Source of the DNA: an uncultured Candidatus Saccharibacteria bacterium
GTDB lineage: Bacteria; Patescibacteriota; Dojkabacteria; J137
Reading direction: 5' to 3'
Length of the DNA: 64,000 nucleotides
Assembly: GCA_965230975.1 (NCBI GenBank)
Contig: OZ246402.1
Coordinates: forward strand, 444,667-508,666
The position numbers were made by a program, and so were the translations under genes. Shown here in pieces: positions 1-64,000 of this stretch. Each line of letters opens with the position of its first letter. Within the stretch, counting starts at the first letter, position 1. Below the pieces are notes generated by a model that did no database searches, was not told the origin of the DNA, and saw nothing but the letters and a program-made list of their open reading frames with translations.

Positions 1-14
1 CTTAAAATTAAGCA

Positions 15-1451
15 GTGGTTGAATTTAATCATGTAACAAAAATTTACGACGGTAATATTATTTCTGTAGATGATGTTAGTTTTAAAATAGATAAAGGTGA
101 GTTTGTTTTTTTGATTGGTCCATCCGGTAGTGGTAAAACTACAATCATAAAAACATTAATTAGAGATGAACTCCCTACAGAAGGAAAGATTTTTTTTGAT
201 GATGTAGATATTACTAAGATTAACAGAAGAAAGGTCTATAAATTAAGACGAGAGATTGGTGTAATATTTCAAGATTTTAAATTAGTTCCAGATAAAACTG
301 CATTTGAAAATGTAGCTTTCGCAATGGAAGCTGCGGGTAAAACAACCAAAGAGATTAAAGAAACCGTACCTTATGTTTTAGATATTGTAGGGCTTGCTAA
401 TAGAATGGATTCTTTCCCAAGACAATTATCTGGTGGTGAGCAACAAAGAGTTGCTATTGCAAGGGCTATTGCAAATAACCCAAAAATATTAATTGCAGAT
501 GAACCAACTGGCAACTTAGACCCGGCAAGCGCTTGGGATATTGTTCAAGTTTTAACAAAAATTAATAATTGGGGCACAACAGTAATTATGTCTACTCATG
601 GCACAGATATTGTTAACTCTTTAAATAAAAGGGTTATTCAAATGGAAAAAGGTAAAATTATTAGAGATGACAATAAAGGCCAGTACGAAATGATCAGTGT
701 TTTTGAAAATGGTGTTTTAGAATCTGAGAAAACAGACAAATCTGAAAAGAAAGAGAAAAAGAAGTCTAAAAAAACATACCAGGTAAAATTAGAAGATCCA
801 CAAGAAGTTATTACCCAAATAGATGAAGAGGTTCAGCCAAAAGGTAGATTTTTTGGAATATTTAATAGATTTAAAAAGAAACATGAATCTAACGAGCCAA
901 TTACAGAGATTTTAGATAAACCAGCCACAGAGCTATATACAGAAATAGAGAATCCAGAAATTGAAAAGTTAAAAGACAAGTCAGAAGAAATTGAAACTAG
1001 TTTACCGCAAACATCTGAAGATTTGACAGTTAAAGAAATGCTAGAAACTACTCCAACTTTGCCAGAACAAACAGAGAATTCAAATGAGCAATTAGAAAGT
1101 AAAGATGAAAAAAAAGACAAATCTCACAAAAAGGAAGAACAGTCTGAAATAAAGCAATCTGTGATAAAAGAATCAAATCAATCTGAAGAATCAATTATCC
1201 CTTCAGATAAAGATTTAACTTGGTCAGATGAACAGGTTGAATCTTTTTTAGAAACTTCAAAATCTATAAAAGTAGATTCCCTAGATTTGCCAAAGGCTGT
1301 AATTAAAGATTTAAAAGCAGCAGGTTATAAAGAGGTTAAAAGCATTATTGAAGCGGGTCCAAACAAATTAGCACAAAGTTTATTAATTGACCCAGAAGAG
1401 ATAGTAATGGTATCTAAGGCAATTAAAGAATTGCTATCAAAATCAAAATAA
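15..1451 (+). CDS. ftsE: Cell-division ABC ATPase FtsE fused to a ~250-aa K/E/S-rich low-complexity C-terminal extension ending in a helix-hairpin-helix-like segment
   Basis: N-terminal 220 aa have Walker A GPSGSGKTT, the ABC signature LSGGEQQRVAIARA and Walker B ILIADEPTGNLD, and are followed by ftsX. Residues ~225-478 are low complexity with a C-terminal LDLPKAVIKDLKAAGYKEV...IDPEEI motif. The GTG start lies 15 nt from the window edge. Confidence 0.85.
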   Translation: MVEFNHVTKIYDGNIISVDDVSFKIDKGEFVFLIGPSGSGKTTIIKTLIRDELPTEGKIFFDDVDITKINRRKVYKLRREIGVIFQDFKLVPDKTAFENVAFAMEAAGKTTKEIKETVPYVLDIVGLANRMDSFPRQLSGGEQQRVAIARAIANNPKILIADEPTGNLDPASAWDIVQVLTKINNWGTTVIMSTHGTDIVNSLNKRVIQMEKGKIIRDDNKGQYEMISVFENGVLESEKTDKSEKKEKKKSKKTYQVKLEDPQEVITQIDEEVQPKGRFFGIFNRFKKKHESNEPITEILDKPATELYTEIENPEIEKLKDKSEEIETSLPQTSEDLTVKEMLETTPTLPEQTENSNEQLESKDEKKDKSHKKEEQSEIKQSVIKESNQSEESIIPSDKDLTWSDEQVESFLETSKSIKVDSLDLPKAVIKDLKAAGYKEVKSIIEAGPNKLAQSLLIDPEEIVMVSKAIKELLSKSK

Positions 1452-1482
1452 AGTTTTAATAATTAAAATTTAATTTAAGAAT

Positions 1483-2550
1483 ATGTTCACAAGAATTTTA
1501 AGTAACACTCGAAAACAAATTGCTAGAAGTGGCTGGGTAGGTTGGGCATCTGTAAGTGTAATGACTTTAGCATTCTTGGTCGCAATAATTTTTGGAGGGC
1601 TAGCTTATATTTCTAATTTGTATATTCAATTTATAGAAACAAAAAGCAATTTGCTTGTTTTTTTTGAAGAGGGAATGGATAGAGATATTATTGATAGACT
1701 AAGGGAAACCTGGAGGCAAAACCCTAGAGTTAAAGACATTGCATATACAACTGAAGAGCAAGCTTATATAGATTATAGCGATTATACATCTAGGGTTTTG
1801 CCCGAAACGTACGCTATTTTAAAAACTAAAGAAAATAAAGTTTTACCTTCAAGTTTAGATATTCAAATTTGGTCATTGGACGATATTGAAACTTTAAAAG
1901 CTGATATTCAAAAAGATATAGATAAAGAATTAGCTAATTTGAAAATCATTAAAAATGTAAGTAGTGAGCAACAAAGTACAGAAACCGTTTTACAAACAGA
2001 AGAATCAACTCCGGTTTCTTACGTTAAAGATGCATCAGAAGATGTAGTATATAAATATCAAACTGACCCTGCAAGGGCTCCAATAGATTTAAGGGTGGAT
2101 GATAAAAATTTAGATCAATTAAGAGAGGTGCTAACAGCACTTAGAGTTGCAGGGATTTTTGTAATAACTCTTTTGTTTATTGTAATATTCTTTTTCACAT
2201 TCATGACTGTAGAATTTAGGTTATACAATCAAATGGAAGAGATAGGCGTTATGCAATTAGTAGGTGGAAGCCTGTTCTTTATTAGGGCTCCTTATATTTT
2301 AGAAGGAGGATTTTATGGGATTGTTGGTTCCTTACTTGCCTCTACAATTATTGGTTCAATAATAATTGGAGTATTTGTTTTAGACCCAAATTCAGTTTTG
2401 GCAAAGTTCTTTTTTGAAAACTTTAGTAAATTGCCGTGGCCTTATATAACATCTTTAGGTTGGGTTGGTATAGTTGCCTTATTAGCTTTAATTGGTTTAC
2501 TGCTTGGTTGTGTTAGTAGTATGTTGTCTATAAAAAGATATATTAGATAA
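1483..2550 (+). CDS. ftsX: Cell-division permease FtsX
   Basis: Immediately downstream of ftsE. One N-terminal TM, a large extracytoplasmic domain and three C-terminal TM helices (FtsX topology). Confidence 0.8.
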   Translation: MFTRILSNTRKQIARSGWVGWASVSVMTLAFLVAIIFGGLAYISNLYIQFIETKSNLLVFFEEGMDRDIIDRLRETWRQNPRVKDIAYTTEEQAYIDYSDYTSRVLPETYAILKTKENKVLPSSLDIQIWSLDDIETLKADIQKDIDKELANLKIIKNVSSEQQSTETVLQTEESTPVSYVKDASEDVVYKYQTDPARAPIDLRVDDKNLDQLREVLTALRVAGIFVITLLFIVIFFFTFMTVEFRLYNQMEEIGVMQLVGGSLFFIRAPYILEGGFYGIVGSLLASTIIGSIIIGVFVLDPNSVLAKFFFENFSKLPWPYITSLGWVGIVALLALIGLLLGCVSSMLSIKRYIR

Positions 2551-2625
2551 TTTTAAAAACTAATATTGTTGACTTTGAATTAAAAATTAACTAATTTATA
2601 AGTAACAATTATTAAAAAAACTACA

Positions 2626-3024
2626 ATGAAAGATATTTATTTAGCAGTTAGAAATACAATATTGTTTTATTTTATAGCCTTACTGCTTGGATCTTCTATA
2701 GCAATGCCTCAAAGTTTTTCTGAAAAGTTTTTTGTGGGTTTGTTTTTTGGGATAGCAATCACTTTAATTCCTCATATACTTAAGTTTTTCAAATTACCTG
2801 TAAACACCGGCTCAGTTTTATTACTTTGTATTATTATAAGTTTTATATTTTTTGTAACAGCTTCTTACATGCTTTCTTTAATAGATTTTACAAGCAAATT
2901 ACCAGATTTGTTTACCTTTATGGGTTTAACGGCATCTGCAGATAATTTAATGAGTATAGTTTACGCAACAATTATTGCATCACTAGTTGTGGTTGGGTTT
3001 GATACCTTAGAAAAAAACGCGTAG
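2626..3024 (+). CDS. Small polytopic membrane protein, function unknown
   Basis: Four predicted hydrophobic helices. ORF only. Confidence 0.45.
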   Translation: MKDIYLAVRNTILFYFIALLLGSSIAMPQSFSEKFFVGLFFGIAITLIPHILKFFKLPVNTGSVLLLCIIISFIFFVTASYMLSLIDFTSKLPDLFTFMGLTASADNLMSIVYATIIASLVVVGFDTLEKNA

Positions 3025-3089
3025 CAATTAATTGTCTTTGTGGATCTTGTAACATCTGCTAAAATTAGATCATTTTAATAATATAAATT

Positions 3090-3329
3090 ATGGATATAGT
3101 ATCAATCTTAAAATACCTACTTATTGTAGTTGCAGTTCTGTTATCTGTAAGTGTTGCTTTGCAAAATAGATCAGGTGGGTTAGGTACTGTCTTTGGAGGT
3201 TTTAGTGGTGGTGAATTTTACAGATCAAAAAGAGGTTTAGAAGGACTTCTATACAATTCTACAATAGTACTTGGTATACTGTTAGCAGTAATATCTATTG
3301 CAATTGCTATAGCTGTATCAAATGCTTAA
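3090..3329 (+). CDS. secG: Preprotein translocase subunit SecG-like
   Basis: 79 aa with two TM helices flanking a Gly-rich loop (LQNRSGGLGTVFGGFSGGEF), matching the SecG pattern LQxGKGxGxGxxFGG. Confidence 0.6.
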   Translation: MDIVSILKYLLIVVAVLLSVSVALQNRSGGLGTVFGGFSGGEFYRSKRGLEGLLYNSTIVLGILLAVISIAIAIAVSNA

Positions 3330-5301
3330 CCCAATAATCCTAATAGAAAAACTACTGTATTTTATAAGAGATGCTTTTTGGAATTATCCAGACCTTATTC
3401 TAGAAGATTCTCCTACTAGAAGAAAGATAATTAGGTCTTATACTTTATCAATTCCATATTCGCACTTTGCATTATCTGCGTTTGTTTGTTTAATTTGCAT
3501 TGTTATCTTTTTTACTCCGTTTAGATTGCCGGTTTTTGGTTCTGTTCAAAATAAAATAATAGAAGGGGTTATTATGGGTAGTGATAATTTGAATAGACCT
3601 CAAAAGTTATCAAAAATAAATCCATTATTACCTACAAATATTCAATTAGAAAAGGATATTGTAGATTTAATTTATGAACCACTCATTAAATATGAATTTA
3701 TTCAAAAAGATGATGGTACTTACGCAACTCAAATTAGAGATCAGTTAGCTGAAAGAGTAACATTAATTCAGCAAGGTGCAGACTATCAATTTGACTTAAA
3801 GCAAGTAGTTAAGTGGCATGATGGTAGATCTTTTACAGCTGAAGATGTTATTGCAACATTTGATTTACTTTCGTCAATGCCAGAAACAAATGCTTATGTA
3901 AGAACATTAAAACAATTAAATTGGCAAAAGGTAGATGACTATACTGTAAGAATATGCACAAAGTCAGAAACCAGCGAGCTTGAAAATTGTGATAAAACAA
4001 AAAATAAAAGAAAAATATCTAATTTACTAGAGCTTATTAGTTTTAAGATAGTACCAAAACACAGAATTCAAGATATTACACAAGCGAATTTTGAGACTAG
4101 TCAGCCTCAAATTTATAGATCTCCAGTAGGCACGGGTAAATTTAAATATTTCAACTCAGATGACTATACAATTACACTTACAAGAAATCTAGATTATTAC
4201 GAAAGATCTTCTAAAGGCCAAATTAATACAATCATATTTAAATATTACAAAGCTTTAGAAGATGGAGTTAGGGCAATTCAAAATGGAGAGGTGCACACAT
4301 TATCTTCAAGTTCGATAGAGTATTTAAAACAGATGGAGGATTATAATAATATTAATATAAATTTAAGCCCTGTTTTATTTAATCAATATTGGTCTTTATA
4401 TTTTAATCTTGCAAAAAACCCGGACGGAAATCCAAAGGCCCAAAGCTTCTTAACAGATGTAAAAGTGCGACAAGCAATCTCTTCTGCTATAAATAGAGAA
4501 GAGATAATAAAAGCTGCACTACTAAGTGTAGGGGAGGAAGCTTTGGGCCCAATTAACAAAGAGTCTGATTTTTTTAGTGATTCGGCAAAATGGTATAGAT
4601 ATAATTTAGAAGTTGCCAAATCATTATTAGATGAGGCTGGGTGGACTTTGAAAAGTGGTTCTAAGTACAGAACTGATTCTACGGGTACAGAAATGTCTTT
4701 CTCTTTGTACTTTGTGAATTCTTTTGATAGAAGTGCAGTTGCTAGAGTAATTAAACAAAATTTAGAAAGTATTGGAATAAATGTAATTATAGATAGAAAA
4801 GAGCAACCAGGTCAGTCTACAGTAAATCCGGACGTAGATGGTTGGAGTCTTTCAGAGTTGAGTACCGAAATTCTAGCTCCAAAATCGTTTGATGTAATTT
4901 TGTATGGAATAAATACATTTATTGATCCAGATAGGTATGAGCTATTTCATAGTTCTCAATGCGATTTTCCTAAACTTAATTTCTCTTGTTATATAGGTAG
5001 TGCTATTACTGTAAAACCAAATCCAAATAGGCAATCTGCGAGTGATCCTTCTACAGTTACTCTTCCAAAGGTAGATGAACTTTTAGAGCGGGGTAGGGCT
5101 AGAGATCCACTATTAGAAAACGATAAGCGTTTGTTAGATTATAAAGAGATGCAAGATTTATTGGCAGAAGATGCGCCGGTAATTTTTTTGTATCACCCTA
5201 AATTTATATACTACTCAAATTCTTCAATTAAAAATATAAACCTGCAAAATGTTTCTAGCTTAGAAGAGAGATTTAGAAATATTGATGAGTGGAGTATTTA
5301 G
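3322..5301 (+). CDS. Family-5 solute-binding protein (OppA/DppA-like ABC substrate-binding protein) with an N-terminal membrane anchor
   Basis: Motifs VDLIYEPLIKY and KWHDGRSFTAEDVIATFD are typical of SBP_bac_5. N-terminal TM segment. The true start may be an internal Met (MGSDNL). Confidence 0.6.
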   Translation: MLNPIILIEKLLYFIRDAFWNYPDLILEDSPTRRKIIRSYTLSIPYSHFALSAFVCLICIVIFFTPFRLPVFGSVQNKIIEGVIMGSDNLNRPQKLSKINPLLPTNIQLEKDIVDLIYEPLIKYEFIQKDDGTYATQIRDQLAERVTLIQQGADYQFDLKQVVKWHDGRSFTAEDVIATFDLLSSMPETNAYVRTLKQLNWQKVDDYTVRICTKSETSELENCDKTKNKRKISNLLELISFKIVPKHRIQDITQANFETSQPQIYRSPVGTGKFKYFNSDDYTITLTRNLDYYERSSKGQINTIIFKYYKALEDGVRAIQNGEVHTLSSSSIEYLKQMEDYNNININLSPVLFNQYWSLYFNLAKNPDGNPKAQSFLTDVKVRQAISSAINREEIIKAALLSVGEEALGPINKESDFFSDSAKWYRYNLEVAKSLLDEAGWTLKSGSKYRTDSTGTEMSFSLYFVNSFDRSAVARVIKQNLESIGINVIIDRKEQPGQSTVNPDVDGWSLSELSTEILAPKSFDVILYGINTFIDPDRYELFHSSQCDFPKLNFSCYIGSAITVKPNPNRQSASDPSTVTLPKVDELLERGRARDPLLENDKRLLDYKEMQDLLAEDAPVIFLYHPKFIYYSNSSIKNINLQNVSSLEERFRNIDEWSI

Positions 5302-5972
5302 GCTTCTTGGTTTTTTCTATGAGCACTCCCTTTAATAACTAGAGGGTATTTAGAAATCCTCTTGTTAAATGCTGTAAAATTAAAATTAACTCTGTTTAAA
5401 CCATCTTTACTAATTTGCTCGGAAAATTCATCGTCCTTTAACTTTTCATTTATTGCATGGAAAAACCTTAGCAGTATTGTATCTAAATCGCGCATTAGGT
5501 TTGTATGTAAAAGTGCTTTTATATCAGGGTCATTTAGTATTTTCCCTATTTCCAAAAAATTGTTAAGTAAGTTTATTATCGGAAATAGTTGTTCAAAATA
5601 TTTAGGCGTAATTCCAGAAAAAAGAGTATTTTTAAAAAGATTTATAAACTCTTTAATTAATTCCTCTATGGTCTCAAGGTTTACTACATCGGGGGTTTTT
5701 AAGTGACTAAAATCAACTTGGCTAATTTCTTGGCACCCAAATGCGTTAAGGGTATAAATCATTTTTTCGTAAGGAACATGCTCAATGTCAATTTGGATAA
5801 TATTTCCTTTAGAAAGTAAGTACCCTGTTGTGCCCTTTATTCCAACAAATTCCCAGCTATGAATATTCCCTCCTTGGTCTGTGAATGTCGTTTTTTTATT
5901 CAACAACATTCTATAGGCATCGATCCTATCTTGAACGTTGGTGTAGTAAGAATCTTCTTGTAGCATATCCAT
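5298..5972 (-). CDS. Hypothetical protein
   Basis: 224-aa ORF with no recognisable motif. Confidence 0.5.
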   Translation of the reverse strand: MDMLQEDSYYTNVQDRIDAYRMLLNKKTTFTDQGGNIHSWEFVGIKGTTGYLLSKGNIIQIDIEHVPYEKMIYTLNAFGCQEISQVDFSHLKTPDVVNLETIEELIKEFINLFKNTLFSGITPKYFEQLFPIINLLNNFLEIGKILNDPDIKALLHTNLMRDLDTILLRFFHAINEKLKDDEFSEQISKDGLNRVNFNFTAFNKRISKYPLVIKGSAHRKNQEA

Positions 5973-6096
5973 TGTGTGATTTTAACTTACTAATCGCTAT
6001 GATTCAACCTGTACAATGCTTGTGCTCGTCGGTAATATGAAAGTTATTTCGGGTGCGTTTTTACATTTGTAGTGTATAATCCCTTCATTTATTAGT

Positions 6097-6681
6097 GTGT
6101 ATATGGTTGATATCCTTGAATCTCAAAATATTAAGCAAGGTTTAGATTATCCTAAGGTAATCTTTGAGAATGCTATGAATATTTCCAGGACTGGAAGTCA
6201 GTTAAGAATGTTACACCAGCTCTCAAAGGATGAGCGTTTGTTTGATTTATGTAGAAGGGTTTTTGACGTTTATTTTGATAATATCCAAGAATTTAGAAAT
6301 TTACGCTACGAAAGGCAGGTTGCAAGTATTGATTTTTTAAAATTAGAATTAGCAAAAGACTCTGATCCATCTTTATTTGAAAATTCCCAGCTTGCGTTTA
6401 CCGAAGATTGGTACTTTCTTATGGAGAAATATGAGGATTTGTTATACCAATCAGGTCTCAAAAAAGAGGACTTTGCTTATCTTCGTGAGTGTGGTTTTAT
6501 AACCTTAATAGGCACACCACGAGGCGTATTTGAAGCTTTATCTTTTATGTATTTAAGTACTATCTTCTATCATATTAGAGATTTTAAAAGGTTTAGTGTT
6601 TTATGTAGAAGTTATCTAGAGAATTTGCATTCACAAGATAGATATTTGGCTTTGAGCAACCAGTTTCCTATAGAAGAATAA
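6097..6681 (+). CDS. Hypothetical protein
   Basis: 194-aa ORF, divergent from the previous gene, with no recognisable motif. Confidence 0.5.
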   Translation: MYMVDILESQNIKQGLDYPKVIFENAMNISRTGSQLRMLHQLSKDERLFDLCRRVFDVYFDNIQEFRNLRYERQVASIDFLKLELAKDSDPSLFENSQLAFTEDWYFLMEKYEDLLYQSGLKKEDFAYLRECGFITLIGTPRGVFEALSFMYLSTIFYHIRDFKRFSVLCRSYLENLHSQDRYLALSNQFPIEE

Positions 6682-6781
6682 TCTCGATTATCTGTTTTTA
6701 AAATTTAACCACAACATCTTGTATATCTCTAAAAACTATACCCAATTTATGTAATTTTCATATTTTCTTTTGTATTTTCCC

Positions 6782-6810
6782 TTGACTATAAAAACATACA
6801 TCTTTATTAT
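6782..6810 (+). promoter_or_regulatory. Putative sigma70-type promoter of the mraZ operon (TTGACT-17 bp-TATTAT)
   Basis: -35 TTGACT at 6782-6787, 17-bp spacer, -10 TATTAT at 6805-6810, about 160 bp upstream of mraZ. Confidence 0.45.
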
Positions 6811-6835
6811 AGTGGTAGAAAGTGGTGATAAGTGG
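6811..6835 (+). promoter_or_regulatory. Three AGTGG direct repeats with 10-bp period; MraZ-box-like operator
   Basis: AGTGGtagaaAGTGGtgataAGTGG lies immediately downstream of the predicted -10. E. coli MraZ binds three GTGG-containing direct repeats with 10-bp periodicity near Pmra. Confidence 0.5.
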
Positions 6836-6972
6836 AAATTACTCAAGAAATGGTAGTATAATCAAATTAATAACTACTAAGTTGTTAAATAAAAGATTGC
6901 ACTTTTAACTGTTTTACTATTTTTCTTGATGAGTATTAATTATCTACTTACCCCTTATTCTAATTTACTAAT

Positions 6973-7398
6973 ATGTTAGTTGGTGAATATAGCACTCAAG
7001 TAGGTGAAAAGAATCGCGTAGCTATTCCTAAAAAGCTAAGAGATCAATTAAACGGACAAATAATCATAACCAGAGGTTATGAAAGATGTTTAATAATCGT
7101 AGATACCAAAAGGTGGGACGCCTTGATATCAGAAGTGAATTCAAGGCCTTTGCTATCTTTAAATGTAAGAGATACAAAAAGATACCTAATTGGTGGTGCC
7201 GTGGAGGTAGAATACGATTCTCAAGGTAGATTTGTATTACCCGAATCTCTAAAAGATTTTGGGAGCATAGAAGATAAAGTAGTTTTCTTAGGCGTAGGAG
7301 AATGGATTGAGCTTTGGAATGAAGATAGATGGAAAACAAAATTAGAAGATTTAAGTAAAAATGTTAGTGACATTGCAGAAAGGCTTGTACAAAAATGA
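6973..7398 (+). CDS. mraZ: Transcriptional regulator MraZ
   Basis: 141 aa with a duplicated MraZ fold. N-terminal GEKNRVAIPKKLRDQL matches the MraZ DxxxR signature. First gene of the dcw cluster. Confidence 0.85.
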   Translation: MLVGEYSTQVGEKNRVAIPKKLRDQLNGQIIITRGYERCLIIVDTKRWDALISEVNSRPLLSLNVRDTKRYLIGGAVEVEYDSQGRFVLPESLKDFGSIEDKVVFLGVGEWIELWNEDRWKTKLEDLSKNVSDIAERLVQK

Positions 7399-8309
7399 GA
7401 ATACACAAAAGCGTACTGAAACAAGAGGTGATAGATAATTTGCTCTTTAAAAAAGATGGTGTTTATGTAGACTGCACACTGGGTAGTGGTGGTCATTCCC
7501 TAGAAATACTAAATCGAATACAATCCGGTACTTTAATCTGTATAGACTCAGATGCGCAATCTATAAGTGACTTTGCAACAAAACTTAAAGAACTTGAATA
7601 TAAATTTGAGAATGGCATTTACCATAAATCAAATAACAAAGTAGTTTTGGTACAAAATAACTTTTCAAATTTAAACCAAATTTTAAGTGAACAAGGTTAT
7701 AACAAAGTAGATGCAATATTTGCAGATTTAGGGTGGTCTACGGATCAACTTAAAGGAATAGAAGGCCTTTCTTATGAAAATATAGAAGGGAATTTAGACA
7801 TGAGATTAAGTGATACCCTAGCTGTCAAAGCGAGCGATTTGTTAAATGGATTAGGTGCAAAGGCATTGAGCACTATGTTTCTTAAATATGCAGATATTTA
7901 CGGCAAAGATAATGCATTTTTAGTAGAAAGAATTTTAGCAGAAAGAAAAGTAAAACCGTTTAATAAAGTGAAAGACTTACTGCCAATTTTAGATAAAACA
8001 GCTCGTTCGGCCAACGCAAAAAGCTTTTATGCAAAAGTTTTTCAGGCATTAAGAATCGCAGTTAATAGCGAATATAAAAATCTTGAAGATCTTTTGAATG
8101 CAAGTTTGCAAAATCTAAATACGGGTGGTCGAATGTTAGTAATAACATTTCATTCTGGTGAATCTAGTATTGTAGAGGAATTTATTAAAAAAAATAACTT
8201 AGACTCACTATTTAAGAAAAATGGTGAAATTTATTTGGTGCCATCTGTAGAAGAACTAACAGAAAATTTAAGTGCACGAAGTGCAAAACTTTATGGTTTT
8301 ACAAAATGA
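7395..8309 (+). CDS. rsmH: 16S rRNA (cytosine1402-N4)-methyltransferase RsmH (MraW)
   Basis: GVYVDCTLGSGGHS SAM-binding motif. 4-bp overlap with mraZ. Confidence 0.9.
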   Translation: MRIHKSVLKQEVIDNLLFKKDGVYVDCTLGSGGHSLEILNRIQSGTLICIDSDAQSISDFATKLKELEYKFENGIYHKSNNKVVLVQNNFSNLNQILSEQGYNKVDAIFADLGWSTDQLKGIEGLSYENIEGNLDMRLSDTLAVKASDLLNGLGAKALSTMFLKYADIYGKDNAFLVERILAERKVKPFNKVKDLLPILDKTARSANAKSFYAKVFQALRIAVNSEYKNLEDLLNASLQNLNTGGRMLVITFHSGESSIVEEFIKKNNLDSLFKKNGEIYLVPSVEELTENLSARSAKLYGFTK

Positions 8310-8641
8310 ACAATAATAATTTTTTACAAAAACAAAATAGCATAAGCTTTAAAAGGCTTAACAGCAGATTACTCGCTTTAAATGCTATTTTAGTTCTAGC
8401 CTTTTTTGGGATGCAGGTATTTGTAACATCTTTTGTAGGTACAAAAACACAAGAAATTGATTTTACAAGAAATGCGAAAACAGAAATAAGGCAAGAAAAC
8501 AGTTTTCTAGAAGCAGAAATCGCAAAAGAAAAATCTGTCTCACAAGCACAAGATGTTATTACAAAATACAATCTTCAAGAAAAGGAGGTCAACTTTTTGC
8601 AAGAAGCTAACTTGCAAGGTGTTGCGTTAAAATATCCTTAA
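8306..8641 (+). CDS. ftsL: FtsL/DivIC-like cell-division protein (single TM plus coiled coil)
   Basis: 111 aa, one TM followed by a coiled coil. Sits between rsmH and ftsI with overlapping stops and starts. Confidence 0.5.
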   Translation: MNNNNFLQKQNSISFKRLNSRLLALNAILVLAFFGMQVFVTSFVGTKTQEIDFTRNAKTEIRQENSFLEAEIAKEKSVSQAQDVITKYNLQEKEVNFLQEANLQGVALKYP

Positions 8642-10434
8642 TGAAAAAGAAAAATTTAGAATCTACAATTTCTAAAAGAATAAAAGTTATTCACTTGTTT
8701 TTTACAATATTTGCAGTTGTTGCAATAGTTTTTGTTTTTAGATGGACAGTTGTTCAAGGTGCAAAATTTGATTTACTTGCAAAAAATAGATTTCAAAACC
8801 AAACATTAACCTCCATGAGAGGATCTATTTTTGCAAAAGATGGCACTACCCTAGCTTATACAGAACCCAGAGTTAGCATAAGTGTTTGGCTTAAAAACTT
8901 ATATGATTATGAACAATGGCATACACAAACAGTAGATGAGCTTGTGACAAAAGTAGCCCCTATAATTAGTTTAACGAAAGAAGAGATTTATAAAAAGTTT
9001 GATGATGCAAAAGCAAGTGTAAATGGTAGTGATAAGGTTACAGTAATTCTTGCTACAGACTTAAATTTAGAGCAGTGGAATCAAATTAAGTCATTAGACA
9101 GAGACAATGCTCCAACATACCCATTACTTGGAATTCAAAGCAAAGTTACTCCAAAAAGAATATACCCGGAAGGTAGACTAGCCTCACACTTGCTAGGACT
9201 AACAAATACATATAAAGAGGAATTAATTGGAGAGGCGGGGATTGAAAGAAGATTTAGCGATGTCTTAAAACCTGTAGATGGTTTAATTTCTCAAGAGACA
9301 GATGCGAGGGGGTTAACCATAACATCTACTTTATTACAAACAATAGAGCCAAAAAACGGTAGTGACGTTTACATAACTATAAATAAAAAATTACAAGCTG
9401 TTGTAGAAGAACAATTAAAGATTGGAGTAGAAAAATATGATGCAAAATCCGGAACAATAATAATTCAAGATCCAAAAACTGGCGAAGTTATGGCTTTGGC
9501 AAATTACCCTGACTATGACCCAAATACCCGTTCAGAGACAGACATAAATGCATACGGAAATTTGGCCATAACTTCGCCATACGAAACAGGTTCTATTGGT
9601 AAAATATTAACAATCGCTACAGCTATAGATAAAGAATTAATAACACCCGATACCATAATTATGCCCGAGGGTCACCAGGGTTGTGAAAAAATTCATAACG
9701 ATTTAAACCCAGTTTGTACTTGGGATAGAAAACCTCAGCCTCCAATGCCTGCTAGGGATTGCTTCCAAAAATCAGATAACCTTTGTTTTTATCATATGGC
9801 TACTTTAATAAATAGGAAAGATTTTTATGACCATTTGATTGATTTTGGAGTTGGTAGCGAGAGTGGTATAGACTTAAAAGAAGAATCAATTGGATATCTG
9901 AAATCGTATGATAGTTGGACGGTTGGAGATGTTTCTGCATTCTCTTATGGTCACGGTTATTTAGTAAATGCAGTTCAAGCTATTAATGAAACTTCTACTA
10001 TTGCAAATTACGGTGTAAGAATGCAACCTTTGATAGTAGATAAAATTGTAAGCGCCGAAGGAGAAATTACTGAGTATAACCCTATAGTAAAGTCTAGGGC
10101 TGTAACAAAAGAAACTGCTGAAACTGTTGTAGATATGATGAGATACAACTTTAGTAAAAGTATTCCAGAGTGGTACTATGGGTACATGAAAAACTACGAC
10201 ATTGGTGTTAAATCAGGAACAGCTTTAATAGCAAATTCAACAGGGTATTCTAATAATATTAACGCTACCTTTGTTGGTTTTGATGCTTCAGAAGAAAGAA
10301 GTTTTGTAATGCTTATTAGACTAGAAGATCCAAAAATCCCATCTTATGATAGATTGGCTTTCTATAATGTAAGACCTATGTGGTTAGATACATTTGGAGC
10401 AATTAGAGATATTATTGGTGTACCAACTAAATAA
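8641..10434 (+). CDS. ftsI: Penicillin-binding protein / peptidoglycan D,D-transpeptidase (FtsI/PBP2 class)
   Basis: N-terminal TM, dimerisation domain, and transpeptidase motifs SIGK (SxxK), SDN (SxN) and KSG (KTG-like). Confidence 0.85.
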   Translation: MKKKNLESTISKRIKVIHLFFTIFAVVAIVFVFRWTVVQGAKFDLLAKNRFQNQTLTSMRGSIFAKDGTTLAYTEPRVSISVWLKNLYDYEQWHTQTVDELVTKVAPIISLTKEEIYKKFDDAKASVNGSDKVTVILATDLNLEQWNQIKSLDRDNAPTYPLLGIQSKVTPKRIYPEGRLASHLLGLTNTYKEELIGEAGIERRFSDVLKPVDGLISQETDARGLTITSTLLQTIEPKNGSDVYITINKKLQAVVEEQLKIGVEKYDAKSGTIIIQDPKTGEVMALANYPDYDPNTRSETDINAYGNLAITSPYETGSIGKILTIATAIDKELITPDTIIMPEGHQGCEKIHNDLNPVCTWDRKPQPPMPARDCFQKSDNLCFYHMATLINRKDFYDHLIDFGVGSESGIDLKEESIGYLKSYDSWTVGDVSAFSYGHGYLVNAVQAINETSTIANYGVRMQPLIVDKIVSAEGEITEYNPIVKSRAVTKETAETVVDMMRYNFSKSIPEWYYGYMKNYDIGVKSGTALIANSTGYSNNINATFVGFDASEERSFVMLIRLEDPKIPSYDRLAFYNVRPMWLDTFGAIRDIIGVPTK

Positions 10435-10965
10435 TTATTTCCATAATATATTTTCCCAAGGGCTTTTGTAAAACAGTAAGTGAGATGAAATATATTCATC
10501 TAAAAGAGTTTAATTTAAAATTGATTTCATTTTAGCTTAAAGGCAGGGTCTAGGCTGGCAGTTGGTTGGACAATATCTTTTTCTAATTTAGTAATTAAGG
10601 TATACGCCTTAGGAGTGTACCAATTCAATAAACAGAAGCTTAAAATCTTTAACTGTATTGATTTTAAAAATCAAAGTATACCAAAGTCAAAGCACTTTGG
10701 TGTATACCTTAAATTTAATATCTAAATAGGATAGTAATAGGTCACCCAAAAATTAAAAATTTAAACTTCTAAGATTAATGAATGTGCTAAATTTACTAAA
10801 GACTTGCAACAGTTGAAATCATAAATAAAGTAAAATTAAGAAAAGTATAAATATAAAAAATATTATTGAAATATCAAAGTTAAGTCTTAACACTACTAAA
10901 TTATTAAAAATAGATGCTAAGTACCAGTCTTATAAAGTATAATAGACAGTCGTTATAATGAATTT

Positions 10966-11844
10966 ATGAACAAATATAAAATACTTTTATATTACAAATT
11001 TACACAAATTGAAGATCCTCAGGCTTTTAAAGAAAGACAAGTTAAATTTTGCCAAGAGCATAATATTAAAGGTCGAATTCTTATCTCAAAAGAAGGCTTA
11101 AATGGAACTTGTGCTGGGCTTGAAGAAGATATAAATCAATACATGCAACTTGTTGAATCTGAGCCAGGTTTTCAAGATATTGAATGGAAGATCTCATATG
11201 CTAATGAGCAAGTATTCCCTAGGTTAAGAGTAGTTGTAAGAGAAGAGGTTGTAACCTTTAAAACTAAGGTGGATATGTCTAAAACTGGTAAATATATAGA
11301 GCCAAAAGAACTAGCAAAGCTTTACGATACTAACCAAGATTTTGTAATTATTGATGGTAGAAATGAATATGAGGGAAGAGTTGGTAAATTTAAAAATGCA
11401 ATTGTGCCAGATATTAATAATTTTAGAGAATTCCCAGAATGGTTTGAAAAGAATAAAGATAAAATTGTTGGCAAAAAGGTTGTTACATATTGTACTGGTG
11501 GAATCAGGTGTGAAAAACTATCTGCATATTTAGTACAACAAGGTTTAGAAGATGTTAGTCAGCTTCATGGTGGCATTTTTAAATATGGCCAAGAAGCAGG
11601 AGGTAAGAATTTTGAAGGCCAGATGTATGTATTTGACAATAGAATCCTTGTTCCGGTAAATACAGTTAACCCGGAGATTATTAGCGAATGTGAACATTGC
11701 GGCAAAAAAGTTGCTAGATTTATAAATTGTTGCAATGCAGCTTGTAACAAGCAATTTATTTGTTGCGAAGAGTGCGAAAAGGAGTTTGAAGGTGGATGCT
11801 CAAAAGAGTGTCAGTCTAAGAGTAGGTATAAAATTAATAACTAA
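10966..11844 (+). CDS. trhO: tRNA uridine(34) hydroxylase TrhO (UPF0176/YceA rhodanese-like) with a Cys-rich C-terminal tail
   Basis: N-terminal YYKF...EGLNGT motif, rhodanese domain with the active-site loop CTGGIRCEK, and a tail CEHCGKK...CCNAACNKQFICCEECEKEFEGGCSKEC. Confidence 0.8.
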   Translation: MNKYKILLYYKFTQIEDPQAFKERQVKFCQEHNIKGRILISKEGLNGTCAGLEEDINQYMQLVESEPGFQDIEWKISYANEQVFPRLRVVVREEVVTFKTKVDMSKTGKYIEPKELAKLYDTNQDFVIIDGRNEYEGRVGKFKNAIVPDINNFREFPEWFEKNKDKIVGKKVVTYCTGGIRCEKLSAYLVQQGLEDVSQLHGGIFKYGQEAGGKNFEGQMYVFDNRILVPVNTVNPEIISECEHCGKKVARFINCCNAACNKQFICCEECEKEFEGGCSKECQSKSRYKINN

Positions 11845-11859
11845 GAATTTAGTATAAGA

Positions 11860-12621
11860 ATGGGTAATGATTTTATAGAAATTAGTTTGCCACAAAAGAT
11901 TAAACTTGATTATCAAATTTTAGGTGAGGGTAAACCCATACTATTTCTTCATGGAGGGGGTACTGATTATCGATTTTATACTCAATTTTTAAAAGTTCTT
12001 TCTGCAAAATATAAAGTTTACACATTTGCATACCCTGGATTTGGAAAATCTTCTAATATAAAAAGTTATACTCTTGAAAATTTTAATCAAATAATCAACG
12101 AATTTCTTAGTTTGAATGATTTAAGCGAGGTATATATAGTTGCGCATTCTATGGGTGCAGGTTTAGCAGTTAATTATTTGTCATCAAAAAATAAAGTAGC
12201 AAAGGTAGTTGGTTTGTGTTTAATTTCTCCATGGCTTTTTCCTGTAAATAAATCTCTAGTTAAAATGATTAAAGATTTAAGCATTCAAAATAATATAACT
12301 CTCAGGGAGGTACGAGAATCTAATCAAACTCAAAGTCTTGTCAGCTATCTTAAAAAGTTTATAAAAATAAAGTACACAATAAACTCACTAAAGCTTTTCT
12401 TATTAATAAAAAAAGAGGATATAAGACCATTCCTTTCTAAAATAAATATACCGGTACTTGGATTTTATGGAACAAGTGATATTGTTTTACCATCAGAAGA
12501 TCAAAAGAATGCATTAGCTGAAATCAAAGACTGCATGATTTTTAAATGTGATGGTGGTGGGCATCATTTAATTCATTTACAAAAAGATCTTATTCTCCAA
12601 GAGATCATAAAAATCTACTGA
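11860..12621 (+). CDS. Alpha/beta-fold hydrolase
   Basis: HGGG oxyanion motif (ILFLHGGGTD), the nucleophile elbow AHSMGAG, and a C-terminal GGHH. Confidence 0.7.
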   Translation: MGNDFIEISLPQKIKLDYQILGEGKPILFLHGGGTDYRFYTQFLKVLSAKYKVYTFAYPGFGKSSNIKSYTLENFNQIINEFLSLNDLSEVYIVAHSMGAGLAVNYLSSKNKVAKVVGLCLISPWLFPVNKSLVKMIKDLSIQNNITLREVRESNQTQSLVSYLKKFIKIKYTINSLKLFLLIKKEDIRPFLSKINIPVLGFYGTSDIVLPSEDQKNALAEIKDCMIFKCDGGGHHLIHLQKDLILQEIIKIY

Positions 12622-12662
12622 TTAATTTATATATACAGGTATACAAATGCTATATTGTATTT

Positions 12663-13010
12663 ATGAGTAACCTTATACGCGATTCTTGGAAATATTACAA
12701 ACTATGGATGAAGTCTGATACATTCTCTAAAGCATTAAACTCTAAAATCTTAGTTACAAGACTGGCATGGGATCATGTAGTTAGAGGCAATAAATCTTCA
12801 CCTAGATCTTTTAAAGATAAGGCTAGAAGGTTATTAATAATGAAAGAGTCAAGGTATGTTTTGATAAATGCTAAGGATTTTGTTAAGACATCAAAAGATG
12901 GGTATATTTACTATGAATTAAAAATGAAATTAAAAAAGCAAGATATAAAAGTTATTGTAAGAGAAGATCGTAAAGGTAGCAAAGTTCTTTACTCTTGGAT
13001 GAAAAAATAG
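12663..13010 (+). CDS. Small basic hypothetical protein
   Basis: 115-aa Lys/Arg-rich ORF with no recognised family. Confidence 0.45.
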   Translation: MSNLIRDSWKYYKLWMKSDTFSKALNSKILVTRLAWDHVVRGNKSSPRSFKDKARRLLIMKESRYVLINAKDFVKTSKDGYIYYELKMKLKKQDIKVIVREDRKGSKVLYSWMKK

Positions 13011-13139
13011 GTATAAAAAAAGTAGATTGCCTCGGGTTTGGGAATTCCTTAACCCCATTTCAGAGTAATAACTCTGCCAATCTACTTAAATAATTATCAC
13101 CTATATACTGAAAAGTGTCAATATATAGGTGATTCAACC

Positions 13140-13694
13140 TTAGAATTGTACTTTTACGTTTTCTCTCTCTTCTGCATTAACAACTTCAAAGAACTTTCTT
13201 GACGCAATGTTAAACATTCCAGCAATAACATTTACTGGGAAAGTTACAATTTTTGCGTTTAAATCTCTAACAGTACCGTTGTAATATCTTCTTGCACTTT
13301 CAAGGTCACCTTCAATTTGAGTTAATGAGTTTTGCAAGCTCATAAAGTTTTCGTTAGATTTTAATTCTGGGTAACTTTCTGCAACTGCAAATAATGTTTT
13401 TAAAGTACCTCTTAACTCTCCTTCCATTTTACCTAGTTGTTCTGGGTCTTGAGTGTTCATCATTCCACTTCTTAAAGCAGCAACCTTTTCAAAAACGCCA
13501 CTTTCCTGTTTTGCATAACCTTTAACTGTTTCAACTAGATTAGGAATTAAATCAAATCTCTTTTTTAATTGAACATCAATTCCGCTCCAAGCTTCGTCTA
13601 CTAATACATTTTGAGTTCTTAACCCGTTATAAATTGATATTACATAAACTACAATTACAGCAACAACACCTAACAATACAAGTAATATTTCCAT
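13140..13694 (-). CDS. lemA: LemA family protein
   Basis: N-terminal TM plus the conserved LemA core (NVLVDEAWSGIDVQLKKRFDLIPNLVETVKGYAKQE, NFMSLQNSLTQIEGDL). Confidence 0.85.
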   Translation of the reverse strand: MEILLVLLGVVAVIVVYVISIYNGLRTQNVLVDEAWSGIDVQLKKRFDLIPNLVETVKGYAKQESGVFEKVAALRSGMMNTQDPEQLGKMEGELRGTLKTLFAVAESYPELKSNENFMSLQNSLTQIEGDLESARRYYNGTVRDLNAKIVTFPVNVIAGMFNIASRKFFEVVNAEERENVKVQF

Positions 13695-13765
13695 AAGTAA
13701 TTTTTAAAAAATATATTTAAATTATATTTGAATATTAACCAATATACAATAATAGCAACAAACTA

Positions 13766-15013
13766 TTAATACTTAAACTTCTCTTCTTCTGGGTTGTCTT
13801 GATAAACAGTTACAACCTCAGCTTTTACAATACTTTCCTCTTCTTCTTTTAGCTTTTGATTTAAAGATTCCTCTTCTTGTACTTTCTTTTCATTTTTTCT
13901 TTTTAAGAAATTTACAATAGCAAATATTACAAATATTGCAATTAAGCCTATTGCAAATGTGCTTACATCATCTCTAATATTACTAAAGTAAATAGCGATA
14001 GAGCATAGTACCAGCATTATTGCGACCTCTATAATTAATACGGTTTTTCTAGAATATCCTGCACCAATAAGTCTATGGTGCAAATGGGAATTGTCTCCAA
14101 TTTGCAGTATTTCCCATGGTCTTTTTAATAATTGTGGGTTTGCTTTAATTCTCATGTACACCACAAAAAGTCCGTCTATAATAGGCATGCCTAATAAAAT
14201 TAAGGTAGCTGTCCACCTTGTGCCAGCTAAAATTGCAAAGATTGCAAGTAGGTACCCATTAATGTAGTCTCCAACTCCATAATAAATTTTTGCCGGATTA
14301 TAGTTGTAAGGGAACACACCTTGAATGGAACCTATGTGTATTGCAATAATTACTGCTAAGGGTATGTTTCCTGCAGCAATAACAAATAGAAGCATTGTTA
14401 AAGATGCTATAGTGCTAACCGATCCAGTAAGGCCATCTACACCTCCAACCCAGTTAATTACATTCATTAAACCTAAAATCCAAATTAAGGTAATCAAATC
14501 TGCTGGAAATATAAAATTATAGACATAACCTAAAATATCTATAGTTGCTGAAAATAAATTGAAAGATAAAGTATGTCCCAATAAATTAATTTCTGTAATA
14601 GATGTTCCGGTAAAAATTACAGCCAGAGCTGCTAAAGCTTGCCCTAGCAATTGAACTTTACCATCTAGTTCAAAAATATCGTCTAAAATCCCTACAATCA
14701 AAATAATAATCGCTCCTAAAATAACTCCTTTGGGTAAAAATGCTAGGTTACCTGTTACTAATAATCCAACAACTATGCCAATAAACATGGCTACCCCTCC
14801 AAGTCTAGGTACTGCAGTTTTGTTTCCAAGTCTGGTATTAACGCTTCTTTCAGTTTTTGATCGTAAACTTTGTGGCAAGTCTATTGCCCCAACTGCCCAA
14901 GCTAATCTACCTATTAATGGTGTTAGTAAGAAGGAAACTATAAATGCTATAAGTCCAGCTACTAATAAAGAAGTTAAATTTTGTATTAAGTACTGATTTT
15001 GAAAAATATCCAT
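13766..15013 (-). CDS. Glycosyltransferase family 4 polyprenyl-phosphate sugar-1-phosphate transferase (WecA/MraY family) with a K/E-rich C-terminal tail
   Basis: Polytopic membrane protein with the DD motif (ILDDIFELDG). The C-terminal ~50 aa is a charged low-complexity tail. Confidence 0.75.
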   Translation of the reverse strand: MDIFQNQYLIQNLTSLLVAGLIAFIVSFLLTPLIGRLAWAVGAIDLPQSLRSKTERSVNTRLGNKTAVPRLGGVAMFIGIVVGLLVTGNLAFLPKGVILGAIIILIVGILDDIFELDGKVQLLGQALAALAVIFTGTSITEINLLGHTLSFNLFSATIDILGYVYNFIFPADLITLIWILGLMNVINWVGGVDGLTGSVSTIASLTMLLFVIAAGNIPLAVIIAIHIGSIQGVFPYNYNPAKIYYGVGDYINGYLLAIFAILAGTRWTATLILLGMPIIDGLFVVYMRIKANPQLLKRPWEILQIGDNSHLHHRLIGAGYSRKTVLIIEVAIMLVLCSIAIYFSNIRDDVSTFAIGLIAIFVIFAIVNFLKRKNEKKVQEEESLNQKLKEEEESIVKAEVVTVYQDNPEEEKFKY

Positions 15014-15544
15014 TTAAACAATGATTGTGTAAAACTGGCCAATTCCAGCCAAAATTAAAATGTTCAAGAAAAAAAGAATCCAACACATTACAATGCTTAA
15101 TCTTGTATCGGTTTTTGCAATAAGCATAACAAATCTTAAAGTTATTAACTCTAAAATACCTGTCGCTACTCCAGAAATAAATATAAAGATTTTATCTGTA
15201 GGAATAAACTGTTTACTAATGCTATCGTAAAACAGTGGAATTGTAGGCCCAATAGCATTAAATTTTAAAAGACCTCCGATTATTAATATAGCTAGTATTG
15301 TAATTAATGAGATTATAGCTAGTGCTGGAGCAGGAGATTTCCAAAGTTGTGAAATTTCTAAAATCTCTTCTTGTCTTTTTAAATACATTTTAACTCCCGA
15401 AAGCGTCCCTTCAATTCTTTCACTTGTAGTTTCTACATCAAAAGATAGTTGATCTTTTAGATAAAGCTCTTGCTCTATATTATCTTCTGTCTCATTTTTT
15501 ACAAAATCCTCTTCAGTTGGATTTCTAAGTGTACTAGAATTCAT
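15014..15544 (-). CDS. Hypothetical membrane protein
   Basis: 176 aa with three or four TM helices. Start abuts the upstream gene's stop. Confidence 0.5.
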   Translation of the reverse strand: MNSSTLRNPTEEDFVKNETEDNIEQELYLKDQLSFDVETTSERIEGTLSGVKMYLKRQEEILEISQLWKSPAPALAIISLITILAILIIGGLLKFNAIGPTIPLFYDSISKQFIPTDKIFIFISGVATGILELITLRFVMLIAKTDTRLSIVMCWILFFLNILILAGIGQFYTIIV

Positions 15545-16049
15545 ATCAAAAATTTTATCATAATTATCCTGTAAGAAATACGCTAAAAGGAGTTATATTT
15601 AGACTTAAATTAAAAGTTGAATCATCTATACCTTCTAAATACACTTTAACTTCTTATATTAATTAAATAGTCTGTATTTACTTGATTTTTAGTCACTACA
15701 TAAACAGTGCTAAACCAAGCACTAAAACATAGCCTTTAATAGTTGATTTTAGCACTATAATGGCACTGTTTCTGTATTGTTTAGTTAGGTCTAGCTGAGA
15801 AAAACAAGTTAATTTTTCCAAAACAATTGTTTAGAAATTCAAAATTTGAATTCGATTTTAAATTTAATTATATTCGACTGAATCAAAAATTCTACAACTA
15901 TTAAAACTCCTAATATAATATGCTATAATTTACTTACATTTGAAGCTGTAAGCTTTTCTGTGTAATAACAGATTCGCGATTTCAGCTTTTTTTTGGCATT
16001 TACTGGCAACTATTAATTTAATGCCAATTTAATTTTTATTTAGAACAAT

Positions 16050-17180
16050 ATGTCACAATACGATATTTTGTCTGCAATTAGACAAATTGCTGTAGAACGA
16101 AAAGTAGACCCAGAAGATGTAATAAGGGTTTTAAGAGATGGTATTAAACAAATTTATATAAACGAAAAAGGCTTTGAAGATAAAGACGTTATTGAAGTTC
16201 AAGTAGACCCTGAAAAAAGTTTTATAGGTGTTTTTATTAAAAAAACTGTTGTAGAAAAAGTAGAAGATGATGAATTAGAAATTACTTTATCAGATGCAAA
16301 AAAGATTAATGCAAAAGCAAAATTAGGCGGAACTGTCTTGTTTGACATTACACCAGAAGGTGATTTTGGTAGAATCGCTGCTCAAGCTGCAAGACAAGTT
16401 ATTATGCAAGGTTTAAGAGAAGTAGAAAAAGAAGCTGTAATGAAACAGTTTCAAGATAAGGTCGGTTCTATTATTAGTGTTGTTGTTCAAAGAGTATTAC
16501 CAGATGGAGATGTTATTTGTGAAGTTAATAAAGCTAGAGCTGTAATGCCAAAGAATGAGAGAATTCCTTTTGAATTTTATAAATTAGGATCTTCAATTAA
16601 AGTTTTACTAAAAGCTTTAGAAGAAGACACAAGAGGCCGATTTATGCTTGTTTCTAGAGCAGATAACGATTTCTTAGAGGAATTATTCAAATTAGAAGTA
16701 CCAGAAATCGAATCAGGTTCTGTAGAAATTATGAGCATTGCAAGAGACCCTGGATCAAGATCTAAAGTTGCAGTAAGATCAAACTCTCAAGGAGTAGACC
16801 CAATTGGTGCTTGCGTTGGTCAAAAAGGGGTTAGAATTAACTCTATTTCTAACGAATTAAGAAGTGGTGAAAGAGAAGAGAAGATTGATATTATTTTGTG
16901 GGATGATAGCATTGAAAGATTCTTAATGAATTCTATTAGCCCTGCAGAAGCTATTAAAATTGATATTCAAGATAAAAAGAATAAAAGGGCTGTAATTACA
17001 GTTCCAGATGAAAAACTATCTTTAGCAATTGGTAGAGAAGGACAAAACACAAAACTTGCTAGCAGATTAACTGGTTGGGAATTAGATATTCAAGGAGAAA
17101 CTTTAAATAGAGGAGATGGTAGAGAATTAGCTAACGCAGATGAATCTACAGATGCTTTAGATACAGAAGCAACTGCATAA
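16050..17180 (+). CDS. nusA: Transcription termination/antitermination factor NusA
   Basis: NusA N-terminal domain, S1 domain (GDVICEVNKARAVMPKNERIP) and KH domains (ACVGQKGVRINSISNEL). Confidence 0.9.
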   Translation: MSQYDILSAIRQIAVERKVDPEDVIRVLRDGIKQIYINEKGFEDKDVIEVQVDPEKSFIGVFIKKTVVEKVEDDELEITLSDAKKINAKAKLGGTVLFDITPEGDFGRIAAQAARQVIMQGLREVEKEAVMKQFQDKVGSIISVVVQRVLPDGDVICEVNKARAVMPKNERIPFEFYKLGSSIKVLLKALEEDTRGRFMLVSRADNDFLEELFKLEVPEIESGSVEIMSIARDPGSRSKVAVRSNSQGVDPIGACVGQKGVRINSISNELRSGEREEKIDIILWDDSIERFLMNSISPAEAIKIDIQDKKNKRAVITVPDEKLSLAIGREGQNTKLASRLTGWELDIQGETLNRGDGRELANADESTDALDTEATA

Positions 17181-17197
17181 GTAGAAAATACTATTAC

Positions 17198-17228
17198 AAA
17201 GGCCCCCGATAAATCGGGGGCCTTTTCT
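17198..17228. terminator. Rho-independent terminator, bidirectional between nusA and the convergent gene
   Basis: GGCCCCCGA-TAAA-TCGGGGGCC perfect 9-bp GC stem followed by TTTTCT, with an A-run on the 5' side. Confidence 0.85.
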
Positions 17229-17253
17229 ATGTTTATACCTATGTCAGTTGTTT

Positions 17254-18081
17254 TTAGTTAACTGGAACAATGCTATTTAGCACAGCGTCTAGCGTATTTA
17301 GAGTCGTTTCGTCTGATATTGCAGGGTTTATTCTGAAATCATAAGGTGCAGATTGATTTGGATTATTAGAGTTGTTAATACTAAATTGAAATTGTGTTGT
17401 AGAAAGTATTTTCCTAGAAATTCCGCATCCTGCATTGAAGTACATTGGATTTGTACTCATGTTTACAAAAAGATTATTGCCTATTCTTCTAAATTCTTTG
17501 CCTGCAAATGAAATTTCAGTATAATCTTCAGATGAGTAATCTGTAACAACAGTTGCGTCCATCCCTACTTCTAATGTTTCGTTTTGTATATTTGTTATGT
17601 AACTAGCTTGTGTATCTGCAAATTGTGCTAATTCTGTGCATCCTCCACTTCCACCAATTCCATCTACTCCTTTAAAACTAAATATAACTGAATTGTTTTC
17701 ATTTAATATTTCATATCCGGTTAACCCTGTATATGTAATTGATGGATCGTTTACGGCATATTTCATTCCGGTTACGTCTGTGTATTCTACTAGGGACCAC
17801 TCTAAAGGTAGTATTGCATTAATATATTCTCCTTGATATTGAAAAGTAAGAGGTTCGTCTGTTTTATTGTTAACGTAGCTTACAGGTACGGAAATTTGAT
17901 CTTGGCTTGAGCTGTTATTCGAGAGTTTTATGTTGGAGTTACTTAGTATGTAAACTATTATTATCCCAATAATTAATAATACTACTGTAGATATTACTAC
18001 AGATACTATTAGTGCTGTTTTTTCTTGTTTTGGACCCTTTTGAACTTGAGGTTCTGTTTGTGTTGGCTCGACTGTATCCAT
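17254..18081 (-). CDS. Membrane-anchored extracytoplasmic hypothetical protein
   Basis: N-terminal TM helix, Ser/Asn-rich linker and a ~200-aa domain with no recognised motif. Confidence 0.5.
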   Translation of the reverse strand: MDTVEPTQTEPQVQKGPKQEKTALIVSVVISTVVLLIIGIIIVYILSNSNIKLSNNSSSQDQISVPVSYVNNKTDEPLTFQYQGEYINAILPLEWSLVEYTDVTGMKYAVNDPSITYTGLTGYEILNENNSVIFSFKGVDGIGGSGGCTELAQFADTQASYITNIQNETLEVGMDATVVTDYSSEDYTEISFAGKEFRRIGNNLFVNMSTNPMYFNAGCGISRKILSTTQFQFSINNSNNPNQSAPYDFRINPAISDETTLNTLDAVLNSIVPVN

Positions 18082-18146
18082 GTTTTTTTAATAACATATA
18101 TAAAAACAGTATAAGCTAAATTAAATCATAGTTACAGTGGTTATAT

Positions 18147-18175
18147 TTGTTATCAGCTTAGTGGTTTGGTATAAT
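18147..18175 (+). promoter_or_regulatory. Putative extended -10 promoter for tRNA-Glu (TTGTTA-17 bp-TGgTATAAT)
   Basis: -35 TTGTTA at 18147-18152, TG at 18167-18168, TATAAT at 18170-18175, about 45 bp upstream of the tRNA. Confidence 0.4.
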
Positions 18176-18220
18176 TCTGTGCTTCAATAAAGCGAGTAGA
18201 TTTATAAATGCTAAGTTACG

Positions 18221-18293
18221 TGGCCCTATCGTCTAACGGTTAGGACAGCAGATTCTCAATCTGTAAATCGGAGTTCGATTCTCCGTAGGGTCA
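18221..18293 (+). tRNA. tRNA-Glu (anticodon CUC)
   Basis: Cloverleaf by eye: acceptor TGGCCCT/AGGGTCA, D-arm CGTC...GGAC, anticodon stem GCAGA/TCTGT with loop TTCTCAA, T-arm CGGAG-TTCGATT-CTCCG. No encoded CCA. Confidence 0.8.
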
Positions 18294-18372
18294 TATTTTT
18301 AATAAAATAATTACTACATTGTGATTTTCTCCAAACCTAGAAATTATACCAATCCTAGACGCTCGACATCCA

Positions 18373-18386
18373 TCCTCGTAGGGTCA
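18373..18386 (+). repeat. Direct copy (12 of 14 nt) of the tRNA-Glu 3' acceptor end
   Basis: TCCTCGTAGGGTCA versus the tRNA 3' end TCTCCGTAGGGTCA. Confidence 0.6.
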
Positions 18387-18454
18387 AAAGTTAATTGATT
18401 AAAGAAAAAGTATTTGATAACATTGATTTTATTATTTATTAAATACCTGTATAT

Positions 18455-18766
18455 ATGGAACAACCTGGCTGGATACTAAATGAAAATGAAGATACAAAAT
18501 ATCTTCGAGAAAATAACTCTTCAAATGGTGACACTATGGAATCTCCATATGAAGGATTCCCTGATATTTACAGAACATTACCAGCAGTAAGAATGATATC
18601 TGCGATAGATCAAAAGCCTAAGTATTTTAAATTTCAAGATATTGTAATAGAGGTAACACATGCGGATGAAACTTTTAGTATTGTTAAAGGTGGTCCTAGA
18701 GATGATCTTGCCCCAATATTAGCAGAATTAGCAAATAGAAATGGTTTAAGATTAATAAAAAACTAG
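18455..18766 (+). CDS. Hypothetical protein inside the att-bounded segment
   Basis: 103-aa ORF. Confidence 0.4.
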   Translation: MEQPGWILNENEDTKYLRENNSSNGDTMESPYEGFPDIYRTLPAVRMISAIDQKPKYFKFQDIVIEVTHADETFSIVKGGPRDDLAPILAELANRNGLRLIKN

Positions 18767-18794
18767 ATCTCGAATAGTTTTCTAATGAAATTAA

Positions 18795-18820
18795 GGTTCG
18801 ATATCCTCCTCGTAGGGTCA
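18795..18820 (+). repeat. Direct copy of the tRNA-Glu T-loop plus acceptor 3' half
   Basis: GGTTCGATATCCTCCTCGTAGGGTCA versus the tRNA GAGTTCGATTCTCCGTAGGGTCA. Confidence 0.6.
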
Positions 18821-18896
18821 AATACAACATTCTAATCTTTCTTGACATAATTAGAATTTAAACATAATAATAACTTATATTATTTAATAAGATTTT

Positions 18897-19472
18897 ATGT
18901 CTTTTGATACTCACTTTGACGATTGGAAAAATCCAGAATTAAAAATCCAGGATGCCATAAGAAGCTTGGAGCATATGACTTTTAACGGAACGGTGCTATA
19001 TTTTTGGCAAATGGGCTTAACAGATATAGAGGTAATAGATTTGATAGTTAAAAGTGAGGACACTAAAAATGAAACGGAACTTACTGAACTTTTATCAGAT
19101 ATGAAGTTTGGCGATGAACACTATAAATCTACACTACTAACAGCATACTTTCATGTATTAATTAGAACTCTAAAAAAAGAAGGAAAAACAAATTTAATTC
19201 AAAAAATTAGATCTGCAATATTAGATTCCATTTCTTGGCAAAAAGGGTATATCGGTAGAGCTGAACAGGATACTTTGGTTAACACTGTAGCAAGTTTATT
19301 AAGTGGATTCAAAGACCCTATGTTTAGACAAAGACATTCTGCATTATATTCTAACTTATCTATTTTTCGTGCTGAGAGCCAGTTAGAGGCTTTTACTCAA
19401 TTGTTATTACGTTTAAACAAACAAGAAGTAGAGCAATTACAATTTGAAATTGAAACCAGATTAGAGTTATAG
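18897..19472 (+). CDS. Hypothetical protein
   Basis: 191-aa ORF with no motif. Confidence 0.5.
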   Translation: MSFDTHFDDWKNPELKIQDAIRSLEHMTFNGTVLYFWQMGLTDIEVIDLIVKSEDTKNETELTELLSDMKFGDEHYKSTLLTAYFHVLIRTLKKEGKTNLIQKIRSAILDSISWQKGYIGRAEQDTLVNTVASLLSGFKDPMFRQRHSALYSNLSIFRAESQLEAFTQLLLRLNKQEVEQLQFEIETRLEL

Positions 19473-19504
19473 AGTTAGGAAAAAATAGATGTGCCTATAT
19501 CTGT

Positions 19505-19954
19505 CTAGTGTTGTTTCGACTCCAAAATCTTTTTATTCAGTTTTGATAATCTATCCATTCTAGTTTCTATCTTTTTTGCATCTGTTATCCATCTTACATA
19601 CTCCTTTTTATGAGAATACGCCATTTTTTCAAATAACTCTTTGGCTTTAGGGTCCTTGTTCAATTCTGCTTGCATATCTTCAGGAACTTCTACCTCTCTG
19701 GGTTTATCATCATAAACAACTTCAATTTCCACCTCATCACCAACTTTTAGATTAGCCTTTTCCCTGTTTTCAATACTAACACCAACTGCAGATTTACCAT
19801 CGTAAGTAGTAATAGTATTTCTATAACTATAACCATTAATTGTCACAACAACAGGAACTCGCTTACCTTTATTAAATGATTCTACAACTTCATTTGGAAC
19901 CCAAAATCCTGCTGTATTACCACCACCAGTAAAAATTTTTGCTTTAAATTTCAT
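19505..19954 (-). CDS. DUF1905 / YdeI (OmpD-associated) family protein
   Basis: N-terminal DUF1905-like beta domain (GGGNTAGFWVPNEVVESF...TINGYSY) followed by a YdeI-like helical tail. Confidence 0.55.
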   Translation of the reverse strand: MKFKAKIFTGGGNTAGFWVPNEVVESFNKGKRVPVVVTINGYSYRNTITTYDGKSAVGVSIENREKANLKVGDEVEIEVVYDDKPREVEVPEDMQAELNKDPKAKELFEKMAYSHKKEYVRWITDAKKIETRMDRLSKLNKKILESKQH

Positions 19955-20040
19955 AAAGTTATTATACTAAAATAAAAATCAGAATCATTTAATTTTAAGT
20001 CGATTACAGGTCAATATTCAAAAAATGGTATAATTATGTC

Positions 20041-20340
20041 ATGAAAAGAAATAATTTATACACAATTAATTCAATAACAAATATAAGCATACCAATCCTT
20101 AAAAAATATAATGTAATAAGGGCTGGTATATTTGGTTCGTATGCTAAAGAATCAGCAAAAAAAAATAGCGACATAGATTTTTTGGTAGAAGTACCAAGAG
20201 GTACGGGGCTATTTAAATTTGCAGCATTAAGATCTGAGTTAAAAGAAGCATTGAATAAGGAAGTTGATCTAGTCTCGTATAATTCAATAAAACCTCAAAT
20301 TAGAGACGAAATTATATCAAGTGAACGAAAAATCTTATGA
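20041..20340 (+). CDS. mntA: Nucleotidyltransferase antitoxin MntA (minimal NTase)
   Basis: GIFGSYAKESAKKNSDIDFLVE is the GS...DxD polymerase-beta NTase motif. 4-bp overlap with the downstream HepT gene. Confidence 0.8.
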   Translation: MKRNNLYTINSITNISIPILKKYNVIRAGIFGSYAKESAKKNSDIDFLVEVPRGTGLFKFAALRSELKEALNKEVDLVSYNSIKPQIRDEIISSERKIL

Positions 20341-20669
20341 AGAGAGATTTAAATCTATATTTAAATGATATATTGGAATCGATTGATTTGATTCAGGCGA
20401 GAGTTAGTGGAATGTCAGAGGTAGAGTTTAGAAATGACGAGGAAAAATATGAATCTGTAGTATATAGATTCGCCATTATTGGTGAAGCGGTAAATAAAAT
20501 CCCCAAAGAATATTTAAAAAGATTCCCGAATATAAATTGGTCTGCAATCATATCAATGAGAAATATACTTATACACGAATATCATGAAGCGGATTTAGAT
20601 ATTGTTTGGGATACTATAAAAACTGATTTAACTGATCTGAAGATTGCAATCTCTTCAATGAAAATATAA
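20337..20669 (+). CDS. hepT: HepT (DUF86) HEPN-type RNase toxin
   Basis: Rx4HxY HEPN motif (RNILIHEY). Translationally coupled to mntA (ATGA overlap). Confidence 0.8.
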   Translation: MKRDLNLYLNDILESIDLIQARVSGMSEVEFRNDEEKYESVVYRFAIIGEAVNKIPKEYLKRFPNINWSAIISMRNILIHEYHEADLDIVWDTIKTDLTDLKIAISSMKI

Positions 20670-20670
20670 T

Positions 20671-22521
20671 CTATTCCGAAGCTTGTAGCCACTCCTCACT
20701 TTTCTCTTCTAATTCTTGATTAATCTCTCGTATTTGAAGTGCAATTTTACTCAGTTCTTCCATACTAATATTAATCGTGTTCAACTTTTCGGTTAATTCT
20801 TTCTTTTTTCTTTCTAACAGATTAATTCTCTTTAATAACTCGCGTTCTTTTTCAGAATCTTTAGTAGATTTAACTGGTTGATTAGCTTTTTGAGGTAAAT
20901 CATCTGACCCGGAAATAATACTGCCATCATTAGTATCATCTTCATCTTCCGCAACATCTCTATAGGTTGAATAATTCCCTGGAAAGTCTTTAATAACTGC
21001 ATTTCCTTTAAAGACGAATAGATGATCTACAATCTTATCCATAAAATATCTATCATGAGAAATGATAATCAAACAACCTTTAAACTCTTTTAAAAATTCC
21101 TCTAAAACATTCAAAGTCAAAATATCAAAGTCATTCGTTGGCTCATCCAAAATCAAAAAATTGGGATTCGCCATCAAAATCTTTAACAAGTTAAGCCTTT
21201 TCTTTTCACCACCACTTAATTTAGCAACTAAGTTTTGCTGAACAATTGGAGTAAACAAAAAACGTTCAAGCATTTTTGAAGCAGTAACTTCTGATCCATC
21301 AGAAAGCTTAATAAAGTTAGCAATTGCTTTTACAGAATCAATAACCTTTTCGTTATTATTAAATTCAAGCCCAGATTGAGAATAGTAACCAAAACTTACT
21401 GATTCTCCTTTAACAATTTTGCCAGAATCGGCTTGTTCTTTATCCATTATTAAGTTCAAGAATGTGGTTTTGCCAACACCATTCTTGCCAATAATTCCAA
21501 CTTTTTCACCTTTATTAAAACTATAAGTAAATTTATCTAAAATCTTTTTACTACTAAAAGACTTAGTTAAATTATGAATTTCTAAAATCTTTCCACCCAT
21601 ATATTTTGTTTGCACATCAAGTTTTACCTTTTCTGTTACATTTTTTTGTTTAACACTATTTTTTAATATGTTGTAATCTCTAACTCTTGCGTAACCCTTA
21701 CTTGTTCTACCTCTTGGTTGTTTTTTTACCCATTCAAGTTCTTTTTTTAACAAAGCGTTTGTTCTATCTATATTTGTATTTTCATTTTGCTCACGTTCTG
21801 CTTTCTTTTCTAGAAAATACGAATAGTTACCTTGATATGTAAAGACTTTGCCGTTAACCAATTCTATAATTTCGTTACAAACTCTTTCTAAAAAGTATCT
21901 GTCATGAGTAACCATTAAAAGGGTAATATCGTTTTCTTGCAAATATTCTTCAAGCCAATCAATCATTTCTAAGTCTAGATGGTTCGTAGGTTCATCCATT
22001 ACAAGAAGGTCTGGTGTGTCTATTAATATTTTTGCTAAGGCAACTCTTTTCTTTTGCCCTCCCGAAAATGTGGAGATTTTTTCGTTTAAGTTGTGCAGGT
22101 TTAAGTTTGTTAATACCTCTTTGATTCTTTCTTCGTATTCCCATGCGTTGGTGTTTGTCATTGCTTCAAAGGCTTCTTGCATTTTATCAGAGTCCTCGGG
22201 GGTTAATAGGCTTTGTTCGTATAGTTTTACGGCTTTGATTATTGGTGAATCACTAGAAAAAATCTCTTGATCTACTGTTTTGTTCAAATCAAGTTGTGGT
22301 TCTTGTTCTAAGAATGCTGTTTTTACCCCTTTTTGTTTTGTTATTCTGCCACTGTCGTATGTTTCTGTTCCGGCTAATATTTTTAGTAGGGTAGATTTAC
22401 CTGTTCCGTTTTGAGCGACTAGTGCAATTTTGTCACCTTTATCTACAGAAAAAGAGATATTATTTAAAATAACTCTATCGTTAAAGGTTTTTATTAGGTT
22501 TTCTACTAAAATGTAACTCAT
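20671..22521 (-). CDS. ABC-F family ATPase (tandem ABC domains, Uup/EttA-like translation factor) with a C-terminal coiled coil
   Basis: Two Walker A motifs (AQNGTGKST and GKNGVGKTT), two LSGG signatures, no TM domains, and a coiled-coil tail. Confidence 0.9.
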   Translation of the reverse strand: MSYILVENLIKTFNDRVILNNISFSVDKGDKIALVAQNGTGKSTLLKILAGTETYDSGRITKQKGVKTAFLEQEPQLDLNKTVDQEIFSSDSPIIKAVKLYEQSLLTPEDSDKMQEAFEAMTNTNAWEYEERIKEVLTNLNLHNLNEKISTFSGGQKKRVALAKILIDTPDLLVMDEPTNHLDLEMIDWLEEYLQENDITLLMVTHDRYFLERVCNEIIELVNGKVFTYQGNYSYFLEKKAEREQNENTNIDRTNALLKKELEWVKKQPRGRTSKGYARVRDYNILKNSVKQKNVTEKVKLDVQTKYMGGKILEIHNLTKSFSSKKILDKFTYSFNKGEKVGIIGKNGVGKTTFLNLIMDKEQADSGKIVKGESVSFGYYSQSGLEFNNNEKVIDSVKAIANFIKLSDGSEVTASKMLERFLFTPIVQQNLVAKLSGGEKKRLNLLKILMANPNFLILDEPTNDFDILTLNVLEEFLKEFKGCLIIISHDRYFMDKIVDHLFVFKGNAVIKDFPGNYSTYRDVAEDEDDTNDGSIISGSDDLPQKANQPVKSTKDSEKERELLKRINLLERKKKELTEKLNTINISMEELSKIALQIREINQELEEKSEEWLQASE

Positions 22522-22635
22522 AGCTTGATTGATTTATGTGCTGAGCATTTTAGCATTAAAGAAGCTTTATCGGGACTTTCGTCTAGCAACAAATAAGTCT
22601 TCAAATGTCAGTAGTTTTCTATGAAGGTGAACTAA

Positions 22636-23283
22636 CTATCCTGGACTATTTTCACAAAAATCTGAAGCTTTTAGGGTAGTGTTAAGTTCAATTTTTTGAA
22701 ACATTAAAAAACTTGTATGTTTATAGACAATTCCATGCATGATACTTGGGCTTTTAGGATCTACTGCCTCATTGACATAAACTGCCTTTAAGTTATCAAT
22801 AGTTTTGCCACAACCTTGGGTTATGTACATTGAGTCATACAGAAAAACACTTGCAAATATATCAGCAATAAATAGAATCGGTGTAATAAATATTATTAAA
22901 ATTATTAATTGAGATTTAGTACCTACTGTTTTCTGCCTAAAGTTATACTTAAATAAAAAAATAATTAGCATGAGAACTATTAACTGCACTGCTAAACCAA
23001 TTAAAAGATCTTTGTTATTAATAATAAAATAATAAGTTTGCCGAGTATCTACCCAATAACTTATTGCATAAATAGTAATAATACTTATAAAGTAAAGAAC
23101 CTTGTAAATTGGATTATTTATCTTTGAAAGAGAAATATAAATACATGGAATTAGTAATATTGTACTTATGAAATATCCTGCATATCCGAACAGGAGGATA
23201 ACCAGTACTGTTAAAGGAATAATTATTAATAATATGTCTGTCTTCACTTTGTAAAATTCTCTAATTGATTTGAATATGTTCAT
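22636..23283 (-). CDS. Hypothetical polytopic membrane protein
   Basis: 215 aa with five or six TM helices and a C-terminal soluble segment. Confidence 0.5.
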   Translation of the reverse strand: MNIFKSIREFYKVKTDILLIIIPLTVLVILLFGYAGYFISTILLIPCIYISLSKINNPIYKVLYFISIITIYAISYWVDTRQTYYFIINNKDLLIGLAVQLIVLMLIIFLFKYNFRQKTVGTKSQLIILIIFITPILFIADIFASVFLYDSMYITQGCGKTIDNLKAVYVNEAVDPKSPSIMHGIVYKHTSFLMFQKIELNTTLKASDFCENSPG

Positions 23284-23412
23284 ACCTATTATGTTTGTGA
23301 AGGTGTACGATAACTATATATTTTTAGAAAGTAAATTCATTCGATCCTGTGCTTGATGTTATTGAATTTACAATTTATTATGATCTAAATAAGTAATAAT
23401 TAAAGAATAAAT

Positions 23413-23973
23413 ATGAAAGCAATAATTCTTCATGGGGTAGGTGGTTATGCGGGTAAACATTGGATGCAATCTATTCACGATTTCTTAATATCCAAAAATA
23501 TAGAAGTGATTATGCCAACTTTACAAAATTCTGAAAATCCGGCTTATTCTGATTGGATGCCAGTTGTACAAAATATATTTCAAGGTCTTTCTGAAAATGA
23601 TTTAAAGGAACTAATTGTTATAGGCCATTCTATGGGAATACCCGCAGCATTAGAAGTTATTCAAAATCTTAAAGCTCCTATTAGGGGTTTGTTTTCAGCT
23701 GGAGGGTTTTATCAAGATTATGGTTCCCCAATTAATACAAAATTTATGAGTGCTTGCAATGTAGATATTCAAAAAGCTAAGTCAAATATAAAGAATGCAT
23801 ATGTTTTTTATGGAGATAATGATCCCTATGTGCCTCAAGCAGTACTTTCAAATCTTGCAAAAGGTTTAGGAGTAGATCCAATAATTATTCATAAAGGAGG
23901 TCATTTAAATACAGAAGCTGGATTTACTGTATTTAAAGAAATGGAAGTTTATCTTCAGAATTTATTAGATTGA
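23413..23973 (+). CDS. Alpha/beta serine hydrolase, YdeN/RBBP9-like
   Basis: Short (186 aa) hydrolase with the nucleophile elbow GHSMG and a C-terminal HKGGH. Confidence 0.6.
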   Translation: MKAIILHGVGGYAGKHWMQSIHDFLISKNIEVIMPTLQNSENPAYSDWMPVVQNIFQGLSENDLKELIVIGHSMGIPAALEVIQNLKAPIRGLFSAGGFYQDYGSPINTKFMSACNVDIQKAKSNIKNAYVFYGDNDPYVPQAVLSNLAKGLGVDPIIIHKGGHLNTEAGFTVFKEMEVYLQNLLD

Positions 23974-24034
23974 GTATCCAATTCATACTTAAGAATTCTG
24001 CTATAATTTCTTTTATAGATATTAATCCAATTTT

Positions 24035-25084
24035 ATGAAAGCTAAATCATTCGCAGCGCAATCTGCAACATCCCCTTTAAGTTATTACGAATTTGAAAGA
24101 AGAGAACCAACGGATTTTGATGTACAGGTTGAAATCAAGTACTCTGGAATTTGCCATAGTGACATTCATACGGCAAATGGTGATTGGGGAGAAGTAGAAT
24201 ACCCATGTATTCCAGGACACGAAATTATAGGTGTAGTAACAAGAGTTGGGAGTAAAGTAACACAATTTAAAGCTGGAGATAATGTAGGCGTAGGTGTAAT
24301 AGTTAATAGTTGTAACGAATGTGCAGCTTGCAAGTCTGATTATGAACAATATTGCGAAAACGGCCCTGTTTATACATACAGCTCGAAAGACCCAGTAGAT
24401 GGAACAGATACCAAAGGTGGATATTCTAACCTAATAGTAACTCCAGAAAAATTTGTAGTTCACATGCCAGAAAACTTAGATTTATCAAAAGCAGCGCCAT
24501 TACTTTGTGCAGGAATAACAATGTATTCTCCATTAAAGCATTGGCAAGCAGGACCAGGTAAAAGAGTTGGTATTATCGGTTTGGGCGGACTTGGCCACAT
24601 GGGTGTAAAGTATGCAAAAGCAATGGGATCTGAAGTTTGGGTAATAACATCATCACCAGAAAAAGCAGAAGATGCTAAATCCTTTGGTGCAGATGGAGTA
24701 ATTGTTTCATCAAACCCAGATGATTTATTAAAGTTTAAACGAAAGTTTGATTTATTAATAGATACAATTCCAGTAGAACATAATATAGATAAATATATTG
24801 AATTATTAAGCGTAAATGCGACAATTTGCTTGGTTGGTCCAATAAACCCTATGCCTGGCTATCATGGAGGAGATTTAATTAATGGTAGAAAAGCAATTGC
24901 AGGTAGTGGAATTGGTAGTATGAAAGAGGTTAGAGAGATGCTTGAATTTAGTGCAAAACACAATATTTTGCCAGAAGTACAATTTATTAAAATGGAAGAT
25001 GTAAACAAAGCTTGGGATACAATGAAGACAAGAGGAATATCTCATAGATTTGTAATAGATGTAGAGAATTCGTTTCAAAGTTAA
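24035..25084 (+). CDS. Zinc-dependent NAD(P) alcohol dehydrogenase (cinnamyl-alcohol/YahK type)
   Basis: GICHSDIHTANGDWG and GHEIIGVV zinc motifs, a structural-zinc Cys cluster (CNECAACKSDYEQYC), and the Rossmann motif GIIGLGGLGHMG. Confidence 0.9.
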   Translation: MKAKSFAAQSATSPLSYYEFERREPTDFDVQVEIKYSGICHSDIHTANGDWGEVEYPCIPGHEIIGVVTRVGSKVTQFKAGDNVGVGVIVNSCNECAACKSDYEQYCENGPVYTYSSKDPVDGTDTKGGYSNLIVTPEKFVVHMPENLDLSKAAPLLCAGITMYSPLKHWQAGPGKRVGIIGLGGLGHMGVKYAKAMGSEVWVITSSPEKAEDAKSFGADGVIVSSNPDDLLKFKRKFDLLIDTIPVEHNIDKYIELLSVNATICLVGPINPMPGYHGGDLINGRKAIAGSGIGSMKEVREMLEFSAKHNILPEVQFIKMEDVNKAWDTMKTRGISHRFVIDVENSFQS

Positions 25085-25112
25085 TAATCGCTCTGAAAAT
25101 TGATATAATTTT

Positions 25113-25370
25113 TTGTATTTATTATTACTCTATATGGAATTATATATATTAATTGTATTGTTGGTTTCGTTAGTAGCTCTAATTACAGGTTTAACTTATA
25201 AGCAAACAAAAGAATTAGGTGATTATTTAAAATCACAAGGAGCTGTTTCAGAAGATAGTGCAGTACAACTTTCAACCCAAATAAAGAATAAATATAGATT
25301 AGCTGTTCCAATATTCTCTGGTACAAAACTTAAAGTAACAAAAGATAAGAAGTATTGGGCTGCTAACTGA
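25113..25370 (+). CDS. Small hypothetical membrane protein
   Basis: 85-aa ORF with one TM. Confidence 0.35.
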   Translation: MYLLLLYMELYILIVLLVSLVALITGLTYKQTKELGDYLKSQGAVSEDSAVQLSTQIKNKYRLAVPIFSGTKLKVTKDKKYWAAN

Positions 25371-25457
25371 ATTAGATATGATGGATAAAATTTACAATTT
25401 TGCCAACTAAGTATACCCCTGCTAAACTTAAGGATTACTTTTTAATTTGCCAGCAAA

Positions 25458-25871
25458 ATGACAAATTTAAACCCTTACATTAACTTCAAGGACACAGCAA
25501 AACAAGCAATGGAATTCTACCAAACAGTATTAGGCGGAGAACTAGTAATGGATACCTTTAAAGAGGGTGGAATGTCTAATGACCCAGCAATAGATAACTT
25601 AATAATGCACGCTCAATTAAACACATCTAAAGGCTTTATTTTAATGGCATCTGACGCCCCTCCAGGCATGGATGCAAGTCTAAGAGGTGGTATGAGCATC
25701 TCTTTAAGTGGAGATGAATCAGAAGAATTAAAAGTATACTGGAACAAACTTTCAGAAGGCGCTAATATAACAGTTCCAATGGCTAAATCTCCATGGGGAG
25801 ATGAATTTGGAATGCTAACAGATAAATTTGGTGTAGATTGGTTAGTTAATATCTCTCCAAAAAAGGCATAA
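25458..25871 (+). CDS. VOC/glyoxalase-fold protein (PhnB-like)
   Basis: Matches PhnB-like family members (FKDTAKQAMEFYQTVLGGELV, MHAQL, WGDEFGMLTDKFGVDW). Confidence 0.7.
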   Translation: MTNLNPYINFKDTAKQAMEFYQTVLGGELVMDTFKEGGMSNDPAIDNLIMHAQLNTSKGFILMASDAPPGMDASLRGGMSISLSGDESEELKVYWNKLSEGANITVPMAKSPWGDEFGMLTDKFGVDWLVNISPKKA

Positions 25872-25900
25872 TTAAACTAATAATTATTATTTTATTAAGT

Positions 25901-26215
25901 ATGGTAATCGAGCCTGAAATAGAAACTTATCTGACAAGTTTTGATTATATTGAGGGTAAAAGACCAGATTCGTTAATAGGAAAGCCATTTGATAGTGATA
26001 CTTTTTTAGAAAAATTTTGGCAAGAATATGGTAACGGTATGGAAAAATCCATTGATATGAGACGATGGACAGCTAAGAACCTCTATACGGTTATTCAATA
26101 CTTTGCTGCATCAACAAATTCTAATATATCAGAATTGTTGCAACTGTTTTACGAAGTATTTCCAACAGAACGAGAGTCAATGGAATATTATATTCAATCT
26201 CAAGCAATAGCCTAA
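25901..26215 (+). CDS. Hypothetical protein
   Basis: 104-aa ORF. Confidence 0.4.
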   Translation: MVIEPEIETYLTSFDYIEGKRPDSLIGKPFDSDTFLEKFWQEYGNGMEKSIDMRRWTAKNLYTVIQYFAASTNSNISELLQLFYEVFPTERESMEYYIQSQAIA

Positions 26216-26241
26216 TACTTATATAAATTAATTTAAATACT

Positions 26242-26679
26242 ATGACTAATAAAACAGAAGGTGTATTTTCTGAAGATGAAAAAGCTGCAATGCGAGAAAG
26301 ATCAAAAGAACTAGCTCTTCAAGCAAAGATGGCAAAAAATAAAGAAGCAGGTGAAAAGGCTATATTAGAAGCGATAGAAAAAATGCCAGAACCAGATAAA
26401 TCTATGGCAATGCAAGTTCATAATATTGTTAAAGCAACTGCTCCAGATTTATGGCCAAAAACATGGTATGGGATGCCTGCATATGCAACCAAAGAAGGTA
26501 AAGTAGTTTGTTTTTTTCAAGTTGCAAGCAAATTTAAATACAGATATTCAACATTAGGCTTTCAAGAAGATGCTCATTTAGATGATGGAAATATGTGGCC
26601 TGCATCTTTTGCTTTAATAAAAATAACAGATGCAGAAAAATCAAAGATAATTGAATTGGTTAAAAAAGCAATTGCTTAA
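26242..26679 (+). CDS. DUF1801 (YdhG-like) domain protein
   Basis: WYGMPAY...GKVVCFF pattern characteristic of DUF1801. Confidence 0.55.
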   Translation: MTNKTEGVFSEDEKAAMRERSKELALQAKMAKNKEAGEKAILEAIEKMPEPDKSMAMQVHNIVKATAPDLWPKTWYGMPAYATKEGKVVCFFQVASKFKYRYSTLGFQEDAHLDDGNMWPASFALIKITDAEKSKIIELVKKAIA

Positions 26680-26980
26680 TATGGAAATTCAACTGGGCCA
26701 AATATATTGTTTAAAAACAGAAAGTGAGATTGCCCATCCTCATATTGTTGTGGATGTTAAAGAATCTATAGCTACCGTACTTGGGATAACAACAAATATG
26801 AAGAAGTTAAGTATGCCGGGGATTTTCGTACTTGAAGCAGGGGAGGGTGGTTTAGAAAAACAAAGCATTGTAGAAACCTACAAAAGTTTTGTTGTAAAAC
26901 AATCTGATTTAACAGAATATATAGGTAAAATTGATCTAGAAAAGCTAAACTCGATAATTAATTCTAAAATTGCCCAATAA
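26651..26980 (+). CDS. Hypothetical protein
   Basis: 109-aa ORF overlapping the previous stop. Confidence 0.4.
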   Translation: MNWLKKQLLNMEIQLGQIYCLKTESEIAHPHIVVDVKESIATVLGITTNMKKLSMPGIFVLEAGEGGLEKQSIVETYKSFVVKQSDLTEYIGKIDLEKLNSIINSKIAQ

Positions 26981-26988
26981 TCTTGTTT

Positions 26989-29451
26989 TTAAATAAACAT
27001 ATTAATGTTTGCACTGTCTGCTTCTCCTAAATAACTTGCAACACCACCAAGTTCTACACCATCTATAAATTCTTCGGCTTTTATTCCCATTACATCCATA
27101 GACATTGTACAAGCTACTAGTCTTACTCTATTTTTTTGAGCATCACTCATAATCTCCTCTATACTTTTAACATTCTTTTTCTTCATTATATATTTAATCA
27201 TTAATGGACCCATTCCAAACATTTGCATTTTAGAAAGACCTAATCTTGATGCACCTCGTGGCATCATCATTCCAAACATTTTTTCTATTAAATTCTTTTT
27301 CACTTTTGCACCTTCCGGTTTTCTTAAAATATTAAGCCCCCAGAATGTAAAGAACATTACAACTTCTTTACCAAAAGCTGCTGCGCCATTAGCAATAATA
27401 AAAGACGCAATTGCTTTATCTAAATCACCATCAAATACAATCATTGTAAGTTTATTATCTCCAAAATGTTTAACTCTCATACCTTCGGCTTGATTCTCCA
27501 TTTTTTGGATAACTACAAAGTATTGGCTCCCTTCTTGGTACTTTTTAAGTAGAGTATTTCCTGTTCTTTCGCACCACTTTTCTATATCAATATGAAAGGC
27601 AGGGTCTGTAGCTACTACTTTTAGTATTTGACCATCTTGCAAGTTCTTCATTGCTTCGTAAATCATTTGTAATGGGCCTGGGCATTGTAAACCACTTGCA
27701 TCTATAAATTGATTTTCGTTCATATTTTGATTGTTTAAAGTTACATTTAGTTCTTTTGAAATACCTGTATCTTCTGCTTCAACTTTAGATTTTGAAGGTA
27801 CAAAAACATTACTGTATGTTTTGTAACCACCATCAAGGTTTAAAACTTTAAATCCGTGTTGAGACAAAAATCGGGAAATCACATAACCTCTTAAACCAAC
27901 CTGACAGTAAACTACCAAGGTCTTCTCTTTATCAATTTTAAAAGTGTTATTTAAAATTTCTTCCCTTAAGTTGCTTAAGGGGTTATTAATAGCTCCTTTT
28001 ATACTACCTAATTCAAATTCTCCAGGTTCTCTAACATCTATAATTTGGTATTTGTTTGCATCTAGCTTTTCAATTTCATTCCATTGAATTGTTTTTACAT
28101 CATTATCAATAATGCTTTGTGCAGTGTAACCAAGCATATTTACAGGGTCTTTTGCAGAGGAATACATAGGTGCATACGCAAGTTCTAAATCTTGTAAATC
28201 TTTTACTTTCAAATGACCTTTAATTGCTGATGCTATAACATCAATTCGCTTATCTACTCCATCTCTGCCAACTCCTTGAGCACCAAAAATCTTGCCTTCA
28301 TTATTAAAAGTTAGTTTTAAAGATATTGCACTTGACCCTGGATAATAACCCGCATGCGAACCAGGGTGAATGTGTACTTGTAAATATTCTTTGTTTAATT
28401 TTTGTAATCTTTTCTCGTTAACGCCTGTAACTGCAACTGTTAAATCAAAGACCTTAACAATTGCTGTACCCAATGTGCCTTTATATTTTTCTTTTTTACC
28501 ACAAATATTATCGGCAACCATTCTGCCTTGTCTGTTTGCAGGCCATGCTAATGGAACTTGAGTTGGTTCACCTAAAATATAATCGTTAACTTGAATCGCA
28601 TCACCAATTGCATAAATATCTTTAACTGATGTTTCTAAATATTCATTTACAATAATTCCACCTTTTTCATTTAGCTTTAAGCCCGCATCTAAAGCAAGTT
28701 TACTTTCTGGTTTTACACCAATTGCTAAAATTGTAATATCAGAATTAAGTTTTTTGCCACTTTGTAACTCAACATATTTACCATTTTCTAGAAAAGATTT
28801 AACACCATCTTCTAAAACTAAGTTAATACCTTTTTCGATTAAATGATTATGAACTATGCATGCCATTTCATAATCTAATGGTGATAACACCTGATTGCCC
28901 ATTTCCATAATGTTTACTTTCAAACCTAAGTTGTGTAAATTTTCTGCCATTTCTACACCTATAAATCCACCACCAATAATTACTGCTTCTTTTAACTGGT
29001 TTTTTGTTACATGCTCTTTAATTCTATCTGTGTCTTTAAGGTTTCTCAAAGTAAATACATTATTTGCTGTTTCAAGACCAGAAATGGGTGGTTTTATTGG
29101 TTCTGCACCAGGTGACAAAATTAGATAATCATAACTCTCGGAATAAATCTTATTATTAGAAATATCTTTAATTTCAACCTTTTTTTCTTTGGTGTTAATC
29201 TTAGTTACTTCGCTTAATGTCCTGACATCCAAGTTATATCTTTTTTTTAAACCTTCTGGTGTTTGAACTAAAAGGCTTTCTCGTTTTGAAATTACATCTC
29301 CAATGTAGTAGGGGAGTCCACAATTTGCAAAAGAGACGTGTTCACCTTTTTCAAACATGATAATTTCAAGCTCTTCATCTAAACGTCTCAAACGGGCGGC
29401 CGCAGTTGCACCTCCGGCAACACCTCCGACTATTAAAACCTTCTTTTTCAT
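26989..29451 (-). CDS. Multidomain sulfur-trafficking oxidoreductase: CoA-disulfide reductase-like FAD/NAD(P) oxidoreductase fused to rhodanese, TusA-like and DsrE/DsrF-like domains
   Basis: N-terminal GGVAGGATAA FAD motif and redox Cys (SFANCGLPYY), second Rossmann motif GGGFIGVE, a rhodanese domain (IDVREPGEFELGSIKGAINNP...YCQVGLRG), a TusA CPxP motif (LQCPGPL), and a C-terminal DsrE-like domain. Confidence 0.85.
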   Translation of the reverse strand: MKKKVLIVGGVAGGATAAARLRRLDEELEIIMFEKGEHVSFANCGLPYYIGDVISKRESLLVQTPEGLKKRYNLDVRTLSEVTKINTKEKKVEIKDISNNKIYSESYDYLILSPGAEPIKPPISGLETANNVFTLRNLKDTDRIKEHVTKNQLKEAVIIGGGFIGVEMAENLHNLGLKVNIMEMGNQVLSPLDYEMACIVHNHLIEKGINLVLEDGVKSFLENGKYVELQSGKKLNSDITILAIGVKPESKLALDAGLKLNEKGGIIVNEYLETSVKDIYAIGDAIQVNDYILGEPTQVPLAWPANRQGRMVADNICGKKEKYKGTLGTAIVKVFDLTVAVTGVNEKRLQKLNKEYLQVHIHPGSHAGYYPGSSAISLKLTFNNEGKIFGAQGVGRDGVDKRIDVIASAIKGHLKVKDLQDLELAYAPMYSSAKDPVNMLGYTAQSIIDNDVKTIQWNEIEKLDANKYQIIDVREPGEFELGSIKGAINNPLSNLREEILNNTFKIDKEKTLVVYCQVGLRGYVISRFLSQHGFKVLNLDGGYKTYSNVFVPSKSKVEAEDTGISKELNVTLNNQNMNENQFIDASGLQCPGPLQMIYEAMKNLQDGQILKVVATDPAFHIDIEKWCERTGNTLLKKYQEGSQYFVVIQKMENQAEGMRVKHFGDNKLTMIVFDGDLDKAIASFIIANGAAAFGKEVVMFFTFWGLNILRKPEGAKVKKNLIEKMFGMMMPRGASRLGLSKMQMFGMGPLMIKYIMKKKNVKSIEEIMSDAQKNRVRLVACTMSMDVMGIKAEEFIDGVELGGVASYLGEADSANINMFI

Positions 29452-29460
29452 ATTAAAAAT

Positions 29461-29775
29461 TTAAGATGTAGTGTGATAGCCTTTAGAAATCCATTCGTTC
29501 ATTCCACCAACTACGTTTGTTGCATCTATGCCCTTAGTTTTTAATAATACTTGTGCCACACTGCTGCGGCCGCCCGATGCACAAATTACGTAAGTAGGTT
29601 TATTTGGATTTATTGAATTACTATTAAATAATAGTTCATTTATGTCAAGATTTACAACTTTATCGTTATTAATGTGACCCATATTCCACTCATCTTTACT
29701 TCTAACATCTAAAACTTGAATGTCTGAATTATTATCTAAAAGCTCTTTTAAATCTTTAACATTAACGTTCTTCAT
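29461..29775 (-). CDS. Single-domain rhodanese (sulfurtransferase)
   Basis: VLDVRSKDEW...VICASGGRS active-site Cys loop. Confidence 0.85.
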   Translation of the reverse strand: MKNVNVKDLKELLDNNSDIQVLDVRSKDEWNMGHINNDKVVNLDINELLFNSNSINPNKPTYVICASGGRSSVAQVLLKTKGIDATNVVGGMNEWISKGYHTTS

Positions 29776-30038
29776 ATATTATTTCCTTCTAAAAATTTAA
29801 GTAGTTCTTTTGCTATTTTTATTGTAGATATGTTTCTGACTTTGTAAATTTGCTCTCTGCCACTTTTTTTACTTTCTATTAATCCAGCATCTTTGAGTTT
29901 TTTTAAGTGTTGAGATACAGCAGATTGAGATAAATCGCATTTATCTATTAATTGAGTTACATTCTTTTCAGATTCAGAAAGACATAGTAAGAGTTTTAAC
30001 CTTGTTGTATTTGAAAGCGCTTCAAGTGTTTTTTGCAT
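29772..30038 (-). CDS. ArsR/SmtB-family transcriptional regulator (persulfide or metal sensor type)
   Basis: wHTH (LSQSAVSQHLKKLKDAGLI). 4-bp overlap with the rhodanese gene. Cys pair in the N-terminal helix (LLLCLSE). Confidence 0.9.
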   Translation of the reverse strand: MQKTLEALSNTTRLKLLLCLSESEKNVTQLIDKCDLSQSAVSQHLKKLKDAGLIESKKSGREQIYKVRNISTIKIAKELLKFLEGNNI

Positions 30039-30045
30039 GTAGATA

Positions 30046-30063
30046 TATTAGCAGTTGCTAATA
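30046..30063. promoter_or_regulatory. Perfect 8-2-8 palindrome TATTAGCA-GT-TGCTAATA; probable ArsR-family operator
   Basis: Lies 8 bp upstream of the arsR start codon, on the opposite strand. Confidence 0.5.
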
Positions 30064-30088
30064 CAAACTTGCAAGATAATTTGTAAAG

Positions 30089-30712
30089 TTATTTTACAAT
30101 GGGTTGTCTTAAAATGGTTCTAAGTTTTTCAGGTGCTGTTTTTCTTGGATCACCTAAATATATTTCATGATGTTTTCCTTTCAATTTATAACCTTGAGAT
30201 GTCGCAAAGTCGTGCATTTTAATAATATTGCTATGTTCTTCTGAATAAGGTCCAATATGCATTAATTGTACAGCCAAACCTTCGTTATATTCTTCAAGTT
30301 TTAATAAATCTAAAGAAGTATTAGGTTTTTTCTTTCTAGCACTCTCTAGTGCTAGATTAAAGACTTCTAAAGTTACAAATTCTGGTTGCATAATCATCAT
30401 CTTCCACTGCCAATTATCTTTATTTTCAAGAACAAAGTCAGAGTTGTTTTCCATCCACCACAAACCTTCTAAAGGACCTACTTTGTATTCAAAAAAATTT
30501 GAAATAGAAACTCCTTTTTTTGGCATAAATTTTATTGTGTAAGAAACGGAATATAAAGCTTCTACTGCCTTTTTATATTCTTCAGATGTATTTGGGTTGC
30601 CTTTGCCATCAATTGTTAGAAATTTGAAAATAGGTACGTTTATTATTGATGGTTCTGAACTTGAAGGTGCATATAAATCTTTATGCTCTTTAATAAAATC
30701 AACTTGAGACAT
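30089..30712 (-). CDS. GyrI-like small-molecule-binding domain protein
   Basis: Duplicated GyrI-like halves. Limited motif support. Confidence 0.5.
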   Translation of the reverse strand: MSQVDFIKEHKDLYAPSSSEPSIINVPIFKFLTIDGKGNPNTSEEYKKAVEALYSVSYTIKFMPKKGVSISNFFEYKVGPLEGLWWMENNSDFVLENKDNWQWKMMIMQPEFVTLEVFNLALESARKKKPNTSLDLLKLEEYNEGLAVQLMHIGPYSEEHSNIIKMHDFATSQGYKLKGKHHEIYLGDPRKTAPEKLRTILRQPIVK

Positions 30713-30764
30713 ATGTTTAGATATAAAAATAATAATCTAATTCTACACCTAAACTTCAATTTAA

Positions 30765-32159
30765 CTATGAATTTGCGGATAATTCAGCATATCTATTTGA
30801 AAGTAGCTTATAGTATTTCCCCCTCCATGCAATAAGTGTTGCTATAAGTCCAATTACGCCAGCAATGGTGAATACAAGTGCTATTCCTCTCCCGTCCCCT
30901 GTTCCAAACCACGAACCAATAAGATTAGCTCCATTACCACCATCTCTCATAAAAGGAATAAATATTAGCTGAGTGATTGGTCCAATAGCAAATGCCATTA
31001 AAGGTGAAGCCGCTTGTTCAATACTTTGAGAAAACCCAAAAACTCTACCTAATCTATCTTGAGGCACTACTTTTTGAATAATTGTATGCTCAGATGCTTC
31101 AATGAAGGGCACTATAGTTAAATAAACAAAAGCGCCAATTGCAAAAAGAATAATAGATGGTTGAAGTGTAAATATAGCACTCACAAACCAAATAACTGAG
31201 TTTGCAAGAAATAGAGTTTTTACAGGATTTTTACCTAAGCCTCTTGTTGCAATTAATGTACCACCAACCATAAAGGCTAAACTCAAAAATCCCCAAAGCA
31301 AACCCCAAACCCTAACATCTACCAAAGATAATCCGTAAGCGTCCATTAAAGACATAAAAACCCCTCCCAAAAAGTTATTAAAAGTTGTAAAAAATATTAA
31401 AGGAAAAAGTCCAGGTGTTTGTTTAATTATTTTAATTGTACCTTTAATATCTAGACTTTTTAAATTTGCATCAGTTGAATTTGCCTCTGGTTCAGAATTG
31501 TTATTTTGTTCTTTAACAGGTTCGGGTAGTTTTAAAAATTGTAGGTGTAAAATTGTTCCCAAAGTTATAATTATTGGTATTAATAATGCCCAAAACATTC
31601 CGTTAATTGAAACTAGAAAGCCACTAATAACTGATACAACTAAAAAAGCAATACCTGAAGATGTTCCTACTAACCCGTTAGCTTTATCTAATTTATCTTT
31701 AGGGACTAGCATTGGAACTATTGTTGGAATAGCAATACCTCTTAAATTACCTGCCAAAACTCCAAATAATATTAAAATTATAAAGACCCAAAAGATTGGG
31801 TTGTTAATGTTTTTAAAAGATTCTGCAGGAGCTAAAACATAAATAATAAATCCAAGTATAAAAATAACTAAAGATATGCAACTTGAAATAATCATTATTA
31901 ATTTTTTGTTGTATTTATCTACCAATCCACCAAACCAAATACTAGTAAATGCAACAGTTATTAAATAAACTCCGGACATAACAGACGTAGCGATAACGGA
32001 ATTTGTTTGCAAATATGCAAAGAAGGTTAGGGCAAACCAAACGGTCATGTTTGCTAGAGCACCAATAACATTGTTAATAAGTAGCTGATAAAAATTACGC
32101 ATAGTTTTTTGTTTAAGAAAATATAAATATAATTTACGTATACCATTGGTAGCAAGCAA
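30765..32159 (-). CDS. MFS transporter
   Basis: About 12 TM helices with a central cytoplasmic loop. Confidence 0.8.
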   Translation of the reverse strand: MLATNGIRKLYLYFLKQKTMRNFYQLLINNVIGALANMTVWFALTFFAYLQTNSVIATSVMSGVYLITVAFTSIWFGGLVDKYNKKLIMIISSCISLVIFILGFIIYVLAPAESFKNINNPIFWVFIILILFGVLAGNLRGIAIPTIVPMLVPKDKLDKANGLVGTSSGIAFLVVSVISGFLVSINGMFWALLIPIIITLGTILHLQFLKLPEPVKEQNNNSEPEANSTDANLKSLDIKGTIKIIKQTPGLFPLIFFTTFNNFLGGVFMSLMDAYGLSLVDVRVWGLLWGFLSLAFMVGGTLIATRGLGKNPVKTLFLANSVIWFVSAIFTLQPSIILFAIGAFVYLTIVPFIEASEHTIIQKVVPQDRLGRVFGFSQSIEQAASPLMAFAIGPITQLIFIPFMRDGGNGANLIGSWFGTGDGRGIALVFTIAGVIGLIATLIAWRGKYYKLLSNRYAELSANS

Positions 32160-32320
32160 AACTAGATTTTATAGTAAGTTTTAAACTATTACTATGCTTT
32201 ACAAATAATTTACATATCTAAAAATGATATTTTTCTAGGGAAATTAAACAAAATGAGAGGGGCCAAAGACTTTGTCTTTGGCCCCTTGGTGTACGTTTTC
32301 AAATATTTAAGCGCTTTAAT

Positions 32321-33400
32321 TTAACCTTCAAGTTGATCTGCTTGACCCGCCGCTTTTAAAATTCCATTAATAACCCCTGGGTTTGCATCTAAAACAATAT
32401 ATTCCAAATACTTCTTGTATATCTTTTGCATAAATGCGATATATTCAGGTGAGGTTGAATCTTCTAATACTAAACCAATAAGATCTGAAATTTCTAAAAG
32501 TAAGTTAAAAGAAAGAGTAGAGGGTAAATTAGATTTACTTACATTTGTCAAAAGATCAGTAATTTCATTGTCGATTCTTTCAAGTCCAGACAAACCATAA
32601 GTTCTATAAATTTCACCAGCATTTATTAAGCTTGCCCAAATTAATTGAAAATCTTCTGTGAATTGACTACTGCAATCTATAAAGCTTAATTTACCATTAT
32701 AAATAGTAAATTCTGAGTTATCGCTATCCTCTGGACTACCTTTCAGGTTTCTCCAGTTTTTATGCACTTCAAGTAAAAATGCAGTAACTTGAGAATATTC
32801 TTTTGATTGTAAAATTCTTAATAATTCTTTAATTCTACTGGCATTTTTTACTTCAAATATCTGCCCTCTTAAATTTGCTAATAACCAAACTTGGTTAAAA
32901 TTAAGAGAATTACTGTTTATGTCAGCTGCACTAATTCCACAATGCCTCATAACTAGTTGTGCATTCTTTGCCCAAGCAGTATTAGAATTTAAACCATTAG
33001 TAGCAATATCTCTAAACCACGGCTCAAATAAATCATTTGGTAATTGATGTAAATAAGACACGTCTATTTTTATAAGTTCTGAAGTTAAGTCATCTTGCAA
33101 AACTTTAATAAACTCCTCTTTGGTAAGTGTATCTAAATGACTTGCAACATACAGAACAGTTTTAAATGGCATTATCCAAGGGTGCCCTAGCATCTCACCT
33201 TTAAACCCTAATTCTGCGCCAACTTTTTGACGTTGAGGATAAGGTACTGATGGTACTGTTGCATTTAATTTACTTATAAGCCATGTATTATGTCCTTCTG
33301 CAGGTAATGCAAGGTCAATCTTTTTTTTACCCGCTTCTTCTTGCATACTTACAATCATCCTGTTATAAGAATCTATCTCTTTGTATCCTGTTGTATTCAT
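32321..33400 (-). CDS. Hypothetical protein
   Basis: 359-aa soluble ORF with no motif, divergent from the wHTH regulator. Confidence 0.5.
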   Translation of the reverse strand: MNTTGYKEIDSYNRMIVSMQEEAGKKKIDLALPAEGHNTWLISKLNATVPSVPYPQRQKVGAELGFKGEMLGHPWIMPFKTVLYVASHLDTLTKEEFIKVLQDDLTSELIKIDVSYLHQLPNDLFEPWFRDIATNGLNSNTAWAKNAQLVMRHCGISAADINSNSLNFNQVWLLANLRGQIFEVKNASRIKELLRILQSKEYSQVTAFLLEVHKNWRNLKGSPEDSDNSEFTIYNGKLSFIDCSSQFTEDFQLIWASLINAGEIYRTYGLSGLERIDNEITDLLTNVSKSNLPSTLSFNLLLEISDLIGLVLEDSTSPEYIAFMQKIYKKYLEYIVLDANPGVINGILKAAGQADQLEG

Positions 33401-33462
33401 ATAATATATTAAAAATTAATACTTGGATTATCTATCAGTATAGCTTTTGAAGATTGACAAAC

Positions 33463-33492
33463 AATGTCTAAATTGTGTTGAATTTAGACATT
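33463..33492. promoter_or_regulatory. Perfect 12-bp inverted repeat AATGTCTAAATT-gtgttg-AATTTAGACATT next to a TTGACA hexamer; probable operator in a divergent promoter region
   Basis: TTGACA at 33454-33459 immediately precedes the palindrome. Located between the divergent genes 32321-33400 and 33554-34684. Confidence 0.4.
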
Positions 33493-33553
33493 TAAGGCTA
33501 ATTTACAATAAAAAATGGTAAAATGCTGAAAATCATTCTACAAAAGGCTTAAA

Positions 33554-34684
33554 TTGCAAATGAATATTTTAAAAGAAGAAGTTATAAATTTATTGTACCA
33601 GGGAATCAGCCCTTTGGTAATTGGCTTTCAAGATGATGGTTTATATTACCTATTTGATAAACTTTTACAAGGTAGACCAAAATCAACAGGTTACGACCCA
33701 ACAACTACTTTTGTCCACATTACTTTAAACTATCTTTCAAACATCAATGTTAACTCTATAGAAAATGAAATTAACAAAGAGCTTTTAGAAGATAATTTTG
33801 AGGGAGATAATATTCCTGAAACCTTATTAAATGTAGATTTTGTAACATGTGTTGTAGATGACTTAGCATCATGTGAAAATGTTCCTTTGGCAATAGAGTC
33901 TTGTGATAATTTAATTAAAAGGTATAGAAACAGAGTTCGATTTGTTTACATAGCAGAAGACCCGCTTATTATAGAAAAAAATCTTCATAAAATATCTGCT
34001 CACTCCTCGTTTTTTGAAGCAGAATTGTATCAAAGAATTGGTGTCAGTTGGGATATTGAAAACTTAAAATCAATAATGCTTAACGATTATAAAGTTTCTT
34101 TAAACGAATCTGAAATTCAAGAAATTACTAAACTTAGTAACAATCATTTTGGAACTTTTAAAAGACTATATAAAGATAAATCTTTAAATCTGATTACGGC
34201 CAATAGATACATCTCTTTATTAGCAGAAACTTTCAAACCGGAAGAACTAAATGCTTTAAAAAAGTTACAAAAGAACTTGCCATTAGAAGATACAGAGCAA
34301 AATATAATAAGTGCCTTTACAAAGGTTAACTTGGTACAAAGCAATAAAATAACTATTCCATTGTTAAACGATTACATTCAGGGCAACGTTGTTGTCAATA
34401 AAATCCAGCTACAAGAACAAAGATTGGTAGGGTTAGATTTAAATCTACTAACACAAACAGAAAGAAGCTTAATTCAAGAAATGTTAACAACAGAAGAACC
34501 TGTTTCTAAAGAAAGAGTTGGTGAAATTATTTGGAAAGACAAAGTTAATGATAAGTTTTCCATTTGGGCCGTAGATCAAAGAATTGCTAGATTAAGAAGA
34601 AAACTTATGGATTTAAGTTTTGATATTGATATTCAATCAATTTATGGAAAAGGTTTTAAAATTGTTAAAATACCAAAATTATGA
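33554..34684 (+). CDS. Transcriptional regulator with a C-terminal OmpR/PhoB-type winged-helix DNA-binding domain and a non-receiver N-terminal domain
   Basis: C-terminal TERSLIQEM...VDQRIARLRRKL...IQSIYGKGFKI matches the trans_reg_C pattern. N-terminal ~270 aa are unassigned. Confidence 0.55.
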   Translation: MQMNILKEEVINLLYQGISPLVIGFQDDGLYYLFDKLLQGRPKSTGYDPTTTFVHITLNYLSNINVNSIENEINKELLEDNFEGDNIPETLLNVDFVTCVVDDLASCENVPLAIESCDNLIKRYRNRVRFVYIAEDPLIIEKNLHKISAHSSFFEAELYQRIGVSWDIENLKSIMLNDYKVSLNESEIQEITKLSNNHFGTFKRLYKDKSLNLITANRYISLLAETFKPEELNALKKLQKNLPLEDTEQNIISAFTKVNLVQSNKITIPLLNDYIQGNVVVNKIQLQEQRLVGLDLNLLTQTERSLIQEMLTTEEPVSKERVGEIIWKDKVNDKFSIWAVDQRIARLRRKLMDLSFDIDIQSIYGKGFKIVKIPKL

Positions 34685-35121
34685 ATAATTATGTAGATTA
34701 CAAACAAGAAATTAAAGTTGCGGTTGATTCAGTTTGCATTGCAACTGTTAACAACGAAAATTTTGTACTAATGATTAAAAGGGTTTACCCACCTTTCAAA
34801 GATAGTTGGGCTTTGCCAGGTGGTTTTTTGTTAAACACAGAGGAGTTAGAAGAGGGGGTATTAAGAGAATTAAATGAAGAGACTAATCTAGATACAAGTG
34901 ATTTAAATCCAATAAAAATTGATGTGTTTGGTAAAGTTGGCAGAGACCCAAGAAGGCGAATAATCTCAGTTGCTTATTTAATTAAATTAAAAGAGTTAAA
35001 AGATATTTCATTATCTAACGAAACAACTGAAGTTAAATGGGTGCCTTTAAAAGAAATTGAAAATTATCCATTGGCTTTTGATCATAAAGAGATCTTACAA
35101 AAAGCGTTAGAAATTTTATAA
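34681..35121 (+). CDS. NUDIX hydrolase
   Basis: Nudix box GGFLLNTEELEEGVLRELNEETNL. 4-bp overlap with the upstream regulator gene. Confidence 0.85.
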   Translation: MNNYVDYKQEIKVAVDSVCIATVNNENFVLMIKRVYPPFKDSWALPGGFLLNTEELEEGVLRELNEETNLDTSDLNPIKIDVFGKVGRDPRRRIISVAYLIKLKELKDISLSNETTEVKWVPLKEIENYPLAFDHKEILQKALEIL

Positions 35122-35162
35122 AACCCATTCTTTAAGCAAATTCTCAGATAAACTTTCTGGAA

Positions 35163-35193
35163 TTTACACTTTATTTACACTTCCTTTACGGCA
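35163..35193 (+). promoter_or_regulatory. Three direct repeats TTTACACTT / TTTACACTT / TTTACGGCA at 11-bp period; probable OmpR-family response-regulator binding site (autoregulation)
   Basis: Lies 45-75 bp upstream of the response-regulator start. Confidence 0.45.
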
Positions 35194-35237
35194 TTTAACA
35201 AAAAAAAGTTAAAATATAACCATATTTAAAATAATCT

Positions 35238-35924
35238 ATGATTCCAAAAATAATAGTGATAGAAGATGATGCCGATCTTCTTCAATACCTTCAAGATACA
35301 TTAAAAAACAAGGGGGAATATGATGTAACTGGCTTTCAATCAGGAACGGAGGCAATAACATACTTTAAAAAAAATAGACCAAATTTGGTAACGCTGGACC
35401 TTAACCTTATAGACGTAAGGGGCGAAACAGTTTTAAAAGCTATAAGAGAAATGTATTCTGATTTACCCGTAATTATCCTTACAGGGGAACAGGCCCCTGA
35501 AACGCTAGTCGCAAACTTTAATTTAGGGGCAGATGATTATGTTGTAAAGCCTTTTAACGCAGATGAGCTTTTAGCTAGAATCTCTGCAAGGTTAAGGTCC
35601 AGTCAAAACGGAATTGCAAGCAATGTTTTAACTGCAAAAAACATATCTTTAAATCTTGAGACCTTTGACCTTCAAAAGAATGAAAACAAAATCCCATTGA
35701 CCGGAAAAGAATTTGAATTACTTAAGTATTTGCTTATTAACAAAAATAGAGTATGTACAAGAGAAAAAATCCTATTTTCTGTATGGGGTTATAACTCTGA
35801 AGTAGATACAAGGGTTGTAGATGTGTTTGTAGGTAAACTTAGAAAAAAACTTAAAGAAATAAATGAGAGAGAAGATTATATTATTGAATCTGTTTGGGGC
35901 TATGGTTATAAAATCGAAGATTAG
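35238..35924 (+). CDS. OmpR-family response regulator
   Basis: Receiver domain (DD at 10-11, D54 in LVTLDLNL, K in VKPF) plus a C-terminal wHTH (EFELLKYLL, VWGYGYKI). Confidence 0.9.
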   Translation: MIPKIIVIEDDADLLQYLQDTLKNKGEYDVTGFQSGTEAITYFKKNRPNLVTLDLNLIDVRGETVLKAIREMYSDLPVIILTGEQAPETLVANFNLGADDYVVKPFNADELLARISARLRSSQNGIASNVLTAKNISLNLETFDLQKNENKIPLTGKEFELLKYLLINKNRVCTREKILFSVWGYNSEVDTRVVDVFVGKLRKKLKEINEREDYIIESVWGYGYKIED

Positions 35925-36072
35925 TTGTAAAGTCTAATTCAGTAAATTAATACTACAAAGGCTTATTACTTAAAATTTAATATAGAGTATAATTAGAAAC
36001 CCTCTATTTTTTAAAACTTGTTTCATTAGAAAGAGTTTATTAAAACAATCGATACAAGTTTTTGTAAGCTTA

Positions 36073-37857
36073 TTGCGATCTTTTATAAGTCCTTTTCTTA
36101 CAACAATTATTTTTGTAATTTCAAGATCGCTAATCCCTTTACCAGAAAATACAAGTATTTATTTAGGGTTAACACTTTTAATATTTCTGCATTCCTGGTT
36201 TGGGGGTTTTTATTCTGGAGTATTAGCTACTGTTCTTACAGTATTTGCTACAAACTTTTTCTTTTCAAGCAATTTAACTAATATTTCCGGTGTTTCATTG
36301 TCGTGGGTCTTAACAACATTAGTTTTTATAGCACAATCGATAGTACTATCTTTTTTAACCTCATTATTTGCTAAAAGAATTAAAAGAGAGATCTTTTTTA
36401 AAAAAAACCTGGAGTATAAAGAGTCAATGTTAAAAAACATTATAGATTCTGTTTATGGATTTATAGTTGTGACAGATGAGAAAGGAAACATTATTGAAAG
36501 TAATAACTCATATTTACAATTTCAAAAATATAGTGATACCTTACTGGGCTTGAGTATTTTTGATACATACCCATGGAAAAATAATATCAGATTAGGAAGC
36601 GATCTTAGAGAGTGGTTTGACTATGCAACTATTTATGGAGAGTTTAAATCAGATCAAGAATTTAGATTTGGGTCGCAAAAGAAATATTATCACATTAACA
36701 TAGCAACCATCATCTCAGATTATAAGGGTAAATCAAGAAAGTTATACATACTATCTGGTATAGATATAACCGATAGAAAGGTTTATGAGCAAGAGCTATT
36801 AGTTGCAAAAGAAAGTTATAGAAAATTAGTTGATTCGAATGTAGTAGGTATGACAATAGAAGATTCGAATGGAGTTGTCTTAGAGGCAAACGATGCTTTT
36901 TTAAAGCTTGTAGGATACACTTTAGCCGATTTTACAAAGAATAAGATTACTAGAAGGTCAATTACACCAACGGATTACTATAGACATATTGAGCAAGCTA
37001 ATAATTCACTAAAACAAAAAGGTTTTTCTACTCCTTTTCAAAAGGAGTACATAAAATCAAATGGAGAAAGAGTACCTGTACTAGTGTCTAGTGTGTTAAT
37101 TGATGAAAAAAACATGAAGTCATTAAGTCTCACAGTAGACTTAACTGCACAACAAAAGGTAATGAATTTAAAAGATGAGTTTATAGGAGTAATTACTCAC
37201 GAACTAAAAACTCCTTTAATGACTTTACAAGGTTACGTAGATATTTTATCTAAAAATTTAGAAACATCTGACCCTAAAGATTTAAAAAAATTTATTGATA
37301 TTATTGGAAGGCAAACTGAAAGGTTAAATAAATTAGTTTTTGATTTAATTGATTTTATAAAATTATCCAAAGACAAGTTAGTTTTAAATATTGAAAATTT
37401 TGATATTGTAGAGTTTTCTAAAAGAATTGCTGATGAAATAGATTTGCTTAATACCACTCATAAAATAACTTTAAAGTCTGAAAGCACATCATTATTTGTT
37501 TCTGCGGACCCTTATAGAGTTGAACAGGTTATTACAAATCTTTTAACAAATGCTATAAAATTTTCCCCACAAGATAAAGAGATAATCGTAATTATAGAAG
37601 ATCTTGAAAAGAAGGTGAAAATTTCTGTAACAGATTTTGGAGTAGGTATTTCTAAAGAAGATATGCCGCTTGTCTTTAATAAATTCTTTCAATCAAAATC
37701 GCAACCTTTACCAAGACAATTAAATAAAAGTATGGGTCTTGGCTTGTATATATCATCTGAAATAATAAAAAAACATAAAGGTAAAATAGGTGTCACAAGT
37801 GAACTAACTAAAGGTACAACTTTTTACTTCACGCTTCCTAAATCTGCACATCAATAA
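36073..37857 (+). CDS. Sensor histidine kinase with membrane anchor and PAS domains
   Basis: N-terminal TM helices, two PAS-like regions, the H-box ITHELKTPL, and the HATPase N, D/G1 and G2 boxes. Confidence 0.9.
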   Translation: MRSFISPFLTTIIFVISRSLIPLPENTSIYLGLTLLIFLHSWFGGFYSGVLATVLTVFATNFFFSSNLTNISGVSLSWVLTTLVFIAQSIVLSFLTSLFAKRIKREIFFKKNLEYKESMLKNIIDSVYGFIVVTDEKGNIIESNNSYLQFQKYSDTLLGLSIFDTYPWKNNIRLGSDLREWFDYATIYGEFKSDQEFRFGSQKKYYHINIATIISDYKGKSRKLYILSGIDITDRKVYEQELLVAKESYRKLVDSNVVGMTIEDSNGVVLEANDAFLKLVGYTLADFTKNKITRRSITPTDYYRHIEQANNSLKQKGFSTPFQKEYIKSNGERVPVLVSSVLIDEKNMKSLSLTVDLTAQQKVMNLKDEFIGVITHELKTPLMTLQGYVDILSKNLETSDPKDLKKFIDIIGRQTERLNKLVFDLIDFIKLSKDKLVLNIENFDIVEFSKRIADEIDLLNTTHKITLKSESTSLFVSADPYRVEQVITNLLTNAIKFSPQDKEIIVIIEDLEKKVKISVTDFGVGISKEDMPLVFNKFFQSKSQPLPRQLNKSMGLGLYISSEIIKKHKGKIGVTSELTKGTTFYFTLPKSAHQ

Positions 37858-37953
37858 AAACAACTAAATCATTAATGCTTTACCCATTATTTACAGTTAG
37901 TTAATTAAACTTTTTATTAATAAAGGTATTCTAACTCTAGTTAAGAAAAAGTT

Positions 37954-38235
37954 ATGCAAATGTCTTTGCAAGATATAAACTTAGTACTTTCAATAATTTT
38001 GCAATTAATACTAATAGTAGGGTTATTTGTTTTATTTGCTTCTTTAATTAGTTTTATTAATAAACTTAATAAAACTGTTAAGTCTGTTAGTAATGCTAGT
38101 AAGCAAGCTACTACATTTTTGGAATCTAAATCATTAAAACAGGATTATATGGATTATTTTAAGAATTCTATTAAGTATTTTGCAGGTAAATCTATATTAA
38201 ACATGATTTATAAGTATAAAGATAAGTACGTATAA
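37954..38235 (+). CDS. Small hypothetical membrane protein
   Basis: 93 aa with one TM. Confidence 0.4.
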   Translation: MQMSLQDINLVLSIILQLILIVGLFVLFASLISFINKLNKTVKSVSNASKQATTFLESKSLKQDYMDYFKNSIKYFAGKSILNMIYKYKDKYV

Positions 38236-38279
38236 AAATTATAGTTCTGATAGTTATTAATTATTTTTTAATATTTTTT

Positions 38280-38561
38280 ATGAGAGATAACAATTCAAAT
38301 AGCGTAGGTGGTTTATTTATGGGATTTGTTGTTGGTTTAGTAGTCGGTGCTTTATTTGGATCTTCAGATGAATATAAAGGCAAGTTTAAAGAGGCAAAAA
38401 ATAGAGTTTCTTCAATTGCATCAGATCTTGCAAGAAATACAGAGGATGTTGCAGATAAAGTAGCATCAAAAGTAGAGGAGTTTAAAGATGATGCAGAAGA
38501 GAAGAAGGATGAGGCGAAAAGTAGAATTAGTAATAAAGTTAATGAAGTAACTCAAAAGTAA
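38280..38561 (+). CDS. YtxH-like small protein (membrane anchor plus charged helix)
   Basis: N-terminal hydrophobic segment (GLFMGFVVGLVVGALFG) then a K/E-rich helix. Confidence 0.45.
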   Translation: MRDNNSNSVGGLFMGFVVGLVVGALFGSSDEYKGKFKEAKNRVSSIASDLARNTEDVADKVASKVEEFKDDAEEKKDEAKSRISNKVNEVTQK

Positions 38562-38570
38562 TAGTAAATT

Positions 38571-38601
38571 TCTAGAGGGAAGCATTAATCTTCCCTCTAG
38601 A
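38571..38601 (+). terminator. Perfect 12-bp stem-loop directly after the stop codon; lacks a clear U-tract
   Basis: TCTAGAGGGAAG-cattaat-CTTCCCTCTAGA. Confidence 0.4.
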
Positions 38602-38803
38602 AGTAAATAAGATTATCTTCTACTTGATTCATCTCTCTTTTCATTGTCTGGTTCTCTTTCGACTTATCTTGGTTGTTTATTACTAGCTTTTTTCTTTCTG
38701 AATTTTCATTTCCTGCCATATTGGTTACCTACTTTCTTTATGGTTAAAGCTTTCTAAAATAGAGATATTAAGATGGAATTGTAAAAATAATAGCAAAATT
38801 ATG

Positions 38804-38832
38804 TTTATCACCTGTGCAGTAGGTGATATAAT
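38804..38832 (+). promoter_or_regulatory. Putative extended -10 promoter for tRNA-Gln (TTATCA-16 bp-TGaTATAAT)
   Basis: TG at 38824-38825, TATAAT at 38827-38832. A 6-bp inverted repeat TCACCT/AGGTGA sits in the spacer. Confidence 0.35.
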
Positions 38833-38871
38833 CTGCATGCAATTCTTGTCAAGGTAAATGCTATTTTACAT

Positions 38872-38942
38872 TGCGGGTTCGTCTAATGGTAGGACAGCGG
38901 CCTTTGGAGCCGCTGATTGGGGTTCGAGTCCCTGACCCGCAA
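38872..38942 (+). tRNA. tRNA-Gln (anticodon UUG)
   Basis: Acceptor TGCGGGT/ACCCGCA, anticodon stem GCGGC/GCCGC with loop CTTTGGA, T-arm TGGGG-TTCGAGT-CCCTG, discriminator A. No encoded CCA. Confidence 0.8.
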
Positions 38943-38943
38943 A

Positions 38944-39801
38944 TTATATTTCCCAGTCTCTATAAGTTAGATCTTCCCTGTAAATATCGTTACCATTCTT
39001 TAATGAACTGATCCTAGTTTGAAGTCTTTGACTAGTAATGGGTAGGTTATTTAGATAGTCTATTGAATAACCGTAACTTTCCACTAACTGAATAAATGCA
39101 ATACCCCAATCAGGGCTACCAATAATTTTTTTTATGCATAAATAGTCGTATACTGTTTGGCTCAGAAGATTTTCAAGATTTCGCAGATTCCCAAAAAAGT
39201 TGAAAAAGTTTGAGATATTTCCGAAATCAGGGTCGAAATCTATAAAATGAATCTGCACACTATCAGTTATGTCAAGTTGATCAAGTTTCATATCACACAA
39301 ACTATCAGTTATGACAAGTTGATCAAGTTTCATATCACACAAACATGGAATATTTAGGTGAAATGAGTTTAAAAAATAATCAAACAATGAGAGGTACAAC
39401 GCTTCAAGTGTTTTAGTTAAGCAATCGAGTTGTGATTGAGCTTCTATCTTTTTTAAACCAGTGGAGTTATTAACTAAATTAATCAAATTGCTTAGTTTTT
39501 CTAAAATCCCAGATCCCTCAATTTTTTCAGATAAATAAGTTAGATCACCTTCGTTATCAACAAAGTATGTTTTGGGTAGCTCTAGACCAGTATAATAATG
39601 AAACCGCTTTAATATCGATTCGTGAAGTTCACGTAATCGATACGCTTCTTCTTCACTTCCAAACAGCAATTTATTTCGTAAAACCCAGATCTTAGAGTCG
39701 TTATCTTGCATCAAAGTCAGCCCATTAGATTCGTCAAATTCCCACTGTTCTTGGGTATTCTTTAGCTGTTTTAATTTGTCTAATTCAATATCTATAATCA
39801 T
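38944..39801 (-). CDS. Hypothetical protein with protein-kinase-like motifs and an in-frame 14-aa tandem duplication
   Basis: CDMKLDQLVITDSL / CDMKLDQLDITDSV tandem repeat resembling a kinase catalytic loop (D-x-K-x-x-N/Q), followed by IDFD. The gene's 3' end abuts tRNA-Gln. Confidence 0.5.
   Translation of the reverse strand: MIIDIELDKLKQLKNTQEQWEFDESNGLTLMQDNDSKIWVLRNKLLFGSEEEAYRLRELHESILKRFHYYTGLELPKTYFVDNEGDLTYLSEKIEGSGILEKLSNLINLVNNSTGLKKIEAQSQLDCLTKTLEALYLSLFDYFLNSFHLNIPCLCDMKLDQLVITDSLCDMKLDQLDITDSVQIHFIDFDPDFGNISNFFNFFGNLRNLENLLSQTVYDYLCIKKIIGSPDWGIAFIQLVESYGYSIDYLNNLPITSQRLQTRISSLKNGNDIYREDLTYRDWEI
39260..39343. repeat. Two tandem copies of a 42-bp unit inside the CDS (one mismatch)
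   Basis: ctatcagttatgTcaagttgatcaagtttcatatcacacaaa repeated with a single T to A change. Confidence 0.9.
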
Positions 39802-39978
39802 GCGTGGATTTTAGCATAGTAGTTTAGTCCATACACCTACTGGTACCAATTTCGTAGCATTTGAATCACTTTTAGTATCAAAACTTAACATTCTGGTACC
39901 ACAAGGTAAGGGTGTCGTTTTGTAGTCCTCTATCTATCTCAAGTTAACTCTTAATTAAACAACAGATACCTTAAAAAA

Positions 39979-40872
39979 ATGCATCATTCACTAAACAAAT
40001 TTACCCAAGTTTTAAGATATAATTACCTTATGAACCTTTTAGATATTCCAGATAAAAACCTTAAAACAACACTACTTGGTGGACAGGCTTTTAATTGGGA
40101 TCTAATAGGAGATTCTTTTTATGGTTTCTTTAAAGATTTTGTAATTAAAATCTCAATTATAGATGGAAAGTATTATTGGCAAACATTCCCAGAACCCAAC
40201 AGGTTAGATTTAATAGAAGAGTATTTTGATTTAAATACAGATTATTTTGGTCTTAAAAGTCTTATTAATAAAGATGTTCATATTGTTAATGCTTTGAATC
40301 ATGTGCAAGATGTTAGAATCTTAAATCAAGATTTTGAGCAAACTTTACTTTCTTTTATTTTAACTTCTCATAAAAACATTAAGGCAGTTAGAAAACTTGT
40401 TAGAGACTTATCTAAATATTTTGGAAATTCAATTAAAGTTGATGGTATTACTTTTTATACATTCCCATCTGCTGTAAAAATTTCAAATTCTTCTGAGCAA
40501 AAATTAAGGGAGTTGGGGGCAGGTTTTAGATCTAGATATTTATTAGAAGCTTCTTTAAAGTTAACTTCAGAGTTGCCTAAGTTTCAAGATCTGTCAGAAA
40601 ATGAGATTAGAGCTTTTTTAACTTCGTTTAAAGGGGTAGGTGATAAAATTGCAGATTGCGTTATGGTGTTTTCTTTAAAACAACGTGGTGTGACCCCTTT
40701 AGATATTTGGGCAAAACGTGTTTTGGTAGATTTGTATGGTGTAGATTCAAAAATGAATTACGAAAGAATGAGAGGTTGGTATAAAGATTATTTTGGGGAT
40801 TATACTGCTTTTGCAGGTCAGTACTTGTTTGAATATTATAGAGAGACTTATTCTTCTAGCGTTAAAAATTAA
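39979..40872 (+). CDS. 8-oxoguanine DNA glycosylase / HhH-GPD family N-glycosylase-lyase (Ogg-like)
   Basis: HhH-GPD motif LTSFKGVGDKIADCVMVF with the catalytic Lys and Asp. Confidence 0.75.
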   Translation: MHHSLNKFTQVLRYNYLMNLLDIPDKNLKTTLLGGQAFNWDLIGDSFYGFFKDFVIKISIIDGKYYWQTFPEPNRLDLIEEYFDLNTDYFGLKSLINKDVHIVNALNHVQDVRILNQDFEQTLLSFILTSHKNIKAVRKLVRDLSKYFGNSIKVDGITFYTFPSAVKISNSSEQKLRELGAGFRSRYLLEASLKLTSELPKFQDLSENEIRAFLTSFKGVGDKIADCVMVFSLKQRGVTPLDIWAKRVLVDLYGVDSKMNYERMRGWYKDYFGDYTAFAGQYLFEYYRETYSSSVKN

Positions 40873-41032
40873 AAGTAGTGAATATATTTATAAGAGCACA
40901 AAACTTTTTAGTTTAGCATATTTTTTTATTTCTCCAAAAATTGAAATTTTTTCTAATAAAAACAGTCTATAGGGTGTTACCAATTTTTAAGAACGAGTTA
41001 AAATACTGGCATTACTTCAGCATAATAATTTT

Positions 41033-41383
41033 ATGAGTGATAATTCCCGAAATATGGGCGTACCCTCAACTTTACGTGAACACTTTACACCAGAAATGGA
41101 TTGCATAGTTCCTATGGCAAATTGTACTTTTGATTCTATTTCCGGTTTACCACTAACTTTGGGTAATTTAAAGGTGCACCAAGATGAGTGGGGTAATTTA
41201 ATGGTATTTAAAGATAATAACTGGCATTTAATCTCTGTACTTACACCTGGAATTTCATATATTATTAGTGATTCAGTAGTAAATTTCTATGAATTAGGAA
41301 GACTTGGCAACCCTGAGATTTATCAATGTAATTTTGTACCAGACGAAGTTAAGGCAAAAAGAAAACCACAATCTGAAGCATAA
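41033..41383 (+). CDS. Hypothetical protein
   Basis: 116-aa ORF. Confidence 0.4.
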   Translation: MSDNSRNMGVPSTLREHFTPEMDCIVPMANCTFDSISGLPLTLGNLKVHQDEWGNLMVFKDNNWHLISVLTPGISYIISDSVVNFYELGRLGNPEIYQCNFVPDEVKAKRKPQSEA

Positions 41384-41409
41384 TTACATTTATTACGTTA
41401 ATATTTTAT

Positions 41410-41712
41410 ATGAAGAATAGATTTAAAGACAGAACTCGTCTTGCAACTGCCGATGAAGAAGAATATGTTGAACAACCAGTCAAACACATTTCGAATAAGA
41501 AAAAACTTAGAAATTTAGGATTAGGCGGAATTTGGTCAGCGATACGAGCAGAAGATGGCAATATATGGGTAAACTACTATGGAGAACCTTGTATTGTTGA
41601 ACAAAATCCTGTTTACATGATAACTCCACTCGGACAGCCACCAGTGCCTATAGAAATCCATTTCACGCTAGTTGATGATGAACCGTGGGGATTTGGACCT
41701 ATAGAACTCTAA
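41410..41712 (+). CDS. Hypothetical protein
   Basis: 100-aa ORF. Confidence 0.4.
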   Translation: MKNRFKDRTRLATADEEEYVEQPVKHISNKKKLRNLGLGGIWSAIRAEDGNIWVNYYGEPCIVEQNPVYMITPLGQPPVPIEIHFTLVDDEPWGFGPIEL

Positions 41713-42386
41713 TCACAAATTTTGCCGTTCTCAAACTTTATTTTTCTTGTGGCAATCTCTTGAATTCTTTGATCGTGGCTAACAATTACAACACTTTTAC
41801 CCTGTTCAAAAGCAATCTCTTTTAATAAATTCATAACCTCTTCACCATTTCCCGAATCTAAATTAGCTGTAGGTTCATCTGCAAGAATAATTTCTGGGTT
41901 GTTAATCAATGCCCTGGCAATAGCAACTCTTTGTTTCTCTCCTCCACTTAAATTCTTTGGTAAATGATTAATTCTTTTATCAAGTTTTAATCTTTTTAAA
42001 ATAGACCTTGCTTCTTGTTCTGCGTCAGCTTTGGAAATACCTTTAATAAGTAAAGGTGTAATTACATTCTCTAAAACATTTAAAGATGAAAACAAATTGA
42101 AAGATTGAAAAATAAAGCCAACATTGTTTAATCTGTAATAAGTAAGTTGGTTCTCACTTAGCTTTGCAATATTCTTTCCCTCAAAATCTATAGTCCCAAA
42201 TGAAGGTCTTAATAAGCCACCCAACATACTAATTAAGGTTGTTTTACCACTGCCAGATGGGCCAATAATCAACAAAATTTCTTCTTTGTAAACTTCCAAA
42301 GATACATTATCAACTGCTTTAACCAAGGTATGCCCTTTCCCAAAAGTCTTTTTTAAATTTTTTGCAGTTAATACAGTTTGCTTCAT
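41709..42386 (-). CDS. ABC transporter ATP-binding protein (MacB/LolD-type)
   Basis: Walker A GPSGSGKTT, signature LSGGEKQRVAIARA, Walker B ILADEPTANLD. Confidence 0.9.
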   Translation of the reverse strand: MKQTVLTAKNLKKTFGKGHTLVKAVDNVSLEVYKEEILLIIGPSGSGKTTLISMLGGLLRPSFGTIDFEGKNIAKLSENQLTYYRLNNVGFIFQSFNLFSSLNVLENVITPLLIKGISKADAEQEARSILKRLKLDKRINHLPKNLSGGEKQRVAIARALINNPEIILADEPTANLDSGNGEEVMNLLKEIAFEQGKSVVIVSHDQRIQEIATRKIKFENGKICD

Positions 42387-42388
42387 AT

Positions 42389-43498
42389 TTAAGATTTAAA
42401 AACCACAGCTGGGTCAATGTTTGCAATCCGTTTTGCAGGAATCAAAACACTTAATGCGCTCATAAATAAAGATGTCGCAATAATGAATATTAAAATATTT
42501 GCATCAATTTTTACTTCTAGAAACGGAATGGATATTTTCAAAATCTCTCTGACAATAAAAGAACATAGTATCCCAAAGAAAATTCCAAATGCAGAAAACA
42601 TAAGGGATTGTTGCAGTAGCAATTTGTAAAACTTAAAGTTATTCATTCCAATAGCTTTTAAAACTCCAAATTCTGTTTGTTTATCTAGTGTTGCGGTATA
42701 GATTGTTAATCCAATAATTGCTGTGCCAACTAAAAATCCAATAACTACAATTGCCATAACAATTGGTAAAAAGGTTTCTTCTAAAACATTTAAATTTAAA
42801 TTAATAAATTCTGATTTTTTAATTACATTTATGTTAGAACTTAGTTTTTCAATCTCAGCCATAGCAACATCCACATCTGATTTATCACTTATACTAATAA
42901 ATAGATAGTTTGTAATATTAGGAACTTTAATTAACTCTTTGCCTTTAGATTTAGTGATAAACCCGTAGTAAGCATTAATAAAACTAGATCTTTCGATAGT
43001 TCCGGCTATAGTAAAGTCTGTATCGTAAATTTGGATAGTATCATTTAGTTTTAGATTATTCTTTTTTAAAAAATCTTCTCCAAGAATTATTTGGTTATCT
43101 GTAATTTTTAAGGTTCCACTAACTAAATCCCATGGCTTTCCAATTTGAGAATCGTCCTCGTAAGTTGTTAGTGTTAGTACACTTCTAACTCCATGCTTTT
43201 CAAAAGAGGCTTTAATTTGAATAATGCCGGCAACCTCTTCTACACCTTTTATATTTTTTATCTTCTCTTGGATATTATCTTGAATTATTGATGTTCCAAT
43301 GAACATATCTTTAACACCTTCTTGGGTTACAACCAAATCTGCAGGTGTTTTTTGTACATATCTTACAAATTGGTCTGACATACCAAAGTAAATCCCAAGC
43401 AATGTGACCATTAGCATTATGGAAAAAGAAACACCAGCTATGCTAATTACAAATTTTAACTTCTCTTGAAAAAGGTTCTTTCTTGCAAGCAAAAACAT
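42389..43498 (-). CDS. ABC transporter permease, FtsX/MacB-like (four TM with large periplasmic domain)
   Basis: One TM, ~200-aa periplasmic domain, three C-terminal TM. Cotranscribed with the ATPase. Confidence 0.85.
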   Translation of the reverse strand: MFLLARKNLFQEKLKFVISIAGVSFSIMLMVTLLGIYFGMSDQFVRYVQKTPADLVVTQEGVKDMFIGTSIIQDNIQEKIKNIKGVEEVAGIIQIKASFEKHGVRSVLTLTTYEDDSQIGKPWDLVSGTLKITDNQIILGEDFLKKNNLKLNDTIQIYDTDFTIAGTIERSSFINAYYGFITKSKGKELIKVPNITNYLFISISDKSDVDVAMAEIEKLSSNINVIKKSEFINLNLNVLEETFLPIVMAIVVIGFLVGTAIIGLTIYTATLDKQTEFGVLKAIGMNNFKFYKLLLQQSLMFSAFGIFFGILCSFIVREILKISIPFLEVKIDANILIFIIATSLFMSALSVLIPAKRIANIDPAVVFKS

Positions 43499-43573
43499 AT
43501 TTTTAAGTTGAATATCTTATTCTCCTATATTTCTAAAAGGGTAGCAATTAAAAATTTAGCCTAGAATAGATAC

Positions 43574-43602
43574 AAAAAGGGCCGACTTTCGTCGGCCCTT
43601 TT
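43574..43602. terminator. Rho-independent terminator (bidirectional), functional for the minus-strand gene 43617-44558
   Basis: AAAAA-GGGCCGAC-TTTC-GTCGGCCC-TTTT. Confidence 0.8.
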
Positions 43603-43616
43603 AAATGAAAATTCCT

Positions 43617-44558
43617 TTATTTTGATTCTGCTTTAGTTGAAATATAACTTAGGCTTGAATCAGATTCTATAATATCTCTAAATACTAATCCGCTAAATCT
43701 TGGGTAAAAGAAAAAGCTGTAATATGTTGAAATAACTGTAGAAACATAATTTACAACAAACATTGCAAATGTAAACAATATAGGGCTTACTAAAGAGAAG
43801 ACTCCAGCTATTGCACCTCCAACACCACCAAGTATTCCAACAACAAATCCAGTAGCAATACTTACCAAAAGTAATCCTAACAATTCTGGTTTATGTCTCA
43901 TAGCTAAATCCCAATTGTCTTTTAATTTAAATGCCTCTGAGAATGTATTTGTTGCAACCAATCTTAATAAGCCTGGCGTAACAATAAAGTATGAAAGAAC
44001 TGCTAGAACAGCAAGAATTGCCAAGAAAAGAATCCCAAAAAAGCAAACAAGTAATAAATAAATGCCATTAAGATTATTTAGGCTAGATAGCCCGTTTGTA
44101 GAAAACGCACCTCCGCTTAAAAGCATTATTGCAATAAGAAATACGCCTGCTATTAATGCAACAATAGTACCAATAACCAAACCGTAAATTGTAGATGCTA
44201 GTAAATATTTTAAAGATCTTTTTAATTTGTCTGCAAAATTGGCACCCCAAAGAGTTGTAGTTGCTCTTTTTTGAATTCCAGACTGAGTAGATTCATAGGT
44301 ATGCCAGCTACCAACAATAAGTGTTGGAATGACAAGTAAGCATACTATACAAGAGACTATTGCACTAAATAATGCTGTAGCAGAGTTTGTATTGTAAGAA
44401 CTTCGTAAATATCCATTGCTGTTAAAGCTTAATGTAGAGTTATCTGTAAATATTGATGGTAACGAGATTAAAAGTGTAAGAGCAAATGGTAATAGCATTT
44501 TAAGTGCCCAGTTCTTTTCTTTAAACAAAAATGTTAAAGAATCTTTTATTTTATCCAT
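43617..44558 (-). CDS. Hypothetical polytopic membrane protein
   Basis: 313 aa with about 6-7 TM helices. Confidence 0.5.
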   Translation of the reverse strand: MDKIKDSLTFLFKEKNWALKMLLPFALTLLISLPSIFTDNSTLSFNSNGYLRSSYNTNSATALFSAIVSCIVCLLVIPTLIVGSWHTYESTQSGIQKRATTTLWGANFADKLKRSLKYLLASTIYGLVIGTIVALIAGVFLIAIMLLSGGAFSTNGLSSLNNLNGIYLLLVCFFGILFLAILAVLAVLSYFIVTPGLLRLVATNTFSEAFKLKDNWDLAMRHKPELLGLLLVSIATGFVVGILGGVGGAIAGVFSLVSPILFTFAMFVVNYVSTVISTYYSFFFYPRFSGLVFRDIIESDSSLSYISTKAESK

Positions 44559-44640
44559 AAAGAAATATAAAATTTAAATATAAGTAAGTATATCACCAAT
44601 GGTTATAGCTTTCGAGAAAAATTTTAGTGAAGTTTTAGTC

Positions 44641-45051
44641 TTATAAAAAGTTAGTAATAGTAGAGAGTTCTAGCTTTTTATTTTTAAGATAATCGGAATA
44701 TCCAATAAGTTGACCAGGTCTAAACTGATCTTTGAGATTGTTTATTTGAGATTTATCCATCCAGTGAATACTTTGTATCTCGTCTGTAGGCATAAATTGA
44801 TCTTCTTTAATATATTTTGCTTTTATTCCAATTCCTAAAGCTCCAGGTATTAAGTAAAACCCTATAATATATTCGACTTCAATTTGGGCATTGGTTTCTT
44901 CTAAGACTTCTCTAATAGAAGCACTTTCGATGCTTTCGTTATTCATAACATGACCACCAGGAAAGCTATATTGTCCGCTTGACTCTTTCACTACAAGAAA
45001 TTTATTATCCTTTTCTACAATAACTCCAACCCCAACAAATATTTGATCCAT
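44641..45051 (-). CDS. NUDIX hydrolase
   Basis: Nudix box GGHVMNNESIESASIREVLEETN. Confidence 0.8.
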   Translation of the reverse strand: MDQIFVGVGVIVEKDNKFLVVKESSGQYSFPGGHVMNNESIESASIREVLEETNAQIEVEYIIGFYLIPGALGIGIKAKYIKEDQFMPTDEIQSIHWMDKSQINNLKDQFRPGQLIGYSDYLKNKKLELSTITNFL

Positions 45052-45052
45052 G

Positions 45053-46123
45053 TTATAAATCCCTTTTAATCATATAATCTGCAATGCCTTCTAAAAAAGC
45101 TCTGCCTTCTGGTTTCCAGTGAATGTGGTTTGTTGCAAGGCAACTTTCTGCAGATTTTACATAATTTAATGCTTTTTCTTTGCAGTAATCTAATGCCCCG
45201 CATTCTCTGATTATTTTTCTTGCCTCTTCTAGCTCTGTTTTTGTTATGTTTGGATTTCCTAGCAATTCTAAAAACCTCTTTTTAGTTTTGCCATGAGTCA
45301 TTTTGATAGTTCTTACAGTTAGTAAGTTTTGCTTACCTTCTTTTAAATCTGAATCCTCTGGTTTGCCTAGTTTTTCAGCATCACCAAACATTCCTAAAAT
45401 ATCGTCCTGTATTTGATACGCTATTCCAGCAGGTATTGCATATTCAGAAAGGGCTTTTAAGTCTTTTTCACTAGCACCTGCTAAAATTGCTCCAACGTAA
45501 AGTGGATTTTCGTAAGTGTACTTGGCTGTTTTTAATAAATTAATTTGAATTGCTTCGTATTCAGTAACTGTATCTTTTACCTCTGCTAAAACATCTAAAG
45601 CTTCTCCATAACCTGTGTATGCTAATCCTAAATTGAATTCACTCATAGCTTTAACAATTCTATCTGAATCCAAGCCGGAGTGGAGTAGTATATTTTCGGC
45701 AATATGGTTTAAAATTATACCTGCGCAAATTGCCATAGATTCCCCAAAGTGTCTACTATCTTTCTTTTTAAAGTGTTTAGCGTGGTAGTCCTGATAAATC
45801 TTGTGCACAGTTTCTTTTTTGTGTCTAATGTCATCTTGGTCAATAATATCATCCATAATCAGTATATAGATGTGTATTAGTTCTACAAATGCAGATGCTT
45901 TTAAAATTTTATCTTTTTCTGTCCCACCAAACATTAAGTAGCTATAGTAGGTAAGTGCTCCCCTAAGTCTTTTCCCGCCATGGGCTAGTGGAATAATATT
46001 TTGTACCATCTCTTTAATGAAGGGGGAGACATGTTTGGAGTGCTTAAACTCGTACTGTAGGTTTTCTTCAACAATTTTGTCTATTATTGGCGCCAATTCT
46101 GCTAAAGCTTTTTTTGCTTCCAT
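45053..46123 (-). CDS. Short-chain (E)-polyprenyl diphosphate synthase (FPP/GGPP synthase type)
   Basis: First aspartate-rich motif LIMDDIIDQDD, second IQDDILG. An aromatic Tyr 5 residues before the first motif suggests a short-chain C15-C20 product. Confidence 0.85.
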   Translation of the reverse strand: MEAKKALAELAPIIDKIVEENLQYEFKHSKHVSPFIKEMVQNIIPLAHGGKRLRGALTYYSYLMFGGTEKDKILKASAFVELIHIYILIMDDIIDQDDIRHKKETVHKIYQDYHAKHFKKKDSRHFGESMAICAGIILNHIAENILLHSGLDSDRIVKAMSEFNLGLAYTGYGEALDVLAEVKDTVTEYEAIQINLLKTAKYTYENPLYVGAILAGASEKDLKALSEYAIPAGIAYQIQDDILGMFGDAEKLGKPEDSDLKEGKQNLLTVRTIKMTHGKTKKRFLELLGNPNITKTELEEARKIIRECGALDYCKEKALNYVKSAESCLATNHIHWKPEGRAFLEGIADYMIKRDL

Positions 46124-46284
46124 ATTGACTTGCTGCTATCAATATACATTCAGTTGTTAAATAAAATAATTTACCAAATATAATTGACAACACGACTGTC
46201 GTAAATTTTAACATTTGCGAATGCATAAGTCTAGCGGTTTTATCCGCTTTTTAAATATCATTTAGTCTGTCAAGCCTGACAAGA

Positions 46285-46551
46285 TTAAATTTGCCATTTT
46301 ACAATCAAGGTGTAGTTTTTTAGGTAGTTATCTAGTTCGGTGTTTGCACAATAAAATCTAAATGGCAGAGCATTTGTAGGGTATTTTTTTATTGTGTAAT
46401 AATCCAGTTTGATTTGTTGAGTAATATTTTGTGAAATTAAATTTTCAGGTGCTTTTTTAATTATCCAATTTAAATACTGGTTAATATTGCTATATGTTTT
46501 GCCTTTTCTGTAGTCTTTGAGTTGATTTTGGTTTGTATAGTATATGTACAT
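46285..46551 (-). CDS. Hypothetical small protein (doubtful)
   Basis: 88-aa Tyr/Asn-rich ORF in a 580-bp spacer. Confidence 0.25.
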   Translation of the reverse strand: MYIYYTNQNQLKDYRKGKTYSNINQYLNWIIKKAPENLISQNITQQIKLDYYTIKKYPTNALPFRFYCANTELDNYLKNYTLIVKWQI

Positions 46552-46632
46552 TTCGTTTTGTTTAAATATGGTTTGATTTTAAAAAATGAAGAGTTTTTTG
46601 TCTTTGTATTCAAAAACAATGTGTTTTACGCC

Positions 46633-46659
46633 TAAATTTGCGTTATGGCACAATGTGAC
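46633..46659 (+). promoter_or_regulatory. Recurrent motif TAAATTTGCGTTatgGCACAATG upstream of the APH-like gene
   Basis: 21 of 27 nt identical to the site at 47621-47647. ATTTGCG cores are also present at 46214-46220 and 48484-48490. Confidence 0.4.
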
Positions 46660-46702
46660 TTCTTTTTAATTTTGATACAATTCGTAATTAATATTAAAAC
46701 CA

Positions 46703-47623
46703 ATGTGCAATCTTGAATTTCAGATACATTTAATTACGCATTTAGAATCTTTGCTTGGGCAAAGTATTGTTGATAGTTCAACTCCACCTCAAGGTATGGG
46801 TAGTCACGTCTTTTTTGTAAAGACTGAGACTGGTAAGGAGTATGCAGTCAAGTACGGTGTAGATGCTGGTAAAGATGTTCCTGCTTTAAAGCTTATAAAA
46901 GATAAAGATTTAAAAATCCCGGTACCAAACTTAATTGCTTATTTTGAGTTTGATTCTGTGCCAGTTGTTATTCTGGAAAAGATCGATTTCCCATTATTAG
47001 AAAAGGTTCCTGTAGAAAGGTTATCTGAATATATTCCGTCAATGGTTAATTGCTTAAGAAGTTTGCATGAATTGAAGAGTCCAAAGCCTGGGCGAGTTGC
47101 AGAACAGAATTTTAGTATAAGCTGGAAGTCAATGATTAAATCAATTTTTGATGGTTCTCAATTTGATTGGAAAGAAGTTTCAGAAAGGAGTGGAGTAGAT
47201 GGAATCTTAATATTAAAGTCAGTAGAAAATATCTTAGCCAAGATTGAAAGTATTAATTTGCCAGATAATAATTTTTCACTTTTGCATACAGATTTTAATC
47301 AAAGAAATTTATTTGTAGATTTAAGTAGTAATAAAATAACCGGGGTGATTGATTGGGAAGATGCAATGTATGGAGACCCGATTTTTGATTTTGCCAGAGT
47401 TAGAATGTTTATTTGGCATTTTGGTTTATCTGAAAATGTTGTGAAAGATTATTATGATTTAATGGATTACACTTCTGATGAAAGGGCTAGGGAGGATTTT
47501 TATTGGTTGGTTAGGGTTATTCAATATTTAGCATGGTATTCAGAAGATTTAAACGAGTTTTCAATTTCACGAATTAAACTTCATCAAGAGTTTTTAAGAG
47601 ATTATAATTGGGATAACTTTTAA
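46703..47623 (+). CDS. Aminoglycoside-phosphotransferase-fold small-molecule kinase (APH/choline-kinase-like)
   Basis: Catalytic loop LLHTDFNQRNLFVD (HxDxxxxN) and the metal-binding motif VIDWEDAMYGDPIFD. Confidence 0.7.
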   Translation: MCNLEFQIHLITHLESLLGQSIVDSSTPPQGMGSHVFFVKTETGKEYAVKYGVDAGKDVPALKLIKDKDLKIPVPNLIAYFEFDSVPVVILEKIDFPLLEKVPVERLSEYIPSMVNCLRSLHELKSPKPGRVAEQNFSISWKSMIKSIFDGSQFDWKEVSERSGVDGILILKSVENILAKIESINLPDNNFSLLHTDFNQRNLFVDLSSNKITGVIDWEDAMYGDPIFDFARVRMFIWHFGLSENVVKDYYDLMDYTSDERAREDFYWLVRVIQYLAWYSEDLNEFSISRIKLHQEFLRDYNWDNF

Positions 47624-47647
47624 ATTTGCGTTGCGACACAATGCAAG
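47621..47647 (+). promoter_or_regulatory. Second copy of the TAAATTTGCGTTgcgACACAATG motif upstream of the XRE-GAF regulator gene
   Basis: See the site at 46633-46659. Confidence 0.4.
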
Positions 47648-47718
47648 TCCTTGTATTTCTTGCTAATATCTTCAAGTCATATTTGTCAACAACTGTTGGA
47701 ATAAGTTAAAATCCTTAA

Positions 47719-48480
47719 TTGAAAATTTGTATGGATAATTCAAAAACCACATTGGGTCAAAAGATTCGAAAGTATAGGTTGCGATCTGGCAAGAGTCAGC
47801 TTGAGCTGGAACTTGAAACGGGTCTATCTACTGGGACTATTAGTAGAATTGAGAATGATAGTATTAATCCAACTAAAGAGACACTGGGTAAATTAATAGA
47901 GGTTTTGAATCTAAGTGGTATTGAGTCTGCAAACCTATTTGATATTGAGTTACCAGCTGTACCAAGATTAATTTCCCTAACTAATGATATTAATAATGCA
48001 ACAGATTTAAAGAAAATACTTCAAATTTCTGTGGATGAAATCGCTAAAGATTTAAACTTACATGGTGCACTGATAGCTTTAAAAGATGGGGACTTGTTAA
48101 AAGCAATGACTGTTACAAATTCATGGTTTGCTATATTAATGACTAATTTAATAGGTAAATCTGTGAATGAACTGTGTTTAGTTATAAGTAATACTCCTCA
48201 AAATTTGTTTGTTAAAGCAATGGAAACACATAAGTCATATACCAGTAATGATCTTTATGACTTTAGTGCTGGTACATTTCCTAAATCTTTGACTCCCATT
48301 GTGCAAAAAGCTACTAAACACGGTTCTGGTATTGTTTTCCCATTGCTAGACGGCGATGTATCTATCGGTGGTATTATGTTTACAAAAAGTTATTTTGATA
48401 ATTTTGATTATGAATTTGAAATATTAGAGGCATTTGCAGAAGCTGTTTCTAAAGCAATTGTTAAAGTAAGGAGTTTGTGA
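47719..48480 (+). CDS. XRE-family HTH transcriptional regulator with a C-terminal GAF-like sensor domain
   Basis: HTH_XRE (LGQKIRKYRLRSGKSQLELELETGLSTGTISRIEN) plus a ~150-aa GAF-like C-terminus. Confidence 0.75.
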   Translation: MKICMDNSKTTLGQKIRKYRLRSGKSQLELELETGLSTGTISRIENDSINPTKETLGKLIEVLNLSGIESANLFDIELPAVPRLISLTNDINNATDLKKILQISVDEIAKDLNLHGALIALKDGDLLKAMTVTNSWFAILMTNLIGKSVNELCLVISNTPQNLFVKAMETHKSYTSNDLYDFSAGTFPKSLTPIVQKATKHGSGIVFPLLDGDVSIGGIMFTKSYFDNFDYEFEILEAFAEAVSKAIVKVRSL

Positions 48481-48687
48481 GTAATTTGCGAGAAATATAC
48501 ATAAGAATTAGGGCATCAATTGCTAAATCAAAAAATTGCTGAGATACTTATACAAAGATTTGTATAGCTTAAAACTTAATTTATTAGACTTAAGGAATAA
48601 TGGTAATAAAATTTATACTAAACCAATTATAATCTTAAACATAGAATAACTCTTATATATTACTTATTTAATATAACTATTTCTGAT

Positions 48688-49794
48688 TTGAGTTTTGAAA
48701 GTTTAATAAATTTATCAATTGAACTTTCAAAGAAGTACTCAATGCCAATACAAAAAGCCGACTTAGATGCTATGGTAGTTAGTGACTGGAAATTTCTATT
48801 AAAAAGTTTCCCCAGATTCATTACTTTCTATCTAGAAATGAACAAAAATCTTAAAGACTTATCTATAGACAGTAATAGAAATGAATATCTATTTGGATGG
48901 ATGTTTTATGCAACTAAGGCAACATCTTTATTTTCAATTCAATACCATAAAGAATTATTTGAAATAGATGGTGTTAAAGTAAATATAGCGGAGGCAAGTA
49001 GTTATGTTAAATCGATAAGTTTAATATTAGATATTTTAGTAGATGATATTGGTGATAAGTATCAGGGAATTAATTCAATCCTAATTTTAGATTGCATAAA
49101 AAATATAATAAAACAGCAATCTCAAAAAAACATTCAAGTTTTAAATGCTAAAGAAGTGTCATATATTAATTTTTTTGAGAAAGTTTATAATTATTTACTA
49201 AGTTTAATTAGTTTCAATAACGACAAAGACTTGATTTTGATACTTACTCAATCTTATCTAGATTTAATCGATGCTTGCAAATTAAGTCATCAAATAAATT
49301 ATTCGATCAATAACAACGATTACGCTCAAGCCAAGAAATATTCAGATAGAGCATTTAAAACAAAATCTTTAGATAATAAAATGCATGTAAAAATAAATAC
49401 TGTAATAGATTTATTTTTTGTAAAGAAAACTTTTACCCTAGATAAAGATATTTCCAGATTTTCGAAAGTTGCATTTTATCTTCAGAGGGTTTCAAGACTA
49501 TCAAATGATTTAAGCACTTGGGAAAGAGAAGTCTGGTCAAATGATTTTACAAGTACAATAGCAAGATTATTAATTTTCAAATATGGAGTTAGAAATTTTT
49601 CTCAAGAGATTGATGAAAAATTGTACTTGAAAGTTAAAGAGGATTTTTCTAAAACATACAAAACTAACCTTAAAAATTTGATAAACTTAAAAAGTACTTT
49701 TTATAAAGAATATCCTTGGTTTAATTTTGATGAGTTAATTGAACGTTATATAGCAGGCTTAGTCTTACATATCCAAGCAATAGGTAAAATATAG
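48688..49794 (+). CDS. Class I terpene synthase-like protein (terpenoid cyclase fold) - candidate
   Basis: DDxxD at 119-123 (LVDDIGD). NSE/DTE triad at 273-281 (NDLSTWERE, fits (N/D)Dxx(S/T)xxxE). RY pair at 353-354 (ERYIAG). Spacings of 154 aa and 80 aa match those in bacterial sesquiterpene and diterpene synthases. Size of 368 aa. Polyprenyl diphosphate synthase lies 2.5 kb upstream. Confidence 0.6.
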   Translation: MSFESLINLSIELSKKYSMPIQKADLDAMVVSDWKFLLKSFPRFITFYLEMNKNLKDLSIDSNRNEYLFGWMFYATKATSLFSIQYHKELFEIDGVKVNIAEASSYVKSISLILDILVDDIGDKYQGINSILILDCIKNIIKQQSQKNIQVLNAKEVSYINFFEKVYNYLLSLISFNNDKDLILILTQSYLDLIDACKLSHQINYSINNNDYAQAKKYSDRAFKTKSLDNKMHVKINTVIDLFFVKKTFTLDKDISRFSKVAFYLQRVSRLSNDLSTWEREVWSNDFTSTIARLLIFKYGVRNFSQEIDEKLYLKVKEDFSKTYKTNLKNLINLKSTFYKEYPWFNFDELIERYIAGLVLHIQAIGKI

Positions 49795-49796
49795 AT

Positions 49797-51863
49797 ATGT
49801 TTATACAAAATATAATTCAAAAAATAATGTATCCGAATTCTCACACGGATTACTTCAAGGTAAGAGCCACTAATCCCTCCGGTTACCAAACCTCTCGAGA
49901 GAAAAGATATCAAACAATACAAAATATTACCAAGCTGTTAGTTGCAACTTTAGAGTTTGAAGTTATATCGCAAAGAGTTGTGGACATTATGGTTGAGCAG
50001 ATGGATTACTTGGGAGGTATATTATTCATCCCAGATAAGAATACTCAAAAACTTATTCCATGGACTACATCTGATTCGCCTGTAGTTAATCAAATATTGA
50101 AGATTCTCCCCAAAAAATTAAGAGAATATAATCAAAGCTATGAAGATGTGAGTACCAATAATCTAGTAGCTAAGACCTTCATAGAGAAAAAAGTATATCA
50201 GTCAAGTTATTATCCTGAGTTTATTTCCCCAGCAGTGCCTGAGTCTCAAGCTAAACTTATACAAAAACTTACAGGTACTAAGGAAAGTATTTCCTATCCT
50301 ATTATTTATAAAGATACAGTTTTGGGGGTGGCTCTATTTGTATCGAATAAGGAAACTTTATCGGAAGAAGAGAAGGAAATGTTGCAGACATTTACAGAGT
50401 TAGTAGGAGTCACTTTAAACACTGCAAAGCTATTTGAAGAGATTAATAATCAAATCTTTCAGTTAACAAAAAAAAACGAAGACTTATCTTCTTTATACAA
50501 CCTGACTGCTAATGTATCTCGTTCTTTGGACCCTTTTAAAGTAGCTCAAGCTGCAGTTAATTCCATTCCTCAAGATAAGATGCTGGTTGGGTCAGTGCTA
50601 ACCAGATATTACCCGGACAAAAACTACGTAGCACCATTAGTAACAAGTGAAAACCAACTATCTTACGCAGTAAGAAAATTAATTGGTGACTTTACACAAT
50701 ACGGACTAAAACTAGATGACCCAGAAGCACAAGTAAACCTGGTTGTAAGAGTCGTAAAAACAGAAACACCAATGTTTACAAACAACATATCTGAATTCTT
50801 TGTACCCGCACTAGGATCTCAATTCTTAGACCCAATAGCAAAAATCATAAACATAAAATGCGTAGCAACATACCCATTAATAATACGTGGAAGAACAATC
50901 GGAGCACTATCATTCATGATAAAAGAAAAAAACGCAGAAGAGATAGATGCAAACGAAAAACAATTACTACAAACATACACAAACCAAATCGCAATCGCAT
51001 TAGAAAATGCTAATCTATTTGCACAATCACAAGAAATACAAGCCAAACTAGAAAAAACACTAAAAGAACTAGAGGCAGCAAGAAAACACGAAAGAGACAT
51101 GATAGACATAATGGGTCACGAACTAAGAACCCCAATGTCTATAGTCAGAAACGCACTAATAATGATGGATACACAAATCAAAGCTAACCCTGCAGACCTA
51201 ATGGACAAAATAAAAAGATATGTGGATATAGGGGTAGAATCTGCTAGACGAGAAGTATCTTTAATAGAAACATTATTATCTGCAACAAAAACAGATGGTA
51301 AAGGATTTCAACTATTACTTGAAAAAGTAGATTTAAACGACATAATAAACAACTCCCTAATAGCATTTAAAAGAGAGGCAGAAAGAAAAGGTTTGACACT
51401 AACATTCGAACCACCGCAAACACCAGTGCTTGTTTATGCAGATAAAACTAGAATTCAGGAAATAGCAGACAACTTTATTAATAACGCAATTAAATACACC
51501 ATGAGGGGTAACATAAATATAAAAGTTTGGGACCAAGAAGGATATGGTTATGTATCAGTTAAAGATAGCGGAATTGGAATATCTGAAGAGGATCTAAAAA
51601 AATTAGGACAAAAATTCTTTAGAGCAAGACAATATATAGATGATGTAGATCCAAATACTTTATCACCAGAAAAACTAGAAGTTGTAAGACCAGGTGGAAC
51701 CGGATTGGGATTATTCGTGACATTTAACTTAATAAAAATAATGGATGGAAAGTTAGATGTTCAAAGTAAAGTTAAAGAAGGTAGTACTTTCACTTTTGCA
51801 ATGCCAATATTTTCTGGTCAGCAAACTAAGCAAATTGAACGAAAAGTTGAACCATCAGAGTAG
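49797..51863 (+). CDS. Cytoplasmic sensor histidine kinase with tandem GAF domains
   Basis: Two GAF-like regions, a coiled coil, the H-box MGHELRTPM, HATPase N, G1 (VKDSGIGI) and G2 (GGTGLGL). Start codon 3 nt after the upstream stop. Confidence 0.85.
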   Translation: MFIQNIIQKIMYPNSHTDYFKVRATNPSGYQTSREKRYQTIQNITKLLVATLEFEVISQRVVDIMVEQMDYLGGILFIPDKNTQKLIPWTTSDSPVVNQILKILPKKLREYNQSYEDVSTNNLVAKTFIEKKVYQSSYYPEFISPAVPESQAKLIQKLTGTKESISYPIIYKDTVLGVALFVSNKETLSEEEKEMLQTFTELVGVTLNTAKLFEEINNQIFQLTKKNEDLSSLYNLTANVSRSLDPFKVAQAAVNSIPQDKMLVGSVLTRYYPDKNYVAPLVTSENQLSYAVRKLIGDFTQYGLKLDDPEAQVNLVVRVVKTETPMFTNNISEFFVPALGSQFLDPIAKIINIKCVATYPLIIRGRTIGALSFMIKEKNAEEIDANEKQLLQTYTNQIAIALENANLFAQSQEIQAKLEKTLKELEAARKHERDMIDIMGHELRTPMSIVRNALIMMDTQIKANPADLMDKIKRYVDIGVESARREVSLIETLLSATKTDGKGFQLLLEKVDLNDIINNSLIAFKREAERKGLTLTFEPPQTPVLVYADKTRIQEIADNFINNAIKYTMRGNINIKVWDQEGYGYVSVKDSGIGISEEDLKKLGQKFFRARQYIDDVDPNTLSPEKLEVVRPGGTGLGLFVTFNLIKIMDGKLDVQSKVKEGSTFTFAMPIFSGQQTKQIERKVEPSE

Positions 51864-52158
51864 TATAAATGTTGCCCGCCAAGGTTTTGAATTTAACTCA
51901 TGACTAATTGGTATATATCAATTCTACCGGCACCATATAAATCTCTATTTATAATTCCGTTGTTAATTTTACCTGAAATTGATATGATCTATGTAGATCT
52001 TTTTAAACAGTTTCAGTAAGTCATTACAAAGTCAGATAATGGTTTTGTAGTGTGTACGCGAACCGATCCGAGATTGTTTAAAAAAACTCAAGGGCCCTGA
52101 GCTAAGATCTAAAAGGTAAGTTTAAATGTACTTTCTTTTTAAAAGAACTCTTCTTTGC

Positions 52159-52179
52159 AAGCTCAAAAGAGCTTTTTTT
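52159..52179 (+). terminator. Terminator-like hairpin AAGCTC-AAAA-GAGCTT followed by a T-tract, in the middle of a 510-bp spacer
   Basis: 6-bp stem plus TTTTTTT, 295 bp downstream of the histidine kinase stop. Confidence 0.4.
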
Positions 52180-52376
52180 ATACTAAAATTATGCTATCAT
52201 TTACCCGTGATTAAACACTTCATTTTCACAAATTCAGATAATGATTCTGCGCAAGCAGAATAAAACCCATACCCCACAACTTAATTGCGCTAGAAACTAA
52301 TAAAAAGTGATATTTTTTATCTAAAATTAAGTATAATCAACATATTCACTATAAAAACACTTATTATTTAAAACTT

Positions 52377-53687
52377 ATGGAACGTACACTAATAAAACAA
52401 ACACCAGAAATGGTAGGTACAACAGTAAAACTACAAGGTTGGGCAGAAACAGTTAGAGACATGGGAAAGCTTACATTTATAGACCTAAGAGATAGAACCG
52501 GCAAAATACAGATAGTTGGCTATCAATTAATGAAAGATGTAACAACAGAATCTGTAATTGAGATTGTAGGAGAAGTAAAAAAAAGACCAGAGAAAATGAT
52601 AAACCCAGACATGATTACCGGAACAGTAGAAATTGACGTAAAAGAATACAAAATCTTAAGTAAATCAGAACCTTTGCCAATACCAGTAATTATAGAACAA
52701 GGCACAAACGAAACAGAATCTGAAAAAAGAATGGACTACAGATGGATAGACTTAAGAAAAGAAAAGAACAACTTAATCTTTAAAGTTTGGACAACATTTG
52801 AAAACGCTGCAAGAGAATACTTTATTCAAAACGAGTACATGCAAATGCACTCTCCAAAATTAATTGGAGCCCCGAGCGAAAGCGGAGCAGAAGTATTTGA
52901 AGTTAAATACTTTGAAGGTAAAGCTTATTTAGCTCAATCTCCACAGTTTTACAAACAAATGGCAATGGCGGCAGGTTACGAGAAAGTATTTGAATTTGGT
53001 CCAGTTTTTAGAGCGGAAAACTCTTACACAATAAGACATGCAACGGAGTTCACAGGAATGGACCTAGAGATCTCTTACATTGAATCATATAAAGATGTAA
53101 TGGCAGAAGAAGAAAAATTAATTGCACACATTATTACAAGAATAAAAGAAAAACATGGGGAAGAAATAAAAAAGATTTTGGGAGTAGAAATTGTAGTTCC
53201 AACAATCCCCTTCCCTAAAATGACAATTGCAGAAGCAAAAGTTATTTTGGGCAAATTAGGATTACCAAGTGAAAAAGAAGGAGACTTGTCATCGGAAGAA
53301 GAAAAAGCTTTAGGTAAATATGCATTAGAGGAACTTGGTCACGAATTTATATTTTTAACAGAATATCCACAAGAGTTTAGAGCGTTTTACCACATGAGAT
53401 CTGAAGATGGTAAGTTTTCACAAAGTGCAGACTTGATTCATAAAGGCTTAGAAATTACTACATTGGCTCAAAGGGAACATAGATATGAAGTTTTAAAAGC
53501 ACAGGCATTAGAAAGGGGAATTTCACAAGAATCAATTCAATTCTACTTAGATTTCTTTAGATATGGTTGTCCTCCACATGGTGGATTAGGTTTTGGCCCT
53601 GCCAGATTTATTATGAAGTTGTTAGATCAACCAAGTATTAGAGAAACAACATATTTGTTTAGAAACCCTAAGAGATTAAATCCGTAA
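52377..53687 (+). CDS. aspS: Aspartyl-tRNA synthetase, archaeal/eukaryal type (class IIb, no GAD insertion)
   Basis: N-terminal OB fold. Motif 2 (FRAENSYTIRHATEF) and motif 3 (GGLGFGPARF) present. C-terminal ...NPKRLNP. 436 aa. Confidence 0.85.
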   Translation: MERTLIKQTPEMVGTTVKLQGWAETVRDMGKLTFIDLRDRTGKIQIVGYQLMKDVTTESVIEIVGEVKKRPEKMINPDMITGTVEIDVKEYKILSKSEPLPIPVIIEQGTNETESEKRMDYRWIDLRKEKNNLIFKVWTTFENAAREYFIQNEYMQMHSPKLIGAPSESGAEVFEVKYFEGKAYLAQSPQFYKQMAMAAGYEKVFEFGPVFRAENSYTIRHATEFTGMDLEISYIESYKDVMAEEEKLIAHIITRIKEKHGEEIKKILGVEIVVPTIPFPKMTIAEAKVILGKLGLPSEKEGDLSSEEEKALGKYALEELGHEFIFLTEYPQEFRAFYHMRSEDGKFSQSADLIHKGLEITTLAQREHRYEVLKAQALERGISQESIQFYLDFFRYGCPPHGGLGFGPARFIMKLLDQPSIRETTYLFRNPKRLNP

Positions 53688-53724
53688 CTCATTACGCCCT
53701 AAGAAATTAGGGCGTTTTAATAAT

Positions 53725-54660
53725 ATGAAATCTATTAAAGTCTTTTACCCAGTTGGGATAGAAAATATTTGGCATCATAATGCTGATAATACAAACAGGT
53801 ATAGATTAGATGGTATTGAAAAATTAGTTAGATTAAAAAGTCGAATAGATAAAGACCGGAAATTTAAATTAATAAATGTCTCGAATGTAGATATTGAAAC
53901 ATTAAAAAGTATTCATAGTATAGACTACATTGAGTCTTTAAAGACCGGTTCTCCTTTAAACCTTGCACAAACATCTGGTTTGATTTGGCAAGAATCACTA
54001 GCACAAGCATTTGCTAATTGTGCAAAATCTGTAACTCTGGCTTGTAAAGATGCTCTATTAAATAGAGCTTCTGTAGCCTTATCAAGCGGAGGTCATCATG
54101 CAATTAAATCGAGAGGATACGGTTTGAATCCAATTAGTGAAGTCGCTATTGCTATCGAGAATCTTCATAAAGAAAATCCAGACCTTAAAATAGTGGTTCT
54201 AGATTTAGATATTCATGCAGGGAACGGTTTTCAAAACTTATTACAGAACAAGAAAAATATCATAGTATATGATCTTTGGAGTAAAAGCATTTCTGAATGG
54301 GATATCCCTTTATATGCAACAAATATAAAATCATATAAAGTAGACACACTTGATGAGTATAAAATTTGTCTTGAGAATACTTTAAATGAGATTAAAGATT
54401 TGAACCCCGATTTGGTTATATATCACAGCGGAGCAGATGTAGTACAGACGGATAGATTAGGTGGAATTAGCGGGTTTACTAAAGATGATTTTGAGCAAAG
54501 GGAATTAAAAGTGATTTCAACGATTCTACATTTAGAAATACCAATAGCTGTAGTATTGGGTGGTGGTTATGTTAAGTATACAGATGCTAATCAGGTTGAA
54601 TCTTTAAGGGAAAAGTTAGTAGATTTGCATTACTATACTTTTAAGTTATTAACTGAATGA
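53725..54660 (+). CDS. Histone-deacetylase-family (arginase/deacetylase fold) amidohydrolase
   Basis: GGHHA motif (SSGGHHAIKS) and metal-binding DLDIHAGNG (variant of DxDxHHGDG). Confidence 0.7.
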   Translation: MKSIKVFYPVGIENIWHHNADNTNRYRLDGIEKLVRLKSRIDKDRKFKLINVSNVDIETLKSIHSIDYIESLKTGSPLNLAQTSGLIWQESLAQAFANCAKSVTLACKDALLNRASVALSSGGHHAIKSRGYGLNPISEVAIAIENLHKENPDLKIVVLDLDIHAGNGFQNLLQNKKNIIVYDLWSKSISEWDIPLYATNIKSYKVDTLDEYKICLENTLNEIKDLNPDLVIYHSGADVVQTDRLGGISGFTKDDFEQRELKVISTILHLEIPIAVVLGGGYVKYTDANQVESLREKLVDLHYYTFKLLTE

Positions 54661-55133
54661 GCCAATTAATCGTAGATAAAATTGTTAATTTGTTAGATTC
54701 ATTTGGGGTTCCCTACGAACTTCAGGATCACGAACCAACGCCTACAAGTGAAGATTCTGCTAAAGTTCGTGGCACGCCTATGGAGCAAGGTAGAAAGGCT
54801 ATGATCTTAAAAGGTAGAAAATCTGGCAAACGTATAATGATTGTTATTCAATCTAGTGAAAGAATTGATATGAAGAAGGTTAAGGCGTATTTTCAAGAAG
54901 ACTTTGAATTTGAAAAACCTGAAATAATATTACAAGATTTTGGGATAGAAATTGGCGGAATACCACCATTAGGAAATGTTTTAGGATTAGAAACATATTT
55001 TGACAAGCAAAATTTAAAGGAAAAAACAGCAGCTTTTAATTGCGGTCTTAAGACAAAATCGATTATCATGTCTGTAGAGGATTTAATTAAAGTTGTTAAA
55101 CCAACTATTGTAGATTTTAAAAAAGATTTATGA
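54657..55133 (+). CDS. YbaK/ProX-type aminoacyl-tRNA trans-editing deacylase
   Basis: About 160 aa with the YbaK-like core (KAMILKG...GGIPPLG). 4-bp overlap with the upstream gene. Confidence 0.6.
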   Translation: MSQLIVDKIVNLLDSFGVPYELQDHEPTPTSEDSAKVRGTPMEQGRKAMILKGRKSGKRIMIVIQSSERIDMKKVKAYFQEDFEFEKPEIILQDFGIEIGGIPPLGNVLGLETYFDKQNLKEKTAAFNCGLKTKSIIMSVEDLIKVVKPTIVDFKKDL

Positions 55134-55399
55134 CAGAAGAACACCAAGCAGCTAATAAATTTGCTTATGTAGATGCAAAATCTAGAAGAAGGATATTTGT
55201 AGATAACTTAGTTGGTGGAATTGCGTGGGGTGTAGGTAGTATTATTGGCGCAACTATTATTATCGGAGCTTTCGGGTTATTAGTAAGTAGATCTAGATAT
55301 ATTCCTTTGGTTGGTGATGTTGTTCAAGTAATTTTAGAAGAGATTCAACAAGGTAGAAACATAGACCTGTTTATTGAGGGAGAGACTACAAATAATTAG
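55130..55399 (+). CDS. Small hypothetical membrane protein
   Basis: 89 aa with one or two TM. Confidence 0.35.
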   Translation: MTEEHQAANKFAYVDAKSRRRIFVDNLVGGIAWGVGSIIGATIIIGAFGLLVSRSRYIPLVGDVVQVILEEIQQGRNIDLFIEGETTNN

Positions 55400-56025
55400 T
55401 TATGTGATCCAAGTATAGACTGCACTTTATTAAAGAAATCCTCTAGATCTGATTCAATTTGCATTTGATCTTTACCTTCTCTTTTTTCTGGCCAAAATTC
55501 AGTTGTGTCAAAAACTAAAATCCATGGATCTTGATCAATAATAAAGAAATCTAGGTCAATTAAGTTTGGCTTGATTTTTGCTAATAAATGCTTAATCCTA
55601 TCCATAAATAAAGCTCTGTTAGCAATTATTCCTTGCAAAACATTAATTGGCAAAGTTCTCAATTCAGAACCTCTTAGAATTAACTTATATTGATTTAATG
55701 CGTTATGTATAAAGGGCTGTATATTTGCGTATTCAATTTCATTTAGGTATTCTAACTCAAAATATATAGTTGTTAATATAAAGTTAGTTCCTTCAAAAAT
55801 TTGAGATACAAGTTGATGTTCTCTTTGGTGCTTTTCAAAAGTCAATTTTGTTAATAATTGATTATTTGCAGCCTTTCTTTTTAATATTTTAACTAAATAT
55901 CTTATACCATCTTTTTCGATAAGAAATGTGTTGTAGCATTTCCCTTCTAGCGGTGGTGTGTATGGATTCAGAAGGCCAGGAACTTCAGACACTGTGTTAC
56001 CTAAAAGTGGAGTTAATTGAATCAT
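55396..56025 (-). CDS. Hypothetical protein
   Basis: 209-aa ORF. Confidence 0.45.
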   Translation of the reverse strand: MIQLTPLLGNTVSEVPGLLNPYTPPLEGKCYNTFLIEKDGIRYLVKILKRKAANNQLLTKLTFEKHQREHQLVSQIFEGTNFILTTIYFELEYLNEIEYANIQPFIHNALNQYKLILRGSELRTLPINVLQGIIANRALFMDRIKHLLAKIKPNLIDLDFFIIDQDPWILVFDTTEFWPEKREGKDQMQIESDLEDFFNKVQSILGSHN

Positions 56026-56234
56026 TTTCGGAGTATATCACTCAGTACTTTTCTTTGACAAATCTCAACGTAAAAGATTGATATTTAGTGATTTATTCTA
56101 ATATTGCTGATATAATCTAAACAAATGTTCACAAAATTAAATAATAACAATAATAATTACTAACTCACTCGGAGTTTATTGTTATATATAAACTCCCAAA
56201 AGGGAGTTTTTGTTTATTTGGTGGATATTAATAA

Positions 56235-56306
56235 TGAGTAGTAGCTTAATGGTAAAGCCGACCGCTGTTAACGGTAAGACTCTAGGTTCGAGTCCTAGCT
56301 ACTCAG
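56235..56306 (+). tRNA. tRNA-Asn (anticodon GUU)
   Basis: Acceptor TGAGTAG/CTACTCA, anticodon loop CTGTTAA (same as canonical bacterial tRNA-Asn), T-arm CTAGG-TTCGAGT-CCTAG, discriminator G. Confidence 0.75.
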
Positions 56307-56333
56307 TAATTTAACAAGCTGTTAACGGGGCGA

Positions 56334-56358
56334 AAAGCAAGCTACTACTTGCTTTTTG
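56334..56358 (+). terminator. Terminator-like hairpin AAAGCAAG-ctacta-CTTGCTTT plus T-run immediately after tRNA-Asn
   Basis: 8-bp stem followed by TTTTT. Confidence 0.5.
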
Positions 56359-56381
56359 AGGTTCGAGTCCTACCGTCTCAG
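56359..56381 (+). repeat. Partial duplicate of the tRNA-Asn 3' half (T-arm plus acceptor strand)
   Basis: AGGTTCGAGTCCTAccgtCTCAG versus the tRNA AGGTTCGAGTCCTAgctaCTCAG. A copy of the anticodon-loop segment GCTGTTAACGG also lies at 56317-56327. Confidence 0.55.
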
Positions 56382-56407
56382 TATTTAAAATAAAATAAAT
56401 AACATCT

Positions 56408-57730
56408 ATGACAAACTTACTACCAGAATCAGACAAAACATATATTTCCCAATTCAAAGATAAAGTTGGGCAAGAAGTTAGCGTAAACGGATGGATGTAC
56501 AACAAGCGATCGTCCGGGAAGATCGCATTCTTACAAATAAGAGATGGAAGCGGATTTGTACAAGCAATAGTCGAACAAGCAAAGGTATCAGAATCGATCT
56601 GGAAAGCTGCAGAAGACGCAACAATAGAATCATCGGTCGTTATTACCGGAACAGTATCAAAACACCCAAAACAAGAAGGAGTGTTTGAACTACAAACAAC
56701 AAACTTTGAAATAGTAAACCTAGCACCAGAATTCCCAATCGGCAAAAAAGAACATGGTCCAGAATTCTTATTTGAAAATAGAGACCTATACTTAAGAAGC
56801 AAAACCCCATGGGCAGTATTAAGAATTAGAGACCAAGTATTTAGAAGCATTACAGACTTCTTTTACCAAGAAGGCTTTATTAGATTTGACACACCAGTAT
56901 TACAGCCAACATCTTGCGAAGATACAACACAACTATTTGGCTTAAAATACTACGAAGACATGATGTATTTAACTCAATCTGGACAACTATATTCAGAAGC
57001 GGGAATAATGTCTTTTGGAAAAGTTTATGACTTTGGACCAGTATTTAGAGCAGAGAAGAGCAAAACAAGAAATCACCTTTCAGAATTTTGGATGATGGAT
57101 GCAGAAATGGCATTCTACGACCAATCTATGAACGAAGACTTACAAGAGAGAATGGTAAAAAAGATTTTGAAAGACGCATTAGAAAATTGTGCACAAGAAT
57201 TAAAAATTTTAGAAAGAGACACAACTGTAATGCAAGACATAGTAAGCAAACCATTTATAAGAATGAAACATTACGAAGCAAAAAAGCTATTAGAAGAGAA
57301 GGGATTTACAGTAGATTACAACGATGACATGACAACAGAAGAAGAAATTGAAATTGGGAACATTTATAAAGTCCCAGTATTTATTGAAGACTATCCATTT
57401 GCAGTAAAGTCTTTTTATATGAAGAAATACACAGATGAAAGAGGAATTGAAAGAGCCAGAAATGCAGACTTGATAGCACCTGAAGAAGCAAGAGAAATTA
57501 TTGGTGGGTCTCAAAGAGAAGATGACTACGAAAAATTATTAGCAGAACTAATTGCTAGAAACTATCCAAAAGAAGAGTACGATTGGTATTTAAATGTTAG
57601 AAAATACGGATCTGTACCACATGCAGGATTTGGAATAGGATTAGAAAGAACTGTAAGATGGATTAGTGGAGTACATCACATTAGAGAAACAATACCATTC
57701 CCAAGAACAACAGTTTTAAGTAGACCATAA
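56408..57730 (+). CDS. asnS: Asparaginyl-tRNA synthetase
   Basis: AsnRS-specific IIGGSQRE motif. Motif 2 FRAEKSKTRNHLSEF. C-terminal IRETIPFPRT. Confidence 0.9.
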   Translation: MTNLLPESDKTYISQFKDKVGQEVSVNGWMYNKRSSGKIAFLQIRDGSGFVQAIVEQAKVSESIWKAAEDATIESSVVITGTVSKHPKQEGVFELQTTNFEIVNLAPEFPIGKKEHGPEFLFENRDLYLRSKTPWAVLRIRDQVFRSITDFFYQEGFIRFDTPVLQPTSCEDTTQLFGLKYYEDMMYLTQSGQLYSEAGIMSFGKVYDFGPVFRAEKSKTRNHLSEFWMMDAEMAFYDQSMNEDLQERMVKKILKDALENCAQELKILERDTTVMQDIVSKPFIRMKHYEAKKLLEEKGFTVDYNDDMTTEEEIEIGNIYKVPVFIEDYPFAVKSFYMKKYTDERGIERARNADLIAPEEAREIIGGSQREDDYEKLLAELIARNYPKEEYDWYLNVRKYGSVPHAGFGIGLERTVRWISGVHHIRETIPFPRTTVLSRP

Positions 57731-57754
57731 AGCTTTTAAAACAAGTAACTTCAA

Positions 57755-57793
57755 ACAGGGGTAGGCTTCGCCTACCCCCTGTTTTTCTTTTTT
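57755..57793 (+). terminator. Strong rho-independent terminator after asnS
   Basis: CAGGGGTAGGC-TTC-GCCTACCCCCTG followed by TTTTTCTTTTTT. Confidence 0.85.
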
Positions 57794-57833
57794 ATTTTGC
57801 ATATAGCTTATAGAAATTTTCATTTTAGAAATA

Positions 57834-58268
57834 TTGGGTGAATATGTTAAATTAATTCGTTGTAAGTTATTAAACATGAATTCAGAACCTACAGAATCAT
57901 ATACTTTGCCAGAGTCTAATCTTTTCCCGTTTTTTACAAATCAACTATATACAATAAGAGATTTTCTTTATTCACAGACAAAAAGTGCTAATGCTAAAAT
58001 TTCATTGCAAGATTTAACCTCAGCATTAAATTTCGCCAATATTTACTGGGAAGAGTTTACAAACACAGTTTTCCCTAGTGAGATTAATCCTAATTTCCCC
58101 AGTGCAACTGATGCTGTAAAACTATCAGAAATTATTAATCATTTATTAGAAAATTTTACAGATCAGGATTCAAATGTACATAAATTATTAGTTAGTTTAA
58201 AGGATAAAATAAATAGTAGGTATACTTTTGAACATCCAATGATTTTACGTGAGGTACAAGAAATCTGA
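57834..58268 (+). CDS. Hypothetical protein
   Basis: 144-aa ORF. Confidence 0.45.
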   Translation: MGEYVKLIRCKLLNMNSEPTESYTLPESNLFPFFTNQLYTIRDFLYSQTKSANAKISLQDLTSALNFANIYWEEFTNTVFPSEINPNFPSATDAVKLSEIINHLLENFTDQDSNVHKLLVSLKDKINSRYTFEHPMILREVQEI

Positions 58269-58282
58269 AGACTCCTAAGAAA

Positions 58283-58789
58283 TTGGGAGTTTTTTTTAAT
58301 TATTATTTAATATTTATGTCAGATGCTCAAAATCAAAGATTAGATCAGGTTACTAAGAGATTTGTTGACTCTACTAATCTTTCTGTAAGAATTAGAGGAA
58401 TAGCATTTCGAATTGATAATTCGAGTAATTTAAAACTATATCAAGCAATGCATATATTAAGTGATAGTATTTATTTGATTCCTCATGCTAATGTTTTAAC
58501 ATCTAAAATCCAACCTGTATTAGACTTTTTTGCAGTAAGAGAAGGTCCTGATGAGGATAATGAAGGTTTTAAAGAATATTTAAATTTAAGTGAGGACCTT
58601 AGATCAGAATTAGTTGATATATTATCTGAGTGCGAAGCCATACTTCAACCATTCAAGAGTGATAGTCCAGAAGACATGTTGGCTTGGGTGAAAATAAAGG
58701 CACTAATCAATTATTTAGACCCAACTTCGCTTAATTATGCAATTTACCAAAGACAAGAAAAACTCTTAGGTAATACAGTTGAAGGTTAA
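58283..58789 (+). CDS. Hypothetical protein
   Basis: 168-aa ORF. The true start may be the internal Met (MSDAQN). Confidence 0.45.
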   Translation: MGVFFNYYLIFMSDAQNQRLDQVTKRFVDSTNLSVRIRGIAFRIDNSSNLKLYQAMHILSDSIYLIPHANVLTSKIQPVLDFFAVREGPDEDNEGFKEYLNLSEDLRSELVDILSECEAILQPFKSDSPEDMLAWVKIKALINYLDPTSLNYAIYQRQEKLLGNTVEG

Positions 58790-58810
58790 GTTATTTTTTA
58801 ATTATTAAAC

Positions 58811-59239
58811 ATGGATACCTACCCCATTGTTAATTTGCCAAATCCTTTTGATGAGCCAGCGACAAATAATCATTTAAGGCATTTATATTTATATAATTTA
58901 GTTACTACTGCAGAGTCTTTAATTGAGTATAGGGTGGAAAGAGACCCGAATTTAGCACTTAGAATCTTTGATGAGTTATCTGTAAACTTAAATAATTTAT
59001 TAGGAATGTCGAATTACCTAACTATTTTTGAGCCAGATTTGATACCTAGATACAGGGATTTACTAACTCAACTTTCAGAATTTTTGCAAAATGAAATAAA
59101 TAAACAAGACCAAGTTATTCACGATGCTATTGCTCAAAGAGAAAAATTTCAACATGTATTGACCGGCACTCGAAACTTAGTTGATACTATGGATTCACAA
59201 TTTAACTTAGGTGTTCAAGAAACGGCTCCAGAAGCTTAG
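58811..59239 (+). CDS. Hypothetical protein
   Basis: 142-aa ORF. Confidence 0.45.
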   Translation: MDTYPIVNLPNPFDEPATNNHLRHLYLYNLVTTAESLIEYRVERDPNLALRIFDELSVNLNNLLGMSNYLTIFEPDLIPRYRDLLTQLSEFLQNEINKQDQVIHDAIAQREKFQHVLTGTRNLVDTMDSQFNLGVQETAPEA

Positions 59240-59269
59240 TTAATTAGACTTTTAGGATACATCTGACAT

Positions 59270-59300
59270 TAAAAAACTCCCGGTTGCCCGGGAGTTTAAA
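59270..59300. terminator. Bidirectional rho-independent terminator between the hypothetical trio and dnaK
   Basis: AAAAAA-ACTCCCGG-TTGC-CCGGGAGT-TTAAAA. The T6 run on the minus strand serves dnaK. Confidence 0.75.
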
Positions 59301-59329
59301 ATCAATTGTTAAAATTGAATGTCTAAAAC

Positions 59330-61261
59330 TTACACAACTTCACCTTCTTCTGGTTCGTTTTTCTTTTCTTCAGTTGATTCTGTAGTGTTGCTAGAATCTT
59401 CTGAAGCTGTACCGGCACTTTCAGTACCAGCTGCAGGTTGTTGTTGCTCGTAAACCTTTGACCCTGCTTCTTGAAGTTTGTTCATTAATTCGTCAGATTC
59501 TTTTTTAACTTCCTCTGCATTAAAGTCTTCAACTTTAATTAAAGCTTCAACTTTTTCAATTTGAGCTTTAATGCCAGATTTCATATCTTCTGGAATTTTA
59601 TCTGCTGTATCTTTATCTTCTATTAATTTAGTAGCTTGGTAAACTAAAGTTTCAGCTTCGTTTTTTGTTTTAAGCTTAGACAAAATTTCGTCATCCTTGC
59701 TTCTATTTTCTTCTGCCTCTTTAACTCTTCTATCAATCTCTTCCTGGTCTAGGTTTGTAGAAGCAGTTATAGTAATTTGCTGCTCTTTGCCTGTACCTAA
59801 ATCTTTGGCTTTAACATTCAAAATACCATTTGCATCTAATTTAAATGTAATGGCAAACCTTGGAACGCTTCTTGGTGCAGGAGCAATTCCATCTAACCTA
59901 AATGTGCCAAGTAGTTTGTTATCTTTAGCTAAAGGTCTCTCTCCTTGTAAAACTTTTACATCAATTGCAGGTTGATTATCTACTGCTGTAGTAAAGTTTT
60001 CTTCGGTTTTTTCTGTAGGTATAGTTGTATTTCTTGGAATCAAGATATGCATTTCACCTGCATTTACCTCTAAACCTAAAGATAATGGAGTAACGTCTAA
60101 TAATGTAATGTCTTGAACGTTGCTATCTCCAGCCAAAACAGCTGCTTGTAAAGATGCTCCAACTGCAACAACTTCGTCTGGGTTAACAGATAAATTTGGT
60201 TTTTTGCCAAAGTATTCTTCTACTTTTCTTAAAACTAAAGGCATTCTTGTCATACCACCAACCATAATTACTTCATGAATATCAGATTTTGAAAGCCCGG
60301 CATCTTTAATAGCTTTATCAACAGAATTGAAAGTTCTTTCTACCAAAGACATAACCATCTTTTCAAGATCGGCTCTGGTTAAAGTCATTCTGAAATGTTT
60401 TGGTCCTTTTGCGTCTGCTGTAATGTATGGCAAATTTACATCTGTACTTTCAGAACTTGAAAGTGTGATTTTTGCTTTTTCTGCAGCTTCTTTAAGTCTT
60501 TGTAATGCAGCTGGGTCTTCTTTTAAGTCAATACCTTGCTCTTGTTTAAATACAGTTACAAAGTGGTCAATTAAAACTTGGTCAAAGTCGTCTCCACCAA
60601 GGTGGGTATCACCAGATGTAGATCTTACTTCGTAAACATTATCTCCAATGTCTAAAACAGATACATCAAATGTTCCTCCACCAAGGTCGTAAACGATAAT
60701 TGTTTCATCTTGTTTTTTATCTAGACCGTAAGCAATAGCAGCTGCTGTAGGTTCGTTAATAATTCTTTGAACATTAAACCCTGCAATTTTACCTGCGTTT
60801 TTTGTTGCTTGTCTTTGAGAATCATCAAAGTAAGCTGGTACTGTAATTACTGCGTCTGTAATTTTTTCTCCTAAATATGCCTCTGCATCTGCTTTGATTT
60901 TTGCTAAAACTTTTGCGGATATAACTTCAGGTGATACCCATTCTTCTCCAAATTGGATTTCAACTCCACCTTTGTCAGATTTTCTTAAGTTAAATGGTAA
61001 AAGTTTTATATCTTTTTGAACTTCTGCATCGTCAAACCTTCTACCAATAAGCCTTTTGATGGAGTAGAATGTTTGTTCAGGGTTTGTTACCATTTGATTT
61101 TTTGCAGTTATTCCAACAATTTCTGATTTGTTGTCTAATGCTACAACAGAAGGGATTAATCTTGACCCCTCTTTGCTTGTTATTACTTCAGGTTTTCCTG
61201 CTTGTACAAAGGCTACAACTGAGTTTGTAGTTCCTAAGTCTATTCCGACTGCTTTTGCCAT
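59330..61261 (-). CDS. dnaK: Molecular chaperone DnaK (Hsp70)
   Basis: IDLGTTNS, DLGGGTFD and VIMVGGMTRMP signatures. Full length 643 aa with a C-terminal acidic tail. Confidence 0.95.
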   Translation of the reverse strand: MAKAVGIDLGTTNSVVAFVQAGKPEVITSKEGSRLIPSVVALDNKSEIVGITAKNQMVTNPEQTFYSIKRLIGRRFDDAEVQKDIKLLPFNLRKSDKGGVEIQFGEEWVSPEVISAKVLAKIKADAEAYLGEKITDAVITVPAYFDDSQRQATKNAGKIAGFNVQRIINEPTAAAIAYGLDKKQDETIIVYDLGGGTFDVSVLDIGDNVYEVRSTSGDTHLGGDDFDQVLIDHFVTVFKQEQGIDLKEDPAALQRLKEAAEKAKITLSSSESTDVNLPYITADAKGPKHFRMTLTRADLEKMVMSLVERTFNSVDKAIKDAGLSKSDIHEVIMVGGMTRMPLVLRKVEEYFGKKPNLSVNPDEVVAVGASLQAAVLAGDSNVQDITLLDVTPLSLGLEVNAGEMHILIPRNTTIPTEKTEENFTTAVDNQPAIDVKVLQGERPLAKDNKLLGTFRLDGIAPAPRSVPRFAITFKLDANGILNVKAKDLGTGKEQQITITASTNLDQEEIDRRVKEAEENRSKDDEILSKLKTKNEAETLVYQATKLIEDKDTADKIPEDMKSGIKAQIEKVEALIKVEDFNAEEVKKESDELMNKLQEAGSKVYEQQQPAAGTESAGTASEDSSNTTESTEEKKNEPEEGEVV

Positions 61262-61362
61262 AAATTTACTAGTAATAATTATTAATTTTAAAGTTGTAAG
61301 TTAAATAGATTTTTTATGTTAATTTACAACTATGATTGTTTAAATCTAGCTAATCTAAGAAA

Positions 61363-61389
61363 TTAGCAGTCTAATTCTATAACTGCTAA
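61363..61389. promoter_or_regulatory. CIRCE-like inverted repeat TTAGCAGTC-N9-AACTGCTAA upstream of dnaK (HrcA operator candidate)
   Basis: 8 of 9 arm complementarity. Consensus CIRCE is TTAGCACTC-N9-GAGTGCTAA. Lies about 100 bp upstream of the dnaK start. Confidence 0.5.
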
Positions 61390-61487
61390 CGTGTTGGTGT
61401 CAAGCCCAACACTTAAAAATATTAAGGTTTTATAAAATGCTATAATCCCTGCACAATATAAGTTTTAGATAATATTACTTTTGATTT

Positions 61488-62066
61488 ATGAAATTAAATA
61501 AGTATTGTTCTGAAGATAGATTAAAAAATATTATTGCAAGATCAATTATATTAGAATCATTAGATCCAAAGCTGGTTAACTCTATTAAAGAATACCGTAC
61601 GGGTCTTATAGATTTTGAGACTTTTTTAGACAAAATTAGATATCACTATTACATTCTTAAGTCAAAAATCAACATCCCCTTTTATAACAAATCAGAGACT
61701 GACTTAGAGCCATATACGTTGTTGATTTACATAATAAGTGAATATTTAGATAGGCAATCTTTTAGAAAATTATTAGAGATAGATACTAATCTTTCGGCAC
61801 TAACTCAATTAGAATTAACAGAGCAATGTTTTGAAATATTTAGATTGCTAGTAAATACATATTTAACAGGTTCTTTTGTAACTGCTGAACAATTAAGTAC
61901 ATATTTTGGTTGTACACCTTCTAATGTTTACCACTTTTTAAGGCACATTAAAGAACAATTAGATTTAAATGGGTCAAATTTAAGATTGTATTTGGTTAGG
62001 GGAAAGGGTTACTCTTTAATTGACTTAAATAGTACAAAAAATGAGTTGCTTGATTTAGAAAACTAA
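61488..62066 (+). CDS. Hypothetical protein with a C-terminal HTH-like segment
   Basis: 192 aa. The C-terminus VTAEQLSTYFGCTPSNVYHFLRHIKEQ resembles an HTH. Opposite strand, inserted between grpE and dnaK. Confidence 0.45.
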   Translation: MKLNKYCSEDRLKNIIARSIILESLDPKLVNSIKEYRTGLIDFETFLDKIRYHYYILKSKINIPFYNKSETDLEPYTLLIYIISEYLDRQSFRKLLEIDTNLSALTQLELTEQCFEIFRLLVNTYLTGSFVTAEQLSTYFGCTPSNVYHFLRHIKEQLDLNGSNLRLYLVRGKGYSLIDLNSTKNELLDLEN

Positions 62067-62094
62067 TATGCTATTAGATTTAAAACTCTAATAA

Positions 62095-62976
62095 TTACTT
62101 TCCAACAACAACTTTGGCTGCTTTTAAAACATGTTCTTTGTTTGAGTATTTATAAGCACTGCTAATTACAGCAATTACTTTTCCTTTTTGAGATTCATCT
62201 TGAACAGCTACTACAGATACTGCCTCCATTTTTTCTTTGTCAAAAACATCTCCTATTTTAACTTCAACTTTCTCTATTCCATTTCTTTTAGCAGAATCAA
62301 CCAATTTATCTTGCGCACTTGTCATTGCAGACTTTGCATGTTCTAAACTTAGGTTTTCATCTTGTAGTGCTAATTCAATATCATCGTGAATTTCTAAAAT
62401 ATCTTTAATTAAAGACATATTGGACATTGCACCCCAGTTGGATTTTTCGTTTTCAATTCTTCTTTGATAATTTTGAAAATCGGCCATTAAGCTAATTCTT
62501 TTTTGTTTTTCTAAATCTAGATCTGCCTTAAGTTTAGAAAGTTCATCTGGTTGTGTTTCAGTTTCTTTTTGAGGTTTAAAATAGAATTCAGATTCAAAAA
62601 TGTCAGAGATCATAATATTCCCATTTTCTAACTTTACCTCTAAAAGCTTCCACCCTTCGCCTTCTATTAGTTTGGCATTAGGATATGCTTTTTTAGCTTC
62701 TTCAAAATTATTAGTTTGTACAGAAACGTATTTCTGTTCACCAGGTTTAACTAGCCTAGCAAATTTAATATCTGCAACTGGCTCTTTAAACTTAACTAAA
62801 ATGCCGTGTTCATCTTCTACATGTTTTTCGGCGATCTTTAAAATATCTTCTGCAACCTGATCATATTCCTTTGAATCTGCTACAGAAATTCCAACAGAAT
62901 CAATGGAGTAGTCTTTAATTTGAATTTGCTCTAGCAACGCCAAAGCTATTTTTATTTCTTGATGTATGTTCTTCAT
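62095..62976 (-). CDS. grpE: Nucleotide exchange factor GrpE with a ~140-aa N-terminal extension
   Basis: GrpE coiled coil (KQKRISLMADFQNYQRRIENEK) and C-terminal beta domain (GDVFDKEKMEAV...VISSAYKY...VLKAAKVVVGK). The first ~140 aa are unassigned. Confidence 0.75.
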   Translation of the reverse strand: MKNIHQEIKIALALLEQIQIKDYSIDSVGISVADSKEYDQVAEDILKIAEKHVEDEHGILVKFKEPVADIKFARLVKPGEQKYVSVQTNNFEEAKKAYPNAKLIEGEGWKLLEVKLENGNIMISDIFESEFYFKPQKETETQPDELSKLKADLDLEKQKRISLMADFQNYQRRIENEKSNWGAMSNMSLIKDILEIHDDIELALQDENLSLEHAKSAMTSAQDKLVDSAKRNGIEKVEVKIGDVFDKEKMEAVSVVAVQDESQKGKVIAVISSAYKYSNKEHVLKAAKVVVGK

Positions 62977-62986
62977 ATTAAAAAAT

Positions 62987-63718
62987 TTACCAGTTTTGAA
63001 CTAAATATTTCATGGTTTGTGAAAGATATTTAATAGCTGCAAGTACTTGATTATATCTCATTCTATTAGGACCAATTACTGCAATATACCCTCGCTTTTT
63101 ATCATGAAGTCTTATTTCTGTAAATACGACTGTAAAGTCTTTGTAACCGTCAAAGTCAGTTTCCTCTCCAAACAAAATTGAAAGTTCGTCTTCCGCTTTA
63201 CCATCATTCATGATTTCTGAAAGAGAGTAGTAATCTTCTAAAACCTCAAGCATTTTTTGAAGGTTTGAGGAATTTCTGAATTCGGGAATTTCTACCATGT
63301 GAGATAAACCTGCATAAAATATCTCTCCGTCTACTAACGCAATTGCGGGGTTGTTAGCTAGTGTGGAAAGAAACCCTATGGTTTTTCTTAAAAGCTGGTA
63401 TTTATCATATTTGATTTTTGCCAACTCGCTTTTTATAGATTCTTGAGTAATAACATCAATATCTTCTATACCTTTCTCTTGCAAATCTTGCAAAAAGTAT
63501 TTCCAGCCTTTTAATGTTGGAACTCTACCACCACTTGAATTTCTATTTAATAAATATCCGCTAGATACAAGCTCTGCCATTTCGTTTCTGATTGTTGCAG
63601 GGCTTACTTTAAATCCGTACTTGCTTTGCAAATTTAAAGACCCTACAGCTTCTGCGGTATCAATAAATTCGTTTATTATTGTTAGTAAAAGTAGCCTTTG
63701 TCTTTCAGAAATATCCAT
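62987..63718 (-). CDS. hrcA: Heat-inducible transcription repressor HrcA (short form)
   Basis: N-terminal wHTH (RQRLLLLTIINEFIDTAEAVGS...VSPATIRNEMAELVSSGYL). 243 aa, shorter than the typical ~340. Directly upstream of grpE. Confidence 0.8.
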   Translation of the reverse strand: MDISERQRLLLLTIINEFIDTAEAVGSLNLQSKYGFKVSPATIRNEMAELVSSGYLLNRNSSGGRVPTLKGWKYFLQDLQEKGIEDIDVITQESIKSELAKIKYDKYQLLRKTIGFLSTLANNPAIALVDGEIFYAGLSHMVEIPEFRNSSNLQKMLEVLEDYYSLSEIMNDGKAEDELSILFGEETDFDGYKDFTVVFTEIRLHDKKRGYIAVIGPNRMRYNQVLAAIKYLSQTMKYLVQNW

Positions 63719-64000
63719 CTTGTTATTTTTAAAACTTAAAGAAGTTTATCATAATTTAGCATGTCTTGTTAAGAAGTGATAAATTTAAAGTAGAGAAGTG
63801 ATACAAAATATTTACATTTTAAAATATTTTAAAATGCTAAAATTACTTAAGAGTGAAGATGAAAGTTAATGAGTTTTCTTTGTAATTGACATGCAGTATT
63901 GAATAATTTTCTATTTTGCAAAAAAATTACAATTTATTAAAACTCATTTAAATAAATTGTTATATTCTAATAATGGTTATACAGTACGAAACCGATTTTG

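What the first reader, a model, noticed from the sequence alone, without database searches (positions are those of the whole stretch)
15..1451. FtsE carries a ~250-aa low-complexity K/E/S-rich C-terminal extension ending in a helix-hairpin-helix-like motif
Canonical FtsE is about 220-230 aa. Here the complete ABC domain is followed by a long, charged, presumably disordered linker (KSEKKEKKKSKK..., EKKDKSHKKEEQSE...). It ends in a ~55-aa globular-looking segment (LDLPKAVIKDLKAAGYKEVKSIIEAGPNKLAQSLLIDPEEIVMVSKAIKEL) resembling HhH/alpha-CTD-type nucleic-acid or protein-interaction modules. The WecA-like glycosyltransferase (13766-15013) has a similar charged tail. These extensions on divisome and envelope enzymes could be lineage-specific tethering or regulatory adaptations.
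Basis: seen in the sequence. Interest (0 to 1): 0.5.

Follow-up and report, generated by a model that had tools for sequence, protein, structure and literature searches.

The report
FtsE with tethered alpha-CTD-like tail
In this Dojkabacteria (CPR) genome, and in all 120 closest relatives listed, the cell-division ATPase FtsE carries a long tail (about 250 residues here) made of a membrane-helix-like motif, an acidic disordered spacer and a small RNA-polymerase-alpha-CTD-like domain, which is probably a built-in tether linking FtsEX to a cytoplasmic partner.

Summary

It is not a frameshift. The identical protein is called on four contigs from at least three sources. All 120 closest homologues listed are extended (267-554 aa), and 105 of the 121 sequences analysed carry the module in frame. 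Other CPR and Firmicutes FtsE end at about 224-231 aa.

The tail is not plain low complexity. It contains a conserved basic/β-like island (250-259) and a cationic amphipathic, MinD-MTS-like motif (276-289). A fast-evolving acidic spacer then leads to the module.

The alpha-CTD DNA-contact residues are replaced, three of them by conserved acidic residues. I therefore favour a protein-docking role over DNA binding, but the partner is unknown.

I found no publication describing this architecture. It is a new variant of a known kind and of moderate interest. The WecA-like tail is only about 45-50 aa and has no module.

The parts
15..1451 (+). ftsE, complete ORF (478 aa plus stop), extended form
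   Evidence: The identical protein (P0002) is called on 4 contigs from at least three sources.
15..686 (+). FtsE ABC ATPase core (residues 1-224), with Walker A GPSGSGKT, signature LSGGEQQR, Walker B ILIADEPT and H-loop H195
   Evidence: TIGR02673 at 272.6 bits, above the 264.85 cut-off, residues 1-214. Pfam ABC_tran 3.4e-36. pLDDT about 95. These columns are invariant in A2.
693..740 (+). Low-confidence helix following the ABC core (residues 227-242)
   Evidence: The AF2 full-length model has helix H227-242 at pLDDT about 58-64. F230 and E231 are conserved in the family.
762..791 (+). Conserved proximal island KSKKTYQVKL (residues 250-259; family consensus K.K..FKV.L)
   Evidence: Column conservation in A2. 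A similar RVKLxLT motif ends the tails of one sub-clade.
840..881 (+). Cationic amphipathic motif KGRFFGIFNRFKKK (residues 276-289), a MinD-MTS-like candidate membrane-binding helix
   Evidence: It has the highest helical hydrophobic moment in the linker: 0.67, against 0.30 +/- 0.12 for the linker as a whole. Its net charge is +4 (11-aa window) to +5 (with flanks). A strict regex finds the motif in 75 of 120 relatives, at median position about 279. The motif HMM picks only the MinD MTS among E. coli MinD, FtsA and FtsZ, and does so weakly.
900..914 (+). Small conserved hydrophobic island ITEIL (residues 296-300; consensus I...L)
882..1226 (+). Distal acidic disordered spacer (residues 290-404; net charge -20 over residues 293-421)
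   Evidence: pLDDT is below 50. The spacer is acidic in 91% of family members, with median length 101 aa. Identity is 13-43% between relatives whose modules are 35-86% identical.
1227..1445 (+). C-terminal globular module (residues 405-477). The (HhH)2 alpha-CTD/RAD51-N-like core is residues 420-476 (nt 1272-1442).
1483..2550 (+). ftsX (355 aa), the operon partner, with a short (about 17-20 aa) cytoplasmic N-terminus
   Evidence: Pfam FtsX_ECD at 28.7 bits, above the 23.5 cut-off; FtsX 23.4 bits, just under its 25.5 cut-off; NCBIfam FtsX models score well below their cut-offs, so this FtsX is divergent. ftsX follows ftsE in every relative examined. N-termini.

Best explanation
This is a genuine FtsE, the ATPase of the FtsEX division complex. 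In Dojkabacteria and close relatives it has acquired a modular C-terminal tail. The tail consists of a short conserved basic island, then a cationic amphipathic helix-like motif that probably lies on the inner face of the membrane. A fast-evolving acidic disordered spacer of roughly 100-130 residues follows, and the tail ends in a small alpha-CTD/RAD51-N-type (HhH)2 domain. I propose that the tail works as a flexible tether. The amphipathic motif keeps its base at the membrane. The acidic spacer is repelled from the membrane and extends over ten nanometres or more into the cytoplasm. The terminal domain docks onto a cytoplasmic protein partner, most plausibly a Z-ring component such as FtsZ or FtsA. 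That would recruit or couple FtsEX, and through FtsX the extracellular wall hydrolase, to the division machinery. SHOWN: the ORF is real and conserved; the FtsE identity; the ftsX linkage; the predicted disorder; the fold of the module; the loss of the alpha-CTD DNA-contact residues; the family-wide charge and conservation pattern. INFERRED: membrane binding by the motif; protein rather than DNA binding by the module; the identity of the partner.
For: The gene is a real FtsE with ftsX directly downstream. The tail is conserved in frame: all 120 best homologues are extended, 105 of the 121 sequences analysed carry the module, and the identical protein occurs on 4 contigs. The predicted architecture is disordered linker plus folded module. 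The fold is alpha-CTD/RAD51C-N. Mapping onto E. coli RpoA replaces the DNA-contact residues. R265 aligns with A428, which is unconserved in the family. C269 aligns with D432 (D in 31 of 53). G296, K298 and S299 align with D459, E461 and E462 (D 39/53, E 32/53, E 42/53). Mean module net charge is -4. The most conserved surface loop, G448-P449-E/D450, aligns with the alpha-CTD '287 determinant', which is a protein-contact surface in RNAP (plus established knowledge). The amphipathic cationic motif is conserved in position and character and resembles the E. coli MinD membrane-targeting sequence. The spacer conserves length and acidity but not sequence, which is typical of functional tethers. FtsX in this family lacks the roughly 50-aa N-terminal extension that links Gram-negative FtsX to FtsA, so another cytoplasmic link is plausible (review PMC11627006).
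Against: No partner was identified, and no interaction was tested or modelled. The window holds no ftsZ or ftsA, and I could not survey the whole genome. AlphaFold does not predict the amphipathic motif as a helix in isolation (pLDDT below 50). Its match to the MinD MTS is weak (1.0 bit, E 0.045 over three proteins), and it is internal rather than terminal, unlike the classic MTSs. The first HhH hairpin keeps a glycine and flanking lysines, so weak DNA binding is not excluded. The window's own module has net charge +1, not negative. Sixteen of the 121 sequences analysed lack the module. Some are fragments, but one sub-clade has a different ending (…RPLVV…), so the module is not indispensable to every extended FtsE.
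Confidence: 0.45

Rival explanations
1. The terminal (HhH)2 module binds DNA non-specifically, so the tail tethers FtsEX or the division site to the nucleoid. This would be a Noc-, FtsK- or ComEA-like coupling of chromosome and septum, with the amphipathic motif supplying the membrane contact.
For: The fold belongs to a superfamily dominated by DNA binders (alpha-CTD, RAD51 N-terminal domain, Pol X/Y HhH domains, UvrC, DisA). The first hairpin keeps A-G-Y and is flanked by frequent lysines at 427, 431, 434 and 439. Lysine-rich stretches precede the module in many relatives. The window's own module is slightly basic, at +1.
Against: All six E. coli alpha-CTD DNA-contact positions differ, and four (C269, G296, K298, S299) are replaced by family-conserved acidic residues. 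The second hairpin has no glycine (IDPEE). Module net charge averages -4 across the family, and the adjoining spacer is strongly acidic. The best sequence-profile match in the PDB is the RAD51C N-terminal domain, which shares the acidic second hairpin.
Confidence: 0.15
2. The tail is a cis- or trans-acting regulator of FtsE itself. The module, or the conserved islands at 250-259 and 276-289, would dock back onto the ABC dimer to gate ATP hydrolysis. Alternatively the module would self-associate, as SAM domains do, to cluster FtsEX complexes. This would be analogous in principle to the C-terminal regulatory domains of MalK or MetN.
Against: About 180 disordered residues separate the module from the core, unlike the rigidly attached MalK and MetN domains. 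The fold is alpha-CTD-like, not one of the known ABC regulatory folds. The single-chain AF2 model gives no sign of a confident docked state, with pTM 0.52 and the linker below 50. However, PAE was not available to me.
Confidence: 0.15
3. The extension is an artefact: a sequencing or assembly frameshift, or read-through fusing FtsE to a separate downstream gene.
For: In single metagenome contigs the tail does appear as a separate ORF (P0122, P0150).
Against: The identical 478-aa protein is called on four contigs from at least three sources, including a 1.19-Mb contig. All 120 best homologues are extended, with the module in frame despite linkers of 87-273 aa. P0150 is a contig-edge call, with the FtsE end in frame immediately upstream. 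P0122 results from one in-frame stop in a contig otherwise identical to the intact P0067. The chance of a 254-codon open frame is 7e-10 or less. No promoter or terminator signal above background occurs inside the tail.
Confidence: 0.01

Closest known systems
Canonical FtsE of FtsEX (E. coli, P. aeruginosa, M. tuberculosis, S. pneumoniae)
   Same: The ABC ATPase core is the same and passes the FtsE equivalog model. The operon with ftsX is the same. One relative has an M23 (EnvC-like) peptidase next to ftsX.
   Different: Canonical FtsE is compact, about 220-230 aa. Non-Dojkabacteria FtsE are 224-231 aa, with one of 253 aa, and the review PMC11627006 describes a highly conserved structure. Here about 254 extra residues are added, with conserved motifs and a folded domain.
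RNA polymerase alpha subunit C-terminal domain (Pfam PF03118), a flexibly tethered (HhH)2 domain
   Different: The module is attached to FtsE, not RpoA. The linker is about 180 aa rather than about 15-20 aa. The DNA-binding '265 determinant' is not conserved, and the second hairpin is acidic. The window's copy is below the Pfam threshold when scanned alone.
RAD51C / RAD51 / RadA N-terminal (HhH)2 domain
   Same: It is the best sequence-profile hit in the PDB (RAD51C-N, E 5e-7) and a close fold match. RAD51C shares the acidic, glycine-less second hairpin (LEICKEEA against LIDPEEIV). In both cases the domain is fused to a P-loop ATPase.
   Different: The RAD51 domain is N-terminal, joined by a short linker, and functions in recombinase filaments. 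There is no relationship between the ATPase cores beyond the P-loop fold.
Membrane tethers of the divisome: ZipA (anchor, charged/PQ linker, FtsZ-binding domain) and the MinD/FtsA amphipathic membrane-targeting sequences
   Same: The logic of the architecture is the same: membrane contact, then a long disordered spacer, then a terminal docking domain. The motif is cationic and amphipathic and resembles the E. coli MinD MTS KKGFLKRLFGG.
   Different: There is no sequence or fold homology to ZipA. The motif is internal, not terminal. Neither membrane binding nor FtsZ binding has been demonstrated. The anchor proper is FtsX.
ABC ATPases with C-terminal regulatory domains (MalK, MetN, ModC)
   Same: An extra C-terminal domain is added to an ABC nucleotide-binding subunit.
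   Different: Those domains are rigidly attached, dimerise under the NBDs and have different folds (my own knowledge). Here there is a long disordered linker and an alpha-CTD-like fold.

Membership tests
FtsE (NCBIfam TIGR02673, equivalog) | Whole-protein score above the curated cut-off, with full-length coverage of the model | tested here: met
   272.6 bits against a cut-off of 264.85. Residues 1-214 align to model positions 1-214 of 214.
FtsE (NCBIfam TIGR02673, equivalog) | Intact ABC motifs (Walker A, Q-loop, signature LSGGQ, Walker B, H-loop) | tested here: met
   GPSGSGKT, LSGGEQQR, ILIADEPT and H195 are visible in the sequence and invariant across 65 family members.
FtsE (NCBIfam TIGR02673, equivalog) | Encoded immediately upstream of ftsX | tested here: met
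   ftsX is at 1483-2550, with FtsX_ECD above its Pfam cut-off. The arrangement is the same in relatives. The FtsX NCBIfam scores are far below their cut-offs, so this FtsX is divergent.
FtsE (NCBIfam TIGR02673, equivalog) | Single-domain protein of about 220-230 aa | tested here: not met
   478 aa here. The family ranges over 267-554 aa, median 446. This does not remove it from FtsE, but makes it an architectural variant.
RNA_pol_A_CTD (Pfam PF03118) | Score above the Pfam gathering threshold | tested here: inconclusive
   The window copy scores 13.1 bits against 23.8 (E 0.079), so it is not met when scanned alone. 37 of 53 family members match at E<=0.1, best 6.8e-9, and three relatives carry a precomputed PF03118 hit.
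RNA_pol_A_CTD (Pfam PF03118) | Compact (HhH)2 alpha-CTD fold | tested here: met
RNA_pol_A_CTD (Pfam PF03118) | DNA-binding '265 determinant' (E. coli R265, N268, C269, G296, K298, S299) | tested here: not met
   The HMM alignment to E. coli RpoA pairs these positions with A428, K431, D432, D459, E461 and E462. The acidic replacements are conserved across the family. The identity of the determinant residues is from established literature (my own knowledge).
RNA_pol_A_CTD (Pfam PF03118) | C-terminal domain of the RNAP alpha subunit | tested here: not met
   The domain is fused to FtsE. No rpoA and no second copy of the module occur in the window.
Helix-hairpin-helix DNA-binding motif (G-h-G hairpin) | Glycine-containing hairpins in both HhH motifs | tested here: not met
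   The first hairpin is A-G-Y (G437 in 47 of 53). The second hairpin is I-D-P-E-E, without glycine.
MinD/FtsA-type amphipathic membrane-targeting sequence | Short cationic segment with a high helical hydrophobic moment | tested here: met
   RFFGIFNRFKK has muH 0.67 against a linker mean of 0.30 +/- 0.12, and net charge +4. The top-moment window lies at 262-312 in 62% of relatives. Mean motif charge is +4.6.
MinD/FtsA-type amphipathic membrane-targeting sequence | Located at the extreme C-terminus; binds membranes | not testable with these tools
   The location is internal (residues 276-289 of 478), so the positional criterion is not met. Membrane binding needs an experiment. Sequence similarity to the E. 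coli MinD MTS is weak.

The most novel reading that the evidence does not exclude
The FtsE tail is a ZipA/FtsA-like Z-ring tether built into the FtsEX mechanotransducer. A membrane-hugging amphipathic helix, an acidic entropic spacer and an alpha-CTD-derived docking domain would together capture FtsZ, FtsA or another cytoskeletal or nucleoid component. In these ultra-small CPR cells the ATP-driven FtsEX cycle would then be wired directly to the cytoplasmic division ring, replacing adaptor proteins or the FtsX N-terminal link used by other bacteria. It would also be the first example of an RNA-polymerase alpha-CTD-type domain co-opted into the divisome.
Probability: 0.25. Interest if true: 0.65.

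Novelty: new variant of a known kind. Interest (0 to 1): 0.45.

Why it matters
FtsE is among the most length-conserved divisome proteins. How FtsEX is coupled to the cytoplasmic ring is only partly understood, and the known links differ between lineages: the FtsE core binds the FtsZ tail, and the FtsX N-terminus binds FtsA in Gram-negatives. A lineage-wide, modular tail on FtsE points to a different solution in a CPR class that cannot yet be cultivated. It offers concrete, separable parts (a 14-aa motif and a 60-70-aa domain) that can be tested in vitro or heterologously. It also extends the known uses of the alpha-CTD fold beyond transcription, and it shows that current annotation ('FtsE' or 'hypothetical') hides half of the protein.

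Tried and rejected
1. I searched the 5.8-billion-cluster database with the last 86 aa, and later with the module profile. Only two short fragments came back. The word-index method evidently misses the module inside long FtsE proteins, so the full-length query was the productive one.

2. I scanned the window's module alone against Pfam. Only sub-threshold RAD51D_N and RNA_pol_A_CTD hits appeared, so a family profile and a fold search were needed.

3. I looked for a second copy of the module, such as rpoA, in the window. None was found, so I could not compare the module with the organism's own alpha-CTD.

4. I looked for ftsZ or ftsA nearby. None is in the window. The candidate ORFs turned out to be NusA, ABC-F, DnaK, AsnRS/AspRS-type synthetases, a MacB-like permease and a polyprenyl synthetase. 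mraZ-rsmH-ftsL?-ftsI lies 5.5 kb downstream.

5. I considered that stand-alone tail ORFs (P0150, P0122) might be separate genes. I rejected this: they are a contig-edge artefact and an in-frame nonsense codon.

6. I considered that the linker might be a tandem-repeat expansion, and rejected it.

7. I looked for an internal promoter or terminator that would separate the module. Nothing rose above the shuffled background.

9. Cluster look-ups aimed at organism names returned almost none.

10. Five literature searches found no paper describing an extended FtsE or FtsE fused to an HhH or alpha-CTD domain.

Full report
OBSERVATION. The ORF at 15..1451 (+) is present as described: GTG start, 478 codons, TAA stop. 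An in-frame TAA lies 6 nt upstream of the GTG, and the FtsE model aligns from residue 1, so the start is right. Residues 1-214 match NCBIfam TIGR02673 (FtsE, equivalog) over the whole model at 272.6 bits, above the curated cut-off of 264.85. All other ABC families fall far below their own cut-offs. The next ORF (1483..2550) is a divergent FtsX: Pfam FtsX_ECD is above threshold, while the FtsX permease domain is just below. The window has 31% GC. The two other frames of the tail DNA contain 25 and 32 stops, and the chance of a 254-codon open frame is 7e-10 or less. The tail (225-420) is E 19%, K 15%, S 11%. It is the longest polar low-complexity stretch of any ORF in the window. It is not a DNA tandem repeat.

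NOT AN ARTEFACT. The identical 478-aa protein (P0002) is called on four contigs from at least three sources: one NCBI contig of 1.19 Mb and Logan assemblies of two SRA runs. All 120 best homologues in a 5.8-billion-cluster database are extended (267-554 aa, median 446). Two GTDB species representatives labelled Candidatus Dojkabacteria have 411- and 512-aa FtsE with the same tail plan. FtsE from Saccharibacteria, Parcubacteria-group lineages, Firmicutes and others in the same search end at 224-231 aa, with one of 253 aa. A local HMM finds the C-terminal module in frame in 105 of the 121 sequences, despite linkers of 87-273 aa. Two apparent stand-alone tail ORFs were checked. P0150 is a contig-edge call in which the FtsE end (…RDDNKGQYE) reads in frame directly upstream. 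P0122 comes from a single in-frame stop in a contig otherwise identical to the intact P0067.

ANATOMY OF THE TAIL. AlphaFold2 on a 65-sequence family alignment gives three regions. Residues 1-222 have pLDDT about 95. Most of 245-400 is below 50. Residues 405-477 score 77-96. Column conservation shows that the tail is not featureless. It has an island K.K..FKV.L (window KSKKTYQVKL, residues 250-259), a hydrophobic-basic motif (KGRFFGIFNRFKKK, 276-289) and a small I…L island (296-300). About 110 unconserved residues follow, and then the module.

The 276-289 motif has the highest helical hydrophobic moment in the linker: 0.67, against 0.30 +/- 0.12 for the linker overall. Its net charge is +4 to +5. 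A strict pattern finds an equivalent motif in 75 of 120 relatives, at a median position of about 279 and with mean charge +4.6. Variants such as KRGLFSKLFGRK and KGGFFTKLFGKKK resemble the E. coli MinD membrane-targeting sequence (EEKKGFLKRLFGG, read from the genome). A motif HMM picks only that segment among E. coli MinD, FtsA and FtsZ. The score is weak (1.0 bit), so this is a lead, not a demonstration.

The distal spacer is acidic in 91% of members (−20 in the window). It evolves fast, at 13-43% identity, where the module is 35-86% identical and the ABC core 83-97%. It therefore conserves composition and approximate length, not sequence.

Foldseek agrees. At sequence level the window copy is sub-threshold for Pfam (RNA_pol_A_CTD E 0.079, RAD51D_N E 0.086). 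However, 37 of 53 family members hit RNA_pol_A_CTD at E<=0.1 (best 6.8e-9). The family profile hits RAD51C-N (5e-7) and about twenty RpoA alpha-CTDs (from 8e-6) in the PDB. A profile search of 1.84 billion representatives gives only 558 hits at E<=1e-3. The top non-FtsE hits are proteins with 4-13 tandem canonical alpha-CTD repeats, which score by summation and keep the LSVR..N and G.K features. The FtsE module is thus a divergent, single-copy member of the alpha-CTD/(HhH)2 superfamily.

DNA OR PROTEIN? I aligned E. coli RpoA (read from NC_000913.3) to the module HMM. The DNA-contact residues map as follows, where the identity of those residues is established knowledge:
- R265 aligns with A428. 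The family has K15, E9, S6 and Q6 here, so the position is unconserved.
- N268 aligns with K431.
- C269 aligns with D432 (D in 31 of 53).
- G296 aligns with D459 (D 39).
- K298 aligns with E461 (E 32, D 9).
- S299 aligns with E462 (E 42, D 9).

The second hairpin, IDPEE, has no glycine and is the most conserved sequence feature of the module. Module net charge averages −4 across the family, although it is +1 in the window's copy. The conserved G-P-E loop aligns with the alpha-CTD 287 determinant, which is a protein-contact surface. These points favour protein docking over alpha-CTD-style DNA binding. They do not exclude weak DNA contact through the lysine-flanked first hairpin.

CONTEXT. ftsE is followed directly by ftsX in every relative examined. 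In one locus an M23 (EnvC-like) peptidase follows ftsX. FtsX here has only about 17-20 cytoplasmic residues before TM1. It therefore lacks the roughly 50-residue N-terminal extension through which Gram-negative FtsX binds FtsA (review PMC11627006). The same review notes that known FtsE structures are compact and highly conserved, and that the E. coli FtsE core engages the FtsZ C-terminal tail. The window holds mraZ-rsmH-(ftsL?)-ftsI 5.5 kb downstream, but no ftsZ or ftsA. No promoter- or terminator-like signal above background lies inside the tail.

MECHANISM (inferred). I propose that the tail is a tether with three working parts. A cationic amphipathic segment lies on the membrane next to FtsX. 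An acidic disordered spacer is repelled from the anionic membrane and reaches into the cytoplasm; about 110-130 disordered residues correspond to roughly 10 nm rms and several tens of nm contour length, by my own estimate from polymer scaling. A terminal alpha-CTD-like docking domain binds a cytoplasmic protein, most plausibly a Z-ring component. This would couple or recruit FtsEX, and through it wall hydrolysis, to the ring. I give the mechanism a confidence of about 0.45. The rivals are a DNA/nucleoid tether (0.15), a cis- or trans-regulatory or self-association module for FtsE (0.15) and an artefact (0.01 or less). The remainder is left unassigned.

THE WecA REMARK. The Glycos_transf_4 (MraY/WecA-like) ORF 13766-15013 (−) has only a K/E tail of about 45-50 aa, with no folded module. 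Its relative in L086 has a similar tail and shares a terminal …V.T.Y….EKF.Y ending. The parallel with FtsE is therefore loose.

NOVELTY. Sources annotate these proteins as 'cell division ATP-binding protein FtsE' or 'hypothetical'. Five full-text literature searches found nothing on an extended FtsE or on FtsE fused to an HhH or alpha-CTD domain. The components (FtsE, IDR tethers, amphipathic helices, the alpha-CTD fold) are all known, but the combination on FtsE is not. I rate it a new variant of a known kind, with interest about 0.45.

LIMITS. No interaction was modelled or measured. I could not survey the rest of the genome for ftsA, ftsZ, sepF or minD, or for the organism's own rpoA. The taxonomic breadth rests on a few source labels: Dojkabacteria for L001, L002, P0077 and P0099, and one 'Doudnabacteria' label for P0080. 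PAE for the full-length model was not available.

Noticed in passing
L081:8175-9944 (immediately upstream of window position 1; 57-nt gap to ftsE): A 589-aa protein has an N-terminal signal/anchor and a C-terminal TM segment. It carries a transglutaminase-like Cys…His…Asp signature (EYCYY, SPHTWCEFY, IADPW) and has no Pfam hit on record. It could be an extracellular enzyme working with FtsEX. It is not conserved upstream of ftsE in the three other relatives examined.
   Followed up: partly
relatives P0080, P0093, P0100, P0107, P0113, P0118 and others: A sub-clade of extended FtsE carries a further 25-93 residues after the module, ending in a conserved basic motif [KR]VKL[DNS]LT[AG]KK. This resembles the proximal FKVxL island (window residues 255-259) and may be a repeated short linear motif.
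   Followed up: no
relatives P0071, P0078, P0084, P0085, P0110, P0112, P0120; L086:8001-8987: Another sub-clade (307-336 aa) keeps the FF..RK motif but lacks the alpha-CTD-like module. These proteins end with the conserved AFEMN[DE]E … RPL[VI]V motifs instead, and ftsX still follows directly.
   Followed up: partly
P0123, P0124, P0128-P0131, P0137-P0139: Metagenomic proteins of 340-3200 aa consist of 4-13 tandem canonical RNA_pol_A_CTD repeats. Two of them also contain a Sigma70 region 4 domain. Their function is unknown, and they were the top non-FtsE hits of the module profile.
   Followed up: partly
window 13766-15013 (-): The MraY/WecA-like glycosyltransferase has a K/E-rich C-terminal tail of about 45-50 aa. 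Its last residues (VVTVYQDNPEEEKFKY) are conserved in a relative (VVVNTIYNEEDDDEKFVY), suggesting a terminal short linear motif.
   Followed up: partly
window 20671-22521 (-) and 59330-61261 (-): An ABC-F protein (616 aa) has long polar low-complexity stretches within residues 227-588. DnaK (643 aa) has polar stretches within its C-terminal 150 residues, about 120 aa in total. Long polar segments therefore recur in this genome, though FtsE has the longest.
   Followed up: no
window 6973-10434 (+): There is a partial dcw cluster of mraZ, rsmH, a 111-aa ORF in the ftsL position, and ftsI (PBP_dimer plus Transpeptidase). It is followed by a rhodanese gene rather than by mur or fts genes.
   Followed up: no
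window 1483-2550 (+): FtsX is divergent, scoring about 104 bits against NCBIfam FtsX cut-offs of 225-255. It has an enlarged extracellular domain with a polar insert (…SSEQQSTETVLQTEESTPVSYVKDASEDV…).
   Followed up: no
L088:797-2131: One JGI metagenome contig carries an FtsE with a single in-frame stop (E to stop) in the linker. This splits it into 310-aa and 125-aa ORFs that are otherwise identical to an intact 444-aa relative. It is either a sequencing error or a natural nonsense variant.
   Followed up: yes

Follow-up and report, generated by a model that had tools for sequence, protein, structure and literature searches.

Gene content downstream of tRNA-Glu(CUC)

We analysed a 64,000-nt stretch of DNA (hereafter the window) from a Dojkabacteria genome, in which a tRNA-Glu(CUC) gene lies upstream of a variable accessory block (Table 1). 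ARAGORN and Rfam (63 bits) agreed that this gene is intact, as the preliminary description of the locus had proposed; CCA is not encoded. The accessory block extends for about 2.4 kb from the tRNA end to a conserved ABC-F ATPase gene. GC content was about 0.26–0.34 both inside and outside this block, and the shift for which the preliminary description had suggested looking was absent across the region. This absence counts against an insertion hotspot, our main reading of the locus, given below.

Table 1. Coordinates of the tRNA gene, scars, promoter-like sites and genes at the locus.
Feature	Position	Strand	Basis
Promoter-like site ahead of the tRNA, TTGTTA-17-TATAAT with upstream TG	18147..18175	+	Consensus scan, pattern match only
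tRNA-Glu(CUC)	18222..18293	+	ARAGORN and Rfam; L030, L014/L017 and L053 lose homology here
tRNA-Glu 3′ end: T loop GTTCGA, 5 nt, CGTAGGGTCA; putative proximal attachment site (attL, or attB left half)
Spacer from tRNA end to scar c2, 67 nt, no ORF	18294..18360	+	Flank after scar r0 in L053/L054
Scar c2, GCTCGACAT-CCATCCT-CGTAGGGTCA-AA	18361..18388	+	nhmmer E 2e-9; read as attR-type junction
103-aa ORFan, sole ORF between c2 and c3	18455..18766	+	ORF list
Scar c3, GGTTCGATAT-CCTCCT-CGTAGGGTCA-AA	18795..18822	+	E 1.6e-7; read as older attR-type junction
Promoter-like site ahead of the 191-aa ORF, best in the region, TTGACA-18-AATAAT, 11/12	18842..18871	+	Pattern match only
191-aa ORFan, putative island cargo beyond the att-bounded part	18897..19472	+	ORF list
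YdeI-like protein (DUF1905 + OmdA), putative island cargo	19505..19954	-	Pfam E 3.5e-14 and 2.1e-18
Strain-variable module with toxin-antitoxin pair	19956..20685	+	blastn breakpoints 19955 and 20686 (L051)
MntA-type minimal nucleotidyltransferase (antitoxin)	20041..20340	+	Polbeta 4.9e-16, NTP_transf_2 2.8e-14, PADLOC PDC-S09 1.2e-22
HepT-type HEPN RNase (toxin)	20337..20669	+	Pfam HepT-like 4.4e-26
ABC-F ATPase, conserved right flank	20671..22521	-	Pfam; L030, L051 and L031 are homologous again from 20686 or from within the gene

The product of the 103-aa ORF had no Pfam, PHROG or PADLOC match and found only itself among 5.8 billion proteins; the ORF is present at 97.7–100% identity in sister-strain contigs. 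The 191-aa ORF had no Pfam match, found only itself among 1.84 billion representatives, and is absent from contig L030. The YdeI-like gene is likewise missing from L030 and present in L051 and L052. Pfam upheld the earlier calls of YdeI/DUF1905, MntA and HepT, and the translational coupling proposed for the last two is reflected in a 4-nt ATGA overlap (20337–20340), with the MNT gene first. The MntA motif GS-x10-DxD reads GSYAKESAKKNSDID in the translation and the HepT Rx4H motif reads RNILIH, and by these sequence features the pair qualifies as a predicted HepT–MntA type VII toxin-antitoxin system.

These adjacent genes had been described as island cargo. They do vary in L030 and L051, but they lie outside the att-bounded part: the att-like copies described below enclose only 18294–18820, the first 0.5 kb of the 2.4-kb segment, and no att boundary was seen in its right two-thirds (191-aa/YdeI/MntA–HepT), which counts against our main reading of the locus as an insertion hotspot.

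Partial tRNA copies and their distribution among relatives

Two partial copies of the tRNA 3′ end, here called scars c2 and c3, follow the tRNA gene. Their coordinates had been given correctly, with 18373–18386 sharing 12 of its 14 positions with the tRNA end and 18795–18820 forming a 26-nt copy of T loop plus acceptor strand, but c2 proved to be about 26 nt long rather than 14. It aligns with c3 from 18361 onward through one 1-nt indel (GCTCGACATCCATCCTCGTAGGGTCAAA vs GTTCGATATCC-TCCTCGTAGGGTCAAA), the two share a 16-nt identity (TCCTCGTAGGGTCAAA), and they are closer to each other than either is to the tRNA. The core CGTAGGGTCA runs from the final two bases of the T stem through the acceptor 3′ strand to the discriminator. 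The search for further copies that had been recommended returned exact matches only at 18284, 18377 and 18811 in the 64 kb, all on the + strand, against a chance expectation of about 0.67 even with one mismatch permitted; a lone 10-mer match in the next 3 kb is expected in about 2% of shuffles.

A search profile based on these copies recovered scars at E 1e-5 to 1e-9 and otherwise only tRNAs themselves. The homologous set comprises c2 and c3, a scar termed r0 in the sister-strain contigs L053 and L054, and scars in L014, L015 and L019; with the same profile, the window, L017 and L030 yielded no additional degenerate scars. In the unrelated contigs L014 and L015, the ~26-nt scar recurs downstream of tRNA-Glu with one or two mismatches (chance expectation 0.00), and scars in four genomes share the form GTTCGAYAT-N6-8-CGTAGGGTCA. 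The core held in common with the resident tRNA end spans 9–13 nt, and identity blocks overall 9–17 nt. The distance between GTTCGA and the core is 5 nt in the tRNA, 10 nt in c2, r0, L014 and L015, and 9 nt in c3. With this wider spacing, neither copy simply duplicates the resident T arm. As judged from sequence, the scars are not displaced copies of the resident tRNA end and appear to be element-type arms.

The recurrence of the scars raises the question of whether they are a conserved structured RNA of the host, or a regulatory or processing signal. A block of about 30 nt is indeed conserved across genomes whose NusA proteins are 66–70% identical, with unalignable flanks, and a + strand gene begins 63–98 nt downstream in four cases out of five. 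However, the scars lack a 5′ acceptor strand for pairing, are patchy between close relatives, vary from one to three copies per strain, r0 being polymorphic, and precede mutually unrelated genes. Folding gave no significant structure (z-scores -0.1 to -1.5) and no Rfam family matched, on which grounds the structured RNA was rejected; we regard a host element of any of these kinds as highly improbable.

Comparison with relatives showed that homology breaks at the tRNA end. The closest relative, L030 (ABC-F 94% identical), matches the window as far as 18296, at the tRNA 3′ end; alignment resumes at 20686, the ABC-F stop, and between these breakpoints L030 carries a different, two-ORF segment of 864 nt. 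The DNA of L014 and L017 is about 80% identical, and here too similarity stops at the tRNA end, resuming just beyond the L014 scar. A NusA single-query search of genome contigs matched only distant phyla.

The sister strains resolved such differences at finer scale. From 18281 on, L053 and L054 match the window at 99.5–100% identity; ahead of this position they read …GGTGTTCGACATTTCGCTCCGTAGGGTCA, preceded by the end of an unrelated ORF. Their third scar, r0, is fused exactly at the tRNA-end core onto the tRNA-proximal flank of the window, an arrangement that amounts to a polymorphic insertion or excision with a 13-nt direct repeat at its boundaries. Because r0 is joined exactly at the core, these contigs provide direct evidence that insertion at the tRNA-Glu end is site-specific, successive and polymorphic today. 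The 67-nt spacer at 18294–18360 is the remnant of the most tRNA-proximal insertion in the window strain. In the sister strain L051, an 826-nt segment encoding a 236-aa ORFan stands in place of the MntA–HepT module; since only this module is exchanged, it appears to be an independently exchangeable toxin-antitoxin unit. HepT cleaves tRNA 3′ ends in some systems. A link between HepT and the tRNA-like scars was dropped, as scars occur in relatives without HepT–MntA and L051 keeps its scars without the pair.

Scars are present or absent within close pairs (L014 vs L017, the window vs L030), and the DNA between tRNA and scar differs each time: the 103-aa ORFan in the window, a DUF4238 gene and a 244-aa ORF in L014, a 233-aa ORF in L015, and a 290-aa and a kinase-like ORF in L019. 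The 244-aa ORFs of L014 and L017 were rejected as homologues, their equal length being a coincidence, and so was the L015 233-aa ORF as a homologue of the 275-aa gene of the window. Contigs L013, L016, L041 and L051 all terminate inside tRNA-Glu, which is what heterogeneity of a population at this site would produce. The six scar-bounded segments are all small, 0.09–2.3 kb (about 0.09, 0.43, 0.75, 1.5 and 2.3 kb), a smallness that random prophage decay does not obviously predict and that counts against our main reading.

The footprint of successive integration into a tRNA site, as first described, is borne out by L030, L014/L017 and L053/L054, with the amendment that the copies are not displaced resident tRNA ends. 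The preliminary description would have been abandoned if the fragments occurred in all relatives without inserted DNA or belonged to a structured RNA. Their recurrence resembles this only superficially, because the fragments always accompany different inserts, are patchy and lack RNA structure.

Candidate recombinase and a model of successive insertion

In agreement with the earlier account, neither the ORF list nor Pfam revealed an integrase in 18294–20670, and the att-bounded segments held only the 103-aa ORF. By Pfam lists and crude motif scans, neither the 64-kb window nor any scar-bearing locus carries a recombinase gene, which counts against the reading proposed below, and tblastn with the recombinase found in relatives detected no pseudogene remnant in the window. 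The recommended comparison with relatives for an empty site or an intact element, besides the differing segment of L030, yielded two recombinase-bearing loci. L041, a viral contig of 53 kb and 31% GC (IMGVR_UViG_3300028241_004056), starts inside the 3′ half of a Dojkabacteria-type tRNA-Glu, followed by a 513-aa recombinase with Resolvase, Recombinase and Zn_ribbon_recom domains and then by phage Rep O. In L022, a homologous recombinase C-terminus converges on the tRNA-Glu (E 8e-6). These large serine recombinases were the only ones seen abutting tRNA-Glu, and no scar is linked to either. Among viral contigs the L041 recombinase had no relative other than L041 itself, a 16-mer scan gave nine chance matches, none near a tRNA, and a scan of viruses for the tRNA 3′ end returned mostly jumbo-phage tRNA arrays, with only L041 relevant. 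Pattern scans of IMG/VR and JGI metagenomes found no free attP with the scar arm, which likewise counts against that reading, and no genuine further scars.

In serine-integrase attB sites, the zinc-ribbon-domain motif lies nearer the centre than in attP sites, by 5 bp, and the inner region is common to both (PMC3783163). In sequence geometry, the tRNA and the scars display the same 5-bp offset of the outer motif. Common cores are reported to measure 5–8 bp for serine integrases and 25–76 bp for tRNA-targeting tyrosine integrases (PMC8092301); the scar cores, at 9–17 nt, are nearer the former. Because the L041 and L022 recombinases abut the tRNA and the 5-bp shift matches the published half-site geometry, we infer that the scars are attR-type junctions of decayed serine-integrase elements, and we favour a serine over a tyrosine integrase as the recombinase. 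Two points tell against this inference. First, serine att sites should show imperfect inverted symmetry around a central dinucleotide, but the inverted copy of the motif in the right half-sites is weak or missing: TTCTAA(C) occurs at +9 to +16 in three of the six scars (c3, L014 and L015) and is absent from c2, r0 and L019, and no P′ motif adjoins the tRNAs. Second, recombined attL and attR sites are normally not targets for serine integrases. To account for tandem scars, the tRNA half and a loosely specified A/T-rich right half would have to act again as attB.

A classical tyrosine integrase acting on the acceptor-stem end would explain part of this pattern differently. Its attP would carry GTTCGACAT…CGTAGGGTCA, and GTTCGA would be the vestige of a longer tRNA-like block with a 4–5-nt insertion (ATCC duplicated), a possibility to which the resemblance of ATCCATCC in c2 to a slippage duplication lends some weight. 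For such enzymes tandem scars (c2, c3 and r0) are routine and hybrid sites keep the core, as in the tycheposon islands and under the Islander principle (PMC4383910), and the direct repeats of 13–17 nt in r0 and L014 exceed what a serine integrase needs. Against this, about 20 loci showed no tyrosine recombinase, with no HxLRH-type match by motif scan, whereas the recombinases abutting the tRNA are of the serine type only. The cores fall much below the typical 25–76 bp range, and five scars retain the +5 offset although their intervening bases differ, which suggests a spacing constraint and not one inherited indel. We consider a tyrosine integrase rather unlikely.

On balance, we consider the 3′ end of tRNA-Glu(CUC) a likely site-specific insertion hotspot in the Dojkabacteria lineage, a serine-recombinase step being part of what we infer. 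An incoming element would recombine with the tRNA gene over its final ~10–13 nt (…C(T)CCGTAGGGTCA), the enzyme most probably being a large serine recombinase of the phage type. The T-loop GTTCGA would serve as the zinc-ribbon-domain motif of the attB half-site, its counterpart in the attP half-site of the element lying 5 bp further out. The proximal junction would leave the tRNA intact, and the distal junction would be a hybrid of element arm (GTTCGAYAT plus 6–8 nt), shared core and former post-tRNA DNA; c2 would be such an arm joined onto the core. If the scars stem from the L041 phage family, its attR would have the form GTTCGAYAT-N6-8-(C)GGTAGGGTCA. Each new insertion would displace older ones away from the tRNA, and the window would retain two distal junctions, c2 and c3, enclosing a 67-nt spacer and one ORFan. 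As nothing else is enclosed, the elements, including the recombinase, would have been deleted. The 191-aa ORFan, YdeI and MntA–HepT would be accessory DNA turning over at the same hotspot.

The small segments could instead be non-autonomous cassettes of zero to two ORFs plus a distal site, inserted by a recombinase in trans into an integron-like, tRNA-anchored array. All six scar-bounded segments are short and without a recombinase, new DNA enters tRNA-proximally (r0) as cassettes do at attI, and a 97/98-aa gene family recurs at the hotspot in L030 and L017 with different neighbours. No cassette, however, was seen in two contexts or orders, no integrase is adjacent, the scars lack an attC-like hairpin, and the ORFs carry promoter-like sites of their own; with intact recombinase-bearing elements at tRNA-Glu (L041 and L022), decay suffices. 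We judge such cassettes improbable. Equally little credence is given to a gene-capture array of CPR/Dojkabacteria anchored on the 3′ end of tRNA-Glu(CUC), in which a large serine recombinase in trans would insert successive short segments of zero to two genes beside the tRNA, each with a conserved end site of ~26 nt (GTTCGAYAT-N6-8-CGTAGGGTCA). Its enzyme would take the T loop for the zinc-ribbon motif of attB and accept nearly any A/T-rich sequence as right half-site, and with that tolerance hybrid sites would be no block to re-use.

CPR bacteria have genomes of about 1 Mb with few recognisable mobile elements, and their gene gain and loss are little understood. In this small-genome Dojkabacteria host, the tRNA-Glu end has probably been a docking site for repeated foreign insertion, followed by wear. 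The locus offers a strain-resolved CPR example of one tRNA end as a recurrent entry point, in which scars allow successive insertion events to be counted and modules such as HepT–MntA appear to be exchanged between near-identical strains. If the serine reading is true, the enzyme would be a naturally occurring serine integrase whose target, the 3′ end of a tRNA gene, stays intact on insertion; its attB would be largely set by the universal T loop, which could interest developers of integrase tools. If the array reading is true, ultra-small genomes would harbour a serine-recombinase analogue of the integron.

Relation to known systems

With serine-integrase att sites (PMC3783163), the locus shares the short core, common inner half and 5-bp outer offset; a recombinase gene adjoins the tRNA in L041 and L022 but is absent from the window. 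Characterised serine integrases insert mostly within ORFs (PMC8092301), whereas the site here is a tRNA 3′ end, and no symmetry is apparent in the right half-site. Nor would canonical attP × attB directionality lead one to expect hybrid sites in tandem. The locus has neither the 25–76 bp identity block and tyrosine recombinase of tyrosine-type tRNA att sites nor the intI, attI and hairpin attC of integron arrays: no integrase was found and the scars do not fold.

The HepT–MntA pair resembles type VII pairs in having the MNT gene (GS-x10-DxD) upstream of and overlapping the HEPN gene (Rx4H), in product lengths of 99 and 110 aa, and in its location in variable DNA; we detected nothing unusual relative to such pairs. 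Streptococcal CIMEs and tandem accretion (reviewed in PMC5704250) likewise place att-flanked tandem segments without recombination or transfer genes beside a primary site. CIMEs, however, derive from ICEs or IMEs with tyrosine or DDE recombinases, whereas no conjugation or mobilisation genes or helper element were seen here.

As in Islander-type islands (PMC4383910), an intact tRNA stands at one end, same-strand 3′ fragments lie distally with variable DNA between, and relatives differ with breakpoints at the tRNA end and att sites. The locus departs from this type in lacking an integrase inside the island and any compositional deviation, in being repeat-bounded over only the first 0.5 kb of 2.4 kb, and in fragments with ~5 nt longer spacing that share 9–13 nt with the resident tRNA. 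The tycheposon islands of Prochlorococcus (bioRxiv 10.1101/2020.12.28.424599) also show successive integration at one tRNA in a streamlined genome, with older elements pushed inward, partial tRNAs and degenerate remnants behind the tRNA, and strain differences within populations. Tycheposons carry tyrosine recombinases and replication modules, whereas here the host is a CPR bacterium, the only recombinases seen at the tRNA (in L041 and L022) are large serine recombinases, and the segments that survive are far smaller. The locus is an ordinary kind of genomic island, unusually well documented, and a well-supported instance of a familiar phenomenon.

Partial copies of the tRNA-Glu 3′ end

The intact tRNA-Glu(CUC), on which ARAGORN and Rfam agreed, ends in a ten-base core, CGTAGGGTCA, which runs from the end of the T stem through the acceptor 3′ strand to the discriminator. 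This core occurs exactly three times in the 64-kb window, always on the + strand (in the tRNA itself at 18284, and at 18377 and 18811), against a chance expectation of ~0.67 matches with one mismatch permitted. The two downstream occurrences belong to partial copies of the tRNA 3′ end, both of which the preliminary description had placed correctly, although copy 2 proved longer than it gave. Copy 2 (GCTCGACATCCATCCTCGTAGGGTCAAA, from 18361) can be aligned with GTTCGATATCC-TCCTCGTAGGGTCAAA (from 18796) with one 1-nt indel. Sixteen identical bases common to both copies are distinct from the tRNA (TCCTCG… vs TCTCCG…), and a T-loop-like GTTCGA lies 9–10 nt from the core in both copies vs 5 nt in the tRNA; therefore, neither copy simply duplicates the resident tRNA end. 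The window's other two tRNAs lacked comparable partial copies, and the GC shift across the region that had been proposed as a check was absent (flat at ~30%).

The variable segment has NusA and a 275-aa hypothetical gene on its left and a convergent ABC-F ATPase on its right; NusA homologues assign the host to the CPR lineage Candidatus Dojkabacteria. A strong GC-rich hairpin with a T run after it (AAAGGCCCCCGATAAATCGGGGGCCTTTT) separates the convergent NusA and 275-aa genes and resembles a bidirectional terminator; its weak Rfam matches to leader families were spurious. The motif TGGTATAAT precedes the tRNA and recurs before MntA as an extended -10 ending 6 nt upstream of the ATG, so the MntA-HepT mRNA is probably leaderless. 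Elsewhere in the window, an 820-aa ORF combining Pyr_redox_2/Pyr_redox_dim with Rhodanese, TusA, and DrsE domains is a large sulfur-relay/disulfide-reductase fusion.

Features of the window and of related contigs (L0xx)
Contig	Feature	Coordinates	Strand	Remark
Window	GC-rich hairpin	17195-17232		
Window	TGGTATAAT ahead of tRNA	18167-18175		
Window	tRNA-Glu(CUC)	18222-18293	+	intact
Window	First decayed insertion	18294-18388		no ORF
Window	Second decayed insertion	18389-18822		one ORFan
Window	103-aa ORF	18455-18766	+	no family match; ORFan among 5.8 billion proteins
Window	191-aa ORF	18897-19472	+	ORFan among 1.84 billion representatives
Window	DUF1905/OmdA (YdeI-like)	19505-19954	-	family match
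Window	TGGTATAAT before MntA	20026-20043		
Window	MntA-type nucleotidyltransferase	20041-20340	+	GS-x10-DxD motif
Window	HepT HEPN RNase	20337-20669	+	Rx4H motif; ATGA overlap with MntA
Window	820-aa ORF	~26989 onward		L012:20940-21131 (-)
L030	~97-aa family	2556-2852	-	
L017	~97-aa family	7660-7953		
L019	P-loop kinase	12520-13071		PRK/AAA_18-type
L021	P-loop kinase	5657-6211		PRK/AAA_18-type
L018	P-loop kinase	13832-14350		PRK/AAA_18-type
L018	PemK/MazF toxin	13462-13773		
L020	PemK/MazF toxin	1468-1785		
L015	tRNA-Glu 5′ fragment	11290-11410		
L015	233-aa ORF	11481-12182	-	ISHELTHF
L021	tRNA 3′-end duplicate	locus 5493-5610		
L023	tRNA 3′-end duplicate	locus 3709-3950		two tandem units
L026	tRNA 3′-end duplicate	locus 7990-8110	-	
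L041	Recombinase ORF end in tRNA	1-130		
L041	GGTGTTCGATATTGAATTCCGT	94-120		
L022	Recombinase ORF end in tRNA	3534-3620		

Replacement of the segment in relatives and sister strains

In all relatives, the upstream synteny MraZ … LemA, GT4, NusA was kept, and in every relative compared the downstream synteny was broken at tRNA-Glu. The closest relative with both flanks available (L030), whose ABC-F shares 94% amino-acid identity with that of the window, has the 275-aa homologue, tRNA-Glu, 864 nt with two unrelated ORFs, and then ABC-F; blastn similarity to the window ends at 18296 and returns at 20686. Two other relatives, L014 and L017, share ~80% DNA identity through NusA and the tRNA, lose similarity at the tRNA 3′ end, and regain it just past the L014 scar, the 2.3 kb between these breakpoints being wholly different; L017 has no scar, whereas its close relative L014 has one. 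Site-specific integration at tRNA-Glu, with the borders proposed in the preliminary description, was thus supported by a segment that is replaceable in relatives.

The strongest evidence for insertion at the tRNA end came from strain-level polymorphism. The identical 103-aa ORF was present on contigs from five samples. One sister strain (L051) matches the window at 97.7% identity over 18266-19955 and at 94% from 20686 onward, and has 19956-20685, the MntA-HepT module, replaced by 826 nt encoding a 236-aa ORFan. Two others (L053 and L054) match the window at 99.5–100% identity from 18281 on; left of this position the tRNA is missing and they have the junction …AATAAGGTGTTCGACATTTCGCTCCGTAGGGTCA|TATTTTTAATAAAAT… with the tail of an unrelated ORF before it. 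In these strains, therefore, extra DNA (segment X) separates the tRNA from what is the tRNA-proximal flank of the window. Segment X is closed by a third scar, r0, which has the architecture of the other scars and a 13-nt direct repeat in common with the tRNA end. Such a junction would result from one more site-specific insertion at the end of the tRNA or, equally, from precise excision in the window strain. Four contigs (L013, L016, L041, and L051) end inside tRNA-Glu.

Several genes recur at this locus. A ~97-aa family with no Pfam match lies just downstream of tRNA-Glu in L030 and L017, two distant Dojkabacteria (43% identity, E 2e-19, different neighbours), and represents either recurrent cargo or an ancestral neighbour that the window strain has lost. 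Small P-loop kinases (at three loci) and PemK/MazF toxins (at two) also recur, in different lineages, 0.1–2.5 kb past tRNA-Glu(CUC), which suggests shared hotspot cargo.

The scar family and the recombinase class

Three other genomes have near-identical counterparts of copy 2 downstream of their tRNA-Glu(CUC): L014 (GGTTCGACATCCGTCCCCGTAGGGTCAAAA), L015 (AGTTCGACATCCATCATCGTAGGGTCAAAA), and L019 (a degenerate version), with different cargo between tRNA and scar in each. A profile built from the scars recovered them at E 1e-5 to 1e-9 in a search of ~330 kb, and nothing beyond the scars and the tRNAs. The scars are closer to one another than to their resident tRNAs, whose T stems carry compensatory substitutions (CGGAG/CTCCG vs CCGGG/CCCGG); in close genome pairs, one member has a scar that the other lacks; and the scars show no fold (z-scores -0.1 to -1.5). 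The pattern is not that of a conserved host element; it fits a sequence brought in by inserted DNA.

In L015, the 233-aa ORF between tRNA and scar has an HExxH motif and no Pfam match, and may be a metalloprotease of the phage/ICE regulation-module kind. Directly after its NusA terminator, ~115 nt upstream of the intact tRNA, lies a tRNA-Glu 5′ fragment (GGCCCTATCGTC, then AGATTCT and TAACGGT pieces); the intact tRNA thus has a 5′ pseudo-fragment ahead of it and a 3′ scar behind it. Three JGI metagenome contigs (L021, L023, and L026) carry an exact 18–22-nt duplicate of their own tRNA 3′ end, beginning 96–105 nt past tRNA-Glu(CUC) with a terminator hairpin between. The L021 and L026 duplicates have the derived ACGAAGTGATT in common, the L026 copy resembles a longer decayed tRNA (D loop and T arm, no anticodon arm), and L023 has units of ~55 nt each. 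These long exact repeats are a different scar family at the same tRNA.

Pfam lists and motif scans revealed no recombinase gene in the window or in any scar-bearing locus. Scanning viral contigs for the tRNA 3′ end yielded a 53-kb contig (L041, IMGVR_UViG_3300028241_004056; 31% GC) that starts inside the 3′ half of a Dojkabacteria-type tRNA-Glu(CUC), with one mismatch to the L030 tRNA. Directly after it comes, on the minus strand, a large serine recombinase of 513 aa with Resolvase, Recombinase, and Zn_ribbon_recom domains; the contig also encodes a phage Rep O protein. A metagenome contig (L022) encodes a C-terminus homologous to this recombinase, convergent on its own tRNA-Glu(CUC), so integrase-bearing elements of the serine type exist at tRNA-Glu. 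Both recombinase ORFs stay open through the tRNA complement to a TGA opposite the anticodon loop; the tRNA supplies their last 12 codons (…MTLPGIEPGLTD), and excision would therefore alter the protein C-terminus. Within the 3′ end of the L041 gene, 59 nt past the tRNA end and on the same strand, GGTGTTCGATATTGAATTCCGT matches r0 (GGTGTTCGACATTTCGCTCCGT) at 17/22 positions, at an offset similar to that of copy 2 in the window (67 nt); the element may here carry its own copy of the arm motif.

The attB and attP half-sites of serine integrases have a common inner region, and the zinc-ribbon-domain motif occupies positions 11–19 in attB and 16–24 in attP, a 5-bp shift (Rutherford et al., PMC3783163). 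Counted outward from the last two bases of the tRNA, GTTCGATTC of the tRNA falls at about positions 11–19 and GTTCGACAT of the scars at about 16–24, with the inner CGTAGGGT common to both. The common cores, at 9–17 nt, are closer to the reported range of serine integrases (5–8 bp) than to that of tRNA-targeting tyrosine integrases (25–76 bp; PMC8092301). From the matching shift and the short cores we infer that each scar would be an attR-type hybrid of element P half-site, core, and previous tRNA flank, and the tRNA end a B half-site. Right half-site symmetry is weak, and no free attP with the scar arm was found in IMG/VR or JGI metagenomes, both of which count against a serine integrase. Canonical serine integrases are not known to act again on hybrid sites; therefore, tandem scars would need the tRNA half plus a loose A/T-rich right half to serve as attB again. 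Use of a tyrosine-integrase system is a live rival.

Island layout and known parallels

The partial tRNA copies are real, and the preliminary interpretation is supported, with refinements as to what the copies are, which class of recombinase is probable, and how the island is built as a mosaic. The window contains two decayed insertions of which the distal junctions alone survive. Past the second, a further 1.85 kb of accessory DNA has no att boundary, and its last 0.73 kb, MntA-HepT, is an independently exchangeable module. The locus is of note mainly for its host, a CPR bacterium, for evidence of activity at strain resolution, and for a possible tRNA-targeting serine integrase. The island follows the general Islander principle (PMC4383910). 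Among described systems it is closest to the tRNA-anchored island of Prochlorococcus, in which each successive tycheposon integration drives older degenerating elements, along with partial tRNAs, into the island (bioRxiv 10.1101/2020.12.28.424599).

Follow-up and report, generated by a model that had tools for sequence, protein, structure and literature searches.

What kind of gene carries a short stretch of its own coding sequence twice in succession and ends directly against a tRNA gene? Such a gene lies within the window (the whole 64,000-nucleotide stretch of DNA that was analysed), where the first-pass annotation had read it as a kinase-like gene with a duplicated catalytic centre at a tRNA-associated island boundary. 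We consider it likely that the gene is an orphan allelic cassette encoding a protein of about 271 amino acids, and that the allele in the window carries a doubled conserved block of which the second copy is tolerated. The gene around the duplication turns out to be more informative than the duplication itself.

An orphan gene between tRNA-Gln and OGG

The gene, whose allele in the window is called allele A here, is transcribed divergently from the neighbouring 8-oxoguanine DNA glycosylase (OGG) gene and convergently with tRNA-Gln (Table 1). Because the tRNA ends given by ARAGORN and Rfam can be set against the end of the open reading frame (ORF), the stop codon can be placed 0-1 nt from the tRNA 3' end, which bears out the earlier observation that the two genes adjoin. 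The last nucleotides of the ORF (38944..38957) also serve as the 3' trailer of the convergent tRNA and form the left edge of the cassette, and the terminal residues WEI are kept in all alleles of the family. Since comparisons with relatives give dN/dS values of 0.23-0.29 and a codon-position identity that falls in the order 2>1>3, the ORF is a real gene, and it evolves under purifying selection inside each allele. Its product is an orphan cytoplasmic protein, in allele A acidic and soluble (pI 4.5, maximum KD19 <1), in which neither a transmembrane segment nor a signal peptide was found.

No Shine-Dalgarno sequence was found before the ATG. The sequence TGCTAAAAT is located at 39816-39808 on the minus strand, 6 nt ahead of the start codon, and may be the extended -10 box of a leaderless mRNA; TGCTAAAATCC.CGCATG occurs in a relative from a different species (L001) as well. 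Pfam assigned the 20 neighbouring ORFs to a two-component system, NUDIX, OGG, ABC/FtsX, DUF4013, polyprenyl synthase and APH, among others, and the conserved OGG gene was used as the anchor for synteny comparisons.

The family is small, comprising six sequences in three allele groups, and these deeply divergent versions (at least three) share 40-56% of their amino acids. An exhaustive phmmer search of 1.84 billion representatives recovered one relative, and a permissive profile search added one more, allele B. No further members were found in genome contigs, in two scans each of metagenome and viral contigs, or by tblastn in phage and plasmid sequences. Three alleles are thus known among approximately 15 billion proteins, and the gene is known only from a narrow lineage of Patescibacteria (CPR), at one position between tRNA-Gln and OGG. 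Literature searches on the run accessions (see below) and on comparable CPR loci yielded nothing useful.

Table 1. Features of the orphan gene and its surroundings, in window coordinates
Feature	Position	Strand	Basis or remark
Sigma-70-like promoter of the tRNA-Gln region (predicted)	38805-38832		
tRNA-Gln(UUG)	38871-38943	plus	ARAGORN; Rfam gives 38872-42
Orphan protein gene, allele A	38944..39801	minus	285-aa ORF (ORF list)
Conserved ORF 3' end, W-E-I-stop plus 2 nt	38944..38957	minus	100% identical between alleles A and B
Hypervariable ORF body, codons 4-281	38958..39792	minus	~53% DNA identity to the allele of same-species strains
Copy 2 of the 42-bp unit	39260..39301	minus	Encodes C169-V182 (CDMKLDQLDITDSV, residues 169-182); Asp177 from mismatch 39272
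Copy 1 of the 42-bp unit, in gene orientation	39302..39343	minus	Encodes C155-L168 (CDMKLDQLVITDSL, residues 155-168); Val163 kept
Conserved first three codons, M-I-I; right cassette edge	39793..39801	minus	Allele comparison
Intergenic region toward the divergent OGG gene	39802..39978		99-100% conserved between strains
8-oxoguanine DNA glycosylase (OGG_N + HhH-GPD)	39979..40872	plus	Pfam
APH (PF01636), true family member in the same window	46703-47623		

Allelic replacement and the tRNA-island question

Comparison with strains of the same species exposes an abrupt loss of similarity that coincides almost exactly with the gene, its divergence lying far above that of both flanks. Relative to L031, DNA identity is 99.4% in the left flank, 52.8% in the ORF body (measured over 38958-39798) and 98.8% in the right flank. 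The first and last mismatches fall at 38958 and 39792, which sets the edges at 38957/38958 and 39792/39793, such that identity switches at codon 4 on one side and at the last four codons on the other. The same pattern of flank and body identity is observed with L007, in which the orphan protein is 40% identical to that of the window while the products of neighbouring genes reach 98.6% (OGG; 98.6-98.7% over L007 and L031), 98.4% (DUF4013) and 91.5% (APH). Synonymous divergence is correspondingly extreme, with a dS of 1.77 in the orphan gene versus 0-0.028 in its neighbours. This difference of at least 60-fold excludes mutation in place. To judge from these comparisons, the orphan gene behaves as a single-gene allelic replacement cassette within the species.

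The relationships among the alleles also conflict with those of the flanking genes. Allele A is 56% identical to the version in L001, where the histidine kinase (HisK) is 67% identical, yet shares only 40% identity with allele B from its own species, where HisK and OGG are 99.8% and 98.7% identical. Allele A is therefore closer to the version of a different species than to allele B. The new result of this work is accordingly the wholesale replacement of the gene between strains that are otherwise ~99% identical, the versions differing by ~60% in protein sequence. Alleles presumably either moved between strains by homologous recombination in the conserved flanks or persisted as an ancient polymorphism, two histories that look alike with three alleles, and either route would imply that selection on the protein is diversifying or frequency-dependent. 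Contigs of L006, L007 and L032 break at this locus, and such breaks might reflect mixtures of alleles within a sample. A diversity-generating retroelement was set aside as an explanation, as divergence extends over the entire ORF instead of being confined to a short variable region toward the C-terminal side.

The position of the gene had been described as typical of an island boundary, and this description holds in part: the locus is a variable spot, but the integrase, attachment repeat and composition shift of a classical island are missing. A genomic island that integrated at tRNA-Gln and has this gene as its edge is improbable, despite several features that would suit such an origin. The gene directly adjoins the tRNA 3' end, its GC3 is slightly raised (0.29 versus 0.19-0.26 in neighbours), and it is missing in sister Patescibacteria, where tRNA-Gln is found ~100-120 nt from OGG. 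Three such relatives (L008, L009 and L015) have the order Obg - tRNA-Gln - OGG, lack any gene in between and gave no tblastn match. Thus, presence and absence are polymorphic among relatives while the arrangement is constant inside the gene-bearing lineage. However, the Pfam survey revealed no integrase or other mobility gene within ~10 kb, and no direct repeat of the tRNA end was detected in 30000-50000 or in 38850-39950. The insert is a single gene without a GC shift (0.315 at 38-40 kb, compared with 0.27-0.34 across the window); the gene itself has a GC of 0.323 and a GC3 of 0.287, only slightly above its neighbours. Moreover, the abutment with tRNA-Gln accompanies all three allele types, including that of a different species, with gaps of 4 nt in L001 and 2 nt in L007; these were the relatives examined, and between them they represent the two allele types not found in the window. 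In the gene-less relatives the tRNA is oppositely oriented, which points to rearrangement rather than to site-specific integration. The sole tRNA-like piece is a 21-nt inverted segment (39103-39122) inside the ORF that is specific to allele A. It was rejected as an attachment site because it overlaps the conserved P-D-W-G codons and likely reflects chance combined with coding constraint.

A doubled block in the window allele

Tandem Repeats Finder reports a repeat at 39259-39344 with a period of 42, 2.0 copies, 97% matches, no indels and a score of 165. Direct comparison of the two units reveals one mismatch (39272 T versus 39314 A), and a tandem match of 41 out of 42 far exceeds chance. The near-perfect, in-frame duplication initially noticed within the 285-aa ORF is thus confirmed. 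The junction between copies reads GATAG followed by TTTGTGTGAT, each unit contains the palindrome TTGATCAA, and microhomology at the breakpoints amounts to just 1-2 nt.

The duplicated block of the window allele (C-D-M-K-L-D-Q-L-V-I-T-D-S-L) covers the most conserved block of the family, P-C-L-x-D-M-K-L-D-Q-x-V, and after copy 2 the protein reads on as QIHFIDFDPDFG. Comparison of copy number in relatives, which had been proposed as a check, gave a single unit in all five other family sequences (P0001, P0127, P0122, P0125 and P0126), each 271 aa long, or 285 minus 14. The duplication is thus the derived state. Copy 1 retains every residue that is invariant in the family. Copy 2 has Asp177 at the position corresponding to V163, which is invariant in all six sequences. 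A simple head-to-tail duplication, probably arising by replication slippage or unequal exchange, has doubled the block, and a later single substitution changed the invariant Val to Asp in copy 2 only. On balance, it is probable that copy 1 keeps the original role and that the 14 residues of copy 2 form a tolerated insertion, probably exposed at the protein surface. The event itself is an ordinary kind of mutation. A phase-variable repeat was rejected as an explanation, given that there are only two copies and that their number is the same in all three sequencing runs discussed next.

Two less benign interpretations deserve consideration. Tandem repeats can mis-assemble, and the support obtained here is at the level of assemblies, yet it is hardly conceivable that the duplication is an assembly artefact. 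The source genome carries both copies with this mismatch, and so do independent Logan assemblies of three separate runs: SRR12762304 and SRR12762303 yield the identical 285-aa ORF, and the contig from SRR12762305, which is broken later in the gene, retains the duplication. By our reasoning, no 31-mer across the repeat occurs twice, owing to the single mismatch, and the junction between copies 1 and 2 could not be produced from single-copy reads. The duplication is therefore no artefact of one assembly, on the evidence of assemblies from three runs; their consecutive accession numbers indicate that they probably represent one population, and they confirm the sequence, not its spread. A disruptive effect is easier to envisage. 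By this account, the strain carries the gene as an early pseudogene, in frame but non-functional, as 14 residues have been inserted inside the most conserved block of the family, one copy already carries a radical change of Val to Asp at an invariant position, and the gene is dispensable in sister lineages. This account is nevertheless unlikely. The frame is open over 285 codons with no other lesion, copy 1 is intact at the invariant positions, the assemblies of all three runs are fixed for one sequence, and the remainder of allele A exhibits no excess of changes at family-invariant positions. A milder form, in which the duplicated protein is slightly deleterious or starting to decay, could be correct, and we otherwise favour a functional protein that tolerates its second copy.

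Fold, function and comparable systems

The proposal that the protein has a kinase-like fold received no support from Pfam, NCBIfam, the PDB, an APH profile or AlphaFold. Whole proteins and segments gave no significant match in Pfam, NCBIfam, PHROGs or PADLOC, even though the Pfam and NCBIfam searches of three alleles and nine segments (thirds) were run at E values up to 10. A PADLOC match to RT_UG9_small (E=0.0016) involves one allele only and 50 helical residues, and was judged spurious. No significant match to PDB sequences was obtained with phmmer (single sequence) or hmmsearch (profile). Alignment by hhalign to a 30-sequence APH profile returned probabilities of 0.3% and 0.07%, BLASTP against the APH protein of the same window gave no signal, and filter-free hmmsearch (--max) gave approximately -2 bits for two single-copy alleles, inside the range of shuffled sequences, with the window protein unscored. 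AlphaFold2 models are unusable (pLDDT 38.2 for the window protein and 41.6 for a single-copy relative), and Foldseek on the better of these returned only noise (best E 0.76).

The conserved residues are more suggestive. All alleles carry L-[VC]-D-M-K-L-D-Q, and none departs from D156, K158, D160, Q161 and D188/D190 (window numbering), although overall identity is 40%. In single-copy alleles, [LF][VI]D[YFL]D occurs 18 residues after D156, a match at the level of motif only. In the window protein, the corresponding h-D-x-D follows the Asp of copy 1 by 32 residues and that of copy 2 by 18. A spacing of 18 residues is the distance from the HRD Asp to the DFG Asp in PKA and APH(3'). The catalytic loop of D-x-K-x-x-N type with a DFG-like motif that was initially perceived therefore survives with respect to its Asp, its Lys and this spacing, but not its Asn, which is replaced by an invariant Gln. 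An invariant D-x-K-x-D-Q followed 18 residues later by h-D-x-D-P-D would suit a Mg2+-dependent phosphoryl- or nucleotidyl-transfer enzyme, and it is these conserved acidic residues that suggest such a function for the family.

Whether the resemblance extends to a protein-kinase-like fold is doubtful, as none of the statistical tests favours it, and the fuller reading, in which a catalytic loop doubled just before a DFG-like IDFD means a duplicated catalytic centre, is slightly more doubtful still. The invariance of the acidic residues and Lys despite such low identity is consistent with it, as is the kinase-type spacing, found in the single-copy alleles and, in the window protein, for copy 2 only. 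A relaxed two-motif pattern is rare, occurring in 0.26% of composition-matched shuffles, but was defined after seeing the sequence, and its strict form (D-x-K-x-x-N...h-D-F-E) arises by chance elsewhere in the window, in the unrelated ORF 61488-62066. A length of ~271 aa suits a minimal kinase, the only kinase-type database match is a faint one to LxmK (residues 169-189, E=1.8), and low-confidence DSSP assignments give a roughly fitting order of strands, a helix with EE, a hinge-like 'E-K-I-x-G' block, long helices, the motif and a helical C-terminus. Invariant K37, R42, K44 and E51/E52 are candidates for the beta-3 Lys and alpha-C Glu; their spacing is short, and no model assigns them. Against these resemblances stand the failed database, profile and structure searches, the Gln in place of the Mg-binding Asn, and the lack in all alleles of a His or Tyr ahead of the Asp in the D-M-K motif. 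The kinase label thus cannot be sustained, and motif resemblance alone remains. Far less probable is a leucine-rich-repeat (LRR)-like solenoid segment to which the duplication simply adds one repeat. The best sub-threshold PDB matches of the family profile are to YopM LRRs (positions 142-208, E 0.26-0.34), and LDQFVISENHL of allele B fits L-x-x-L-x-L-x-x-N-x-L. However, these E values are not significant, each allele has 0-2 relaxed motif matches (none in allele A) where shuffles average 0.74-0.78, and a 14-residue unit is below any LRR unit length, as LRR units run 20-29 residues.

Genomes of Patescibacteria are small, the organisms depend on host cells, and to our knowledge a role has been established for very few of the genes that vary between their strains. 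In better-studied bacteria, loci of comparable structure usually serve recognition or conflict. A speculative and improbable extension is that the orphan gene encodes a hitherto unrecognised factor, built on a divergent Mg2+-dependent phosphotransferase fold, that sets specificity in a conflict system of an episymbiotic CPR bacterium, with alleles that are swapped and a duplication that generates new specificity. If so, the conflict might concern phage defence, the relation of epibiont to host, or self/non-self discrimination, and the fold would be too divergent for current libraries to detect. Frequency-dependent selection would maintain the alleles, swapping would run through the flanks at tRNA-Gln and OGG, and doubling a 14-residue catalytic motif would be one more route to new specificity, not damage. 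In any case, a locus this small and with such sharp boundaries lends itself to population genomics and biochemistry, and alleles with one copy of the conserved motif form a natural pair with the two-copy window allele for testing it.

Several known systems resemble parts of this arrangement. Like tRNA-associated genomic islands, the orphan gene is specific to a lineage, located beside a tRNA and missing from sister lineages; here, however, a single gene of native composition, with no integrase or att repeats, has an arrangement common to all alleles. The protein resembles PKL phosphotransferases such as APH (PF01636) in length, in its invariant Asp-x-Lys with a hydrophobic-Asp-x-Asp 18 residues on, and in having candidates for a Lys/Arg strand and a Glu-rich helix within its N-terminal third, but it exhibits no detectable sequence or profile similarity to them, has Gln for the Mg-binding Asn, and lacks a predicted fold. 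FLT3-ITD and the kinase-domain duplications of EGFR and BRAF are internal tandem duplications in enzyme-coding genes, and likewise double a short, functionally conserved coding segment in frame and head to tail. The present case belongs to bacteria in a natural population, not to a somatic clone, and concerns a protein known by its sequence only, with no sign of gain of function and with copy 2 altered at an invariant position.

Further parallels are the agr and com pherotype, capsule, O-antigen and restriction-modification (R-M) specificity loci, which are polymorphic between conserved flanks. As in those systems, deeply divergent alleles lie between near-identical flanks, and the allele tree does not match that of the flanking genes. 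The orphan locus differs in that the exchanged unit is a single gene whose edges fall inside its own first three and last four codons, and in that a cytoplasmic product matching no known family is encoded with no partner gene in a Patescibacteria (CPR) host.

Divergent alleles of the orphan gene

The main new result is that the target, an orphan gene abutting tRNA-Gln, behaves as an allelic cassette delimited exactly by its ORF. Two compared contigs, L007 and L031, belong to near-identical relatives of the source organism: amino acid identities are 98.6-98.7% for 8-oxoguanine DNA glycosylase (OGG), 98.4% for DUF4013, 99.8% for the histidine kinase and 91.5% for the APH protein, with no difference in the part of tRNA-Gln that could be compared. 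For the target protein, identity drops to 40-41%. At the DNA level, identity between the window and L031 is 98.55% without interruption from 30943 to 38957 (99.4% over 38000-38957), 52.8% across the body of the target ORF, and 98.8% over 39802-40400. Within the ORF, mismatches extend from 38958 to 39792, with the differences confined to codons 4 to 281 and M-I-I, W-E-I-stop and both flanks unchanged. Comparison with L007 gives the same ORF-exact pattern.

Synonymous divergence (dS) is 1.77 in the target versus 0-0.028 in five neighbouring genes. The gene is real and constrained. Comparing alleles gives a dN/dS of 0.23-0.29, and identity is highest at codon position 2, then 1, then 3, so that each allele is a constrained coding sequence. 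The window allele is nearer to that of L001, a locus from a different species, than to the other allele of its own species; between L001 and the window the histidine kinase is only 67% identical and the target 56%. Local mutation cannot yield this pattern, which requires exchange of whole alleles via the conserved flanks, long-term upkeep of old alleles, or both. Selection on the alleles would be diversifying or frequency-dependent, of the kind acting on recognition and conflict genes. Several contigs from other runs (L006, L007 and L032) end at this locus or within it, as mixtures of strains could explain, though this is no proof of them.

A second strain-variable segment (41014-43609) lies just past OGG. 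A pair of small ORFs (116 and 100 aa) is present there in the window, L031 and L032, an ABC ATPase in the window and L032 (the L031 contig ends before that position), and an FtsX permease in the window. In L007, otherwise 94-98% identical, the place is taken by 891 nt of unrelated sequence containing two different small ORFs (141 and 111 aa). Elsewhere, 26989-29451 encodes an 820-aa fusion of pyridine-nucleotide disulfide oxidoreductase, rhodanese, TusA and DsrE-like domains, a CoA-disulfide-reductase-type sulfur-trafficking architecture that is notable for a genome of about 1.2 Mb.

Features of the target locus and of the loci compared with it
Feature	Position	Strand	Remarks
tRNA-Gln(UUG)	38871-38943	plus	convergent with target ORF
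Target ORF	38944-39801	minus	285 codons, repeat in frame
Copy 1	39302-39343	minus	encodes CDMKLDQLVITDSL
Copy 2	39260-39301	minus	encodes CDMKLDQLDITDSV, then QIHFIDFDPDFG
APH-family phosphotransferase	46703-47623		PF01636, E=1.8e-19; motifs HTDFNQRN, IDWED
tRNA-Gln in sister Patescibacteria	L008 4807-4879; L009 4831-4903; L015 4865-4937	opposite to window's

The 42-bp duplication and its family context

The in-frame tandem repeat described by the first-pass annotation is borne out: Tandem Repeats Finder reports a 42-nt period over 39259-39344, with 2.0 copies, 97% matching and zero indels, and direct comparison places the sole mismatch between units at 39272 (T) versus 39314 (A). The DNA-level change is simple, with TTTGTGTGAT...ACTGATAG duplicated head to tail; microhomology at the breakpoints is limited to 1-2 nt, and each unit contains the palindrome TTGATCAA. 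Slippage or unequal exchange would have given rise to it. The exact 285-aa protein occurs on Logan contigs of 106 kb (SRR12762304) and 43 kb (SRR12762303), as well as on a 1.19-Mb NCBI contig, and a 3.6-kb contig from SRR12762305 holds both copies with the identical mismatch before breaking further along the gene. Because of the internal mismatch every 31-mer across the repeat is unique, and single-copy reads could not yield the junction between copies, which makes misassembly very unlikely. The three runs bear consecutive accession numbers and probably sampled one population.

Searched exhaustively with phmmer, 1.84 billion representatives yielded one relative (P0001), to which a permissive profile search added P0122, and cluster look-ups the near-identical P0127, P0125 and P0126. 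All five are 271 aa long (285 minus 14) with one unit each. In the protein collection, the 90%-identity cluster that holds the window's protein has as its representative a 38-aa hypothetical protein of Bacillus licheniformis unrelated to it, so that homology searches could not return it, a clustering artefact that calls for caution with other orphan proteins.

Val163 is invariant in all six family sequences, and the Asp in copy 2 is thus derived. Accordingly, the window allele has gained 14 residues through a derived duplication of the family's best-conserved block, and copy 2 has undergone one radical change. That this inactivates the protein is improbable: copy 1 retains all invariant residues. 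Copy 1 would keep the original role and copy 2 would be a tolerated insertion, whose Val-to-Asp change would fit solvent exposure.

Resemblance to kinases

The duplicated peptide had been likened to a protein-kinase catalytic loop followed by a DFG-like motif. Statistical tests of a kinase-like fold (profile, PDB sequence, hhalign and hmmsearch) were uniformly negative, leaving a resemblance confined to motifs. Whole proteins gave nothing significant in Pfam, NCBIfam, PHROGs or PADLOC, nor did thirds of each allele in Pfam; single-sequence and profile queries of PDB sequences returned sub-threshold matches to YopM, HU, HIRA and IspF only. An LRR reading, prompted by the YopM matches, is not supported. 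As the reference for a genuine kinase we used a 30-sequence profile built on the APH protein of the window, against which hhalign assigned the target family a probability of 0.3% and of 0.07%; in filter-free hmmsearch, shuffled sequences scored at least as well. Two AlphaFold2 runs reached mean pLDDT values of 38.2 and 41.6, and Foldseek with the better model returned noise only. The APH protein itself has many relatives at about 50-60% identity, a few of them CPR-named (e.g. Moranbacteria, Zambryskibacteria).

Invariant residues of the family include D156, K158, D160, Q161, D188 and D190 (the last two being D174 and D176 in single-copy alleles). In the latter, 18 residues separate the first Asp from the h-D-x-D Asp, and the equivalent spacing in PKA and APH(3') is likewise 18. 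Every allele has Gln at the Mg-binding Asn position. A relaxed two-motif pattern, defined post hoc after the sequence had been seen, occurs in 0.26% of shuffles, and a looser Brenner-like form in 2.7%. A kinase-like fold is possible but doubtful; the acidic residues shared by all alleles would suit a metal-dependent transfer enzyme. Near the N-terminus of an unrelated 192-aa ORF (61488-62066), DPKLVN...LIDFE is a chance match to the strict D-x-K-x-x-N...h-D-F-E pattern, showing how easily such motifs arise in this AT-rich genome with a D/K/N/I/L/F-rich proteome.

The tRNA-Gln neighbourhood and comparison with known loci

The target gene stands alone between divergent OGG and convergent tRNA-Gln, and its product (pI 4.5-6.5, no hydrophobic segment) is cytoplasmic. 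Six nucleotides before its ATG, TGCTAAAAT (39808-39816, minus strand) is conserved in the different species L001 as TGCTAAAATCCCCGCATG; with no Shine-Dalgarno sequence present, this element may be an extended -10 promoter of a leaderless mRNA. Inside the ORF, 39103-39122 is a 21-nt inverted near-copy of the anticodon-arm to T-arm of tRNA-Gln (38904-38923; 19/21 with two gaps, P about 0.005 against shuffles). This segment is allele-specific and overlaps conserved P-D-W-G codons, and therefore probably reflects chance plus coding constraint.

The stop codon does lie 0-1 nt from the tRNA-Gln 3' end, as first observed, but the locus does not qualify as a classical island edge: 20 neighbouring ORFs include neither an integrase nor another mobility gene, no repeat of the tRNA end was found around the locus and no compositional break at it, and the convergent abutment is conserved in other loci. 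Gene and tRNA are 4 nt apart in L001 (the locus of P0001, with the same histidine kinase beyond) and 2 nt apart in L007 (the locus of P0122), and L031 shows full synteny. In the nearest genomes outside the lineage, three Patescibacteria MAGs (L008, L009 and L015; OGG 47-53% identical), the order is Obg GTPase, tRNA-Gln, OGG, DUF4013, with nothing between tRNA-Gln and OGG and no trace of the target gene by tblastn. The opposite tRNA strand in these sister lineages indicates that the tRNA-Gln/OGG neighbourhood is old and was rearranged in the lineage of the orphan gene, which is a lineage-specific addition at this spot.

The original observation is thus confirmed and its interpretation partly wrong. 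Kinase membership failed in every test with a clear outcome, apart from the motif spacing, and island membership failed in most tests. More biological interest lies in the hypervariable orphan gene than in the duplication, an ordinary type of mutation. Similar cassette behaviour is seen at polymorphic specificity loci of other bacteria; what sets this case apart is that the cassette comprises one orphan gene with a cytoplasmic product, carried by a CPR bacterium.
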